NCBI GenBank assembly: GCA_017555465.1
Contig: JAFZGH010000105.1
Coordinates: 1 to 37,969, forward strand
Direction: 5' to 3'
From: Akkermansia sp.
GTDB taxonomy: Bacteria > Verrucomicrobiota > Verrucomicrobiia > Verrucomicrobiales > Akkermansiaceae
Length of the DNA stretch: 37,969 bases
Shown: one piece after another, positions 1 through 37,969 of the stretch
How positions within the stretch are numbered: the first letter of the stretch is position 1
Layout: each line of letters opens with the position of its first letter
Notes under the pieces: model-generated
The model's input: only the letters and a program-made list of their open reading frames with translations
Told to the model about the DNA's origin: nothing
Databases searched by the model: none
Translations under genes and position numbers: made by a program

Positions 1-82
1 GGAACGTGTAGAAAAAACTCCCCACGGCGAACCGAAAAAAGGGGCCCCGGCCCCATGAAAACCCATGAAAGGAGGCGGCACC

Positions 83-610
83 ATGGCAGGACCCCGACAA
101 CCCATTGAGCTGGTGGAATTTAAGGGCAAAAAGCACCTGACAAAGGCGGAAATTGAGGAGCGCCACGCGCGTGAGCTGAAACCGTGCACCGACGAAATTG
201 CCGCCCCTAAATATTTAACCGGCCCACAAAAAAAGGAGTTTTACAAGATCGCCGCCCAGCTGGAAAAACTCAAAATTATGGGTGAAACGGATTGTGACGC
301 CCTGGCCCGGTACATCACTGCCCAGGGACTTTATGAGCAGGCTGTCAAAGACCTGCGCAAGCTGGGAAAGAACCAGCCAAGCAAGGACGAGCTGGGCAGC
401 AAGGGCTATTATGACGCCCTGGAAATATACTACAAGTCTATGGACAGTGCGACGCAACGACAGGACCGCTATTTTAAGCAGGCGCAGACAGCAGCTGCGG
501 CCCTGGGCCTGACAATCAGCTCCCGGTGCAGGCTGGTGGCGCCGGTAGTGGAGGAAAAGCCGAAAGAGAATAAATTCTCCAAGTTTGGAAAGGCTGCCGG
601 CGGTAAATGA
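83..610 (+). CDS. terS: Terminase small subunit (P27-like family)
   Basis: GGAGG at 71-75 then ATG at 83; MAGPRQP..KKHLTKAEI N-terminus and LGLTISSRCRL C-terminus typical of P27-family TerS; directly upstream of terL. Confidence 0.9.
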   Translation: MAGPRQPIELVEFKGKKHLTKAEIEERHARELKPCTDEIAAPKYLTGPQKKEFYKIAAQLEKLKIMGETDCDALARYITAQGLYEQAVKDLRKLGKNQPSKDELGSKGYYDALEIYYKSMDSATQRQDRYFKQAQTAAAALGLTISSRCRLVAPVVEEKPKENKFSKFGKAAGGK

Positions 611-2379
611 GCTGTGCGGCCCTGTATAACGACCGGGTAACGACATACGCCCGCCGGGTGGTAAAGACCGGGCGATACCCGGACACCGGGGACCTATGCG
701 GCGAGCTGCACATTTTAGCGTGCAAGCGGCACCTGCGGGACCTGGACAACGAGCGCACCAGCGATTTTCCGTACTACTGGGACCCGGACGCAGCAGAGCG
801 CGTCCTGGACTTTGCCGAAACCCTGACCCTGGCGGAGGGCGCAGAGCCCAAGCCGCTGAAACTCATGGACTGCCAGGCGTTCGACGTGGGCTGCACCTTT
901 GGCTGGAAGAAAGTACAGAACGACGCCCGGCGTTTTCGCCAGCGTTACAAATCCATTTCCAGACAGCAGGGCAAGACCATGGAAAACGGCGTCCTGGGCA
1001 CATACATAGCCGGCTTTGCGGGCTATATGCACGGCAAACTTTTCACCGTGGCAACGAAAAAGCGCCAGGCCCGGCTGGCCTGGGAAGAAATGGCCAAGTT
1101 TGTCCAGATCGACCCGGACCTGGGGGAGCTTTTCGACGTAAAGGACTACAAAAGCACCATCCTGGCGCTGGAAACAATGTGCACCATTGATGCCCTGAGC
1201 CGTGAGAGCGGCCTGGACGACGGTTTCCGCTCCATCTTTGCGTCAATCGACGAGCTGCACCAGCACCGGGACAACAAGATTTACAAAGCCATTTACAACG
1301 GCACCCGGTCCCTGCGGGAAACCCTGGTCTCCATGATCACCACCCGCGGCGACAAGTTAAACAGTTTCTGCAAGGAAATGGACGACTACTGCAAAAAGGT
1401 GCTGCAGGGCCTAACCACAGCCCACGACCTTTTTGTGGACATATACTGCCTGGACGACAAGGACGACATATGGGACGAAAGGAACTGGTCAAAGGCGTGC
1501 CCGTTTACATGCGCCGACCCCGAGCGGCTGGAAACGCTGCGCCAGGACGCACAACGCGCCAGGGATATGGGCGGCTCAGAGCTGCGGGACTTCCTGACCA
1601 AGTGCCTCAATATGTGGGTAAAAAACACCGACGACCAATTTGTGGACCCGGACGCCTGGCAAGAGTGCGGCAAAGACGGCCGCAAGCTGCAGCAGATCGT
1701 GGAGAGCGGCTGCAGGGACTGCTGGGTGGGCCTGGACCTGTCCAGCGGCGGAGACCTCACCACGCTGGCCCTGGAGTTTCCCATGGCCGGCGGCAAGTAT
1801 TACCTGTATAGCCACAGCTTTATGCCCCGGGGCCGCCTGGAGGAGCATGTGGAAACAGATATAGCACCGTACGACCTGTGGGAACAAATGGACCTTATAA
1901 CCGTTACCGGCGGCGCCATGGATTTTATGAATGATTATAAATTCATAGTTTCCCACCTGGCAGAGCTAAAAGAACGGTTTGACCTGAATTTCCTGGGCAT
2001 CGGCATCGACCCCCACAACGCTGCCGGCGTCATGCAGGACCTGGAGGCGTTTGGCTGCCCGGTTACCCTGATCACGCAGAGCGCCCGAAACCTGAACGAC
2101 GCCACGGTGGCCGTGCAGCTGCTCACAAAGAGCGGCGCCCTGGAATACGACCCCGGAAACGAGCTGCTAACCTGGTCCATGACAAATGCGGCCATTGTCC
2201 GCAATAGTTTCGAGGAGATCAAGGTGGACAAAAAGCCGGGCGCGAAATTTAAGCGCATCGACCCTGTGGACGCCATTATAGACGCCCATGCCCTCATGCT
2301 GCTGTCCACCGGCGGCGAGGCTGCGCTGGACGTGGACAACGAGGTGGAAAACTATCTGAAACTCATGGGCTGGAGCTAA
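607..2379 (+). CDS. terL: Terminase large subunit
   Basis: Walker A-like SRQQGKT, Walker B IDELH, nuclease motifs GLDLS and KRIDPVDA; 590 aa. Confidence 0.96.
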   Translation: MSCAALYNDRVTTYARRVVKTGRYPDTGDLCGELHILACKRHLRDLDNERTSDFPYYWDPDAAERVLDFAETLTLAEGAEPKPLKLMDCQAFDVGCTFGWKKVQNDARRFRQRYKSISRQQGKTMENGVLGTYIAGFAGYMHGKLFTVATKKRQARLAWEEMAKFVQIDPDLGELFDVKDYKSTILALETMCTIDALSRESGLDDGFRSIFASIDELHQHRDNKIYKAIYNGTRSLRETLVSMITTRGDKLNSFCKEMDDYCKKVLQGLTTAHDLFVDIYCLDDKDDIWDERNWSKACPFTCADPERLETLRQDAQRARDMGGSELRDFLTKCLNMWVKNTDDQFVDPDAWQECGKDGRKLQQIVESGCRDCWVGLDLSSGGDLTTLALEFPMAGGKYYLYSHSFMPRGRLEEHVETDIAPYDLWEQMDLITVTGGAMDFMNDYKFIVSHLAELKERFDLNFLGIGIDPHNAAGVMQDLEAFGCPVTLITQSARNLNDATVAVQLLTKSGALEYDPGNELLTWSMTNAAIVRNSFEEIKVDKKPGAKFKRIDPVDAIIDAHALMLLSTGGEAALDVDNEVENYLKLMGWS

Positions 2380-2392
2380 AGGAGGAAACAAC

Positions 2393-3718
2393 ATGAAACT
2401 AAAGGAAAGGGCCAGGGCTGCCTGGGCCGTCCTCACCGAAAAAGGCGCGGCGGACAATGCCGAGGAAATGACGCTCAACCAGCTGCTGAACTTCCTGGGC
2501 GTGCATAAGTCTGGCGACGCTGCGGCAATGAGCGAGGCCGTGTACTTTGCCTGCTGCAAGGTGCTGAGCGAGGCCGTGGGCAAGCTGCCCCTGAAAATCC
2601 AGCGGGCAACGCCGGGCCAGGGCATTCAGGTAATGCGGGAGCATCCCTATTACAGAATGCTGAACGAGCGGCCGAACCGCTATATGACGGCCAGCACGTT
2701 CTGGAGCACCATGGAGCTGTGCCGCAATCATTACGGCAACGCATACGCCTGGATTGACACCCGGGACGCCAAAATGCCGCAGCTGTGGCCCATCGACCCC
2801 ACCGCGGTGCAGGTCTACTATGACAACGCCCGCCGGCTGGACCAGGTGCCCGACGTTTACTACCGCGTCAACACCCCCCAGGGCGTCCTGGTCCTGGGCT
2901 CTGAGGAGGTCCTGCACTTTAAGTCCCACAACACCCTGGACGGCCTGGTGGGTATCAGCGTGCGGGAGCAGCTGGCAAGCACCATCCAGGGCAATGCCAA
3001 GGCCCAGGAGTATATCAATAAGCTGTACGAAAACGGCATGACCGCCAAGGCTGTGCTGCAGTACACGGCAAACCTGAAAGACGAGAACGTGCAGGCGCTG
3101 ACCCGTGGCCTGGAGGCATACGCCAAGGGCGCCATGAAAGATAAGGGCATCGAAAATATTATCCCTGTGCCCTTTGGCGTCACCCTCACGCCCCTAAACC
3201 TCAAGCTGGCAGACAGCCAGTTTCTTGAGATCAAGCAGTACACCGCGCTGCAGATCGCGTCCGCCTTTGGCGTCAAGCCGTACCAGGTGGGCGACTACAC
3301 CAAGAGCAGCTACGCCAGCGCAGAGGCGCAGCAGCTGTCTTTCCTGGTGGACACCCTGCTGTATATCGTAAAGCAGTACGAGGAGGAAATTGGCTACAAG
3401 CTGCTGACCGACACCGAGGAGGCCGCCGGCTATCATGTCAAGTTTAACACCGCTGTAATTCTGAGAGCGGACCAGCAGACGCAAATCAATACCCTGTCCG
3501 CTGCCGTTTCCAGTTTCCTCATGACCCCCAACGAGGCGCGGGAGCGGCTGGACCTCCCCAGCAAGCCGGGCGGCGACGAGCTGCTGGGCAATGGCGCGAG
3601 TATCCCGGTACAGCTGGCCGGTACTCAATACACACAGAATACTGCAGGAAAGGAGGAGGACAAGGCATGGATGATCGCAGCAATCACGGCGGCCGTGAAA
3701 GCGGCAATCCCGGCATGA
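2393..3718 (+). CDS. HK97-family portal protein
   Basis: VYFACCKVLSEAVGKLPL, GNAYAWI, EVLHFK, IASAFGV, MTPNEARERLDLP; follows terL. Confidence 0.95.
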   Translation: MKLKERARAAWAVLTEKGAADNAEEMTLNQLLNFLGVHKSGDAAAMSEAVYFACCKVLSEAVGKLPLKIQRATPGQGIQVMREHPYYRMLNERPNRYMTASTFWSTMELCRNHYGNAYAWIDTRDAKMPQLWPIDPTAVQVYYDNARRLDQVPDVYYRVNTPQGVLVLGSEEVLHFKSHNTLDGLVGISVREQLASTIQGNAKAQEYINKLYENGMTAKAVLQYTANLKDENVQALTRGLEAYAKGAMKDKGIENIIPVPFGVTLTPLNLKLADSQFLEIKQYTALQIASAFGVKPYQVGDYTKSSYASAEAQQLSFLVDTLLYIVKQYEEEIGYKLLTDTEEAAGYHVKFNTAVILRADQQTQINTLSAAVSSFLMTPNEARERLDLPSKPGGDELLGNGASIPVQLAGTQYTQNTAGKEEDKAWMIAAITAAVKAAIPA

Positions 3719-4476
3719 TTGAAAAGGCGGCGCACCTGGCGCCCCAGGAGATCACCGAGGCGGAGCTGAAAGCCATTAACAAGTACACCCTGGAGCCCCT
3801 GACCGCTGACCAGGTTTTCACCTTTAAGGCGGTACTTTGTGACAACGAGCTGGACCGGGCGCATGAACGGTTTAACCTGAAAGCACTGCAGGACCTCAAA
3901 AAGCTGTTTTTGGGAAAAACCATCATCAAGGACCACAAGCACAGCGCGGACAACCAGGTGGCGCGTATTTACGCCACGGAACTGGTGGAAAGCGAAAAGG
4001 CAGCCCACGGCGGGGAAAAGTACACCCAGCTGGTGGCCCGGTGCTACATGTTCAAGACCGCCGGCAATGCCGACCTGATTGCAGAAATCAAGGCCGGCAT
4101 TAAAAAGGAGGGCTCTGTGGGCTGTGCTGTTAATAGCGTTATCTGCAGCATTTGCGGCATGGATAATGCGAAAACGTACTGCGCACACTGGCCGGGCAGG
4201 TCCTACGAAAAGGACGGGCACATGCAAATGTGCACCTTTACGCTGGCCGGCGCCCGCGACGCGTACGAATTTTCCCTGGTAGCAGTCCCGGCACAGAGAG
4301 CGGCCGGCGTCTCTAAGAGCTACACCGGCGAAACCGCGTACGAGGCCAAGGGCGGCCAGGAGACCCCGCAGCCGGGCGCAACGCCCAGCGACCCCACCGA
4401 AAGCGAAAAAGCCGCCGAGCTGGCCCTGCAGGCCGAGCTGGCAGCAATTCGCGCAAAAAACACAAATTACAACTAA
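3667..4476 (+). CDS. Prohead protease-like protein with a CxxC..CxH insertion
   Basis: Sits between portal and capsid; DRAHERF, KDH, EGSVG, YEFSLVAVPAQ resemble HK97 prohead protease motifs; strong RBS AGGAGGAGG at 3651 (alternative start 3715). Confidence 0.8.
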   Translation: MDDRSNHGGRESGNPGMIEKAAHLAPQEITEAELKAINKYTLEPLTADQVFTFKAVLCDNELDRAHERFNLKALQDLKKLFLGKTIIKDHKHSADNQVARIYATELVESEKAAHGGEKYTQLVARCYMFKTAGNADLIAEIKAGIKKEGSVGCAVNSVICSICGMDNAKTYCAHWPGRSYEKDGHMQMCTFTLAGARDAYEFSLVAVPAQRAAGVSKSYTGETAYEAKGGQETPQPGATPSDPTESEKAAELALQAELAAIRAKNTNYN

Positions 4477-4488
4477 GGAGGAAACAAC

Positions 4489-5619
4489 ATGAACAAGAGA
4501 GCAAGAGAGCTGCAGACCCTGATTACCCAGGAGGCTGCCGCCGCAAAGAGTTTCACCGAGGGCGAGGGCAAGGACATTGCCAAGGCCCAGGAGCACCTGG
4601 CAAAGGCTAAGGAGTACCAGGCAGAGCTGGACGTGCTGGTGGAGCTGGACAACGTGAACAAGGGCAACGTGCCCAAGGACCCCGTGCCTGGCGCTGAGAA
4701 GAAAGCCAACGGCTTTGACATGATTGCAAAGATGATGCAGCGCAAGTCCCTGACCGAGGTGGAAAAGGCCGCCCTGATCACCGGCACCAACGCCGCCAAC
4801 GGTGAGACCTACCTGGTGCCCGAGGACGTCAAGGCCGAAATCAACGAGCTGCGCAAGAGCTACGTTTCCGCAAAGTCCCTGGTTACCGTGGAGACCACCG
4901 ACGCCCTGGCCGGCTCTGTGACCTACGAGAGCGGCACCCCCGCCGGCCTGGCAGCCTTTGACGACGGCGACGCCATTGCCGAGGAAACCGGCGTCAAGTT
5001 TGTTCTGAAAAAGTTTACCATCGCATTCATGGGCAAGCTGATTCCCGTTTCCCGCATCCTGCTGGGCGCTGCCAAGGATAACATTATGGGCTACCTGAAC
5101 CGGTGGTTTGTGCGCAACGCCATCATTTCCGAAAATGCCAAGATTTTCGGCACCCTGAAAGCAGGTTACAACGAGGGCACCCCCAAGGCCGTGGCCGGCT
5201 GGAAAGAGCTGAAGCGCTCCATCACCGTGGACCTGGACCCCTCCTGCCTGATCAATGGCGTGATTGCCACCAACCAGAGCGGCTTTGCCTGCCTGGACGC
5301 TGAGGAGGACAACGACGGCCGCCCCGTGCTGCAGCCCAACCCCGCAAACCCCACGGAAAAGCTTTTCCAGGGTCTGCGTGTGCATGTTTTCCCTGACGCT
5401 CAGCTGCCCAACATTGACGGCACCCATTTCCCCATGATCTACGGCGACACAAAGGCCGGCGCCACTTTCGTGGAGCACCAGAACCTGGAGTTTGCTATCT
5501 CTGAGCACTTCATGTTCAACAAGAACCAGAACTGCCTGCGCGTGATCGAGGGCTTTGACGTTATGAGCACCGACACCGCCGCCTACATTTACGGCAGTTT
5601 CTCCGCCTCTGCCAACTAA
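4489..5619 (+). CDS. Major capsid protein, HK97 fold
   Basis: Coiled-coil delta-domain N-terminus, YLVPEDV..EINEL, DNDGRPVLQPN, IYGD; synteny. Confidence 0.95.
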   Translation: MNKRARELQTLITQEAAAAKSFTEGEGKDIAKAQEHLAKAKEYQAELDVLVELDNVNKGNVPKDPVPGAEKKANGFDMIAKMMQRKSLTEVEKAALITGTNAANGETYLVPEDVKAEINELRKSYVSAKSLVTVETTDALAGSVTYESGTPAGLAAFDDGDAIAEETGVKFVLKKFTIAFMGKLIPVSRILLGAAKDNIMGYLNRWFVRNAIISENAKIFGTLKAGYNEGTPKAVAGWKELKRSITVDLDPSCLINGVIATNQSGFACLDAEEDNDGRPVLQPNPANPTEKLFQGLRVHVFPDAQLPNIDGTHFPMIYGDTKAGATFVEHQNLEFAISEHFMFNKNQNCLRVIEGFDVMSTDTAAYIYGSFSASAN

Positions 5620-5626
5620 GAACCCC

Positions 5627-5657
5627 GCCGGGCGGGGCAACCTGCCCGGCAGTTTTT
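5627..5657 (+). terminator. Rho-independent terminator after capsid gene
   Basis: GCCGGGCGGG-GCAA-CCTGCCCGGC followed by AGTTTTT. Confidence 0.75.
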
Positions 5658-5679
5658 AACCTGAAAGGAGGCGCTGCCC

Positions 5680-5991
5680 GTGGTTACAATTGACGACGCC
5701 CTGGTATATATGGGCATCGACTACCCCGACGAGGTAGCTATCAAAAACGCCACCCGCGCCCTGGCGACCGCTCAAAGAACCCTAAAGGGCGCCGTGGGTG
5801 ACGACGTGGACGACCTGCTGCCAGGCGACGAGCGGGCCGCGGAAATCGTGCTCATGTGGACCGACGACCTGTACAAGCAGCGCGGCTCTACCTCTGCAAA
5901 AGTAACCGGGACTACCCGGCGATTGACTGAGGACATGGTGCTGCAGCTGCAGATGGACCTGCGGCGGCTCAGGGAGGTGGCAGCAAAATGA
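5680..5991 (+). CDS. Head-tail connector (gp6/gp15-like)
   Basis: RBS AAGGAGG, GTG start; ~100 aa with DLYKQRG motif; directly after capsid. Confidence 0.8.
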   Translation: MVTIDDALVYMGIDYPDEVAIKNATRALATAQRTLKGAVGDDVDDLLPGDERAAEIVLMWTDDLYKQRGSTSAKVTGTTRRLTEDMVLQLQMDLRRLREVAAK

Positions 5992-6293
5992 GCTATATTC
6001 CCCTGACCATCCAGAAAATGGACCCGGACACCGAGGAATGGACCGACCACCTGCACCTCCATGCCTCACAGGTGAACAAAGCGCCCGCGACCGAGAGTTT
6101 TGGCGCCGGCGCTGACCAGTACCACCCCCGGCTCACTTTTACGGTGCCATGGTGCAGGGCCCTGGAGGACGTGGCGTACAGCACCCAGCTGCACCGCATT
6201 GTCTACCGCGGCCGCACCTACAACATAAAGGACTACGACGACTTTATGGAGCAGCACATAGACGTAAAGCTGGTGGGTGAGGCGTATGGCTAA
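5988..6293 (+). CDS. Head closure / head-tail adaptor (gp16-like)
   Basis: HRIVYRGRTYNI motif; synteny. Confidence 0.8.
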   Translation: MSYIPLTIQKMDPDTEEWTDHLHLHASQVNKAPATESFGAGADQYHPRLTFTVPWCRALEDVAYSTQLHRIVYRGRTYNIKDYDDFMEQHIDVKLVGEAYG

Positions 6294-6693
6294 CAGCAAC
6301 CGCGTGACCCTGGAGGACCTGGGCCCCGCCATTGCCAGGGAGCTGACCATTTACGGCAAGGGAGTGCAGGACGGCGTAAACAAGGCCGGCCGCAAGGCTA
6401 TAAAGGAAATCGTGCGGAAAACAAAAGACACCGCACCATTTGACGCCAATGCGTACCACCAGCATTACGCCGACCAGATCACAAGCAAAACCGAAAAGAG
6501 CCGCACCGGCGACGAGACCCACACATGGTATGCAAAAGGCAAGGCCGGCCGTTTAACCCATCTGGTGGTCAAAGGCCACGAGACAAGAGACGGCCGCCGC
6601 ACCCGTGCAAACTCATTCCTGCAGGACGCCCAGGACGCCGTGCTGCCTGATTACGAGAGAGAAGTGCAGGAGGCTGTAAAAAATGGTAAATGA
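6286..6693 (+). CDS. HK97 gp10-like neck/tail-completion protein
   Basis: RLTHLVVKGH..R.G.RT motif; synteny. Confidence 0.75.
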   Translation: MANSNRVTLEDLGPAIARELTIYGKGVQDGVNKAGRKAIKEIVRKTKDTAPFDANAYHQHYADQITSKTEKSRTGDETHTWYAKGKAGRLTHLVVKGHETRDGRRTRANSFLQDAQDAVLPDYEREVQEAVKNGK

Positions 6694-7003
6694 AATTCTG
6701 GCCGCCGTGGGCATCCCTGACCGCGGCAGCCGTTTCGCAAAACCGCCCGCCGGTATCTATGCGGTATGGTTTGACGACATAGAAACCGATGGACCCGACG
6801 GCCTGCCGCCCCGCATCTTTACGCACAACGTGTCCCTGGAACTCTACGAGCCCAAAAAGGACGACGAAAAGCGTGCAGCCCTGGAGGCGGAAATGACAGC
6901 CCGCGGCCTGAAATGGACCCGGCAGGACCGGCTCTGGCTGGCATCCGAGCAAATGTACCAAACTGTTTACGAATTTACCCACACCGAAAAAAGGAGGACC
7001 TAA
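6683..7003 (+). CDS. Tail terminator-like protein
   Basis: WLASEQMYQTVYEF C-terminus; directly before major tail protein. Confidence 0.65.
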   Translation: MVNEILAAVGIPDRGSRFAKPPAGIYAVWFDDIETDGPDGLPPRIFTHNVSLELYEPKKDDEKRAALEAEMTARGLKWTRQDRLWLASEQMYQTVYEFTHTEKRRT

Positions 7004-7006
7004 ACA

Positions 7007-7552
7007 ATGGCAAAGCGTGACAAGAAAACCATTACCATCGGCTCCGCGCTGCCCTATATCATGCTCTACACCGACACCGTGCCCACCGTGGACGAAATCT
7101 GCGTGGAGGAGAACCTGCTGGGCTATATCAAGGGCGGCGCTGCGCTGGAATACACCGAGGAGACCTACGAGGAAAAGGACGACCTGGGCTACGTTTCCAA
7201 GATCATCACCACCAGCGAGGAGGTCCTGCTGAAAATGGGCCTGCTGACCTGGAACGGCACCACCCTGCAGCACCTGATCGACCGCTGCCAGGTTACCGAG
7301 GCAGCCGGCAAGCGTACCACCAAAATCGGCGGCGCCGGCAACGCCCAGGGCAAGTATTACGCCGTGTGCCTGCACCACAAGGACCCCGTGGACGGCGACC
7401 TGTGGGTGCTGATCGTGGGCCGCAATACCGCGGGCGCAACCCTGACCCTGGCCGCCGACGAGGGCACCCTGATCGAGCCTGAATTCAAGGCCATGGTCCA
7501 GGACGACAACGGCACCCTGGTCCAGCTGATCGAGGAAATCCCCGCGGCCTAA
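7007..7552 (+). CDS. Major tail (tube) protein
   Basis: LGYIKGGAALEY tube-protein motif; strong RBS; followed by a terminator and the chaperone gene. Confidence 0.85.
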   Translation: MAKRDKKTITIGSALPYIMLYTDTVPTVDEICVEENLLGYIKGGAALEYTEETYEEKDDLGYVSKIITTSEEVLLKMGLLTWNGTTLQHLIDRCQVTEAAGKRTTKIGGAGNAQGKYYAVCLHHKDPVDGDLWVLIVGRNTAGATLTLAADEGTLIEPEFKAMVQDDNGTLVQLIEEIPAA

Positions 7553-7562
7553 CACAGCAACG

Positions 7563-7599
7563 GCAGCGGGCTATATGCAGCCCGCTGCAATTTCTTTTT
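7563..7599 (+). terminator. Terminator/attenuator after major tail gene
   Basis: GCAGCGGGCT-ATATGC-AGCCCGCTGC then AATTTCTTTTT. Confidence 0.7.
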
Positions 7600-7613
7600 A
7601 GGAGGACGAAACA

Positions 7614-7955
7614 ATGGCCAGAACCCTGGACCTGAACAACGTGCAGCAGTCCTTTATGGACCTGACGCTGCAGGACGACGCCCACACCGTGGTGCACCTG
7701 GATATCACCACAGAGGCAAACGTAAACAAGCTGCTGAGCATCGGCCCGGACCTGGAAAAGCTGAAAAGCGGCAACCGGGAGGGCGTAGACATGTGCTACG
7801 ACCTGGCCGCCCAGATTATCAGCTGTAACCTGGATTATTTCACGGTTACCGGCAAGGAACTGCGCGAAAAGTACCGCATGAATCTGTATACGCTGATCGC
7901 ATTTTTCTCTGCATACCTGGGCTTTATCAATGAACTGAGCAACCAAAAAAACTAA
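7614..7955 (+). CDS. Tail assembly chaperone (gpG-like)
   Basis: Between MTP and TMP; ends in slippery CAA AAA AAC TAA. Confidence 0.85.
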   Translation: MARTLDLNNVQQSFMDLTLQDDAHTVVHLDITTEANVNKLLSIGPDLEKLKSGNREGVDMCYDLAAQIISCNLDYFTVTGKELREKYRMNLYTLIAFFSAYLGFINELSNQKN

Positions 7956-8245
7956 GGCTCCCGTATTACCCGACAGGAGGTAGTGCGGGAGGGCATCAAT
8001 ACAGCACAAATTCCTGGTGGCGCCGGCTGGTGGCAGAGTATACCGGCCTCAATTTCCTGCAGGTGGGTGAACTGAACTACCTGCAGTATCTGATATGGCG
8101 CCGGGACGCATATATACACATGCTAAGCCGCACCGAGGCGGGCCAGGAGTACCTGGACAACGCCTGGCGTATGGAGCAGACCAAGCCCGACCGGGCCGGC
8201 CTGCGCAAGAAATTCGGAAAGGAGGGAGCAATCGGTGGCAAGTAA
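7946..8245 (+). CDS. Tail assembly chaperone -1 frameshift extension (gpGT-like)
   Basis: The -1 frame is open from the A AAA AAC heptamer (LRLPYYPTGG...WWRRLVAEYTGLNF...) to 8245; no clear RBS of its own. Confidence 0.8.
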   Translation, partial: KKLRLPYYPTGGSAGGHQYSTNSWWRRLVAEYTGLNFLQVGELNYLQYLIWRRDAYIHMLSRTEAGQEYLDNAWRMEQTKPDRAGLRKKFGKEGAIGGK

Positions 8246-11069
8246 TACCATTAAGGGCCTGACCGTCGAAATTGGCGGCGACACCACAAAGCTGAGCAAA
8301 GCCATTAAGGACGTGGAGGCCAAAAGCCGCTCCCTGTCCAAAGAACTGGGCGACATAAACAAGCTGCTGAAAATGGACCCCGGCAACGTGGACCTGCTGG
8401 CCCAAAAGCAGGAGGTCCTGGCACAGGCTGCAGAGGCCGCTGCCAAAAAGCTGGACACGCTGAAAGAGGCAGAGCGGCAGGTGCAGCAGCAGTTTGAACG
8501 CGGCGAGGTCTCCGAGGAGCAGCTGAGAGCGCTGCAGCGTGAGATCGTGGCCACGGAAAACAAAATGAAAGGCTACCAAAAGGCAGCCCAGCAGACTGCT
8601 CAGGAAATTGAGCAGCTGGGCGACGGCGCCGGCGAGGCAGGCAAGGAGCTGGGTGACACCGGCGACAAGGCCAAGAAAGCCGGCGACGACGTGGACGACT
8701 TTGCCGACGCTGCCGACAAGGCAGAGGGCGCCAGCGACGGCCTGGGCACTACCCTGGCCAATGTGGCAAAGACAGGCTTTGCGGCCGTCGCAGCTGCGTG
8801 TGCTGCTGCAATCGCTGGCCTGGTGGCAGCTGCGGAAAGTACACGGGAATACCGCACCGAAATGGGCAAGCTGAACACGGCATTTACTCAGAACGGCCAC
8901 AGCGCCGAGAATGCCCAGGCGGCATACTCCGAGCTGGTGGGCATCCTGGGCGAAACAGACCAGTCTGTGGAGGCAGCCAACCACCTGGCAAAGCTGACCG
9001 AAAACGAGAAAGAGCTGGCCACATGGACCGGCGACATTTTGCCGGGCGTCTTTGCTACCTTTGGCGATTCCCTCCCCATTGAGGGCCTGACAGAGGCAGC
9101 CAACGAAACCGCCAAGGTGGGCAAGGTAACCGGCCCCCTGGCCGACGCCCTGAACTGGGCCGGCGTTTCTGAGGACGCATTCAACGAGAGCCTGGCAGCC
9201 TGCACCACCGAGCAGGAGCGGCAGGCCCTCATTACCGAGACCCTGGCCGGCCTGTATGGCGAGGCTGCCGCAGCCTACAAGGAAACAAACGCGGAAGTTA
9301 TCCGCGCAAACCAGGCAAATGACGCCTGGATGCAGTCCCTGGCGGGCATCGGCGGCGCCATTGAGCCCATTATCACCGACATAAAGCTCATGGGTGCCTC
9401 CCTGCTGTCTGAGGCCGTGCCGGGCGTCCAGGCCCTGGCAGAGGCATTCCGCGGAATGATGAACGGCGAGGAGGGCGCGGCCGGTAACTTTGCCGCCGCC
9501 GTCGGCGGTATGGTCTCCGGGCTGGTGGGCAAGATCACCGAGGCGCTGCCCGGCATTGCCAAGGTGGGCCTGTCCATTATCACCACCCTGGCCACGTCCC
9601 TGGCGCAGCAGCTGCCCAAGCTGCTGACCACCGGCGGCCAGATCGTTTTCCAGCTGCTGAATGGTATTGCAACCAACCTGCCGAGCATTGCCCAGGGCGC
9701 CCTGAACGCCATAGGCGGCTTTGTGCAGGGCCTGCAGACAAACCTGCCGCTGGTGTTGGCCAAGGGCCGCGAGATTCTCATGAACCTGGCCACCGGCATC
9801 CGCGAGAGCCTGCCGGGTCTGATCTCACAGGGGCTGGACACCATCATGAATCTGGCGCAGACCATCTACGACAACGCGCCCACGCTGATCCAGACCGGCT
9901 TCGACGTGCTGAGCAATTTGATCTCCGGCATCATGAGCAGCCTGCCGGTCCTGATCTCCAAGGTGCCCACCATCATCAGCACTTTGGCCAATACGATCAA
10001 CCATAATTTTCCGACCATCCTGAAAAAGGGCGCTGAACTACTTTTACAGGTCGGAAAAGGGCTTATTTCTGCCATTCCTGCCCTAATTTCAAACATTCCT
10101 AAGATAATCACGGCAATCGTGGACGTGTGGGAGGCATTCAACTGGCTGCAATTCGGCAAGAAGATTTTTACATTCTTAAAGGACGGCCTCATGTCCATGC
10201 TGGGCGCTATCAAGGGCGCCGGCACGAATGTGCATAACGCTATCCAGAATGCAATCAAGTCCCTGCCTGACAAGCTGCTGCAGCTGGGCAAGAACGCCAT
10301 GGAATTCCTGAAAAATGCCATTACCAACGCCCGCAGCGCCGTGGCAACTGCCGGCGGAAATATCTTGACCGCGGTGGTAAATGCCGTCAAATCCATGCCC
10401 AGCAAGCTGCTGAACACCGGCAAGGACGCCATTTCCAAGCTGGCCAGCGCTCTGAGCCCCAGCACCATCAAGACAAAGGCCGCAAGCATTGCAACCGCCG
10501 TCCTGGACGCATTCAAGAGCCTGCCCGGCAAAATGGTGAGCATCGGCAAGGAAGTCATAAACGGCGTAATTTCTGGCATCACCGCTATGGTGGGCAAGCT
10601 GTACGACAGCATTGCCAACGCCCTGGGCGGCCTGGTGAACAAGGCCAAGAAAGCCCTGGGTATTGCATCCCCGTCCAAAGTCATGGCCAGAGAAGTGGGC
10701 CAGCACGTCCCCAGCGGCGTTGCCGTCGGCGTGGAGGGCAACCTGGCCGCGGCCGAAAAATCCATGGTGGATATGGCCGACGATATGGTGGCGGCAGCAA
10801 ATGCAGAGCTGGCCGGCTCCAGCCTGACCGCTCCTGGCTTTAACGGCCTAAACTTTGAGAGAAACCTGCAGACCCGCACGACGGCCGCGCAGATCGCAGC
10901 CGCATCTGCAGACGCTGGCATGCTGTCCAAGCTGGACGCAATCCTGGCAGCCATTGAAAAGGGCCAGGTGCTGACCATCGACAAAAAGCTGCTGGTGGGC
11001 GGAACCGCTAACGACTACGACAACACACTGGGCCAGCGCCGTGCGCTGGTAGCAAGGGGGGCGCTGTAA
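8235..11069 (+). CDS. Tape measure protein
   Basis: IKGLTVEIGGDTTKL N-terminus, Ala/Gly-rich helical repeats, LGIASPSKVM C-terminal motif; 944 aa. Confidence 0.95.
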   Translation: MASNTIKGLTVEIGGDTTKLSKAIKDVEAKSRSLSKELGDINKLLKMDPGNVDLLAQKQEVLAQAAEAAAKKLDTLKEAERQVQQQFERGEVSEEQLRALQREIVATENKMKGYQKAAQQTAQEIEQLGDGAGEAGKELGDTGDKAKKAGDDVDDFADAADKAEGASDGLGTTLANVAKTGFAAVAAACAAAIAGLVAAAESTREYRTEMGKLNTAFTQNGHSAENAQAAYSELVGILGETDQSVEAANHLAKLTENEKELATWTGDILPGVFATFGDSLPIEGLTEAANETAKVGKVTGPLADALNWAGVSEDAFNESLAACTTEQERQALITETLAGLYGEAAAAYKETNAEVIRANQANDAWMQSLAGIGGAIEPIITDIKLMGASLLSEAVPGVQALAEAFRGMMNGEEGAAGNFAAAVGGMVSGLVGKITEALPGIAKVGLSIITTLATSLAQQLPKLLTTGGQIVFQLLNGIATNLPSIAQGALNAIGGFVQGLQTNLPLVLAKGREILMNLATGIRESLPGLISQGLDTIMNLAQTIYDNAPTLIQTGFDVLSNLISGIMSSLPVLISKVPTIISTLANTINHNFPTILKKGAELLLQVGKGLISAIPALISNIPKIITAIVDVWEAFNWLQFGKKIFTFLKDGLMSMLGAIKGAGTNVHNAIQNAIKSLPDKLLQLGKNAMEFLKNAITNARSAVATAGGNILTAVVNAVKSMPSKLLNTGKDAISKLASALSPSTIKTKAASIATAVLDAFKSLPGKMVSIGKEVINGVISGITAMVGKLYDSIANALGGLVNKAKKALGIASPSKVMAREVGQHVPSGVAVGVEGNLAAAEKSMVDMADDMVAAANAELAGSSLTAPGFNGLNFERNLQTRTTAAQIAAASADAGMLSKLDAILAAIEKGQVLTIDKKLLVGGTANDYDNTLGQRRALVARGAL

Positions 11070-11749
11070 TGTACAAAAAAAGAACCGTCCAGCTGGGCGA
11101 CTATGACACCGCAGCGCATGGCCTCTGGACGCTGGCTGCCTGCAAGTTTCCCGGGCCCGAGGTGGAGCAGAACCTGGTAAACGTCCCCGGACGTTTCCAG
11201 GGCCCTCTGGACCTCAGCACGGCTCTGACGGACGGCTGGCCCGTATATGGTGCCAGACCTCTGACCATTACCCTGGAAAGCTCAGAGGGCACCAGGGAGG
11301 CCCGAGAGGCCCGCATTTCTGAAATGGTGAACAAGCTGCACGGGCAGCGCGTCAACTTTGTGCTGCCTGATCACCCGCTGCATTACGGCACCGGCCGGCT
11401 GAGCGTACAGACCCTGTACAATGACCCGGCCCACGCCTCTGTCCAGGTGACCGGCACCTGTGACCCCTGGCTTTATGCCAAGGCCGAAACCGTGGTGCAG
11501 CTGCAGGCATCCACCACGGCGCAAACGGCCCGGCTGCGAAACGCCGGCGCCATGCCCGTGGTGCCCCTGGTGGAGATCACTGCAGCGGCCGGTGCCACCG
11601 TGTCCCTGGTTTTTGGGGCATATTCCTGGGCGCTGGCTGCCGGCTCCTACAAGCTGCCCGACCTGGCGCTGCTGCCCGGTGATCATGTTATCACCTACAG
11701 CGGCGCCGGCACGGCAAAAATTACCTACAGGGAGGCGGTGCTGAGATGA
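11069..11749 (+). CDS. Distal tail protein (Dit)
   Basis: Follows TMP; VNVPG..GPLDLS and CDPWLY motifs. Confidence 0.8.
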   Translation: MYKKRTVQLGDYDTAAHGLWTLAACKFPGPEVEQNLVNVPGRFQGPLDLSTALTDGWPVYGARPLTITLESSEGTREAREARISEMVNKLHGQRVNFVLPDHPLHYGTGRLSVQTLYNDPAHASVQVTGTCDPWLYAKAETVVQLQASTTAQTARLRNAGAMPVVPLVEITAAAGATVSLVFGAYSWALAAGSYKLPDLALLPGDHVITYSGAGTAKITYREAVLR

Positions 11750-13347
11750 TACTGGCAACTGCTGACGGCCTGACCGTATACGACAGCCGGCTGGGAGACC
11801 GTGCCCTGCTGGGGCTGAAAGTCACCACGGCCGTGAATAAGGCCGGCACGGCTGAGATTACCATGGCACCCGAGCACCCGGCATATGACAGCTTTACCAT
11901 GTACCGCTCTATTGTGGAAATTTCCCGGGACAATGAGCTGCTTTTCCGCGGCCGGCCCCTCTACCCGACCTATGACAACGACAACTGCAAAAAGATCACC
12001 TGCGAGGGTGAGCGGTGCTTTTTACGGGACGCAGCCATGCGGCCGTATCTGTACCAGGACACCCCGGCGGCAATCTTTGCGGACCTTGTCAATATTTATA
12101 ATTCCCAGGTGGAGGCGGCCAAGTCTTTCCAGGTGGGCACCGTTACCGTCACCGACGAAAACGACTATGTGCGCCTGGAAAGCGAAAAGGCCGGCCAGGT
12201 GGCGGACGCCATGGACAAGCTGGTGGAGCGCTGCGGCGGCTATATCGTTTTTACCACCAACGACGCCGGCCAGCGTGTTATCAACTGGTATGAAAGCCTG
12301 GGCTACCAGAGCAGCCAGGTGATTGAGTTTGGTGTGAACCTCCTGGACTACACCAGGAGCCAGGCCAGCACCGACCTGGCCACGCGCATCATACCCTATG
12401 GCGCCAAGAGTGAGGAAACCGGCGAGTATGTGACCATTGAAAGCGTAAACGACGGCCTGGACTTTATCGAGGACGCCGACGCGGTGGCCCTGCGCGGCGT
12501 GATCGCGCGGCCGGTGTACTGGGACGACGTGACCCAGCCGGCCAACCTGCTGCGCAAGGCCCAGCAGTACCTGGCCACCAGTAAAATGATCATAACCTCC
12601 CTGGAGCTGTCTGCCGTGGACCTGTCTATTTTGGATAAGGACATAGACAGCCTGCGGGTGGGTGATACCATCCAGGTGAGGAGCCGGCCCCACAACGTGG
12701 ACGACCGTTTCCTGCTGCAGCAGCGCACATACGACCTGCTGGACCCCGCCCAGGACAAGGTGGTGCTGGGCAAGGACCTGGCCACGCTGACCGGCGCCGA
12801 CGTAGCCGGCGACCGGGACGCCATGAGCGAGCTGCACCGAACTGAGCATATTATACGGGCCGACTACCAGCTGGGCATTGCTAACGCGGTAAAGACTACC
12901 CAGGAAACCCTGTTTTCTCTGATACAGCAGACCAGCGACGCCATACGCCTGGAGGTCTCCGAAACCTACGCCACAAACGGCGAGGTGGACAGCAAAATTT
13001 CCACCACCATGACCCAGCTGGCTGACAGTTTCAATTTTGAGTTTGAAACCCTGCGGGCCGTGGTGGACGAAAACGACGCCGAGGCCCGGGCCCAGTTTGA
13101 AACAATCCGCAATTATATCCGTTTCGTGGACGGCAATATCATTCTGGGCGAGGAGGGCAACGAGCTGACCCTGCGCATTGAAAATGACCGTATCAGTTTT
13201 CTGGACGGCGGCGCAGAGGTGGCCTACTTTTCCAACCAAATGCTTTACGTCCTGGACGGGCATTTCCTGCACTCCCTGCAGGTGGGCAAATTCGCATTTT
13301 TACCCCGTGAAAACGGCAATCTTTCCCTTGTAAAGGTGGGTGATTAA
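11746..13347 (+). CDS. Baseplate hub / Tal-like tail protein (prophage endopeptidase-tail family)
   Basis: IEFGVNLLD, ATRIIPYG, LRVGDTIQV motifs; coiled-coil C-terminal region. Confidence 0.8.
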   Translation: MILATADGLTVYDSRLGDRALLGLKVTTAVNKAGTAEITMAPEHPAYDSFTMYRSIVEISRDNELLFRGRPLYPTYDNDNCKKITCEGERCFLRDAAMRPYLYQDTPAAIFADLVNIYNSQVEAAKSFQVGTVTVTDENDYVRLESEKAGQVADAMDKLVERCGGYIVFTTNDAGQRVINWYESLGYQSSQVIEFGVNLLDYTRSQASTDLATRIIPYGAKSEETGEYVTIESVNDGLDFIEDADAVALRGVIARPVYWDDVTQPANLLRKAQQYLATSKMIITSLELSAVDLSILDKDIDSLRVGDTIQVRSRPHNVDDRFLLQQRTYDLLDPAQDKVVLGKDLATLTGADVAGDRDAMSELHRTEHIIRADYQLGIANAVKTTQETLFSLIQQTSDAIRLEVSETYATNGEVDSKISTTMTQLADSFNFEFETLRAVVDENDAEARAQFETIRNYIRFVDGNIILGEEGNELTLRIENDRISFLDGGAEVAYFSNQMLYVLDGHFLHSLQVGKFAFLPRENGNLSLVKVGD

Positions 13348-15423
13348 ATGGCAACCAGCGGCAGCTTTAATACAACCGCGTACAATGCGGACGACGGCAC
13401 CCGTTATCTGACATTTGCCTGGGAGGAAACCAGCCAAAATATTGCGGCCAACACCACGACAATTTCCTGGACGCTGAAAGCTGGCGGCACGTCCACGCAG
13501 TCGATTAACGGCCGAAACATAAAGCTGATCATTGACGGCGTTACCGTTTATACCTTTGGTGGCGGCGCCGGCAGCTACAAGAACCTGGACCAGGGCACCA
13601 AGGTGGCCAGCGGCACCTATACCTTTACGCACAAGGCAGACGGCACCCGGACCTTTGCAGCATCTGCAGAGGCTGGTATTTACGTCTGGGCCGTGAATTG
13701 CACCGGCTCCAAAACGTTTACCCTGGACACCATCCCCAGGGCTACCACGCCCACCGTGTCCGCGTCCAGCGTGGACATGGGCAGCGCGGTGACGATCTCC
13801 ATGCCCCGGGCCAGCTCTGCATTTACCCACGACCTGGCGTACAGTTTCGCCGGCGCGGGCTATGTGAGCATTGCCACCGGCGTGGGCACGTCCTACAGCT
13901 GGACCACGCCCGACCTGGCCAGCAAAATACCGAACGCCACCAGCGGCACGCTGACCATACGTTGCATCACGAAAAACGGCAGCACCACCATAGGCACAAA
14001 AACGGTCACCATGACCCTAAAGGTGCCCACGTCCGTGGTGCCTACCATTTCCGCGGTGGCAACGACTGAGGCCACCAGCGGCCTGGCCGCACAGTTTGGC
14101 GCATTTGTCAAGGGCAAGTCCAAGATCAAGGCCACCATTACCGCAGCCGGCGCCAAGGGCTCCACAATTAAGTCCTACAGCACGACGTTTAACGGCAAGA
14201 CCTACACCGGCAGCAGCTGGACCTCTGGCCTGGTGACTGCCAGCGGCTCCCTGAGCCTGGTTACAACTGTAACGGATTCCCGCGGCCGCACGGCGAAAAA
14301 GACCACCACCATTACGGTGCTGGACTATTCCGCCCCGAAAATCTACACGCTGCAGGTGCACCGTGTGAATGAGCGGGGCGACGCTGACCAGGACGGCGTG
14401 TTTATGATGGTGAACAAGTCGTACAGCGTGGACCCGATCAACGGCAAAAACACCGCCAATATGCTGCTGGAGTATAAAGTCTCTACGGCTGCAACGTGGG
14501 AAACGCTGGAGACCGGCACCGCCCTGGAGGGGTCGCCGCCGTTTGTTCCCGATATGGAGTTTTCCGTGGACTTCCAGTACGACGTGCGGCTGACCGTTAC
14601 CGACTGGTTTGGCGCCAGTACCTCCTACAACGCCCGGCTGCAGTCTGGCGCCGTTATACTGGACATAGGCGCCGACGGCAAAAGCCTGGGCCTGTTTACG
14701 GTGGCCACCCGCGAGGGCGTGGACTTTGGCGCCTCCGCAAAGGGCGCCGTGCTGGGCCTGTGGGAGGCAACTGCCAACATACCCGAAAACGGCGACTTTA
14801 ACGACTACACCCAGCCGGGCGTGTACGGCGTGGCCGGCAATGCGGTAATGGAAACCCTGAAAAACCGACCCATTGACAAGGCCGGCACGCTGCGCGTGTC
14901 CTCTGGCCTGGGCGTCAAAAAGGTATCCGGTGCCTGGGCTTATATTATCCAGGAGTTTCACTGCTACGACAACAGCCACGCCATATACCGGCGGCATTTA
15001 CATTCTAACGGTGAGGGCGTATTTTCTGCGGGAGCGTGGCGGGCTATCACGTTCAGGGGCCAGAAAGTGCTCTGGGAGGGCGGCAGGTACATGACCGCCG
15101 GCCACACGGCTGAGCTGAGCGAGCCGGTGAGCCTCCAGGACAACGGCATAGTGCTGGTGTTTAGCACCTATTCAAACGGCGCCCCGGTGGATTCAAATTT
15201 TCAGCACTTTTTTGTGCCTAAAAAGTTTGTTGAGATCATGAACGGCTATGGCTGCACGTTCCAAATGAATACCGTAAATTTCAATTATGTGGCGGCTAAA
15301 TATCTTTATATCCACGACGACTACATAACAGGAAACGAAAGCAACAACCTCAGCGGCACCGCAACCTCTGGCATTGTGTTTAATAATGCCATGTATGTGC
15401 TGCGGTATGTGCTGGGCGTGTAA
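13348..15423 (+). CDS. Minor tail / receptor-binding protein (DUF859-like N-terminus)
   Basis: MATSGSF, TLDTIPRAT, VTDSRGRT, LDYSAPKI motifs; Thr-rich beta repeats; LRYVLGV end. Confidence 0.75.
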   Translation: MATSGSFNTTAYNADDGTRYLTFAWEETSQNIAANTTTISWTLKAGGTSTQSINGRNIKLIIDGVTVYTFGGGAGSYKNLDQGTKVASGTYTFTHKADGTRTFAASAEAGIYVWAVNCTGSKTFTLDTIPRATTPTVSASSVDMGSAVTISMPRASSAFTHDLAYSFAGAGYVSIATGVGTSYSWTTPDLASKIPNATSGTLTIRCITKNGSTTIGTKTVTMTLKVPTSVVPTISAVATTEATSGLAAQFGAFVKGKSKIKATITAAGAKGSTIKSYSTTFNGKTYTGSSWTSGLVTASGSLSLVTTVTDSRGRTAKKTTTITVLDYSAPKIYTLQVHRVNERGDADQDGVFMMVNKSYSVDPINGKNTANMLLEYKVSTAATWETLETGTALEGSPPFVPDMEFSVDFQYDVRLTVTDWFGASTSYNARLQSGAVILDIGADGKSLGLFTVATREGVDFGASAKGAVLGLWEATANIPENGDFNDYTQPGVYGVAGNAVMETLKNRPIDKAGTLRVSSGLGVKKVSGAWAYIIQEFHCYDNSHAIYRRHLHSNGEGVFSAGAWRAITFRGQKVLWEGGRYMTAGHTAELSEPVSLQDNGIVLVFSTYSNGAPVDSNFQHFFVPKKFVEIMNGYGCTFQMNTVNFNYVAAKYLYIHDDYITGNESNNLSGTATSGIVFNNAMYVLRYVLGV

Positions 15424-15444
15424 TTCCGAAAGGAGGAGAAAAAC

Positions 15445-17052
15445 GTGCCTAATATCAAGATCACGGTGGCGGGTAAAATCGCCACCAACACCACCCCCGG
15501 CGAGGTGATCGTGTGCGGCAATTCCGACTATACGGTGACCTTTGACCTGGACGCAGAATGGGCCGCAGAGCCAAAGCGCACGGCCCGCTTTGTCTTTTAC
15601 AAGGACGGCCTGCGGCTTTATAAGGACGCAGAATTCACCGGCAACACGGTCACCGCGCCGGTGCTGTCTGGCATCGACTATGTGGAGGTAGGCGTTTACG
15701 CCGGCGACCTGCGCACGACCACCCCGGCCCGGGTGCTCTGCGACCGCTCCATTTTGTGCGGCGACCCCATGGCGGTGCCTCCCAGCAAAGCGGAGCAGCT
15801 GCAGGCGCAGATCGGTGACCTGAGCCAGCTGCAGACCGTGGCCAAGAACAATCTGGTGGACGCCATCAACGAGGCCGCAAAGACCGGCGGCACCGGCAGC
15901 GGGTCCGGGGAAAATTCCAGCGGCGGAAATAGTGCGGATTCCGGGCAGAATCCGTCCCAGAGTGGTGGTCTTAGTACTAAGGCAATCAACCTGCTCATCA
16001 CCATTCTGCGCAATGGTGTGTATAACACGAATCAGAGCGCAAATATCACCGCTTTGGAAACTGCGCTGAAAGAATCCGGTGGCAGTTCTGGCGGCTCTGG
16101 TGATAGCGGTGGAACCGAAACCCCGGACGAACCCGAAAATCCCGAAGTTACCCTGTCCAGTATTTCCGCAACCTATTCTGGCGGCGATGTTCCCGCTGGC
16201 ACTTCCGTCCTTGCGCTGTCTGGTATTGTGGTGATTGCCCATTATTCCGATGGTAGCGCCAAGGCCGTGGAGGACTACGAACTGTCCGGTGAGATTGGCG
16301 AAGGTAGCAACACCGTGACCGTCACATATAGTGGCATGACTGCAACGTTTACCGTAACTGGTACAGTCGAATCTCTTGGTTACACATGGTCCTCTGGATA
16401 TTTCACAACGAATGGCGGTATCGGCGCAAGCTCAGGAATGTATTGCGAAGAATACTTCCCTGCTGTCCCCGGTGAAAGTGTCTATATTTACAGCGCTGAC
16501 CCTACATGGCCCTTTACGGAAGGCTTTGCCTGTTTCTATGATTCTGAAAAGAATTTCATTGCGAGAGGCTCCAAAATCATTTCGTTTGTTGCGTGCCCTG
16601 AGTACGAAGGAGCCATTGTTCATCTTGGCACGGCTCCTGACAATGCGGCGTTTTTTAGAGCTTGCGCAACTGGTGTCAGCGGATATGAGAACAGCATCAC
16701 CATCTGCAATTATACTGAACTCCCGAAGCCTTATATTGCACTTGAGGATGCAACATGGCAGGCGGGCTACATCAACAATTCGGGCAATTTCCAGACTTAT
16801 CCCAGCGGACGTTGGGCAAGTAGTATGGTCAGTGTGGAACCGGGTGCAACGTATCGGTTCGGCAATAGCAACCCGAGCTGTAACCTTACGACATTCTATA
16901 TCGGATTGTACAAAACGGTTACCGGTGGAACTGTGTCTGTGGTAGGAACCGCAGAGTTTACCGTACCTGAGAATGTTCGTTATGTGCGTTTGGCTGCAAA
17001 AACCATGAACGAAAGTGACTGCGCAACGGCAACCCTTGAGAAGATTTCCTGA
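15445..17052 (+). CDS. Tail fibre / upper-baseplate protein with an Ig-like domain and two C-terminal beta-sandwich repeats
   Basis: IVCGNSDY.V.FD.D.EW N-terminus, IGDLSQLQT..K.NLV.AINE fibre motif, Ig-like VTLSSISATY...TATFTVTG, two W..GY...VPG...P.N...R repeats. Confidence 0.7.
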   Translation: MPNIKITVAGKIATNTTPGEVIVCGNSDYTVTFDLDAEWAAEPKRTARFVFYKDGLRLYKDAEFTGNTVTAPVLSGIDYVEVGVYAGDLRTTTPARVLCDRSILCGDPMAVPPSKAEQLQAQIGDLSQLQTVAKNNLVDAINEAAKTGGTGSGSGENSSGGNSADSGQNPSQSGGLSTKAINLLITILRNGVYNTNQSANITALETALKESGGSSGGSGDSGGTETPDEPENPEVTLSSISATYSGGDVPAGTSVLALSGIVVIAHYSDGSAKAVEDYELSGEIGEGSNTVTVTYSGMTATFTVTGTVESLGYTWSSGYFTTNGGIGASSGMYCEEYFPAVPGESVYIYSADPTWPFTEGFACFYDSEKNFIARGSKIISFVACPEYEGAIVHLGTAPDNAAFFRACATGVSGYENSITICNYTELPKPYIALEDATWQAGYINNSGNFQTYPSGRWASSMVSVEPGATYRFGNSNPSCNLTTFYIGLYKTVTGGTVSVVGTAEFTVPENVRYVRLAAKTMNESDCATATLEKIS

Positions 17053-17066
17053 CAGGAGGTGAGAAA

Positions 17067-18149
17067 ATGGCTTTTTATGATGGAAGCGGACGATTTATAA
17101 AAATCGTTCCGAGTGAACAGGAAAAGAAACTGATTAACAGGCTTGTGGGCTATGAGATTCCCGGGTGGTCTGAATTGAACGCAGATTTTGCCAACGTCCT
17201 GCGGAATACGGTTACTGCGTGGATGACCGAGCATGGGGGGAGTCCCAAGAAAATCCCCTTGTTTGTGTCCACTGACCACCATGGCACTCAGCTTGGGAAT
17301 AATGGCCCGATGCTGTTTGAACTGGTAGGTGACATTATCAACTGGGATAATGTGAGCGCCGCAGCCAATCTGGGCGATACTACGGAAGGATTAAAACCCT
17401 ACTATCTGGACATTTTCGCCAAGATTCCCCCGGAGAAACAGATTAATGTGTGGGGCAACCATGAGGCATGGGGAGCATATGATTTCAACTCCACCGAGCC
17501 GTTCGACAACGCAAAAGTTTCTTCTGAGTACAGTGTTTATTATCCTTGCGGCAGAACGCATGGTTATGACAGATTTGGAAACCGGGTCATTAAGGATGCT
17601 GTATTCAAGGTCAAGTATCTGGTGATTTCCTGCTTTGAATATTTGAATCTGGACAATGAGAATGCACACCAGTATAACCGAATCGGCACAGAGGCCATGG
17701 ACTTCATCATTTCCAACATGGAAGAAAACGACGGCTACAAGCTGGTCATTCTGTCCCATGTTCCGCTGTTATATGGCAGCTGGCGCATTACTGGCTGTCC
17801 GTATGACGCAACACTCGCAGGAATTGATTCCGATCCGTTCTTTGCCGCCCGAAAAACTGGTGGTTCTGGCACTATCGTCGATTCTGACGGTGTGGAGCAT
17901 ATCTACGATTTTTCCGGCTGTGCGGAGGATTCTCCCTTTATCTGCGCTATCAACGGTCATGTGCATACGGACGGTCATGCGTATATCAACGACGACGTTC
18001 TGTGCGTGAGCCTTGACAGGTATTACCCCAATGATATCGTGCATTTCCTGCTGATTGATTTGGAGAACAACCAGATTAACGTCTGGAAGGTGGACAATAC
18101 ACCGCAGGCACAGAACTACCAGATTCCGCTGACCAAGCCTGCGGAGTAA
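17067..18149 (+). CDS. Calcineurin-like metallophosphoesterase
   Basis: All five motifs in order: TDHH, LGD, GNHE, SHVP, GHVH; RBS AGGAGGT. Confidence 0.85.
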   Translation: MAFYDGSGRFIKIVPSEQEKKLINRLVGYEIPGWSELNADFANVLRNTVTAWMTEHGGSPKKIPLFVSTDHHGTQLGNNGPMLFELVGDIINWDNVSAAANLGDTTEGLKPYYLDIFAKIPPEKQINVWGNHEAWGAYDFNSTEPFDNAKVSSEYSVYYPCGRTHGYDRFGNRVIKDAVFKVKYLVISCFEYLNLDNENAHQYNRIGTEAMDFIISNMEENDGYKLVILSHVPLLYGSWRITGCPYDATLAGIDSDPFFAARKTGGSGTIVDSDGVEHIYDFSGCAEDSPFICAINGHVHTDGHAYINDDVLCVSLDRYYPNDIVHFLLIDLENNQINVWKVDNTPQAQNYQIPLTKPAE

Positions 18150-18218
18150 GTTCGCATCCACAATCCTATGCTAAAGCCCCGCCCGGGTGGCGGGGCAACA
18201 CCAAAGGAGGGCAACACC

Positions 18219-19148
18219 ATGAAAAACGTAAAAGCTGGACATGCAAAGCCCATCGTGTGCCTGGACGCTGGCCATTATGGCAAATACAACCGCAGCCCGG
18301 TGGTGCCGGCCTATTATGAGAGCGTCATGAACTGGGCGCTGCATAACTACCTGGCCAGAGAGCTGGAGGCCCGCGGCATCCAGGTCAAGAAAACCCGCAC
18401 GACCCAGGCCAAGGACCTGGAGCTGAACGCCCGCGGCAAAGCCTCCGCCGGCTGTGACCTGTTTATCTCCATTCACTCCAATGCCTGCGACACCGAGAGC
18501 GTGGACCGCCCCGTGGCCATTTACCTGGTGGACGACAACTGCGGCGCCATTGACGAGCAGAGCCGCCAGGTGGCCGCGCTGCTGGCTGAGACCGTGCGGG
18601 AGATCATGCAGACCAATGACCCGGCCAAAACCTACAGCAAGCTGGCCAGCGGCGACCGTGACGGCGACGGCAAGAAAAACGACGACTATTACGGCGTGCT
18701 GTACGGCTGCCACCAAGTGGGCACCGCCGGCATTATCCTGGAGCACTCATTCCACACCAACACCCGCGCAGCCAAGTGGCTCATGCAGGACGCAAACCTG
18801 CAGGCCCTGGCAAAGGCAGAGGCTGCCACGATTGCCGCATGGTTTGACCTGGACCACGCCGGCAGCGAAAAGCCCGCAGAGCCCGCGCCAGCGCCTGAGA
18901 AAGCGCCCGTAAAACTGGACCCGGCCAAGAGTTTCCACAAATACAAGGCCGGCGTCTACAAGGTGCAGAGCTCTGACGGCTGCCTGAACCTCCGCGCCGG
19001 TGCTGCTGCCGATAAGCAGCTGATTGAGACCATGGCCAACGGCACAAAGGTGCGCTGCTATGGTTACTATACCGACGCCTGGCTGTATGTGGTGAGCGCA
19101 TCCGGGAAAGCCGGTTTCTGCCATAGCGCATACCTGAAAAAGCAGTAA
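18219..19148 (+). CDS. Endolysin: N-acetylmuramoyl-L-alanine amidase (Amidase_3) with C-terminal SH3-like domain
   Basis: CLDAGH, YES, FISIHSNA, ILEHSFHTN; C-terminal LNLRAG...WLYV...GFCHSAYL; RBS AAGGAGG before ATG 18219. Confidence 0.92.
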   Translation: MKNVKAGHAKPIVCLDAGHYGKYNRSPVVPAYYESVMNWALHNYLARELEARGIQVKKTRTTQAKDLELNARGKASAGCDLFISIHSNACDTESVDRPVAIYLVDDNCGAIDEQSRQVAALLAETVREIMQTNDPAKTYSKLASGDRDGDGKKNDDYYGVLYGCHQVGTAGIILEHSFHTNTRAAKWLMQDANLQALAKAEAATIAAWFDLDHAGSEKPAEPAPAPEKAPVKLDPAKSFHKYKAGVYKVQSSDGCLNLRAGAAADKQLIETMANGTKVRCYGYYTDAWLYVVSASGKAGFCHSAYLKKQ

Positions 19149-19162
19149 AGGAGGAGAGACCA

Positions 19163-19528
19163 ATGGAGCAAGCAATGGCCACATTATCCCCCGGCCAGCT
19201 TTTCCTGGCGTTCTGTGGCGTCCTGCTGGCTGTGGCCGGCTTTGTCGTCACGGTGGGCAACGCCGTGGAGAAAATCGCCAAAGTATGGAAAGCCGCAAAG
19301 GCCCCCAACGTAACCCAGGACAGCCGCCTGGACGAGCTGGAGAAATGGAGGAAAACCGTGGACACAGCCCTGGCCCGTGACCTGGCGCGTTTCGAGGCAC
19401 AGGACGAAAGCGAGCGCGTGACCCAGCGGGCCCTGCTGGCCCTGCTGGACCACGGCATAGACGGCAATAACATCGAACAAATGAAGCGGGCCAAAGAGGT
19501 GCTGCAAAACCACCTCATTGAGCGATAA
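19163..19528 (+). CDS. Single-TM lysis-module membrane protein (holin/antiholin-like)
   Basis: One N-terminal hydrophobic helix plus coiled coil; between endolysin and holin. Confidence 0.6.
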   Translation: MEQAMATLSPGQLFLAFCGVLLAVAGFVVTVGNAVEKIAKVWKAAKAPNVTQDSRLDELEKWRKTVDTALARDLARFEAQDESERVTQRALLALLDHGIDGNNIEQMKRAKEVLQNHLIER

Positions 19529-19548
19529 ACCCAAAGGAGGAAAACATC

Positions 19549-20025
19549 ATGGAGTTTATTCTGGAAATCCTGAACACCTACGGCATGGAGATCGTGGGCG
19601 CCATTTTCACCGCCCTGGCCGGCGTCCTGGGCATGGTAGCCTCCAAGCTGGCCACCAAGTACGTCAATACCAAGATCAAGCGCCAGATCGCCCGCACCGT
19701 CGTGCGCGGCATCGAGCAGGCATACATGACCCTGGACGGCCCCGCAAAGCTGGACAAGGGCCTGAAAGCCCTGGCCGACATGCTGCAGGCGGAGAGCATC
19801 ACCGTCACCGACCTGGAGCTGCGCATGCTGCTGGAGGACGCCCTGGGCGAGTTTAACGACGTTTTCAACTACGAGGTCATGGAGGGCTTTGCCGTCGAGG
19901 ACCTGGACGACGACCAGCTGCGCCAGTTTCTGCAGATGAATGGCTTTGCATACACTGCGGGCATGACCCGCGAGGAAATGCTGGCCGCCCTGGGCGAAGA
20001 ACCCGAGGCCGGTTTTCTGATTTAA
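19549..20025 (+). CDS. Holin (LL-H-like) with acidic C-terminal extension
   Basis: N-terminal TM helix, IARTVVRGIEQ..G..KL..., ELRMLLEDALGEFN pattern. Confidence 0.7.
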   Translation: MEFILEILNTYGMEIVGAIFTALAGVLGMVASKLATKYVNTKIKRQIARTVVRGIEQAYMTLDGPAKLDKGLKALADMLQAESITVTDLELRMLLEDALGEFNDVFNYEVMEGFAVEDLDDDQLRQFLQMNGFAYTAGMTREEMLAALGEEPEAGFLI

Positions 20026-20114
20026 CGCACACAGCAGGCGCAAATATGATCGTTACGGCCACCGGCCGGCGCCAATAGAATCAATAACGCACATAAATGA
20101 TTACATAGCATAAG

Positions 20115-20162
20115 AAAGCCCCGACCATAATGCCAACCCCGGCAAAATGGCCGGGGCTTTTT
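20115..20162. terminator. Terminator ending the lysis module
   Basis: AAAGCCCCGACCAT...ATGGCCGGGGCTTTTT with internal TGCC/GGCA stem. Confidence 0.75.
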
Positions 20163-20175
20163 GTGCGCTTTGCGA

Positions 20176-20193
20176 TATACCACAAACGGTATA
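20176..20193. promoter_or_regulatory. Operator copy 1 (TATACCACAAACGGTATA)
   Basis: Imperfect palindrome, 16/18 identical to the operator core at 20245-20262. Confidence 0.7.
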
Positions 20194-20236
20194 AAACTAC
20201 ACAAAACAAGGCCCGAAACTTTGTACATTCTGCGAA

Positions 20237-20264
20237 TTGTAAATTATACCATAAATGGTATAAT
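20237..20264 (+). promoter_or_regulatory. Sigma-A promoter overlapped by a perfect palindromic operator
   Basis: TTGTAA-16bp-TATAAT with extended TG; ATTATACCAT-AA-ATGGTATAAT inverted repeat (20243-20264) covers the spacer and -10. Confidence 0.85.
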
Positions 20265-20313
20265 AGACCCATACAGAACGACACCCCACCACACAACACC
20301 AGGAGGAAACAAC

Positions 20314-20577
20314 ATGAAAAAGCATTTTTACAAGCCCTGCAAGGTGATCGTAGAACGGTACAGCCGCTGCAAGTATTTCCACCCCGAGGACGGCGAGCGC
20401 ATCACCTACGAAAACGTGGAGGCATTCGAGGTGGTCCACGGCGAGGCAGCTGCCCAGCTGGAGGCCGAAATGGATGGCACCACCCTGGACGACTTCAACG
20501 AATACCTGGTGCTGTATTTCACCAACGGCGAAACCGCAACATTCCGCAACTCCTACGCAGACCTTTTCAAATTCTAA
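20314..20577 (+). CDS. Hypothetical 87-aa protein, first gene of accessory operon (candidate anti-defence)
   Basis: RBS AGGAGG; acidic C-terminal half; no recognised family. Confidence 0.8.
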   Translation: MKKHFYKPCKVIVERYSRCKYFHPEDGERITYENVEAFEVVHGEAAAQLEAEMDGTTLDDFNEYLVLYFTNGETATFRNSYADLFKF

Positions 20578-20578
20578 C

Positions 20579-20626
20579 CACCAGGGCCGGCAACCCCGGC
20601 CCGCCAATCAAAAGGAGCACGACATG
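20579..20626 (+). repeat. Intergenic hairpin+RBS unit, copy 1
   Basis: CACCAGGGCCGGCAACCCCGGCCC-N8-AAAGGAGCAC-N-ACATG. Confidence 0.9.
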
Positions 20627-20896
20627 AAAAAAAGACAATGGTTTATATTCCAGGTTTTCGACGGCGGCCAGGACCTGCTGGACCAGCCTATATGGCACTG
20701 GGAGGTCACCCTCCAGTACCACACAAAGGCGGAGGTATTCAAGACATACAACCGCTACAGAGGCCACCGAAAAGTTAGAGAAGTTTTCACCCTGCGGCAG
20801 TTTGTGGAGGCCGTCGGCATCAAGACCGCCCAGCGAGTGCTGGAGGACAACCGGGGCCGCATCCTGGCCGACAAGGAAAGATATTCCGAACAATAA
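20624..20896 (+). CDS. Hypothetical 90-aa protein
   Basis: RBS AAGGAG within repeat unit; MKKRQWFIFQV... Confidence 0.8.
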   Translation: MKKRQWFIFQVFDGGQDLLDQPIWHWEVTLQYHTKAEVFKTYNRYRGHRKVREVFTLRQFVEAVGIKTAQRVLEDNRGRILADKERYSEQ

Positions 20897-20897
20897 A

Positions 20898-20945
20898 CAC
20901 CAGGGCCGGCAACCCCGGCCCACACATAGAAAGGAGCACAACATG
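20898..20945 (+). repeat. Intergenic hairpin+RBS unit, copy 2
   Basis: 24-nt exact repeat of 20579-20602, plus the same AAAGGAGCAC at the same spacing. Confidence 0.9.
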
Positions 20946-21629
20946 GCAAGTATCAGAAATGCAGCACAGTGGGTCCTGGACGATTGCCGGGACGGCATCG
21001 GCTGGGTAGCAATCTGGAAAGAGGGCCGCAGCTGGGAAAGCGAGCGCATTTACGGCGTAGACTTTGACGCGCCTACCTACACCGCAACGATTGACGACGC
21101 CGACGAGCTGGAGCGGCTGCAGGCTATCCTGGCCATTGACCCCCATGCAATCATTGTAAACAGCTATTACCACAACCTGGGCGATACCGAGTGCATGACC
21201 CGCGACACCCTGGCCGACGCCCTCCGCTGGCAGTACGAACTGCAGAACGCCACCGTGGCCAACTTCCTGGAGAATATTGTGCAGGATGCACAGGAGCCCG
21301 CCGACCATGAGGAGCAGATCGCAGCTGCAGACCTGGGCAACATGCCCAAAAACGACGAGGAGGACGAGGACGAGCGGGTGGCCGCATGGGGCCGCCAGGA
21401 GCGCAGCGTCACCCTGACAAATGACCAGTGGAACCGCCTGGTTTGCTACCTGCATATGAGCACCAAGTACCGAGAGGGAGAACGGGACGCATGGCAGGAA
21501 CTGGCCCAGGAGAAGAACCCGGACGGCACCCCGGTATTTAAGAACGCGGCCAAAAATGCAGCATACTGGCAGGAGGCCATTGACGACCTGGCCGCCATGC
21601 TGCCCAAGCTGGACGGGCTGGGGGCGTAA
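20943..21629 (+). CDS. Hypothetical acidic two-domain protein (228 aa)
   Basis: RBS within repeat; D/E-rich linker (NDEEDEDE) separates two regions. Confidence 0.8.
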   Translation: MASIRNAAQWVLDDCRDGIGWVAIWKEGRSWESERIYGVDFDAPTYTATIDDADELERLQAILAIDPHAIIVNSYYHNLGDTECMTRDTLADALRWQYELQNATVANFLENIVQDAQEPADHEEQIAAADLGNMPKNDEEDEDERVAAWGRQERSVTLTNDQWNRLVCYLHMSTKYREGERDAWQELAQEKNPDGTPVFKNAAKNAAYWQEAIDDLAAMLPKLDGLGA

Positions 21630-21631
21630 CT

Positions 21632-22024
21632 ATGGAAAAGAACCACAGACAGCGATTGATCGAGGAGGGGCTGTACGAGCCCCTCACACCCAACGATATT
21701 GCAGAGCGCAAAGAGCTGCTGGAGCGCCGGGCCCGTGGCGAGAAAATCCAGGACCCGCCCATATACTGCGTGTACCGCGCTGACGACCCCTGGACCCATA
21801 TCGACACCAGCCTGGGCAAGAAATGCCAGGACGCGGAACTGATCGCGGACCACCTGCGGGGCTATGAGGCGCAAAGCCTGTGCAGCCGGCTTTGCATTTA
21901 CGACAAGCAGCAGCCGCCCAGGACCCGTCCCTGGCTGCCTCCGCTGGATATGTACCGCATTTCAAAAATGGACGACTGGGACGCCTGGGAGGCCCAGCAC
22001 GCCCAGCTCAGAATGGAGGTGTAA
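21632..22024 (+). CDS. Hypothetical 130-aa protein
   Basis: Tightly packed in operon. Confidence 0.7.
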   Translation: MEKNHRQRLIEEGLYEPLTPNDIAERKELLERRARGEKIQDPPIYCVYRADDPWTHIDTSLGKKCQDAELIADHLRGYEAQSLCSRLCIYDKQQPPRTRPWLPPLDMYRISKMDDWDAWEAQHAQLRMEV

Positions 22025-22028
22025 CAGT

Positions 22029-22172
22029 ATGGACGTAGAGGAGATCATGGAGCAGGTTTGCGACCGCTGCCATTATCCGTATATCATTGACGACCAGGAG
22101 CAGCTGGACGAACGCTGCGAGGCGTGCCCCATTGAGGCCATGCTGAAACAGCTGGCAAATAAGGAGGAGTAA
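22029..22172 (+). CDS. Hypothetical 47-aa acidic Cys-containing protein
   Basis: RBS GGAGGT; MDVEEIMEQVCDRCHYP...RCEACP. Confidence 0.7.
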   Translation: MDVEEIMEQVCDRCHYPYIIDDQEQLDERCEACPIEAMLKQLANKEE

Positions 22173-22175
22173 ACC

Positions 22176-22358
22176 ATGGGAGAGAAACTGAAACAGGCCC
22201 GGCAGCGTGCCGGCATGACCCAGGCGCAGCTGGCTGAGGCCATAGGCTGCAAACAGAAAGACGTGAGCCGCTGGGAGGCCGGCCTGATCGAGCCCGGCGT
22301 GCTGACCGTCAAGAAAATGGCCCAGGCCCTGGGCTGCAGCATGGACGACCTGGTGTAA
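22176..22358 (+). CDS. Stand-alone XRE/HTH_3 regulator (Aca-like position)
   Basis: LKQARQRAGMTQAQLAEAIG...VSRWEAG..EP; last gene of the operon. Confidence 0.9.
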   Translation: MGEKLKQARQRAGMTQAQLAEAIGCKQKDVSRWEAGLIEPGVLTVKKMAQALGCSMDDLV

Positions 22359-22440
22359 TGCTAAGAAAAAAATATGCAAAGGAATTTTACTTATTTTCTG
22401 CCGGCTGTGCTGTAATTAAAGCAAAGTTAAAATAATACGC

Positions 22441-22472
22441 AAAAAGGGCACCCGGGCGGCGGGTGCCTTTTA
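22441..22472. terminator. Bidirectional terminator
   Basis: AAAAAGGGCACCCG-GGCGG-CGGGTGCCTTTTA. Confidence 0.8.
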
Positions 22473-22535
22473 TCATATTTCCGCCAGGCTGTCAACGTGG
22501 CCAGAAAGCCCGCAGCGGCGCCGTTTGTGGCGGTA

Positions 22536-22564
22536 TTGACAATCAGCGGAAAGTGTGGTATATA
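22536..22564 (+). promoter_or_regulatory. Sigma-A-like promoter
   Basis: TTGACA-17bp (ending TGTGG)-TATATA. Confidence 0.6.
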
Positions 22565-22569
22565 GACGG

Positions 22570-22651
22570 TGGTGCAATTGTTCAGCCCGTCGGCCGTGGG
22601 AACCCACGCCAGAAAACCAAAGAGGCCACCCCAGGCGGGCGGCCTCTTTTT
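22570..22651 (+). ncRNA. Putative ~80-nt small RNA or attenuated leader
   Basis: Bounded by the promoter at 22536-22564 and terminator AAAGAGGCCACCC-CAGGC-GGGCGGCCTCTTTTT (22619-22651); no RBS-led ORF inside. Confidence 0.45.
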
Positions 22652-22700
22652 AACTTGTTACGCCCTGGAGGTAAAAACAATGGTAAACTATCAGTATACG

Positions 22701-22733
22701 AAAAAGAGGGGCGCCGGCGTGGGCGCTCCCTCT
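22701..22733 (-). terminator. Terminator downstream of integrase (minus strand)
   Basis: Minus strand AGAGGGAGCGCC-CACGCC-GGCGCCCCTCT-TTTT. Confidence 0.65.
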
Positions 22734-22798
22734 ATCACATTTTTGTCTATCTGTCAACCAGGCCCAGCAAAGCCAGGCGTGGCGGGCGTTTCACGATA

Positions 22799-22858
22799 TG
22801 CAGCGCATGAGCGTGCAGACGAACCTGCACACCCATGGTCTGCATAAAATGCGCGGCA
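22799..22858. other. Putative attP of the serine integrase
   Basis: 60-bp imperfect inverted repeat next to the integrase stop: TGCAGCGCAT/ATGCGCGGCA outer arms and TGCAGAC/GTCTGCA inner arms, centred near 22828-22829. Confidence 0.65.
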
Positions 22859-22860
22859 GT

Positions 22861-24438
22861 TTACAACCGCAGCGAGATATGCAGCTCAAAGGGGCTGACC
22901 TCACCACCGCGCAGACGTTTCCTGTTTTCTCTATCACTGGGCACGCTGGAAAATTCGACGCGCTCCACGATTGCCTTTACCACTCTGTTTTTCTCCTCTA
23001 TGGTGGCGGCATCATCCCGCAGAATATCAATAGCAGCCTTTAAGGCCACGACCCGCTCTGCGTAGTCCACGGACTGCGGCAGGGCGCTTTTTGCTTTGTA
23101 GATCGCTGCCTGGCATTCCTCCATTTTTTCGCGCAGCGCTTTGTTGCGGCGCTCAAAAACGTCCTGCGGGTAATTTGGATTAGTTTCAAGCAGATCATAC
23201 TGCCGCTCCTCCTGGGCCCTGTATTCCTCCATTTGTTTCTCCAGTTTGACCAGGAGGCGCTGCTGTATCTTCCTGGCGTCGCCGTCGCCGTTTGTGACCT
23301 TTAGCTCCAGCGCCGGCAGCTCTGCCTCCTCCAGGGAAACCACCAGGGCGTCCACCAGGGCGCCGGCCTTTACGGATTTATAGCACGGCGGCCTCTGTTT
23401 GCATGTGTATCGGTCCTCTGCATGTTTGTACGGGTGCAGGGCCATGACCTGCCCGCAGCCTTTGCAAAACAGCACGCTGGCCAGCGGATTCTTTAAGTGG
23501 GTAAATTGATTTATGCGCGGATTTTGCGCCACGCGCTCCTGGGCAGCCTCCCACAGGGCCCGGTCTACGATTGCCGTGTGTTTACCCTCTGCTATGATAA
23601 CGTCCTCCACAGGCTGCGCCAGGCGCCTCTTGACAATTTTGCCGTTTTCAAGTACCTGGGTAAATTTCTTTTGATTAAATGCCACATAGCCGGCATAGTG
23701 CGGATTGCGCAGCATCACGCGCACGCTGTCCTTTTTCCATTTGTCAATGCGGGCCGGTTTTATGCCCAGCTCATTGAGGCGGCAAGCTATCTGGTAAGGC
23801 GTGGCCCCGTCGTTCACATACATGTCATACGCGAGCTGCACGGCCGGCGCCTGGTCCTCGTTTATTTCCAGCGTGTGGTCCTTGCCTATTTTTATTTTGT
23901 TATAACCATATGGCGGGTGGTTACCGATAAAGCAGCCGCGCTTTACAGCCGCAATCCGACCCCGGAAAAGTATTTCCTTTGTGTATTCCAGGAATTCGCT
24001 GGAGCGCAGCAATTCGTCTTTGAAGAATTTGCGCTCCATTTTGTTTTCCAGGTCATAGGTCATATACGGCGTGGCGACGACGCTATGGGAAAAGCGGAAA
24101 CTGTCAATTATTTTGGAGCAGTCGGCCAGATCACCGCGGGAGAGCCGGCTGGGCTCCATGACAATGACGCCGGCCACGGCCGGGTCCTCTATGCGGGCCA
24201 GCACTTTCTTTATTTCCTCCCGGGCGTCGATACTTTCACCGCTGACAATTTCCCGGTATATATTTTCCTCTGGAATTGTACAGCCCAGCTCCCGCTCTGC
24301 CCACTCCTGCAGCTGCGTCTCATGTTTGGCCAGGACCTCCTCCACCGTTTCGTTTGGGTCATCCTGCCGTGATTTACGCAAGTAAAGCAACCATATTTTG
24401 TATCGTGATTCATTGCCCAGCTTTTCACTGAGTGTCAT
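22861..24438 (-). CDS. int: Large serine recombinase (integrase)
   Basis: YLRKS catalytic motif, SRLSRG, PPYGY recombinase domain, LFCKGCG..C..C zinc ribbon, coiled coil. Confidence 0.95.
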   Translation of the reverse strand: MTLSEKLGNESRYKIWLLYLRKSRQDDPNETVEEVLAKHETQLQEWAERELGCTIPEENIYREIVSGESIDAREEIKKVLARIEDPAVAGVIVMEPSRLSRGDLADCSKIIDSFRFSHSVVATPYMTYDLENKMERKFFKDELLRSSEFLEYTKEILFRGRIAAVKRGCFIGNHPPYGYNKIKIGKDHTLEINEDQAPAVQLAYDMYVNDGATPYQIACRLNELGIKPARIDKWKKDSVRVMLRNPHYAGYVAFNQKKFTQVLENGKIVKRRLAQPVEDVIIAEGKHTAIVDRALWEAAQERVAQNPRINQFTHLKNPLASVLFCKGCGQVMALHPYKHAEDRYTCKQRPPCYKSVKAGALVDALVVSLEEAELPALELKVTNGDGDARKIQQRLLVKLEKQMEEYRAQEERQYDLLETNPNYPQDVFERRNKALREKMEECQAAIYKAKSALPQSVDYAERVVALKAAIDILRDDAATIEEKNRVVKAIVERVEFSSVPSDRENRKRLRGGEVSPFELHISLRL

Positions 24439-24561
24439 AAAAAATCATCCCCTTGTTTTCGTCTTTTTTCGCTGTGCTGCTGTGTTACATTAAAGTGGCA
24501 ACATTTACATGTGGCGCCAGATAATTTCCTGACTGTATAATGTTTTCAGAAAGTTAAAAAA

Positions 24562-24577
24562 CAGAACACACGTTCTG
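24562..24577. promoter_or_regulatory. LexA/DinR (Cheo) SOS box
   Basis: CAGAAC-ACAC-GTTCTG matches Bacillota GAAC-N4-GTTC; lies 20 nt downstream of TATAAT (24536-24541). Confidence 0.75.
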
Positions 24578-24611
24578 GCCGCCCCGGAATTTATGAAGTG
24601 AGGTCATTGCC

Positions 24612-24722
24612 ATGGAAGAAACACTAAAAACCAAGCTGCACCAATACATAGAAAGGCTGGACCTGAGCCAGCTACATATTGCAATCGGATTTTTCAAAAC
24701 TCTTTTCGGCTTTGACGACTGA
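24612..24722 (+). CDS. 36-aa putative SOS-induced antirepressor (not in ORF track)
   Basis: RBS GAGGT then ATG; MEETLKTKLHQYIERLDLSQLHIAIGFFKTLFGFDD; convergent on and overlapping the cI 3' end. Confidence 0.6.
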   Translation: MEETLKTKLHQYIERLDLSQLHIAIGFFKTLFGFDD

Positions 24723-25100
24723 CGCGCCCGCGTCAGTCTTTTTTTGTTTTGTAGACATTGACGCAATGACCAGCCGCACCGCGTAACGGTCCGCCTCACT
24801 CAGCTGCATGTATTCCCGGGCCATTTCCAGGGCGTCCTGGTCCATGATCACCTGGGCCGCCAGGGCGCCCATGTCCTGCAGCTCCTCCGCCGGCTTTTCG
24901 TCCCATCCCATCAAATGCCCAGGCGTTACGCCAAGCGCATCGGCAAAGGCGGCGATTTTCTTCTGTGGCAGGTCCCTGATACCCAGCTCTATTTTGTTTA
25001 TGGCCGACTTTGTTTTATAGCCGACACGGCTTGCCAGCTCCTCCTGGGTAATTCCTGCCCGTTTCCTGGCCGCTGCTATGTTCTTTCCTACGTTTGCCAT
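24672..25100 (-). CDS. CI-like XRE repressor without S24 peptidase domain
   Basis: RBS GGAGGTG, ATG 25100; IAAARKRAGITQEELASRVGY..KSAINKIE.G HTH; short helical C-terminus; divergent from cro. Confidence 0.9.
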   Translation of the reverse strand: MANVGKNIAAARKRAGITQEELASRVGYKTKSAINKIELGIRDLPQKKIAAFADALGVTPGHLMGWDEKPAEELQDMGALAAQVIMDQDALEMAREYMQLSEADRYAVRLVIASMSTKQKKTDAGASVVKAEKSFEKSDCNM

Positions 25101-25119
25101 ATTTTCACCTCCTGGCTGT

Positions 25120-25148
25120 ATCATAGCACTGGGTAGCCGTTGTGTCAA
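25120..25148 (-). promoter_or_regulatory. Lysogenic promoter for cI
   Basis: Minus strand TTGACA-17bp-TATGAT. Confidence 0.85.
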
Positions 25149-25176
25149 TTTTTTACGCATTTTTCAGAAAAAAAGG

Positions 25177-25205
25177 TTGACAAAGTGGCCACGCGATATT
25201 ATATT
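25177..25205 (+). promoter_or_regulatory. Early lytic promoter for cro operon
   Basis: TTGACA-17bp-TATATT. Confidence 0.85.
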
Positions 25206-25217
25206 GAAATAGCAAGC

Positions 25218-25236
25218 GGTAGCCAAAACGGCTACC
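25218..25236. promoter_or_regulatory. Switch operator GGTAGCC-AAAAC-GGCTACC
   Basis: Perfect 7-bp arms; degenerate copies at 25133-25149 and 25176-25192 overlap the two -35 boxes. Confidence 0.85.
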
Positions 25237-25266
25237 AAAGAAAAACCCAAGAAAGGAGGCATTTAC

Positions 25267-25485
25267 ATGACCAACACCAGCCTGCTGGAGCTGCGCATCC
25301 AGAAATCTGGCCTCAAAAAAAGCTATATTGCAAAAGAATTAGGCATTACGCTGAGAACGCTGGCCAATAAGATTGCAAACCGCTGCGAATTTAAGGCAAG
25401 CGAAATCGACAAGCTGTGCAAACTGCTGGGCATTACTGACCCCGCAGAAAAGGAGGCTATTTTTTTTGCTACAAAAGTAGCCTAA
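25267..25485 (+). CDS. Cro-like HTH regulator
   Basis: SGLKKSYIAKELGIT..TL.NKI....EFKASEI; first gene of the divergent lytic operon. Confidence 0.88.
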   Translation: MTNTSLLELRIQKSGLKKSYIAKELGITLRTLANKIANRCEFKASEIDKLCKLLGITDPAEKEAIFFATKVA

Positions 25486-25493
25486 ACGGCTAC
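25477..25493. promoter_or_regulatory. Distal operator GTAGCC-TAAAC-GGCTAC at cro stop
   Basis: 16/17 identical to the 25219-25235 operator core. Confidence 0.8.
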
Positions 25494-25506
25494 CGAGGAG
25501 GGAACC

Positions 25507-25713
25507 ATGGAGAACTGGACACCGGCACCAGACCGGCCCGGCTACCGCCGCAAGATCATCCAGAGAGGCCCGGCCACCATCATCATTGACCGGCCAGAGC
25601 TGGACGACGCTGCCGCAGCCAAGGCCCAGGAAAAGACCCGCGCGGAGCTGGAGGGCGCCATGCGGAGCTATCACAGACGAACGGCCCAACGTGCGGCCGT
25701 GCGACCGGCATAA
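25507..25713 (+). CDS. Hypothetical protein
   Basis: RBS GAGGAGG; 68 aa. Confidence 0.7.
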   Translation: MENWTPAPDRPGYRRKIIQRGPATIIIDRPELDDAAAAKAQEKTRAELEGAMRSYHRRTAQRAAVRPA

Positions 25714-25758
25714 AAGTCGGCCGCAAAATACCAGGACATTCAGAAAGGCGGAAACGGT

Positions 25759-25971
25759 ATGACATACCAATACCAGGGAACTGTAACCCGTTATCAATTC
25801 CAGACCTACAGCGCACCCAAACCCCGGAAGAAAAACAGAAAGCTGGCCCGGCTGCTGACCACCAGAAAGCTGCTACATTTTATCGGTTTTCTGTCTTTTT
25901 GGGCCACCACGCTGGCCATTACATATTTGTGCATGCTGGTCACCCTGGCCGCGTTTGTCTGGCTGTCCTGA
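25759..25971 (+). CDS. Hypothetical membrane protein
   Basis: Basic segment followed by a long hydrophobic C-terminus. Confidence 0.6.
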   Translation: MTYQYQGTVTRYQFQTYSAPKPRKKNRKLARLLTTRKLLHFIGFLSFWATTLAITYLCMLVTLAAFVWLS

Positions 25972-25989
25972 ACCAAAGGAGGCGACACT

Positions 25990-26163
25990 GTGCGAGATAT
26001 CAACGTGGGCGCATTAATTCGCCTTAAAGGGGCCCGGCCCCATTTGACTGCCCAGCAATACAGGACCCTGCGGGGCCAGGTGCTGGCAGGCGACCCGGAC
26101 GGCGCCATGCGAGGGCTGCGCAAGCTGCTCCTGCTGCAGGGCTCCAACGCCGTGAAAAAGTAA
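25990..26163 (+). CDS. Hypothetical 57-aa protein (not in ORF track)
   Basis: RBS AAGGAGG, GTG start; LTAQQYRTLRGQVLAGDPDGAMRGL. Confidence 0.7.
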   Translation: MRDINVGALIRLKGARPHLTAQQYRTLRGQVLAGDPDGAMRGLRKLLLLQGSNAVKK

Positions 26164-26169
26164 AATCAA

Positions 26170-26218
26170 TGTTTCACGGGCAACGTTAAACACAAAAAAC
26201 AATGTTTCACGGAAAACA
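26170..26218. repeat. Two parS-like 16-mers
   Basis: TGTTTCACGGGCAACG (26170-26185) and TGTTTCACGGAAAACA (26203-26218) versus parS TGTTNCACGTGAAACA. Confidence 0.5.
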
Positions 26219-26239
26219 ACTGACAAAGGAGCGAAACCA

Positions 26240-26428
26240 ATGCCAGAAAATACGACAACCCAACATGTGACCATCCCGGTGGATGAATACGCATACCTGC
26301 AAAAGCTGGAGGTGCTGCTGGATATTCTCCTGGGTGACGGTGATTACAGCACGTTTCGGAACGTGGCCGCTGTGCGGCAGAATATCCGGGAAATGAAACA
26401 TGCCCGAAAGGTGGCGGGTGAGGAATGA
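26240..26428 (+). CDS. Hypothetical protein
   Basis: RBS AAGGAG; VTIPVDEY motif. Confidence 0.7.
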   Translation: MPENTTTQHVTIPVDEYAYLQKLEVLLDILLGDGDYSTFRNVAAVRQNIREMKHARKVAGEE

Positions 26429-26880
26429 GCCAGCAGCTGCTAACCATTGCCGGCGACATATCAGAAAAGCGTCTCATTGTCAAGGGACGCCTGCCCGGCC
26501 TGAATGAGTACACCAAAGCCTGCAGGACCAACCCCCATACAGGCAACGAAATGAAACGCCAGGCCCAGGACATGGTCATGTGGTACATACTGCAGCAAAT
26601 GCGTGGCCACCGTTTCACAAAGCCGGTTTTTATCCTGTTTTCATTCTATGAGCAGGACCGCCGGCGAGATCGTGACAACATAAGCAGCTTTGCCCGCAAG
26701 GTAATCCAGGACGCCCTGGTGAAATGCGGCAACCTGCAGGACGACGGCTGGGACTATGTGACCGGCTACATGGACCGCTTTTATGTGGACAAAGAAAACC
26801 CGCGCATTGTCGTGGAATTTATCGAGCAGGAGGTGGTGGCGAAATGCAACAAGCAACCCGCCAGGAAATCAAAGAAATAA
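26425..26880 (+). CDS. rusA: RusA-family Holliday junction resolvase
   Basis: LPGLNEY, RRRDRDNI, IQDALVKCG.LQDD, NPRIVVE. Confidence 0.88.
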   Translation: MSQQLLTIAGDISEKRLIVKGRLPGLNEYTKACRTNPHTGNEMKRQAQDMVMWYILQQMRGHRFTKPVFILFSFYEQDRRRDRDNISSFARKVIQDALVKCGNLQDDGWDYVTGYMDRFYVDKENPRIVVEFIEQEVVAKCNKQPARKSKK

Positions 26881-27182
26881 AGGCGACCGTGCGGCAGGTG
26901 CTGCATGATCACCCGCCCACCAGGGCCGACGACAACGCCCTGTTTTATCACGTTTGCAAACGGCACGCGCAGCAGATCGGTGTGGACCTCCACACGCTGC
27001 ACTTTTCCACCGTATTCCTGGGCAACCCTCTGAAATTCCCGAAATACGAGAGCGTCGTGCGACTGCGCCGCATGGAGCAGCGGGCCAACCCTGACCTGCT
27101 GGACCCGGTGGCGGCTGCCAACCGTGCCAAAAAGGAGCGGGACATGGTGGAGCTGGCCAGAAATGGAGGGCTGCTGCAGTGA
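26844..27182 (+). CDS. Hypothetical protein
   Basis: RBS AGGAGGT; TRADDNAL...ESVVRLRR. Confidence 0.65.
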   Translation: MQQATRQEIKEIKATVRQVLHDHPPTRADDNALFYHVCKRHAQQIGVDLHTLHFSTVFLGNPLKFPKYESVVRLRRMEQRANPDLLDPVAAANRAKKERDMVELARNGGLLQ

Positions 27183-27952
27183 TCAACCCGCAGAACTTTT
27201 ACACCGTCCAGGGCTGGATGCTGGCAGACCTGGGCCTAAAGGGCAACGCCCTGGCCGCCTATGCTATTATCTATGGCTTTTCTCAGGACGGGAAAAGCGA
27301 GTTTACCGGCTCTGCCAACTACCTGGCCGAATGGATGGGCTGCAGCCGCAGCACAGTCATGGAGACCCTGAAAAAGCTGGTAGAAAAGGGGCTGCTGGTA
27401 AAGCGCAATATAATCCAGGACGGCGTCCTGTTTTGCGCATACAAGGCAAACCCGCGACCCTGTCCGAAAACTGGACAGGGGGTGTCTGAAAACCAGACCG
27501 GGACCTGTCCGAAAACTGGACAGGGGGTGTCCGAAAATCAGACAGGGGGTAGTCCGAAACTCGGACACAATAATATAGCTGATAATATAGCGATAAATAA
27601 TATTAAATATATTGTCGAGTATCTGAACCGAAAAGCCGGCACCAAATACAAGCCCACCAGCAAGGAAACGCAAAAGCACATAAACGCCCGCCTGGCGGAG
27701 GGCTACACGGTGGCCGACTTTGTGCAGGTGATCGACAAAAAGTGCGCAGCCTGGAAAGGCGACCCCAAAATGGAGGAGTACCTGCGGCCCTCCACATTGT
27801 TCGGCACGAAATTCGAGAGCTACCTGAACGCCCCTGCAGCTGCTCAGCAGCCCCGGCCCGCCGGCCGTGGCTATGGTGCACCGGCTGCCAACGTGGGCCC
27901 GAACGGCATTGCAATCGACCCGAGCAAAAACGACCTGGACGGCATTCTGTAG
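27179..27952 (+). CDS. Replication initiator (N-terminal HTH plus conserved phage C-terminal domain)
   Basis: YAIIYGFSQDG, YLAEW.G.SRSTV...LKKLVEKG; C-terminal YLRPSTLFGTKFESYLN; internal iterons. Confidence 0.88.
   Translation: MINPQNFYTVQGWMLADLGLKGNALAAYAIIYGFSQDGKSEFTGSANYLAEWMGCSRSTVMETLKKLVEKGLLVKRNIIQDGVLFCAYKANPRPCPKTGQGVSENQTGTCPKTGQGVSENQTGGSPKLGHNNIADNIAINNIKYIVEYLNRKAGTKYKPTSKETQKHINARLAEGYTVADFVQVIDKKCAAWKGDPKMEEYLRPSTLFGTKFESYLNAPAAAQQPRPAGRGYGAPAANVGPNGIAIDPSKNDLDGIL
27461..27613. repeat. Replication origin: five 17-bp palindromic iterons plus AT-rich tract
   Basis: TGTCCGAAAACTGGACA-like units at 27461, 27483, 27506, 27528 and 27551 (22-23 bp period), then AT-rich 27568-27613. 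Confidence 0.85.
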
Positions 27953-27965
27953 AGGAGGAGACCCC

Positions 27966-28256
27966 ATGAAACGGAAAAAGTATATCAAGCTGCTAATGAG
28001 CGCCGGCATGGCAAGGAACGACGCACAGGAATGCGCGGCCCTGTCCAGAAACTCCTGCCGGCCGTACTATCTGACCGCCGGCGACCTGCTGAACCACCAC
28101 CGCGAAAAATTCAAAGTGCGCGGCCTGGTGGGCCTGCAGCCCGTGCGCCTAACCATCATTCACGGATTCAAAACCCCGGTGTACAACCTGCTGATAGATG
28201 GATTTTACAACCGGGCGGCCTGGGCCGTTATGCGCGAAAGAGGTGGCAAGGCATGA
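27966..28256 (+). CDS. Hypothetical protein
   Basis: RBS GAGGAGG; MKRKKYIKLLMSAG.ARN. Confidence 0.7.
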   Translation: MKRKKYIKLLMSAGMARNDAQECAALSRNSCRPYYLTAGDLLNHHREKFKVRGLVGLQPVRLTIIHGFKTPVYNLLIDGFYNRAAWAVMRERGGKA

Positions 28257-28663
28257 CCCGTAAAAAGTTTGTAAAGCAAATCATGGCCCTGGGCTATCAG
28301 AGAAACGCCGCGGAGGCAATGGCCATGTATGCACGCTGGACCGGCTGCACATATGAGGACTACCTGCGCGACGAAATCAACCGACAAAATTTTGCCCTGG
28401 CCCTGACGAACATAAAGACCATGCTGGTGGAATGTATGAGACCCGTGTGCGAGGCAGCAACGGCAACCATTGAGTGGCTGCGCGAGACCTTTGCGGCCGT
28501 CGACCTGAGCAATGTAACCACCATGCTGGACTGGGCGAAGGAAAACGCCCCGCAGATCGTTGAGCGGCACGCGGACGACGCCCTGGACGCCCTGACGTAT
28601 TCGTGCGGCATCGACCTGGCACACGGCCCGGACATGGCCGCGGGAGGTGGCGGCAATGACTGA
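28253..28663 (+). CDS. Hypothetical protein
   Basis: ATGA coupling; MTRKKFVKQIMALGYQRN. Confidence 0.7.
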   Translation: MTRKKFVKQIMALGYQRNAAEAMAMYARWTGCTYEDYLRDEINRQNFALALTNIKTMLVECMRPVCEAATATIEWLRETFAAVDLSNVTTMLDWAKENAPQIVERHADDALDALTYSCGIDLAHGPDMAAGGGGND

Positions 28664-29588
28664 CCAGGAGCTGCTGGCCGCCCAGCGCCGGCTGCAGAAA
28701 CAGCACGGCGTAACACCGCCGGCCCCAGCGTCAAACGCTGCCGCGGTGGCGGAGGGTATGCTGGCCATGGTGGCGGCAAAGGCTGAGGCCGGCGCCGAAA
28801 CGGAAACCGAGTACCTGGACGAGGACACCGGCCTGCTGCGCTGCCGCATCTGTGGCGGAAAGCGCCAGACGGTAATAACCCCGCCCTTTGAGGGCGCCAA
28901 GCCCCGCACGGTCCGCTGCTGGTGCAACTGCCCGACGGCCCAGGACCTGGCCAAGGAAAAGGAACGCCAGATCAAAATGGAAACGGCCCGCCTGGTATGT
29001 TTCCAGGGCGTCGAGGAAATGCGCAGCTGCACCTTTGACAAGGACGACGGCAAAGGAGACCAGCAGCTGATCACCGCCGCCCGGCTCTATGCCGAAAATT
29101 TCAAGGACCACCTGCGGGACGGCATGGGCCTGCTGTATTACGGCCCGGTGGGCACCGGCAAGACATTCCTGGCCGCCTGCATTGCAAACGCTGTCCTGGC
29201 CCAGGGCTACCGGGTCCGCATGACCAACTTTGCAAGGGTGGCGGACGAAATCTGGACGGCAGACGACAAGGCGGGATATATTGCGGACCTGTGCCGTTAT
29301 GACCTGCTCATGCTGGACGACCTGGGAGCGGAGCGCAAAAGCGAGTACATGCAGGAAATGGTGTACAAGATCGTAAACGCCCGCTATGTGGCCGGCGCCC
29401 CGGTGATCGTAACCACCAACCTGACCACGGACGAGCTGACCAAAACGGCCGATATTGGCTACGCGAGAACATACGACCGACTGCTGGAGAAGTGCCTGCT
29501 CATCAAGGTGGACGGCCGCAGCCGCCGCAGAGCCGGCGCCGCTGACGCCTGGGGCAATATGCGCCGGCAGCTGGGAATGGAGGTGTAA
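28656..29588 (+). CDS. DnaC/IstB-like helicase loader ATPase
   Basis: CRICG..CWCNC zinc motif, Walker A GPVGTGKT, Walker B LLMLDDLG, IVTTNL. Confidence 0.9.
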   Translation: MTDQELLAAQRRLQKQHGVTPPAPASNAAAVAEGMLAMVAAKAEAGAETETEYLDEDTGLLRCRICGGKRQTVITPPFEGAKPRTVRCWCNCPTAQDLAKEKERQIKMETARLVCFQGVEEMRSCTFDKDDGKGDQQLITAARLYAENFKDHLRDGMGLLYYGPVGTGKTFLAACIANAVLAQGYRVRMTNFARVADEIWTADDKAGYIADLCRYDLLMLDDLGAERKSEYMQEMVYKIVNARYVAGAPVIVTTNLTTDELTKTADIGYARTYDRLLEKCLLIKVDGRSRRRAGAADAWGNMRRQLGMEV

Positions 29589-29590
29589 AC

Positions 29591-29983
29591 GTGACAGAAA
29601 AGGAAATACAGAAAATTGTGCGTGATACCGTGACGGCCACGGTGCTGCAGCTGAAAGCGGCGGGCATGCTGCAGCCTGCCACCGCAAAAACCGCCGTACA
29701 GAAAACCGAGGAGCTGCTGAGGCAGTACCCGCAGCTGAGAAACAGCAGCGAGCCCTATGCGCTGCGCGTGGTGGCGGAAATCGACGCCCTGCTGGCCGCT
29801 GCGGAAAATGAGCCCTATGTGGACGTTATCCGCCTGTATTACTTTGGCGGCCTGACAAACGAGGGCTGCGCAAATACCCTCTGCTGTGACGAAAGGACCT
29901 GCCGGCGCTACCGCAAAAAGCTGGTGCAACAGTTTTCTGTGCGCCTGGCATCTGATGAATTTATCCGCGAACTGCTGGAATAA
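29591..29983 (+). CDS. RinA/ArpU-like (sigma region-4) transcriptional regulator
   Basis: VIRLYYFGGLTNEGCANTLCCDERTCRRYRKKLV C-terminal HTH. Confidence 0.7.
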   Translation: MTEKEIQKIVRDTVTATVLQLKAAGMLQPATAKTAVQKTEELLRQYPQLRNSSEPYALRVVAEIDALLAAAENEPYVDVIRLYYFGGLTNEGCANTLCCDERTCRRYRKKLVQQFSVRLASDEFIRELLE

Positions 29984-29995
29984 GGAGGCAAACAT

Positions 29996-30271
29996 ATGAA
30001 CTTTAAGTACAACCCCTGGCTGAGCCTGGTGGCCATGGTGCTGCTGGCCCTCATTCTGGTGCTGGCCTGCACCGGCTGCCACGTCCAGGAAAATGCCACC
30101 GCCCTGGAACCCCAGGCAGAAACCGAGACCGAGACCTGGCCCCGCTTTACCCGTGAGTATGCGGGCGGGTACTGCATCATTCTCACGGACACCCAGACCG
30201 GCGTGCAGTACCTGTATTATGGCAACGGCACCGGTGGCGGCCTGTGCGTGCTGGAACCCGGGGAGGGCTGA
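29996..30271 (+). CDS. Secreted/lipoprotein-like protein (DUF6440-like)
   Basis: Hydrophobic signal ending LACTGC; ILTDTQTGVQYL..GGGL. Confidence 0.65.
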   Translation: MNFKYNPWLSLVAMVLLALILVLACTGCHVQENATALEPQAETETETWPRFTREYAGGYCIILTDTQTGVQYLYYGNGTGGGLCVLEPGEG

Positions 30272-30273
30272 GC

Positions 30274-30759
30274 ATGGAAAGATTGACGAAAAGAACGCCG
30301 GCCGGCGTGGGCGTGCTGGTGGAGTGTGGAACAAAGCCGTGCTGTGCTGGCTGCATCGGCCCCTGCGTCCCCCAGGACGAGGCAAACACCCGCCTGGCAG
30401 CCTATGAGGACACCGGCCTGAGCCCCGCAGAAATCACTGCCATGGCGGGCAAGCTGCGCCAGATCGACGAGGAAAAAGCACGGGAGGCCCGTGTGGCTGC
30501 CATGGTAGAGCTGGCAACGCATGCCATAGGAATGAACAACAAAAGGACATACAAGCGCCACGGCCGAACCTGGTATAAACCATATCGCAATGTTTATTGC
30601 GCCGGCTCCCAGGGAGACCCGGTGTGGGACGAAATGGTAAAAGAGGGCTATGCAAAGGCAAGCCAAGGGCTGCAAAGTGTGTACTACTTTATGACCCGCG
30701 CGGGCCTGGACTGGCTGGGCCAGCAAACGGGCGTAAATATTCACGACGAGGAGGGCTAA
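30274..30759 (+). CDS. Hypothetical two-domain protein
   Basis: MERLT...RLAAYEDTGLSP N-terminal module plus C-terminal KPYRN..WDEMV..G module. Confidence 0.7.
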   Translation: MERLTKRTPAGVGVLVECGTKPCCAGCIGPCVPQDEANTRLAAYEDTGLSPAEITAMAGKLRQIDEEKAREARVAAMVELATHAIGMNNKRTYKRHGRTWYKPYRNVYCAGSQGDPVWDEMVKEGYAKASQGLQSVYYFMTRAGLDWLGQQTGVNIHDEEG

Positions 30760-30761
30760 CC

Positions 30762-31085
30762 ATGGACATTGACAGAGCGGCCCACGGGCTTTACAGCCTG
30801 CGCCTGATACGCAGACCCGCGCCGGCATATTGCCGCCGCTGCGGCAGAATCCTGGAAACGGCATACCATGAGGACCGGCTGTACTCTGTGGCCTGCACCG
30901 ACTGCAAAACCGTGACGCTGGTAAAAGCCAGAAACCCGGCCGCCGCGGCTCAGATCGTGGGCAACCCGGCCGAGACGCTGCCGGGCACCATGGACCCGGC
31001 CCCGCAATACTCAGAGAAAGCGCTGCGAGCCCTGAAACACATGGGCGACAAGGCGCACAGCGGGAGGTCTGGCCGTGGGATATAA
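30762..31085 (+). CDS. Hypothetical zinc-ribbon protein
   Basis: CRRCG...CTDC; RBS GAGGAGG. Confidence 0.6.
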   Translation: MDIDRAAHGLYSLRLIRRPAPAYCRRCGRILETAYHEDRLYSVACTDCKTVTLVKARNPAAAAQIVGNPAETLPGTMDPAPQYSEKALRALKHMGDKAHSGRSGRGI

Positions 31086-31160
31086 AAAGCCGAGCTATGC
31101 CGGCCAGGTCTGGCTGGTCCTCAAATGGTGGGCCCGGCGCCTGTTTGGGAGGCGCAGCGC

Positions 31161-31400
31161 ATGAAAAATAGAACATTCGACGACGTGGTGCAGATCATCA
31201 AGCCAGACACCGACAGCCAGTACCGCCTGCGGCCGTGCAGCTGCGGCAGCTCTGAGGTGGTATACGCCCAGTATGCCGGCCCTGGTGGCGGGCTGCTGTG
31301 GCGGGTGGTATGTACGGACTGCGGCGCCACCGTGGACCTGCAGACCGACGTGCGGCACGACGTGCAACTGGAATGGAATGGGAGGAACAACCATGGATAG
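31161..31400 (+). CDS. Lar-like (restriction alleviation) zinc-ribbon protein
   Basis: LRPCSCGS...VVCTDCG...WN pattern. Confidence 0.55.
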   Translation: MKNRTFDDVVQIIKPDTDSQYRLRPCSCGSSEVVYAQYAGPGGGLLWRVVCTDCGATVDLQTDVRHDVQLEWNGRNNHG

Positions 31401-31590
31401 ATTGACAGAAAGAACCGGCAACCAGGTGGCATACATCGGCAAGCACACGAAAATGCCCGGCCTGGACAGCGCCGGCAGCATGAAAGTGGCGGCACAGCGG
31501 GAGTGCATGGAGCGCCTGGCCGACTATGAGGACACCGGCTTTACACCCGAGCAAATCAAGCAAATCCTGCTGCAGAGCAGCACGAAATAA
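31393..31590 (+). CDS. Hypothetical protein
   Basis: RBS GGAGG; MDRLT...RLADYEDTGFTPEQI. Confidence 0.7.
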   Translation: MDRLTERTGNQVAYIGKHTKMPGLDSAGSMKVAAQRECMERLADYEDTGFTPEQIKQILLQSSTK

Positions 31591-31605
31591 CAGGAGGTAA
31601 AAACC

Positions 31606-31887
31606 ATGAGCATCAAGAATTTAATGGGCCGCAAGCTGGCCAAGATCACCGGCAGAGAGTGCCGCCGCTGCCGGTTTAATGTGGACGGCCGCTGCACACT
31701 TTGCAAAGGCGCATACATGAAGTGCTGGCACAGCATCACCCGGCCCCTCTTTAAGGAGCGCCCCGGCAAGTACCTGCGCCAGGACCCCGGCCTGACACCC
31801 AAGGAGCAGCGCGAGCTGGACAAGATCAAGGGAGCCCTGCAGGAGGCAGGAGACACCGCCCGGGACGGCGGACTGCTGGGGGACTGA
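31606..31887 (+). CDS. Hypothetical Cys-rich protein
   Basis: RBS AGGAGGT; CRRC..C..C..C. Confidence 0.7.
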   Translation: MSIKNLMGRKLAKITGRECRRCRFNVDGRCTLCKGAYMKCWHSITRPLFKERPGKYLRQDPGLTPKEQRELDKIKGALQEAGDTARDGGLLGD

Positions 31888-31890
31888 GCC

Positions 31891-32157
31891 ATGGCCCAGG
31901 AAAAAGGTGTGAGAGTAACCTGCAGCCGCTGCGGTGCCTCTGTATTCCTGAAATACGAGGGCACCCGGCCCCGCGAATGGAGCAGCCCTGAGGAAGTGTA
32001 CGAACAAGCACCACCCGGCTGGTTTGAATACAGGATTCTGCATGAAAAGCGCGACCTGTGCCCGGCCTGCAGTGAAAAGTGGGAAGAAATGGCCGGCGCG
32101 TTTTTAAGACGGGAGCGCATAATCATAGACACGCCCAGAGAGGTGGCAACGGCATGA
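31891..32157 (+). CDS. Hypothetical zinc-finger protein
   Basis: CSRCG...DLCPAC. Confidence 0.7.
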   Translation: MAQEKGVRVTCSRCGASVFLKYEGTRPREWSSPEEVYEQAPPGWFEYRILHEKRDLCPACSEKWEEMAGAFLRRERIIIDTPREVATA

Positions 32158-32336
32158 AAATCAAGGTAACCCTGATCACCGAGAACGACGTCCCATTGTC
32201 CAAAACGGGAATGAGCCGCGAGGCCGCAGAGGAAAAAGCGAGGAAAGGCTGGGAGCTTGTCATGCAGTTTCTGGCAGCATCTTCTGAAAACAACGACCGG
32301 GCCACCGTCGAAACCGTGGAACTGCTGGAGGACTGA
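32154..32336 (+). CDS. Hypothetical protein
   Basis: RBS GAGGT, ATGA coupling. Confidence 0.65.
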   Translation: MKIKVTLITENDVPLSKTGMSREAAEEKARKGWELVMQFLAASSENNDRATVETVELLED

Positions 32337-32339
32337 GCC

Positions 32340-32693
32340 ATGGCAAAGAAAGCTAAATTCCAGCGCTCTGATATTCCGTTTCGTGACCGGCTGCTCATGA
32401 ATAAGTTTGCAACGGTGGCGGAGCACCGGGACCACGCGGCCCTGGTGGCAATGAAAATCGCCACGGTAGCGCTGAACGATACCGAGGGCATGGGCTATAT
32501 GCGCCTGGCACGCTTTGCACACCGGCAGCAGGAGCTCACCGAGGAATACTACACCGACCCCGACTACCAGGAGGAAAAGCTGAACCAGCGCCTGGAGCAA
32601 ATGGGCTTTAAGGTGGTAAACGGGCGCCTGTTTGGTGCCATTGACCAGGACGGCAAAACCGTGCCCGTCAAAATGATGGAGGGCCAGGCATGA
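32340..32693 (+). CDS. Hypothetical protein
   Basis: RBS GGAGG; VALND..GMG..RL.RF. Confidence 0.7.
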   Translation: MAKKAKFQRSDIPFRDRLLMNKFATVAEHRDHAALVAMKIATVALNDTEGMGYMRLARFAHRQQELTEEYYTDPDYQEEKLNQRLEQMGFKVVNGRLFGAIDQDGKTVPVKMMEGQA

Positions 32694-32848
32694 AAGTGAA
32701 AATGTACGGCCAGAAACGTCTTTCAAAACTGCCGAACAACCCGCGGGACCTGCGATATCTCAAAAAGCAGCGGCAGCGCGAGAGAACCACGCCCAAGCCG
32801 GTGGCGGCTCAGATCGTAAAGGAAAAGGAGGTGCCAAACAATGGATAA
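32690..32848 (+). CDS. Hypothetical basic 52-aa protein (not in ORF track)
   Basis: RBS GGAGG, ATGA coupling; fills the gap exactly. Confidence 0.55.
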   Translation: MKVKMYGQKRLSKLPNNPRDLRYLKKQRQRERTTPKPVAAQIVKEKEVPNNG

Positions 32849-33107
32849 GTACAAAGCCCTATACAAGTGCCGACTGTGCGGCGCCAGATTTTACGGAAAG
32901 ACCTTTGCAACCACCGCCCGCGACGCTGCTGGCTATGTGGTCCACATGGCGGCGGGAGTGTGTGGCCTGAGCCCCACGGAACCGACCGGGCTGCACCTGC
33001 ACGAATGTGCCGACGGCAGCATGGGCCTGGCTGTATTCCTGGGCATGGAAAGACAGCCCACCCGGGTGGCGGAGGAAAAGACCGAAAGCGGGCTGCTGGA
33101 GGACTGA
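32841..33107 (+). CDS. Hypothetical zinc-binding protein
   Basis: YKCRLCG...HECADGS. Confidence 0.7.
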   Translation: MDKYKALYKCRLCGARFYGKTFATTARDAAGYVVHMAAGVCGLSPTEPTGLHLHECADGSMGLAVFLGMERQPTRVAEEKTESGLLED

Positions 33108-33109
33108 CC

Positions 33110-33319
33110 ATGAATATTTTATTTTGGGTACTCTTTGGGCTGCTGTGCGTGCTTTTACTTTTCCTCACCGGCCCGGTCCTGCTAAAGGCGCCGCTGCTGG
33201 TGGCGGACCTGCTGGACGCTATCCTGGCCGGCTTTGTGTACAAGCTGGACCAATGGAAAGAAACAATTGAACTGCTGCGGGAGACGTTTGGCAATGATGA
33301 AAACGACGAACTGCCCTAA
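33110..33319 (+). CDS. Hypothetical membrane protein
   Basis: RBS GGAGG; hydrophobic N-terminal ~45 aa. Confidence 0.65.
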   Translation: MNILFWVLFGLLCVLLLFLTGPVLLKAPLLVADLLDAILAGFVYKLDQWKETIELLRETFGNDENDELP

Positions 33320-33509
33320 CTGCGGGGCGCCGGTAGACCTGGCAGAAAGCTGCTGCCCGTACTGTGACACCCCATACATATCGAAAGTGGACGCATACAC
33401 ACCCATGGAGGACAAGCTGGCAATCATCGAAGAACTGAACCGCAAAATGGCTGCCGGAATTTTAACAGGAAACGAGGCGCGGGCCCTGCTGGGCCTGCCC
33501 CCAGTATAG
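33294..33509 (+). CDS. Small zinc-ribbon protein with portal-like C-terminal motif
   Basis: CPNCG...CPYC followed by AGILTGNEARALLGLPPV. Confidence 0.7.
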   Translation: MMKTTNCPNCGAPVDLAESCCPYCDTPYISKVDAYTPMEDKLAIIEELNRKMAAGILTGNEARALLGLPPV

Positions 33510-33521
33510 GAGGATTGAACC

Positions 33522-33896
33522 ATGGCAAAGGAGATCATGGAAAAACATTCAAACGGAAAGCGGCTGCCTGCCGCCATGGTGGGCACCGCCCGCCGGCGCA
33601 ACGGCAAGCCCAAGGACCGTATTACCGCCAAGGTGCTGGCCGCTGAGGCTGCCGGCTATGGCCCCCATTATGGCCAGTTTGTCGCAGATCACCCCGACGC
33701 ATTCAAGAACTGGGAGCCCGGCCAGGACGTGCCGAAAGTAGAAACCAGCCTCATGGAATTAACCTGCAGATTCTGCGGCAAGACGTTCAAAACCAGACAA
33801 CCCAACAGGAGATACTGCGACGACGTGTGCCGGGCCCGACAGGCCAGTGCAGACTACCGCGCAAAGAAAGCAAAACAGGAGGAAAATGCAAAATGA
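33522..33896 (+). CDS. Hypothetical zinc-finger protein
   Basis: CRFCGKTF...RYCDDVC. Confidence 0.7.
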   Translation: MAKEIMEKHSNGKRLPAAMVGTARRRNGKPKDRITAKVLAAEAAGYGPHYGQFVADHPDAFKNWEPGQDVPKVETSLMELTCRFCGKTFKTRQPNRRYCDDVCRARQASADYRAKKAKQEENAK

Positions 33897-34276
33897 TTGA
33901 CTTTGGCCTGAAACCCTGCCCCATGTGCGGCGGCACCGCTGACGTGGTCCGCCTGACCCAAACCGACGAGGAGCTGAGCGCCGTTATTAAGTGCAGCAGC
34001 TGCGGCCTGACGCTGGACTGGTCCACCGAGATCAAGGTGGGAATTTCCCGCACCGGCCGGCGAACCGTCACCCAGGCGGATATTGGCCCCATTGAGGCAT
34101 GGAACCGCCGGCACATGTGCGGCAACTGCGGCGCCAAAATCCACAGCGACCAGGTGCTGGCCCTGGGCAACTGCAACGACTGCGGCGCCTCTGCCGGCTG
34201 CCTGTACCTGCCCCACGCGGGAGAAATGGCCCGCATCAACTGCCCGCACTGGAAACCCATGGAGGACAAGGCATGA
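33893..34276 (+). CDS. Lar-family restriction-alleviation-like protein with extra Cys module
   Basis: LKPCPMCGG...IKCSSCG...AWNRR, plus C-terminal NCNDCG..RINCPHW. Confidence 0.65.
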   Translation: MIDFGLKPCPMCGGTADVVRLTQTDEELSAVIKCSSCGLTLDWSTEIKVGISRTGRRTVTQADIGPIEAWNRRHMCGNCGAKIHSDQVLALGNCNDCGASAGCLYLPHAGEMARINCPHWKPMEDKA

Positions 34277-34470
34277 AAAAGCAGAACCAGCGCCGGGTGG
34301 GCATGACCATCACCGCCCAAACCTTTTACCACCTGAAAGACATGGCCGACGCCTGCGGCCATAGAGATATCGGCCGCGTGGTGGACAAGCTGGTGAGAGA
34401 GCACCAGCTGGCCGCCAAGGTAAGAACCAAACCCACAGAAAGAGGAGGACTGTATTATGTTCAGAAATAA
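34273..34470 (+). CDS. Ribbon-helix-helix-like small protein
   Basis: RRVGMTIT.QT.YHL..MA...IGRVVDKLVRE. Confidence 0.5.
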   Translation: MKKQNQRRVGMTITAQTFYHLKDMADACGHRDIGRVVDKLVREHQLAAKVRTKPTERGGLYYVQK

Positions 34471-34816
34471 GCGCCAGGCGGCGCCCATCGACCTGGAGAA
34501 ACTCCTGCAGCCAACCAGCACGCCCGTGGTGAATGTGGCGCCCCCCCAGGTGATCATTTCCCAGGAATGCGAGTACCGGCCCTGCTATGTGAACGGCAGA
34601 AAGGCCCTTTTTCACCGCTGGGTAAATACCGCCCGGCCTCAGCTGCCCAAGGGCCAGGAGCTCAGCGAAAACGCCCGCTTTTTCCAATTCAGAACCACCC
34701 ACGGCCTGGTGGAGTATGAGGACGGCACCATGGACCAGGTCTGGCCCCGTGATATCAAGTTTGCAGACCATGGCCGTTTCCGTGACTACGCCTGGGACCC
34801 TGCAGAGGAGGAATGA
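34457..34816 (+). CDS. Hypothetical protein
   Basis: RPCYVNGRKALFHRW...GLVEYEDG. Confidence 0.7.
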   Translation: MFRNKRQAAPIDLEKLLQPTSTPVVNVAPPQVIISQECEYRPCYVNGRKALFHRWVNTARPQLPKGQELSENARFFQFRTTHGLVEYEDGTMDQVWPRDIKFADHGRFRDYAWDPAEEE

Positions 34817-35190
34817 GCGTGGTAATTATTAAATGCGGGCAGATACATGGCGATCAATTCCACCGAATGGTCAACGACCTGCACGCCCAGGCGCGGGACG
34901 GCATGGTGGTGATGCCCTTTTTCTGTGACCTGGTGGCGGTGAGCGCAGACAGCGAGCTGCAGATCATCCAGGAGGAGAAAGAGAGCACCCGGGTGGCGGC
35001 GCTGGAGAAAGAGCTGGCCGCCGCCCTGGCCTATATTGCCCAGGAAAAGAACTGCGAAACCTGCAAGCATTACGAAAACCAGCCGTCATGCCCGGCCGAC
35101 TGCCTATACTGCCGACATGAGGACTGTATCTGCAAAACCTGCGAGCACGGCAGCAAATGGGAATGGAGGCACGGCCATGAATCCGTTTAA
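34813..35190 (+). CDS. Hypothetical protein with Cys-rich C-terminus
   Basis: CETC..C..C..C..C.C..C..WEWR. Confidence 0.7.
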   Translation: MSVVIIKCGQIHGDQFHRMVNDLHAQARDGMVVMPFFCDLVAVSADSELQIIQEEKESTRVAALEKELAAALAYIAQEKNCETCKHYENQPSCPADCLYCRHEDCICKTCEHGSKWEWRHGHESV

Positions 35191-35449
35191 CGTTGACGGC
35201 CACGAACTGCGACACCTGCGCCAGGCTGAGGCGGATTGCTACAACGATATGGCGGAGGTAATCCGCAACCATTTCCCCGGCATTGAGATCACCGGCGCCC
35301 AGGTGGCCGGCCGTATCAACGAGCTGCTGAGGGCAGAGGAAAGGCTGAACACCAGCGACTGCAACAGCTGCGGCTCTGTGGCATTCTGCGCATACCGCCG
35401 CGTCCAGACCATAACCCGCATAAACTGCCCGCTGTGGCGGCCCAAGTGA
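35177..35449 (+). CDS. Hypothetical protein with Cys module
   Basis: RBS GGAGG; DCNSCG..RINCPLW. Confidence 0.65.
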   Translation: MNPFNVDGHELRHLRQAEADCYNDMAEVIRNHFPGIEITGAQVAGRINELLRAEERLNTSDCNSCGSVAFCAYRRVQTITRINCPLWRPK

Positions 35450-35461
35450 TAGGAGGGCAGC

Positions 35462-35623
35462 ATGGTAAAGAACGAGCAACCGAGCACCCAGGGCCAGGAG
35501 GAGCTGGCCCTGCTGATACACGGCCGCACCTGCCCGCTGGGCTACCGCTGCCTGGCGTCGGATTGTGTGGAATGCGTCCAGATTTACATGGAGCAAGGAG
35601 GAGAAAACCATGGCGGAAAATAA
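35462..35623 (+). CDS. Hypothetical 53-aa protein (not in ORF track)
   Basis: RBS AGGAGG; TCPLGYRC..DC.EC. Confidence 0.55.
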   Translation: MVKNEQPSTQGQEELALLIHGRTCPLGYRCLASDCVECVQIYMEQGGENHGGK

Positions 35624-35792
35624 AGAAAACGCGCAGCCGGGTGGCGGCGCTGTACGGTATGAAATCCGCAAGGGCGGCGTGGTGTGCTGCGCCAGCTATC
35701 TGCCGCTGTGCGGATATGACCTGCTGACCATTAAGAAAATGCAGGAGGCAGGCTATGAGCTGTATGCCGACGGCAAAAAAGTGAGGCGGTAA
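35610..35792 (+). CDS. Hypothetical protein
   Basis: RBS AAGGAGG; MQEAGYELYADGK. Confidence 0.65.
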   Translation: MAENKENAQPGGGAVRYEIRKGGVVCCASYLPLCGYDLLTIKKMQEAGYELYADGKKVRR

Positions 35793-35793
35793 C

Positions 35794-36168
35794 ATGCTAA
35801 AAATAAACCAGCATGTAATGTACGACATACAGCCCTGCCCGTTTGCGGGAAACTGCGAAAAGGAGACACCGGCCTGCAGCTTTGAGAAAAGCGGCACCTG
35901 CCCCGTGATCGCAAAGCCAAAGGAAGAACCCGAAAAGCTATACGACCCGCTGGAGCCGGTGGCCGTCACCCTGACAAGGGAGCAATGGCACAGCGTAATG
36001 TGGATCCTGGAGTATTACAAGTACGTTTGCGTCAATAAGTCAATCGAGTACGCAGACTGGCCAGAGCATGCGCGGCCGACTGAGAGTGCAGCAGAGCACA
36101 AAGCAGAGGCCAAGAAAATGGAGGCAATCCTGGCCAAGATCGAGCAGGACTATTACGGCGAACAATAA
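35794..36168 (+). CDS. Hypothetical protein
   Basis: Cys-rich N-terminus plus VTLTREQW helical module. Confidence 0.65.
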   Translation: MLKINQHVMYDIQPCPFAGNCEKETPACSFEKSGTCPVIAKPKEEPEKLYDPLEPVAVTLTREQWHSVMWILEYYKYVCVNKSIEYADWPEHARPTESAAEHKAEAKKMEAILAKIEQDYYGEQ

Positions 36169-36170
36169 AA

Positions 36171-36208
36171 CGAGCCGCTGCAGGGCAACCTGTGGCGGCT
36201 TTTATTTT
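36171..36208 (+). terminator. Terminator ending the early/middle operon
   Basis: AGCCGCTGCAGG-GCAA-CCTGTGGCGGCT followed by TTTATTTT. Confidence 0.75.
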
Positions 36209-36301
36209 GCCCACATGAGTGCAGACCCGGCAGCAGCCAGGCCGTGGAACAATGGAGAGATACAACAAAGGGGAAATAAACTGAAAAGGAATGATTTACC
36301 C

Positions 36302-37321
36302 ATGAAACTATTACAAGGCGATTGCATGGAGCTGCTGCCAGAAATCCCGGACAAGTCGGTGGACCTGGTGCTTTGTGACCTGCCATACGGCACGACAGAA
36401 TGCAAGTGGGACCATGTGCTGCCCATGGACCAGCTCTGGAAAGAGTACAGGCGCCTATTGAGGCCCAACGGGGTGGCGGCTCTATTCGCTGCCCAACCAT
36501 TTACCACGGCCCTGATCAACAGCAACCGCCCGGCGTTTAGGTACTGCTGGTATTGGCTGAAAAACATGGCGACCGGCTTTGCCTTTGCCAGATACCAACC
36601 CATGAGAAAAATTGAGGAGGTGGCAATATTCGTCTGCAACGTGCCAGGCAAAGACAACACCGAGCACCACAAAGCGCTGCGGGCCTATCTGCAGGCCGAG
36701 CTGAAAGCAAGCGGCCACACCCGCGCCAGCATAAACAAAATACTGGGCAATACAATGGCCTCCCACTATTTCACCAACGGGAGCCAGTTTGCTATACCAC
36801 CACGGGAACAATGGGAAAAGCTGCAGCAGGAAACCGGGTGCTTTTTCAGATCGTGGGACGACGTGCGGGAAGAATACAAGGCAGAACTGGGTGGCGGCAA
36901 TGGCGGCGGGCCACAGATATACAACCCGCAGGGCCTGCAGATCATAAGCGACCCGAAACCAAAGCGCCGCATGGCAATCAAAGACGACGCAATATACAGC
37001 ATGGACACACTAATGCAGGAATACACGCCGAAATATAAAGGCTGGCCCGTGAACGTCCTGCAATTCAACTCAGAGCGCGGCCTGCATCCCACACAGAAAC
37101 CCGTCCCGCTGCTGGAATACCTGGTAAAGACCTACACACACGAGGGCGACACCGTGCTGGACAACTGCATGGGCAGCGGCAGCACTGGCGTGGCCTGCCT
37201 GAGAACCGGCCGCCATTTCATAGGCATGGAAAAAGACCCGCACTATTTTCAGACCGCAAAGGAGCGGCTGGAAAAGGAGGCAATACAAAAGCCTGACCAG
37301 GTGGCGGGCTGTAATAGATAA
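36302..37321 (+). CDS. Orphan N6-A/N4-C DNA methyltransferase (beta order)
   Basis: LLQGDCME, motif IV DLPY, HPTQKP, motif I CMGSGST; internal insertion of ~70 aa. Confidence 0.92.
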   Translation: MKLLQGDCMELLPEIPDKSVDLVLCDLPYGTTECKWDHVLPMDQLWKEYRRLLRPNGVAALFAAQPFTTALINSNRPAFRYCWYWLKNMATGFAFARYQPMRKIEEVAIFVCNVPGKDNTEHHKALRAYLQAELKASGHTRASINKILGNTMASHYFTNGSQFAIPPREQWEKLQQETGCFFRSWDDVREEYKAELGGGNGGGPQIYNPQGLQIISDPKPKRRMAIKDDAIYSMDTLMQEYTPKYKGWPVNVLQFNSERGLHPTQKPVPLLEYLVKTYTHEGDTVLDNCMGSGSTGVACLRTGRHFIGMEKDPHYFQTAKERLEKEAIQKPDQVAGCNR

Positions 37322-37335
37322 CCCTGCAAGCCCTC

Positions 37336-37362
37336 AGCGCCCCGCTGTGGGCGCTTTATTTT
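37336..37362 (+). terminator. Terminator after methyltransferase
   Basis: AGCGCCC-GCTGT-GGGCGCT followed by TTATTTT. Confidence 0.65.
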
Positions 37363-37437
37363 GTCCAGGTATATGCATACCCGGCACAAATAAACGGCAG
37401 TAAATTAAAGCTAAGTATACACGCGGGAGGTGCTGGC

Positions 37438-37896
37438 ATGGTATTGAAACCCTGCCCACGCTGCAAGCGCATGATACCGGCCGGCCTGACATACTGCCCG
37501 GACTGTGCACCCATAGCAGAGGCCCAGGCAGCAGAGGCCCAGGCCCGCAAGGCCGAGCGCCGGCGCAAGAAATACAACCAGACATACAACCAGCAGCGCG
37601 ACCCCAAGTACCTGGAGTTTTACAGGTCAAAGGAATGGAAGATCACGAGCCGCACAAAGCTGCAGCAGGCCGGCTATAAATGCCAGGCTAAGCTGCCAGG
37701 CTGCCAGCGTCTGGCCGTCGAGGTCCACCACATAAAGCCCATACAAACAGACGAGGGCTGGGAGCTGCGGCTGGACTGGGACAACCTGGAGCCATGCTGC
37801 ACAGCCTGCCACAACGCCCGTCATAAACGTTTCAAAACAAAAAAGGACGACGGCGTGCTGGATATGCGAGAAATTGTGCGAAATATCCAAAAGTAA
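37438..37896 (+). CDS. Terminase-associated HNH endonuclease
   Basis: FYRSKEW, EVHHIKP, NLEPCCTACHNARH; directly upstream of terS on the circular map. Confidence 0.92.
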   Translation: MVLKPCPRCKRMIPAGLTYCPDCAPIAEAQAAEAQARKAERRRKKYNQTYNQQRDPKYLEFYRSKEWKITSRTKLQQAGYKCQAKLPGCQRLAVEVHHIKPIQTDEGWELRLDWDNLEPCCTACHNARHKRFKTKKDDGVLDMREIVRNIQK

Positions 37897-37969
37897 CAGG
37901 GAATTTATACTGGCATTTTTACGCACCCCCAGGGGGTGGTCAAAATTCTACGAGCCGTCGGGAAGATAA
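37897..37969. other. Probable cos-proximal region (continues into 1-82)
   Basis: HNH-terS intergenic region with CACCCCC-A-GGGGGTG palindrome (37924-37938); window breaks exactly here. Confidence 0.6.

What the first reader, a model, noticed from the sequence alone, without database searches (positions are those of the whole stretch)
20176..22472. Self-contained acr-aca-like operon between lysis genes and attP: candidate new anti-CRISPR/anti-defence proteins
Seen: a transcription unit insulated by terminators on both sides (20115-20162 and 22441-22472). It has a near-consensus promoter whose -10 lies inside a perfect 10-bp inverted repeat, a second operator copy 69 bp upstream, five small unknown genes (87, 90, 228, 130 and 47 aa, several D/E-rich), and a stand-alone 60-aa HTH as the last gene. 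Known: acr loci have a strong promoter with inverted-repeat operators repressed by a downstream Aca HTH protein, and many Acrs are small and acidic. Inference: these five proteins are expressed immediately after injection to counter host defence. I recognise none as a known Acr.
Basis: partly seen in the sequence, partly recalled or inferred. Interest (0 to 1): 0.8.

Follow-up and report, generated by a model that had tools for sequence, protein, structure and literature searches.

The report
Self-repressing swappable-gene cassette in gut phage
Between its lysis genes and its integration site, a gut phage carries five mostly unknown, interchangeable small genes followed by a repressor gene that likely shuts them off after an early burst; the set likely helps the phage counter host defences, but none of the genes matches a known anti-CRISPR.

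Summary
The anatomy is real: two terminators, a promoter overlapped by a palindrome, a second operator 69 bp upstream, five small genes, a 60-aa HTH, and attP at 22797-22846. Relatives support autoregulation: in 26 of 29 related operons the operator bases change in step with three residues of the HTH recognition helix (3 mixed). The anti-CRISPR claim is unsupported: no cargo protein here or in relatives hit an Acr family or structure. The best functional clue points to anti-restriction or early establishment: g3 begins with LPD15, 39% identical to the N-terminal domain of an ArdA/ArdC-N polyvalent protein of a clostridial conjugative element. Against a pure anti-defence reading, the same HTH family at the same site often controls short hydrophobic peptides. 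Verdict: an acr-aca-like autoregulated accessory cassette of probable Oscillospiraceae phages; anti-defence of some kind about 55%, a true Acr among the five about 25%. A useful screening list, not a demonstrated new system.

The parts
20115..20162 (+). Intrinsic terminator after the holin; likely insulates the cassette from late (lysis) transcription
   Evidence: (z -5.4); a similar hairpin-U-run lies at this place in related operons
20176..20193 (.). Upstream operator copy (TATACC-N6-GGTATA)
   Evidence: second copy also in L006a/b, L126, L127, L128, L140
20237..20264 (+). sigma-A-type promoter (-35 TTGTAA, 16 nt, TG-extended -10 TATAAT)
   Evidence: conserved in relatives
20243..20264 (.). 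Main operator: perfect 10-bp inverted repeat covering the spacer and -10
   Evidence: covaries with the HTH recognition helix
20314..20577 (+). g1, 87 aa, pI 4.9; small beta-rich SH3/Sm-like model, no clear fold match; family of 28 clusters
20575..20626 (+). Cassette junction 1: 7-bp GC hairpin (20584-20602) + RBS of g2
20624..20896 (+). g2, 90 aa, basic; 6 relatives among 50%-cluster representatives; no family
20894..20945 (+). Cassette junction 2: identical hairpin (20903-20921) + RBS of g3
20943..21629 (+). g3, 228 aa: LPD15 (res 2-107) + acidic linker + helical domain (phrog_38056, res 151-211); the commonest cargo
21632..22024 (+). g4, 130 aa, pI 5.6; 7 other clusters; no family
22029..22172 (+). 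g5, 47 aa, acidic, two Cys pairs (possible metal binding, inferred); homolog in the same position in L123
22176..22358 (+). Stand-alone Xre/434-type HTH, predicted autorepressor (recognition triplet Q27-K28-D29)
22441..22471 (+). Intrinsic terminator, A/T runs on both sides; faces the convergent integrase
   Evidence: (z -4.4)
22797..22846 (.). attP: 22-nt imperfect inverted arms next to the serine integrase stop codon
   Evidence: (I2), 109, 125: relatives L059 and L063 switch to host gene sequence at the centre of this motif

Best explanation
This is a self-contained accessory operon of a temperate gut phage whose last gene, a small HTH, likely represses the operon's own promoter, and whose swapped small cargo proteins likely act early after infection against host defences (restriction or CRISPR) rather than having a structural or replication role. 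Steps: (1) shown: promoter, two operators, terminators, gene order, position next to attP. (2) strongly inferred: an HTH dimer binds the operator over the -10 and the upstream copy, giving a burst when DNA enters a repressor-free cell and a low steady level in the lysogen. (3) shown in relatives: promoter and HTH stay, cargo is exchanged, often behind the same hairpin-RBS junction; inferred: the junction is the recombination anchor and/or an RNA control element. (4) inferred, weakest: cargo function is counter-defence; g3's LPD15 points more to anti-restriction/establishment than to anti-CRISPR.
For: Helix-operator code in 29 operons: QKD with ATACC..GGTAT in 20 of 21; QRD with TATGCC..GGCATA in 3 of 4; VKD with GTTACC..GGTAAT in 2 of 2; QVH (L140) with both operators changed to TATATC..GATATA; mixed cases L111, L123, L143. 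HTHs about 40% identical with QKD keep the window's operator, while HTHs 68-83% identical with a changed triplet do not, so ancestry alone does not explain it (tree). Cargo swap: L006 has the same operators and a 92% identical HTH but shares only g3; L113, L123, L126, L128, L059, L063, L066, L125, L127 carry other cargo between holin and HTH; L006, L126, L128 have two operons in tandem. Hairpin: perfect 7-bp stem in 9 of 9 junctions, 20-28 nt before the ATG, with both-side changes in L006b, L128a, L132. Cargo is acidic: 20 of 31 with pI under 6 against 7 of 30 short early/middle ORFs of the window, Fisher p 0.002, families not independent. LPD15 of g3 is 39% identical over 110 aa (E 3e-19) to the N-terminus of an LPD15-ArdA-ArdC-N-peptidase-YodL protein beside a relaxase; g3's second domain is a solo gene in the repeat-spaced small-gene array of FP_Toutatis relatives, two genes from a weak ArdC-N match (E 9e-4, under cut-off). 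Probable host genus has Cas8c in 30 of 121 and Cas9 in 9 of 121 genomes over cut-off.
Against: No cargo matches any Acr or other characterised anti-defence family. 58 of 76 more distant viral loci (many near-identical), and L040/L056/L057 with an 83% identical HTH, carry short hydrophobic peptides instead, so the HTH is a general cassette repressor. LPD15 itself has no known activity (PMC5512222, passages); fusion to ArdA is guilt by association. g1 and g3-domain homologs in other phages sit in ordinary early regions without this HTH. The code rule was drawn from the same data it was scored on and rests on about 3-5 independent changes; in L219 (triplet PKD) my script found no palindrome.
Confidence: 0.55

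Rival explanations
1. It is a bona fide acr-aca locus: at least one of g1-g5 inhibits type I-C or II CRISPR-Cas of the host and the HTH is a new Aca family (a narrower form of the best explanation).
For: Architecture matches acr-aca operons: inverted repeat in the core promoter plus a second copy (PMC9410906, passages), hairpins between genes (PMC13551039, Results parts 1-2). Validated AcrIB2 lies just after lysis genes (PMC10732046, passages) and AcrIIA22 in hypervariable clostridial prophage ends (PMC8545432, passages). I-C and Cas9 occur in the probable host genus. LPD15-HTH fusions exist (P0066, P0070, P0071), like Acr-Aca fusions.
Against: 0 of 5 window cargo and 0 of 33 related proteins hit an Acr family; no PDB sequence hit to an Acr; Acr structures appear only at E 0.9-2.5. 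The usual definition of Aca needs a known acr in the operon (PMC9765179, passages).
Confidence: 0.25
2. It is a lysogenic-conversion (moron) cassette: autoregulated to a steady level in the prophage and serving superinfection exclusion, prophage-borne defence or toxin-antitoxin-like maintenance.
For: Own promoter and terminators at the prophage end; same HTH and operator head hydrophobic peptide pairs in 58 of 76 distant loci and in L040/L056/L057, with an antisense promoter-like site in L040; RHH-type small genes upstream of the HTH in L219.
Against: The window's five proteins are soluble-looking, mostly acidic, and have no PADLOC match (0 of 5); LPD15 belongs to early-acting polyvalent proteins.
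Confidence: 0.25
3. The cargo are general early host-manipulation or nearly neutral phage genes that collect at a recombination-prone, well-expressed slot, with no defence link.
For: Homologs of g1 and of both g3 domains lie in cro-side early operons of CS266P4, Arawn and Fontainebleau; one frequent cargo family (phrog_4068) has relatives in 155 phage records of unrelated hosts.
Against: Dedicated autorepressor with co-evolving operators, tandem duplication of whole operons and conserved g3 two-domain architecture (56 clusters covering 98% or more of the query) suggest selection for tight transient expression.
Confidence: 0.15

Closest known systems
acr-aca operons (Aca1, Aca2, Aca10 etc.; PMC9410906, PMC13551039, PMC9765179)
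   Same: Small genes followed by a stand-alone HTH; inverted repeat in the core promoter plus a second upstream copy; interchangeable cargo; hairpins in front of internal genes; many Aca-regulated genes are of unknown function.
   Different: No known acr in any operon examined; HTH is closest in PDB to P22 c2/434-type repressors (E 5e-8), no Aca chain listed at E up to 1e-6; the same HTH also controls hydrophobic-peptide cassettes; operator specificity has diversified within the family.
Hypervariable acr-bearing prophage ends of gut Clostridia (AcrIIA22 loci, PMC8545432; AcrIB2 locus, PMC10732046)
   Same: Small swapped ORFs next to the host junction or just after the lysis genes in clostridial temperate phages.
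   Different: No homology shown to those Acrs; here the constant element is a promoter/operator/HTH frame, whereas the AcrIIA22 paper has 0 occurrences of 'HTH' in its main text.
Polyvalent proteins of Firmicutes conjugative elements (LPD15-ArdA-ArdC-N-MPTase-YodL; PMC5512222)
   Same: g3's N-terminal domain is LPD15, 39% identical to such a protein.
   Different: g3 lacks ArdA, ArdC-N and peptidase; LPD15 is fused to a different helical domain and is made from a phage operon.
Phage morons / lysogenic conversion cassettes (recalled)
   Same: Own promoter and terminator, inserted between lysis genes and att.
   Different: Dedicated autorepressor and repeated hairpin-RBS junctions.

Membership tests
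acr-aca operon | Short same-strand genes with an HTH under 150 aa in one operon | tested here: met
   gaps of 2-46 nt; g3 (228 aa) exceeds AcaFinder's 200-aa limit
acr-aca operon | Inverted repeat within the core promoter, often a second copy | tested here: met
acr-aca operon | HTH binds the repeat and represses | not testable with these tools
   Only indirect: covariation in 26 of 29 operons
acr-aca operon | At least one known acr (or homolog) in the operon or in operons of the same HTH | tested here: inconclusive
   No hit for 5 + 33 proteins in Pfam, NCBIfam, PHROGs or PDB; no dedicated Acr database was available and no positive control for Acr models in these libraries was run
acr-aca operon | HTH belongs to a described Aca family (Aca1-14) | tested here: inconclusive
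   PDB profile search lists 5 sequences, none an Aca; Aca HMMs and the papers' supplements were not searched
anti-CRISPR protein | Inhibits CRISPR-Cas interference | not testable with these tools
   Needs assay; I-C and Cas9 present in the probable host genus
LPD15 (PF18828) | Profile match over cut-off | tested here: met
   g3 res 2-107, 77.8 bits against cut-off 27
Polyvalent protein / ArdA anti-restriction | ArdA, ArdC-N or MPTase domain in the same polypeptide | tested here: not met
   g3 has only LPD15 over cut-off in Pfam; the ICE homolog has them
Known anti-phage defence system (PADLOC) | Match to a defence protein model | tested here: inconclusive
   0 of 5 window cargo; 1 of 23 related proteins with two weak coiled-coil hits, E 0.006-0.01; library dates from 2023

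The most novel reading that the evidence does not exclude
The HTH defines a new Aca-like family of gut Clostridia phages with a readable three-residue recognition code, and it marks a cassette system (promoter/operator frame plus hairpin-RBS junctions) that shuffles some 30 uncharacterised proteins, among them new inhibitors of type I-C or II CRISPR and of restriction systems, with LPD15 as a new counter-defence effector domain.
Probability: 0.3. Interest if true: 0.75.

Novelty: new member of a known kind. Interest (0 to 1): 0.5.

Why it matters
Counter-defence genes of phages of Oscillospiraceae and other gut Clostridia are poorly known. This HTH and operator give a bait that returns a compact list of about 30 small unknown proteins to screen, and a solo/fused LPD15 whose activity has been open since 2017. 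The natural helix-operator variants (QKD, QRD, VKD, QVH) make a directly testable set of repressor-operator pairs. If the cargo prove to be morons or neutral, the locus is ordinary.

Tried and rejected
Family scans of cargo for Acr, anti-R-M or defence models: nothing. PDB sequence searches with alignments of g3, g1, g4, g2: nothing meaningful (g4's hits are designed TIM barrels with no passing stretch); g5 was not searched in PDB. Folds: g3 model (pLDDT 81) best Z 4.7, g1 model (pLDDT 93) best Z 4.7, no Foldseek match at E 0.001 in PDB or, for g1, BFVD; g3's two domains were not folded apart, so LPD15 is barely tested; g2, g4, g5 were not folded. ESM Atlas: no usable hit for LPD15, only unnamed viral clusters at 0.81-0.83 for the C-domain. 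Exact-palindrome and hairpin scans of IMG/VR gave 4 and 1 loci with no similarity to the window's genes. The double-operator scan gave 21 loci; apart from the two on L006's contig they were not analysed. g1 scan of IMG/VR: 0 of 52 candidates. HTH in 400 genomes of G000's family: 0; in 201 genomes of the probable host genus: 2. No CRISPR spacer match was seen in 251 genomes of that genus, but the search scored only 2 candidates per genome and covered 18000-37969 only. No RNA holder listed. (pair counts on the hairpin) used a structure string off by one column and is not used; its slide -1 row gives 96% paired; stems were checked directly. g5 similarity to a Cys-rich gene of phage Arawn, seen by eye, was not confirmed. 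Rfam: nothing over a gathering score. Earlier findings: none. No complex prediction was run, as no specific partner is claimed.
Full report
Setting. The window is the whole of contig C300 of assembly G000 and reads as a complete temperate siphophage: terminase, portal, capsid, tail, amidase, LLH holin, then the operon, a leftward serine integrase and divergent cI/cro-like genes. G000 is probably not the host: nothing else in it matches the phage, it gave no Spo0A or WhiB match and no match to the host gene that relatives integrate into. The nearest named relatives of the HTH are in Firmicutes bacterium CAG:110 (77%); placing CAG:110 in Faecousia/Oscillospiraceae is recalled. The three runs that hold the stretch fully are animal gut metagenomes of one study and may be its source.

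Observation. attP was checked, not assumed: 22797-22846 is an imperfect inverted repeat beside the integrase stop; similar intact sites occur in L006, L062 and L125, while L059 and L063 keep the left arm and then run into a host gene whose intact form is in the CAG:110 genome (the label M32 carboxypeptidase is recalled from its motif). After integration the operon therefore lies at one end of the prophage. New: a 52-nt repeat (7-bp GC hairpin plus RBS) precedes g2 and g3; these are its only two copies in the window, 0.00 expected.

Relatives. An alignment of five HTHs was used as bait. Metagenomes: 97 relatives, best 80 kept; about 60 of the 80 are one chromosomal remnant, mostly with an early stop, and were set aside. 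IMG/VR: 108 relatives, best 80 kept. In most phage-type loci the order is holin (or another late gene), terminator, promoter with palindrome, variable small genes, HTH. L006 has the same two operators and a 92% identical HTH but shares only g3, and carries a second operon of the same build right behind; L126 and L128 also have tandem operons, and in L111, L123 and L124 further genes follow the HTH. In run X4, of another study, a g1 homolog sits behind a hairpin junction instead of the promoter, and in X1 a different sequence precedes the junction at 20578 (loose ends). The hairpin keeps a perfect 7-bp stem in 9 of 9 junctions collected, with variable loops and both-side changes in three. It has no U-run on the sense strand, so it is not a sense terminator. 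Whether it is a recombination anchor, an mRNA stabiliser or an HTH-bound RNA motif (as predicted between genes of Aca1/Aca2 operons, PMC13551039, abstract and Results parts 1-2 of 3 read) is open.

Does the HTH own the palindrome? For 29 operons with a readable promoter I compared the three residues before the I/V-S-R-W-E motif with the operator (25 found by script, four read by eye). QKD: ATACC..GGTAT in 20 of 21 (L143 mixed). QRD: TATGCC..GGCATA in 3 of 4 (L123 mixed). VKD: GTTACC..GGTAAT in 2 of 2. SKD (L111): one half changed. QVH (L140): both operators changed to TATATC..GATATA in an otherwise window-like promoter. Left out: L055, L060, L124, L132 (promoter not on the contig), near-duplicates, the chromosomal remnant, loci whose HTH is part of a 158-162 aa protein, and L219 (PKD; no palindrome found). 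On the tree of 26 of these HTHs the deep split (100/100) has QKD with the same operator on both sides, while changed triplets and changed operators occur among the window's close relatives. Collapsed to nine lineages, 9 of 9 agree and 1 of 3780 permutations does as well; that figure is optimistic because the rule came from the same data and L111 was counted as concordant. About 3-5 independent changes underlie it. This is strong indirect evidence for autorepression; binding itself is untested.

What do the cargo do? None of the five window proteins, nor 33 proteins from related operons, hit an anti-CRISPR family in Pfam, NCBIfam or PHROGs; no dedicated Acr database was on hand and no positive control was run. 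Structure models of g1 and g3 found no clear match. g1, g2 and g4 belong to small unannotated families (28, 6 and 8 hits). g3 is the informative one: LPD15 plus a separate helical domain, each also found alone or fused to other domains, including an HTH. The single plasmid-collection hit is an 1108-aa LPD15-ArdA-ArdC-N-metallopeptidase-YodL protein near a relaxase, 39% identical to g3 over 110 residues. PMC5512222 (passages read) lists LPD15 among domains of unknown, possibly enzymatic function in polyvalent proteins that act early in invasion, and ties ArdA and ArdC-N to counter-restriction. The C-domain occurs solo in the repeat-spaced small-gene array of FP_Toutatis and relatives near a sub-threshold ArdC-N match. 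Cargo are more acidic than the phage's other short early/middle ORFs (20 of 31 against 7 of 30). The probable host genus carries Cas8c (30 of 121) and Cas9 (9 of 121), so CRISPR pressure exists, but no spacer link was found (a weak search).

Evidence against. The same HTH family, with the same operator in the distant clade, heads short hydrophobic peptides in 58 of 76 distant viral loci and in L040, L056 and L057. The HTH is thus a general accessory-cassette repressor and cannot by itself mark acr genes; PMC9765179 (passages) makes the same point about HTHs in general. Homologs of g1 and of g3's domains also sit in ordinary early operons of cultured phages, which fits early expression but not a specific defence role.

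Mechanism, committed. On entry the cell has no HTH, host RNA polymerase fires the strong promoter and the cargo are made in a burst (inferred); the HTH accumulates and covers the -10 (strongly inferred); the upstream terminator keeps lysis transcription out and the downstream one shields the convergent integrase (inferred from position); related phages exchange cargo inside this fixed frame (shown by comparison). The cargo most likely blunt host restriction or CRISPR (0.55 for counter-defence of any kind; 0.25 for a true Acr among the five), with a lysogenic-conversion role (0.25) and a defence-unrelated role (0.15) as rivals.

Novelty. The architecture is known from acr-aca operons (PMC9410906, passages; PMC13551039) and from hypervariable clostridial prophage ends (PMC8545432 and PMC10732046, passages). 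It works like an acr-aca operon; membership is not shown, because no acr was found. I found no paper on this HTH family or locus in searches, which cover open-access PMC and bioRxiv only; supplements were not read. Rated a new member of a known kind, interest 0.5: the value lies in the bait, the candidate list and the helix-operator code.

Noticed in passing
window 22536-22652 (+): A second consensus-like promoter (TTGACA at 22536) followed by a 13-bp hairpin with a U-run at 22619-22652: a possible small RNA of about 85 nt between the operon and attP. Its start is conserved in L055; Rfam gave nothing over a gathering score.
   Followed up: partly
window 22680-22847 (+): 55-codon ORF with a strong RBS that runs through attP and would be changed on integration; may be spurious.
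   Followed up: no
L040 4716-5001; L154 3698-3990 and 57 similar loci: Short hydrophobic peptide genes (a pair in L040) in front of the same HTH family after the lysis genes, with an antisense promoter-like site in L040; resembles type I toxin-antitoxin or exclusion modules (resemblance recalled, untested).
   Followed up: partly
L059 4350-4560; L066, L111, L125, L140 same position: Leader with a long-range inverted repeat enclosing a 39-40 codon ORF and an antisense promoter-like site; possible structured RNA.
   Followed up: no
L051 5001-5180 and about 60 metagenome loci: A chromosomal remnant of this HTH, mostly with an early stop codon, fixed at one locus in CAG:110-like gut bacteria.
   Followed up: no
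window 20943-21270 (g3 LPD15): Several MPN/JAB-domain structures recur as weak matches to LPD15 (Z 2.6-4.3, rmsd 4-5 A); below any trust level and the metal-binding motif is not evident.
   Followed up: partly
L016 330-5860 (Faecalibacterium phage FP_Toutatis): Array of about 13 unknown genes separated by 44-78 nt repeats, holding g3's C-domain and a weak ArdC-N match; a larger candidate counter-defence array.
   Followed up: partly
P0066, P0070, P0071: 199-aa LPD15-HTH_3 fusions, possibly self-regulating versions of the cargo.
   Followed up: no
window 36068-37321 (+): N6/N4 DNA methylase gene, a second possible anti-restriction function of this phage.
   Followed up: no
window 24717-24738 and 7563-7588: Two other perfect 10-bp inverted repeats, one inside the 3' end of the cI-like gene.
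   Followed up: no
G000: The phage contig is probably mis-binned: the assembly lacks Spo0A and the attB gene match.
   Followed up: partly

What the first reader, a model, noticed from the sequence alone, without database searches (positions are those of the whole stretch)
24536..25100. SOS-box-controlled 36-aa mini-ORF converging on a non-cleavable cI: candidate SinI-like antirepressor induction switch
Seen: the cI (24672-25100) has only an HTH plus a short helical tail. It has no S24 autoprotease domain, and I see no ImmA-type metalloprotease anywhere in the genome. On the opposite strand, between int and cI, are TATAAT (24536), a perfect CAGAAC-N4-GTTCTG palindrome (24562-24577), an RBS (GAGGT) and an unannotated ORF 24612-24722 (MEETLKTKLHQYIERLDLSQLHIAIGFFKTLFGFDD) that overlaps the cI 3' end by 51 nt. 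Known: GAAC-N4-GTTC is the Bacillota LexA/DinR box; LexA-controlled antirepressors induce Salmonella Gifsy prophages; B. subtilis SinI inactivates SinR by mimicking its oligomerisation helices. Inference: the peptide's helix-turn-helix pattern (L..YI..L...QL.....F...L) parallels the cI tail (M.REYMQLSEADRYAV..VI..M). Host LexA cleavage would then release a peptide, and an antisense transcript, that disables cI. This would be a compact induction switch that gene callers miss.
Basis: partly seen in the sequence, partly recalled or inferred. Interest (0 to 1): 0.85.

Follow-up and report, generated by a model that had tools for sequence, protein, structure and literature searches.

The report
LexA-gated decoy peptide beside phage repressor
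A temperate phage, probably of gut Clostridia, carries a conserved 36-residue gene behind a LexA-type (DNA-damage) box that faces a repressor with no self-cutting domain; the peptide likely copies the repressor's pairing helices and wakes the prophage, a design already shown in Bacillus arbitrium phages but here without their peptide-signalling genes.

Summary
The 36-codon ORF behaves as a real gene: pN/pS is 0.35 outside and 0.13 inside the cI overlap, while cI's own frame there gives 2.1. It has its own terminator, and its family spans 131 protein clusters. The GAAC-N4-GTTC core is conserved with variable spacers and matches the box upstream of lexA in the likely host family (11 of 21). Across 84 repressor clusters, box plus convergent ORF occurs in 10 of 47 HTH-plus-helical-tail repressors and 0 of 37 S24 or ImmA-linked ones. 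Deep profiles align the peptide to the repressor's last two helices (hhalign 79%). Best reading: a LexA-repressed antirepressor (about 70%). The closest known case is AimX-AimC-AimL of Bacillus phi106 (bioRxiv 2025), with the same layout; here aimR/aimP are absent. The antisense idea is weak: the overlap looks like an accidental cI read-through. Binding, expression and the host are untested; the genome bin holding the contig lacks LexA and is probably a mis-bin. The scan noted this design before on other DNA, including gut Clostridia phages. Verdict: new variant of a known kind.

The parts
22861..24438 (-). Large serine recombinase (integrase), 525 aa, divergent from the mini-gene
   Evidence: Pfam Resolvase, Recombinase, Zn_ribbon_recom
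24536..24541 (+). -10 hexamer TATAAT of the inferred mini-gene promoter; no consensus -35 in the window (relative L301 has TTGACA-18-TATCCT)
24543..24552 (+). TTTTC(A/T)GAA element just after the -10, conserved in the close clade, binder unknown (possibly a weak second LexA half-site; CodY not supported)
24562..24577 (.). SOS (LexA/DinR-type) box CAGAAC-ACAC-GTTCTG, core 24564-24575, between the -10 and the RBS
   Evidence: core perfect in 8 of 12 aligned relatives plus L300 and L301, spacer variable; GAAC-N4-GTTY upstream of 11 of 21 lexA genes of the likely host family, 0.29 expected; motif cited in PMC4234289
24600..24604 (+). Ribosome-binding site GAGGT, 7 nt before ATG
   Evidence: sequence; GAGG conserved in the close clade
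24612..24722 (+). 36-aa two-helix peptide, inferred antirepressor (decoy of the cI C-terminal helical hairpin)
   Evidence: pN/pS 0.35 and 0.13; 131 clusters; AF2 helices 2-15 and 18-32, pLDDT 94; hhalign to repressor tails 79%
24717..24745 (+). Intrinsic terminator of the mini-gene (9-bp stem plus U7)
   Evidence: stem conserved in relatives
24672..25100 (-). cI-type XRE repressor, 142 aa: HTH 8-61, helices 71-86, 88-98, 102-122; no S24 domain
24672..24737 (-). Last ~21 cI codons: likely passive read-through across the terminator and the peptide's 3' end (many relatives stop at ...KKD)
   Evidence: cI-frame pN/pS 2.08 over the last 16 codons; pLDDT <50; variable ends among 120 homologues
25120..25205 (.). 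Divergent sigma70-type promoters for cI (TTGACA-17-TATGAT, -) and cro (TTGACA-17-TATATT, +), with GTAGCC-like half-sites between their hexamers
25219..25235 (.). Putative cI operator GTAGCC-N5-GGCTAC (second copy 25477-25493), unrelated to the SOS box
   Evidence: role inferred
25267..25485 (+). Cro-like HTH protein (72 aa) heading the early lytic operon

Best explanation
The mini-ORF is a conserved protein-coding gene that likely acts as a LexA-repressed antirepressor of the neighbouring repressor, which has no self-cleavage domain. Inferred sequence of events: in the lysogen, host LexA sits on GAAC-ACAC-GTTC between the -10 and the RBS and keeps the gene off. DNA damage triggers LexA cleavage, and a short transcript ending at the 24717-24745 terminator makes the 36-aa helical hairpin. 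The hairpin would take the place of the partner subunit on cI's C-terminal helices (about residues 90-117), so cI loses oligomerisation, leaves its GTAGCC-N5-GGCTAC operators, and the cro/early operon fires. Shown here: the anatomy, coding selection, conservation, the box matching lexA-upstream motifs, the distribution across repressor classes, and the profile similarity. Inferred: LexA binding, expression, the heterodimer and induction.
For: Coding selection in 8 sequences: pN/pS 0.35 (non-overlap) and 0.13 (overlap), against 1.02 and 1.17 in shifted frames and 1.24, 0.48, 1.25 in antisense frames. 131 clusters at 50% identity, 125 of them <=60 aa. Box core kept while spacer and flanks vary; same motif upstream of 11 of 21 lexA genes in the family of the MAG that holds the nearest phage relative, including that MAG's own lexA. 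Box plus convergent ORF in 10 of 47 HTH-plus-tail clusters vs 0 of 37 S24/ImmA clusters (Fisher p=0.002); convergent RBS-ORF in 26 of 47 vs 1 of 37. Deep peptide profile aligns to the last two helices of 22 repressor tails: probability 79%, score 22.3, vs 10.9 reversed and a maximum of 11.8 in 40 column shuffles. Tied top fold match is the C-terminal domain of the HTH protein CapH (7T5W; Z 4.8, rmsd 0.9 A over 32 residues; weak for a hairpin). Peptide identity tracks tail identity (Spearman 0.87) but not HTH identity (0.18). Experimental precedent with the same layout: phi106 AimX/AimC (bioRxiv 10.1101/2025.11.23.689978).
Against: The genome bin holding the contig (G000, 95.5% complete) has no LexA DNA-binding domain, and its genus has only weak hits. 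The nearest cI relative in named genomes (L300) also lies in a MAG of a non-Bacillota genus. The mis-binning argument is inferential. The window promoter lacks a -35. The shallow 13-sequence profiles did not align (hhalign 0.75%). 16 of the 26 ORF-positive clusters have no box within 1 mismatch, and about 4 of the 26 ORFs look spurious. The survey criteria were set after viewing, and clusters are related, so the p-values overstate. Tail-peptide correlation is also expected from physical linkage alone. The palindrome is followed by a T-run on the cI strand.
Confidence: 0.7

Rival explanations
1. The gene is SOS-induced, but the peptide acts on something other than this cI, such as another prophage's repressor, the integrase or a host regulator, or it stabilises cI rather than inactivating it.
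For: No direct binding evidence exists. Helical hairpins are generic: Z<5, with unrelated proteins tied at the top. Gifsy antirepressors act in trans on non-cognate repressors (PMC3121763 abstract).
Against: The peptide stays next to and co-varies with the tail of its own cI. The module is absent where the repressor already has an S24 or ImmA route. The phage has no other detectable induction route among 63 ORFs.
Confidence: 0.12
2. The switch works mainly through RNA: convergent, LexA-controlled transcription silences cI by antisense pairing or polymerase collision, and the peptide is secondary.
For: The transcript would overlap the last ~74 nt of the cI reading frame in the window. Read-through cI ends are common among the closest homologues (7 of 120 stop at KKD; that set is biased by ranking on the full-length query).
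Against: A strong terminator caps the RNA at 24745. Relatives keep peptide and box with no coding overlap (L013, L017, L018, L092, L301). The peptide frame is under purifying selection. In phi106 and phiW23, start-codon mutants lost function and recoding had no effect.
Confidence: 0.06
3. The peptide is an antirepressor, but the palindrome is not read by LexA in the real host. It could be a weak cI-strand terminator or the site of another regulator, for example if the host truly is the LexA-less genus of the bin.
For: G000 lacks LexA. The cI-strand hairpin is followed by T6. L300 lies in a MAG of a non-Bacillota genus.
Against: The hairpin is weak (-6.6 kcal/mol, z -0.1; mostly about -4 in relatives), with the 4+4 core invariant and flanks free. 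The contig is the bin's largest, a joint-top tetranucleotide outlier (2.2 vs median 0.88), with no tblastx match at E<=1e-8 to the rest of the bin and no repeat array found. Only 2 of 150 other genomes of the genus have a distant terminase (27-29%), whereas an Oscillospiraceae MAG holds 71-73% DNA matches to the head and tail genes. The lysis genes are Gram-positive in type (amidase-SH3, holin LLH).
Confidence: 0.1
4. The ORF is a chance reading frame in AT-rich intergenic DNA.
For: It is short, has no Pfam or PHROG match, and had no real match among 50,697 annotated phage records.
Against: Frame-specific purifying selection, conserved RBS, start and terminator, and a 131-cluster family.
Confidence: 0.02

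Closest known systems
AimX-AimC-AimL 'extended arbitrium' switch of Bacillus phage phi106 (also phiW23, Wbeta, BMBtp14, Waukesha92); bioRxiv 10.1101/2025.11.23.689978, parts 1-4 of 7 read plus a term search; supplements closed
   Same: Short HTH repressor (80-140 aa) with no auto-cleavage domain and a helical C-terminal oligomerisation domain; divergent cro-like gene; tiny helical ORF (29 aa in phi106) just downstream of a LexA site, convergent on and overlapping the repressor's 3' end; peptide proposed to occupy the partner C-domain position.
   Different: No aimR/aimP: the gene upstream of the box is a divergent serine integrase, so LexA would be the only identified input. The host is probably Clostridia, not Bacillus. 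The peptide has its own promoter and terminator. Sequence homology to AimX/AimC could not be tested (no sequences in the text read). The preprint surveyed Bacillus genomes and has no mention of 'Clostridi'.
SinI-SinR of Bacillus subtilis (PDB 1B0N; mechanism as described in the preprint's Discussion)
   Same: XRE HTH repressor with a two-helix tail, and a small stand-alone helical mimic. The cI model lists 1B0N_A among Foldseek hits (E 2e-3, largely HTH-driven).
   Different: SinI/SinR is a chromosomal biofilm switch; its genes are co-directional and under Spo0A control (recalled). No SinI Pfam match was found for the peptide.
LexA-controlled antirepressors GfoA/GfhA of Salmonella Gifsy prophages (PMC3121763, abstract and outline only); Tum of coliphage 186 and AntC of N15 (recalled)
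   Same: Non-cleaved repressor inactivated by a small LexA-regulated protein.
   Different: [quoted passage not shown] Here the gene is wedged against the repressor's 3' end and resembles its tail.
ImmR/ImmA-type (Peptidase_M78) and S24 autocleaving repressors of Bacillota prophages
   Same: Same XRE HTH family and the same position next to the integrase.
   Different: They use proteolysis. In this survey none of 37 such clusters had the box-plus-convergent-ORF module.

Membership tests
AimX-AimC-AimL extended arbitrium module | aimR and aimP genes upstream of aimX | tested here: not met
   No AimR/TPR-type match among the 63 window ORFs scanned; the neighbour is a divergent serine recombinase
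AimX-AimC-AimL extended arbitrium module | Short HTH repressor without auto-cleavage domain, with helical C-terminal domain | tested here: met
   HTH only in Pfam; AF2 tail helices
AimX-AimC-AimL extended arbitrium module | Divergent cro-like HTH gene ahead of early/replication genes | tested here: met
   25267-25485 HTH gene, divergent promoters, downstream RusA, replication initiator and IstB-like ATPase
AimX-AimC-AimL extended arbitrium module | Small helical ORF convergent on the repressor, downstream of a LexA site (phi106 type) | tested here: met
AimX-AimC-AimL extended arbitrium module | Peptide binds the repressor C-domain and blocks oligomerisation and DNA binding | not testable with these tools
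   Needs two-hybrid, SEC-MALS or EMSA
SinI antirepressor family | Sequence match to the SinI family profile | tested here: not met
   No SinI hit for the window peptide at E<=0.01 or for 13 aligned peptides at E<=1 in Pfam; that Pfam holds a SinI model is recalled
SinI antirepressor family | Two-helix fold that mimics the cognate repressor's oligomerisation helices | tested here: inconclusive
   AF2 two helices; deep profile match 79% but shallow profiles failed; fold search Z<5
LexA-regulated phage antirepressors (Gifsy/Tum type) | Repressor lacks a self-cleavage domain | tested here: met
LexA-regulated phage antirepressors (Gifsy/Tum type) | Host-type LexA operator in the antirepressor promoter | tested here: met
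   Motif matches lexA-upstream sites of the likely host family, 11 of 21 vs 0.29 expected; the host itself is inferred
LexA-regulated phage antirepressors (Gifsy/Tum type) | LexA binding and DNA-damage induction of the gene | not testable with these tools
   Needs EMSA and RT-qPCR with mitomycin C
ImmR/ImmA or S24 proteolytic switch | S24 domain in the repressor or an M78 metalloprotease gene | tested here: not met
   None among 63 ORFs

The most novel reading that the evidence does not exclude
This is a third, widespread and unnamed induction route of gut Clostridia prophages, mutually exclusive with self-cleavage and ImmA proteolysis: a portable cassette of repressor tail plus stand-alone tail-copy peptide plus LexA box, which is swapped onto different DNA-binding heads. 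HTH identity drops to 45-48% while tail and peptide stay at 72-90%. One peptide would therefore cross-induce heteroimmune prophages that share a tail, and box-less variants would plug the same decoy into other, unknown signals. It may be the ancestral switch that arbitrium later captured as AimX.
Probability: 0.35. Interest if true: 0.68.

Novelty: new variant of a known kind. Interest (0 to 1): 0.43.

Why it matters
Many gut Bacillota prophages encode short repressors with neither a cleavage domain nor an ImmA protease, so how they sense DNA damage is unexplained. This module gives a concrete, cheap-to-test answer and a sequence signature: -10, GAAC-N4-GTTY, RBS, a 30-50 aa helical ORF, a terminator, and a convergent XRE gene. 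The signature appeared in 10 of 80 viral loci picked only on the promoter pattern. If true, it extends the AimX/AimC mechanism beyond arbitrium and Bacillus, lets inducibility be predicted from sequence, and offers small inducers for studying gut prophages. The mechanism itself is not new, which limits the surprise.

Tried and rejected
Complex prediction of cI residues 68-122 with the peptide (13-row alignments): verdict 'no answer', scores 0.00 and 0.08 against a mark of 0.32; no evidence either way. RNA runs: no RNA holder was listed. CodY: a 15-mer at 24541-24555 matches the recalled CodY consensus with 3 mismatches (3 such sites in the window vs 0.41 expected) and is conserved in the close clade, but CodY was not found in any of 41 genomes of the likely host family, so the idea was dropped; the similar site at 25159-25173 is a generic T/A tract between divergent -35 boxes. 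The box as a cI operator: rejected, because the cI-cro region has a different palindrome and the box persists across HTH swaps. Shallow profile-profile comparison of peptide and cI: 0.75%. No meaningful match for the peptide in PDB sequences, Pfam or PHROGs, Foldseek PDB or the ESM Atlas (two unnamed clusters at 0.75); SinI was not among the 50 rows. Annotated phage collection: no real relative of the peptide or of the cI DNA; one unannotated faecal record matched the L186 peptide. The peptide profile hit only G168 among 201 genomes of its family, so the host family rests on one MAG. Literature: eight full-text searches listed no paper describing this module in Clostridia phages; subscription journals are mostly not covered and bioRxiv supplements were closed, so the preprint's supplementary files could hold such cases.

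Full report
Observation. The window is a 38-kb temperate siphophage running from small terminase to HNH nuclease, with a serine integrase at 22861-24438(-), an XRE repressor at 24672-25100(-) and a cro-like gene at 25267-25485(+). cI has only HTH matches, and none of the 63 ORFs scanned has an S24, M78/ImmA or AimR-type match. The -10 lacks a consensus -35, although relative L301 has TTGACA-18-TATCCT before the same box. A single perfect box in 38 kb is not remarkable by itself (33 in the other 2.01 Mb of the bin).

Is it a gene? In 8 distinct 36-codon copies (window, L001, L002, L008-L011, L300), pN/pS in the peptide frame is 0.35 over codons 2-20 and 0.13 over the overlapped codons. Control frames give 1.02 and 1.17 (shifted) and 1.24, 0.48 and 1.25 (antisense), and cI's own frame in the overlap gives 2.08. 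The shared DNA is therefore selected for the peptide, not for cI. Relatives L013, L017, L018, L092 and L301 end cI at ...KKD before the peptide and keep peptide, RBS and terminator. The window's extension follows from one base fewer in the A-run that is complementary to the terminator's U-tract (read from the sequence). cI ends vary among 120 homologues, and residues 121-142 are low-confidence in the model. A profile of 13 peptides finds 131 clusters at 50% identity among 1.84 billion representatives, 125 of them 60 aa or shorter.

Is the palindrome an SOS box? Among the 12 aligned relatives the GAAC-N4-GTTC core is perfect in 8, has one mismatch in L017, reads AAAC-N4-GTTT in L018 and is absent in L003 and L006; L300 and L301 are also perfect. 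Spacer and flanks vary freely and the hairpins are weak, which fits a protein-bound site better than a terminator. The motif is the B. subtilis and C. difficile LexA box (PMC4234289, passages read). In the family of the Oscillospiraceae MAG G168, which holds the nearest relative of the phage's structural genes (71-73% DNA) and a copy of the module (L301), GAAC-N4-GTTY lies upstream of 11 of 21 lexA genes, against 0.29 expected, including G168's own. The phage's own putative operator is a different palindrome, GTAGCC-N5-GGCTAC.

Host caveat. The bin G000 has RecA and a UmuD-like S24 protein but no LexA DNA-binding domain; its genus has only weak hits. The nearest cI relative in named genomes, L300, lies on a 33-kb contig of a MAG titled Akkermansia sp.. 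I read this as mis-binning by similar GC content. The window is the bin's largest contig, has no host flanks, is a joint-top tetranucleotide outlier and shares no tblastx match with the rest of the bin. Only 2 of 150 other genomes of the genus have even a distant terminase. The lysis genes are Gram-positive in type, and most of the 80 genome loci are titled as Clostridia. This is inference: the peptide profile hit 1 of 201 genomes in G168's family.

Distribution. Of 248 loci (window included) gathered with cI queries, 226 had a complete repressor and 350 nt downstream; they formed 84 clusters at 60% tail identity, one representative each. Pfam classed 21 as S24 repressors and 14 as followed by an M78 protease; 2 more have an HExxH neighbour, and 47 remain (38 of 55 downstream genes were scanned, and the 17 left out flank S24 repressors or peptide-bearing loci). 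A convergent 28-65 aa ORF with an RBS occurs in 26 of 47 vs 1 of 37, and ORF plus box (<=1 mismatch) in 10 of 47 vs 0 of 37 (p=7e-8 and 0.002). The criteria were set after viewing, clusters are related, and about four of the 26 ORFs look spurious, so these p-values overstate. From the other direction, 80 viral loci returned for the pattern TATAAT-N8-30-GAAC-N4-GTTC alone include 10 with a 30-40 aa ORF converging on an HTH repressor with a helical tail (9 by HMM, 1 by inspection).

Mimicry. AlphaFold2 gives the peptide two helices (2-15, 18-32; pLDDT 94) and the cI tail three (71-86, 88-98, 102-122). Shallow profiles did not align (0.75%). A 126-sequence peptide profile aligned to 22 repressor tails over 28 columns (peptide 6-33 to cI 90-117) at 79% probability and score 22.3, against 10.9 reversed and at most 11.8 in 40 column shuffles. 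In a search of 48,161 chains, the tied best match is the isolated C-terminal domain of CapH (Z 4.8, rmsd 0.9 A, 32 residues), with the TP901-1 CI dimerisation domain at Z 3.6; unrelated hairpins score alike, so this is a lead only. Across 13 loci, peptide identity follows tail identity (rho 0.87), not HTH identity (0.18); L001, L002, L010 and L011 have 45-48% HTH identity but 84-90% tail and 72-89% peptide identity to the window. Linkage alone could produce this, but it shows that heads are swapped onto a constant tail-peptide cassette.

Mechanism. Most likely (about 0.7), LexA represses the mini-gene; after DNA damage the peptide pairs with cI's tail, cI falls off its operators and the cro operon fires. 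LexA binding, expression, the heterodimer and induction are inferred. Rivals: another target or a stabilising role (0.12), a non-LexA reading of the box or a LexA-less host (0.10), antisense control (0.06), chance ORF (0.02).

Comparison with what is known. The preprint 10.1101/2025.11.23.689978 (parts 1-4 of 7 read, plus a term search; supplements closed) shows for phi106 a 29-aa AimX ORF just downstream of a LexA site, overlapping aimC by 30 bp. AimX forms a heterodimer with the short, non-cleaved AimC and blocks its oligomerisation and DNA binding; the antisense RNA is dispensable, and the authors draw the SinI/SinR analogy themselves. The present locus works like that module but is not a member, as aimR and aimP are absent. 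It is not shown to be a SinI family member either. Gifsy antirepressors share the logic but lie outside the immunity region (PMC3121763, abstract). Eight literature searches listed no description of the arbitrium-free Clostridia form. The scan's own notes record the same design on other DNA, including gut Clostridia phages (unchecked AI notes, seen after I had read the preprint), and none by sequence similarity to this locus.

Verdict. A real, conserved and probably widespread switch; a new variant of a known kind; interest 0.43.

Noticed in passing
L003:976-1060(-), L005, L006, L020, L027, L094: Same convergent small ORF with RBS but no GAAC-N4-GTTC box; L003 has a long inverted repeat (CCGTTAAAG-ACAC-CTTTAACGG) before the RBS. 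These may answer to another regulator.
   Followed up: no
L029:3071-3110(-), L063, L165: A shared GCCGACAG motif sits just downstream of the -10 of box-less convergent ORFs; the L029 cluster is very common (60 of 226 loci). Candidate unknown operator.
   Followed up: no
window 24543-24552: TTTTC(A/T)GAA element right after the -10, conserved in the close clade; CodY not found in the likely host family; in L013 and L300 it reads as an extra GAAC half-site.
   Followed up: partly
L184, L186, L197, L210, L223, L227, L245, L246 (viral loci): A large 'MDYKKEII..'-type family of 30-38 aa ORFs behind -10 plus SOS box, converging on XRE repressors; five or more share a ~65-nt conserved leader between box and start codon.
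   Followed up: partly
L009:952-1428 and many of P0008-P0116: A 14-residue tandem duplication of the cI tail turn-helix segment occurs in many homologues while the peptide is unchanged.
   Followed up: no
window 24739-24745: The U-tract of the peptide terminator is, on the cI strand, the A-run whose length decides whether cI stops at KKD or reads through; slippage could give two cI ends.
   Followed up: partly
window 20161-22358 (+): Accessory cluster between lysis genes and integrase: an LPD15 (polyvalent-protein-associated) domain protein, unknown ORFs and a 60-aa stand-alone XRE HTH gene (22176-22358).
   Followed up: no
G000:C300 and L300 (G167:C74): This phage and a related one both sit as free contigs in genome bins that do not look like their host (L300's MAG is titled Akkermansia sp.); likely repeated mis-binning by similar GC content.
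   Followed up: partly
window 36068-37321 (+): N6/N4 DNA methylase with an internal insertion of about 100 residues in the methylase domain.
   Followed up: no
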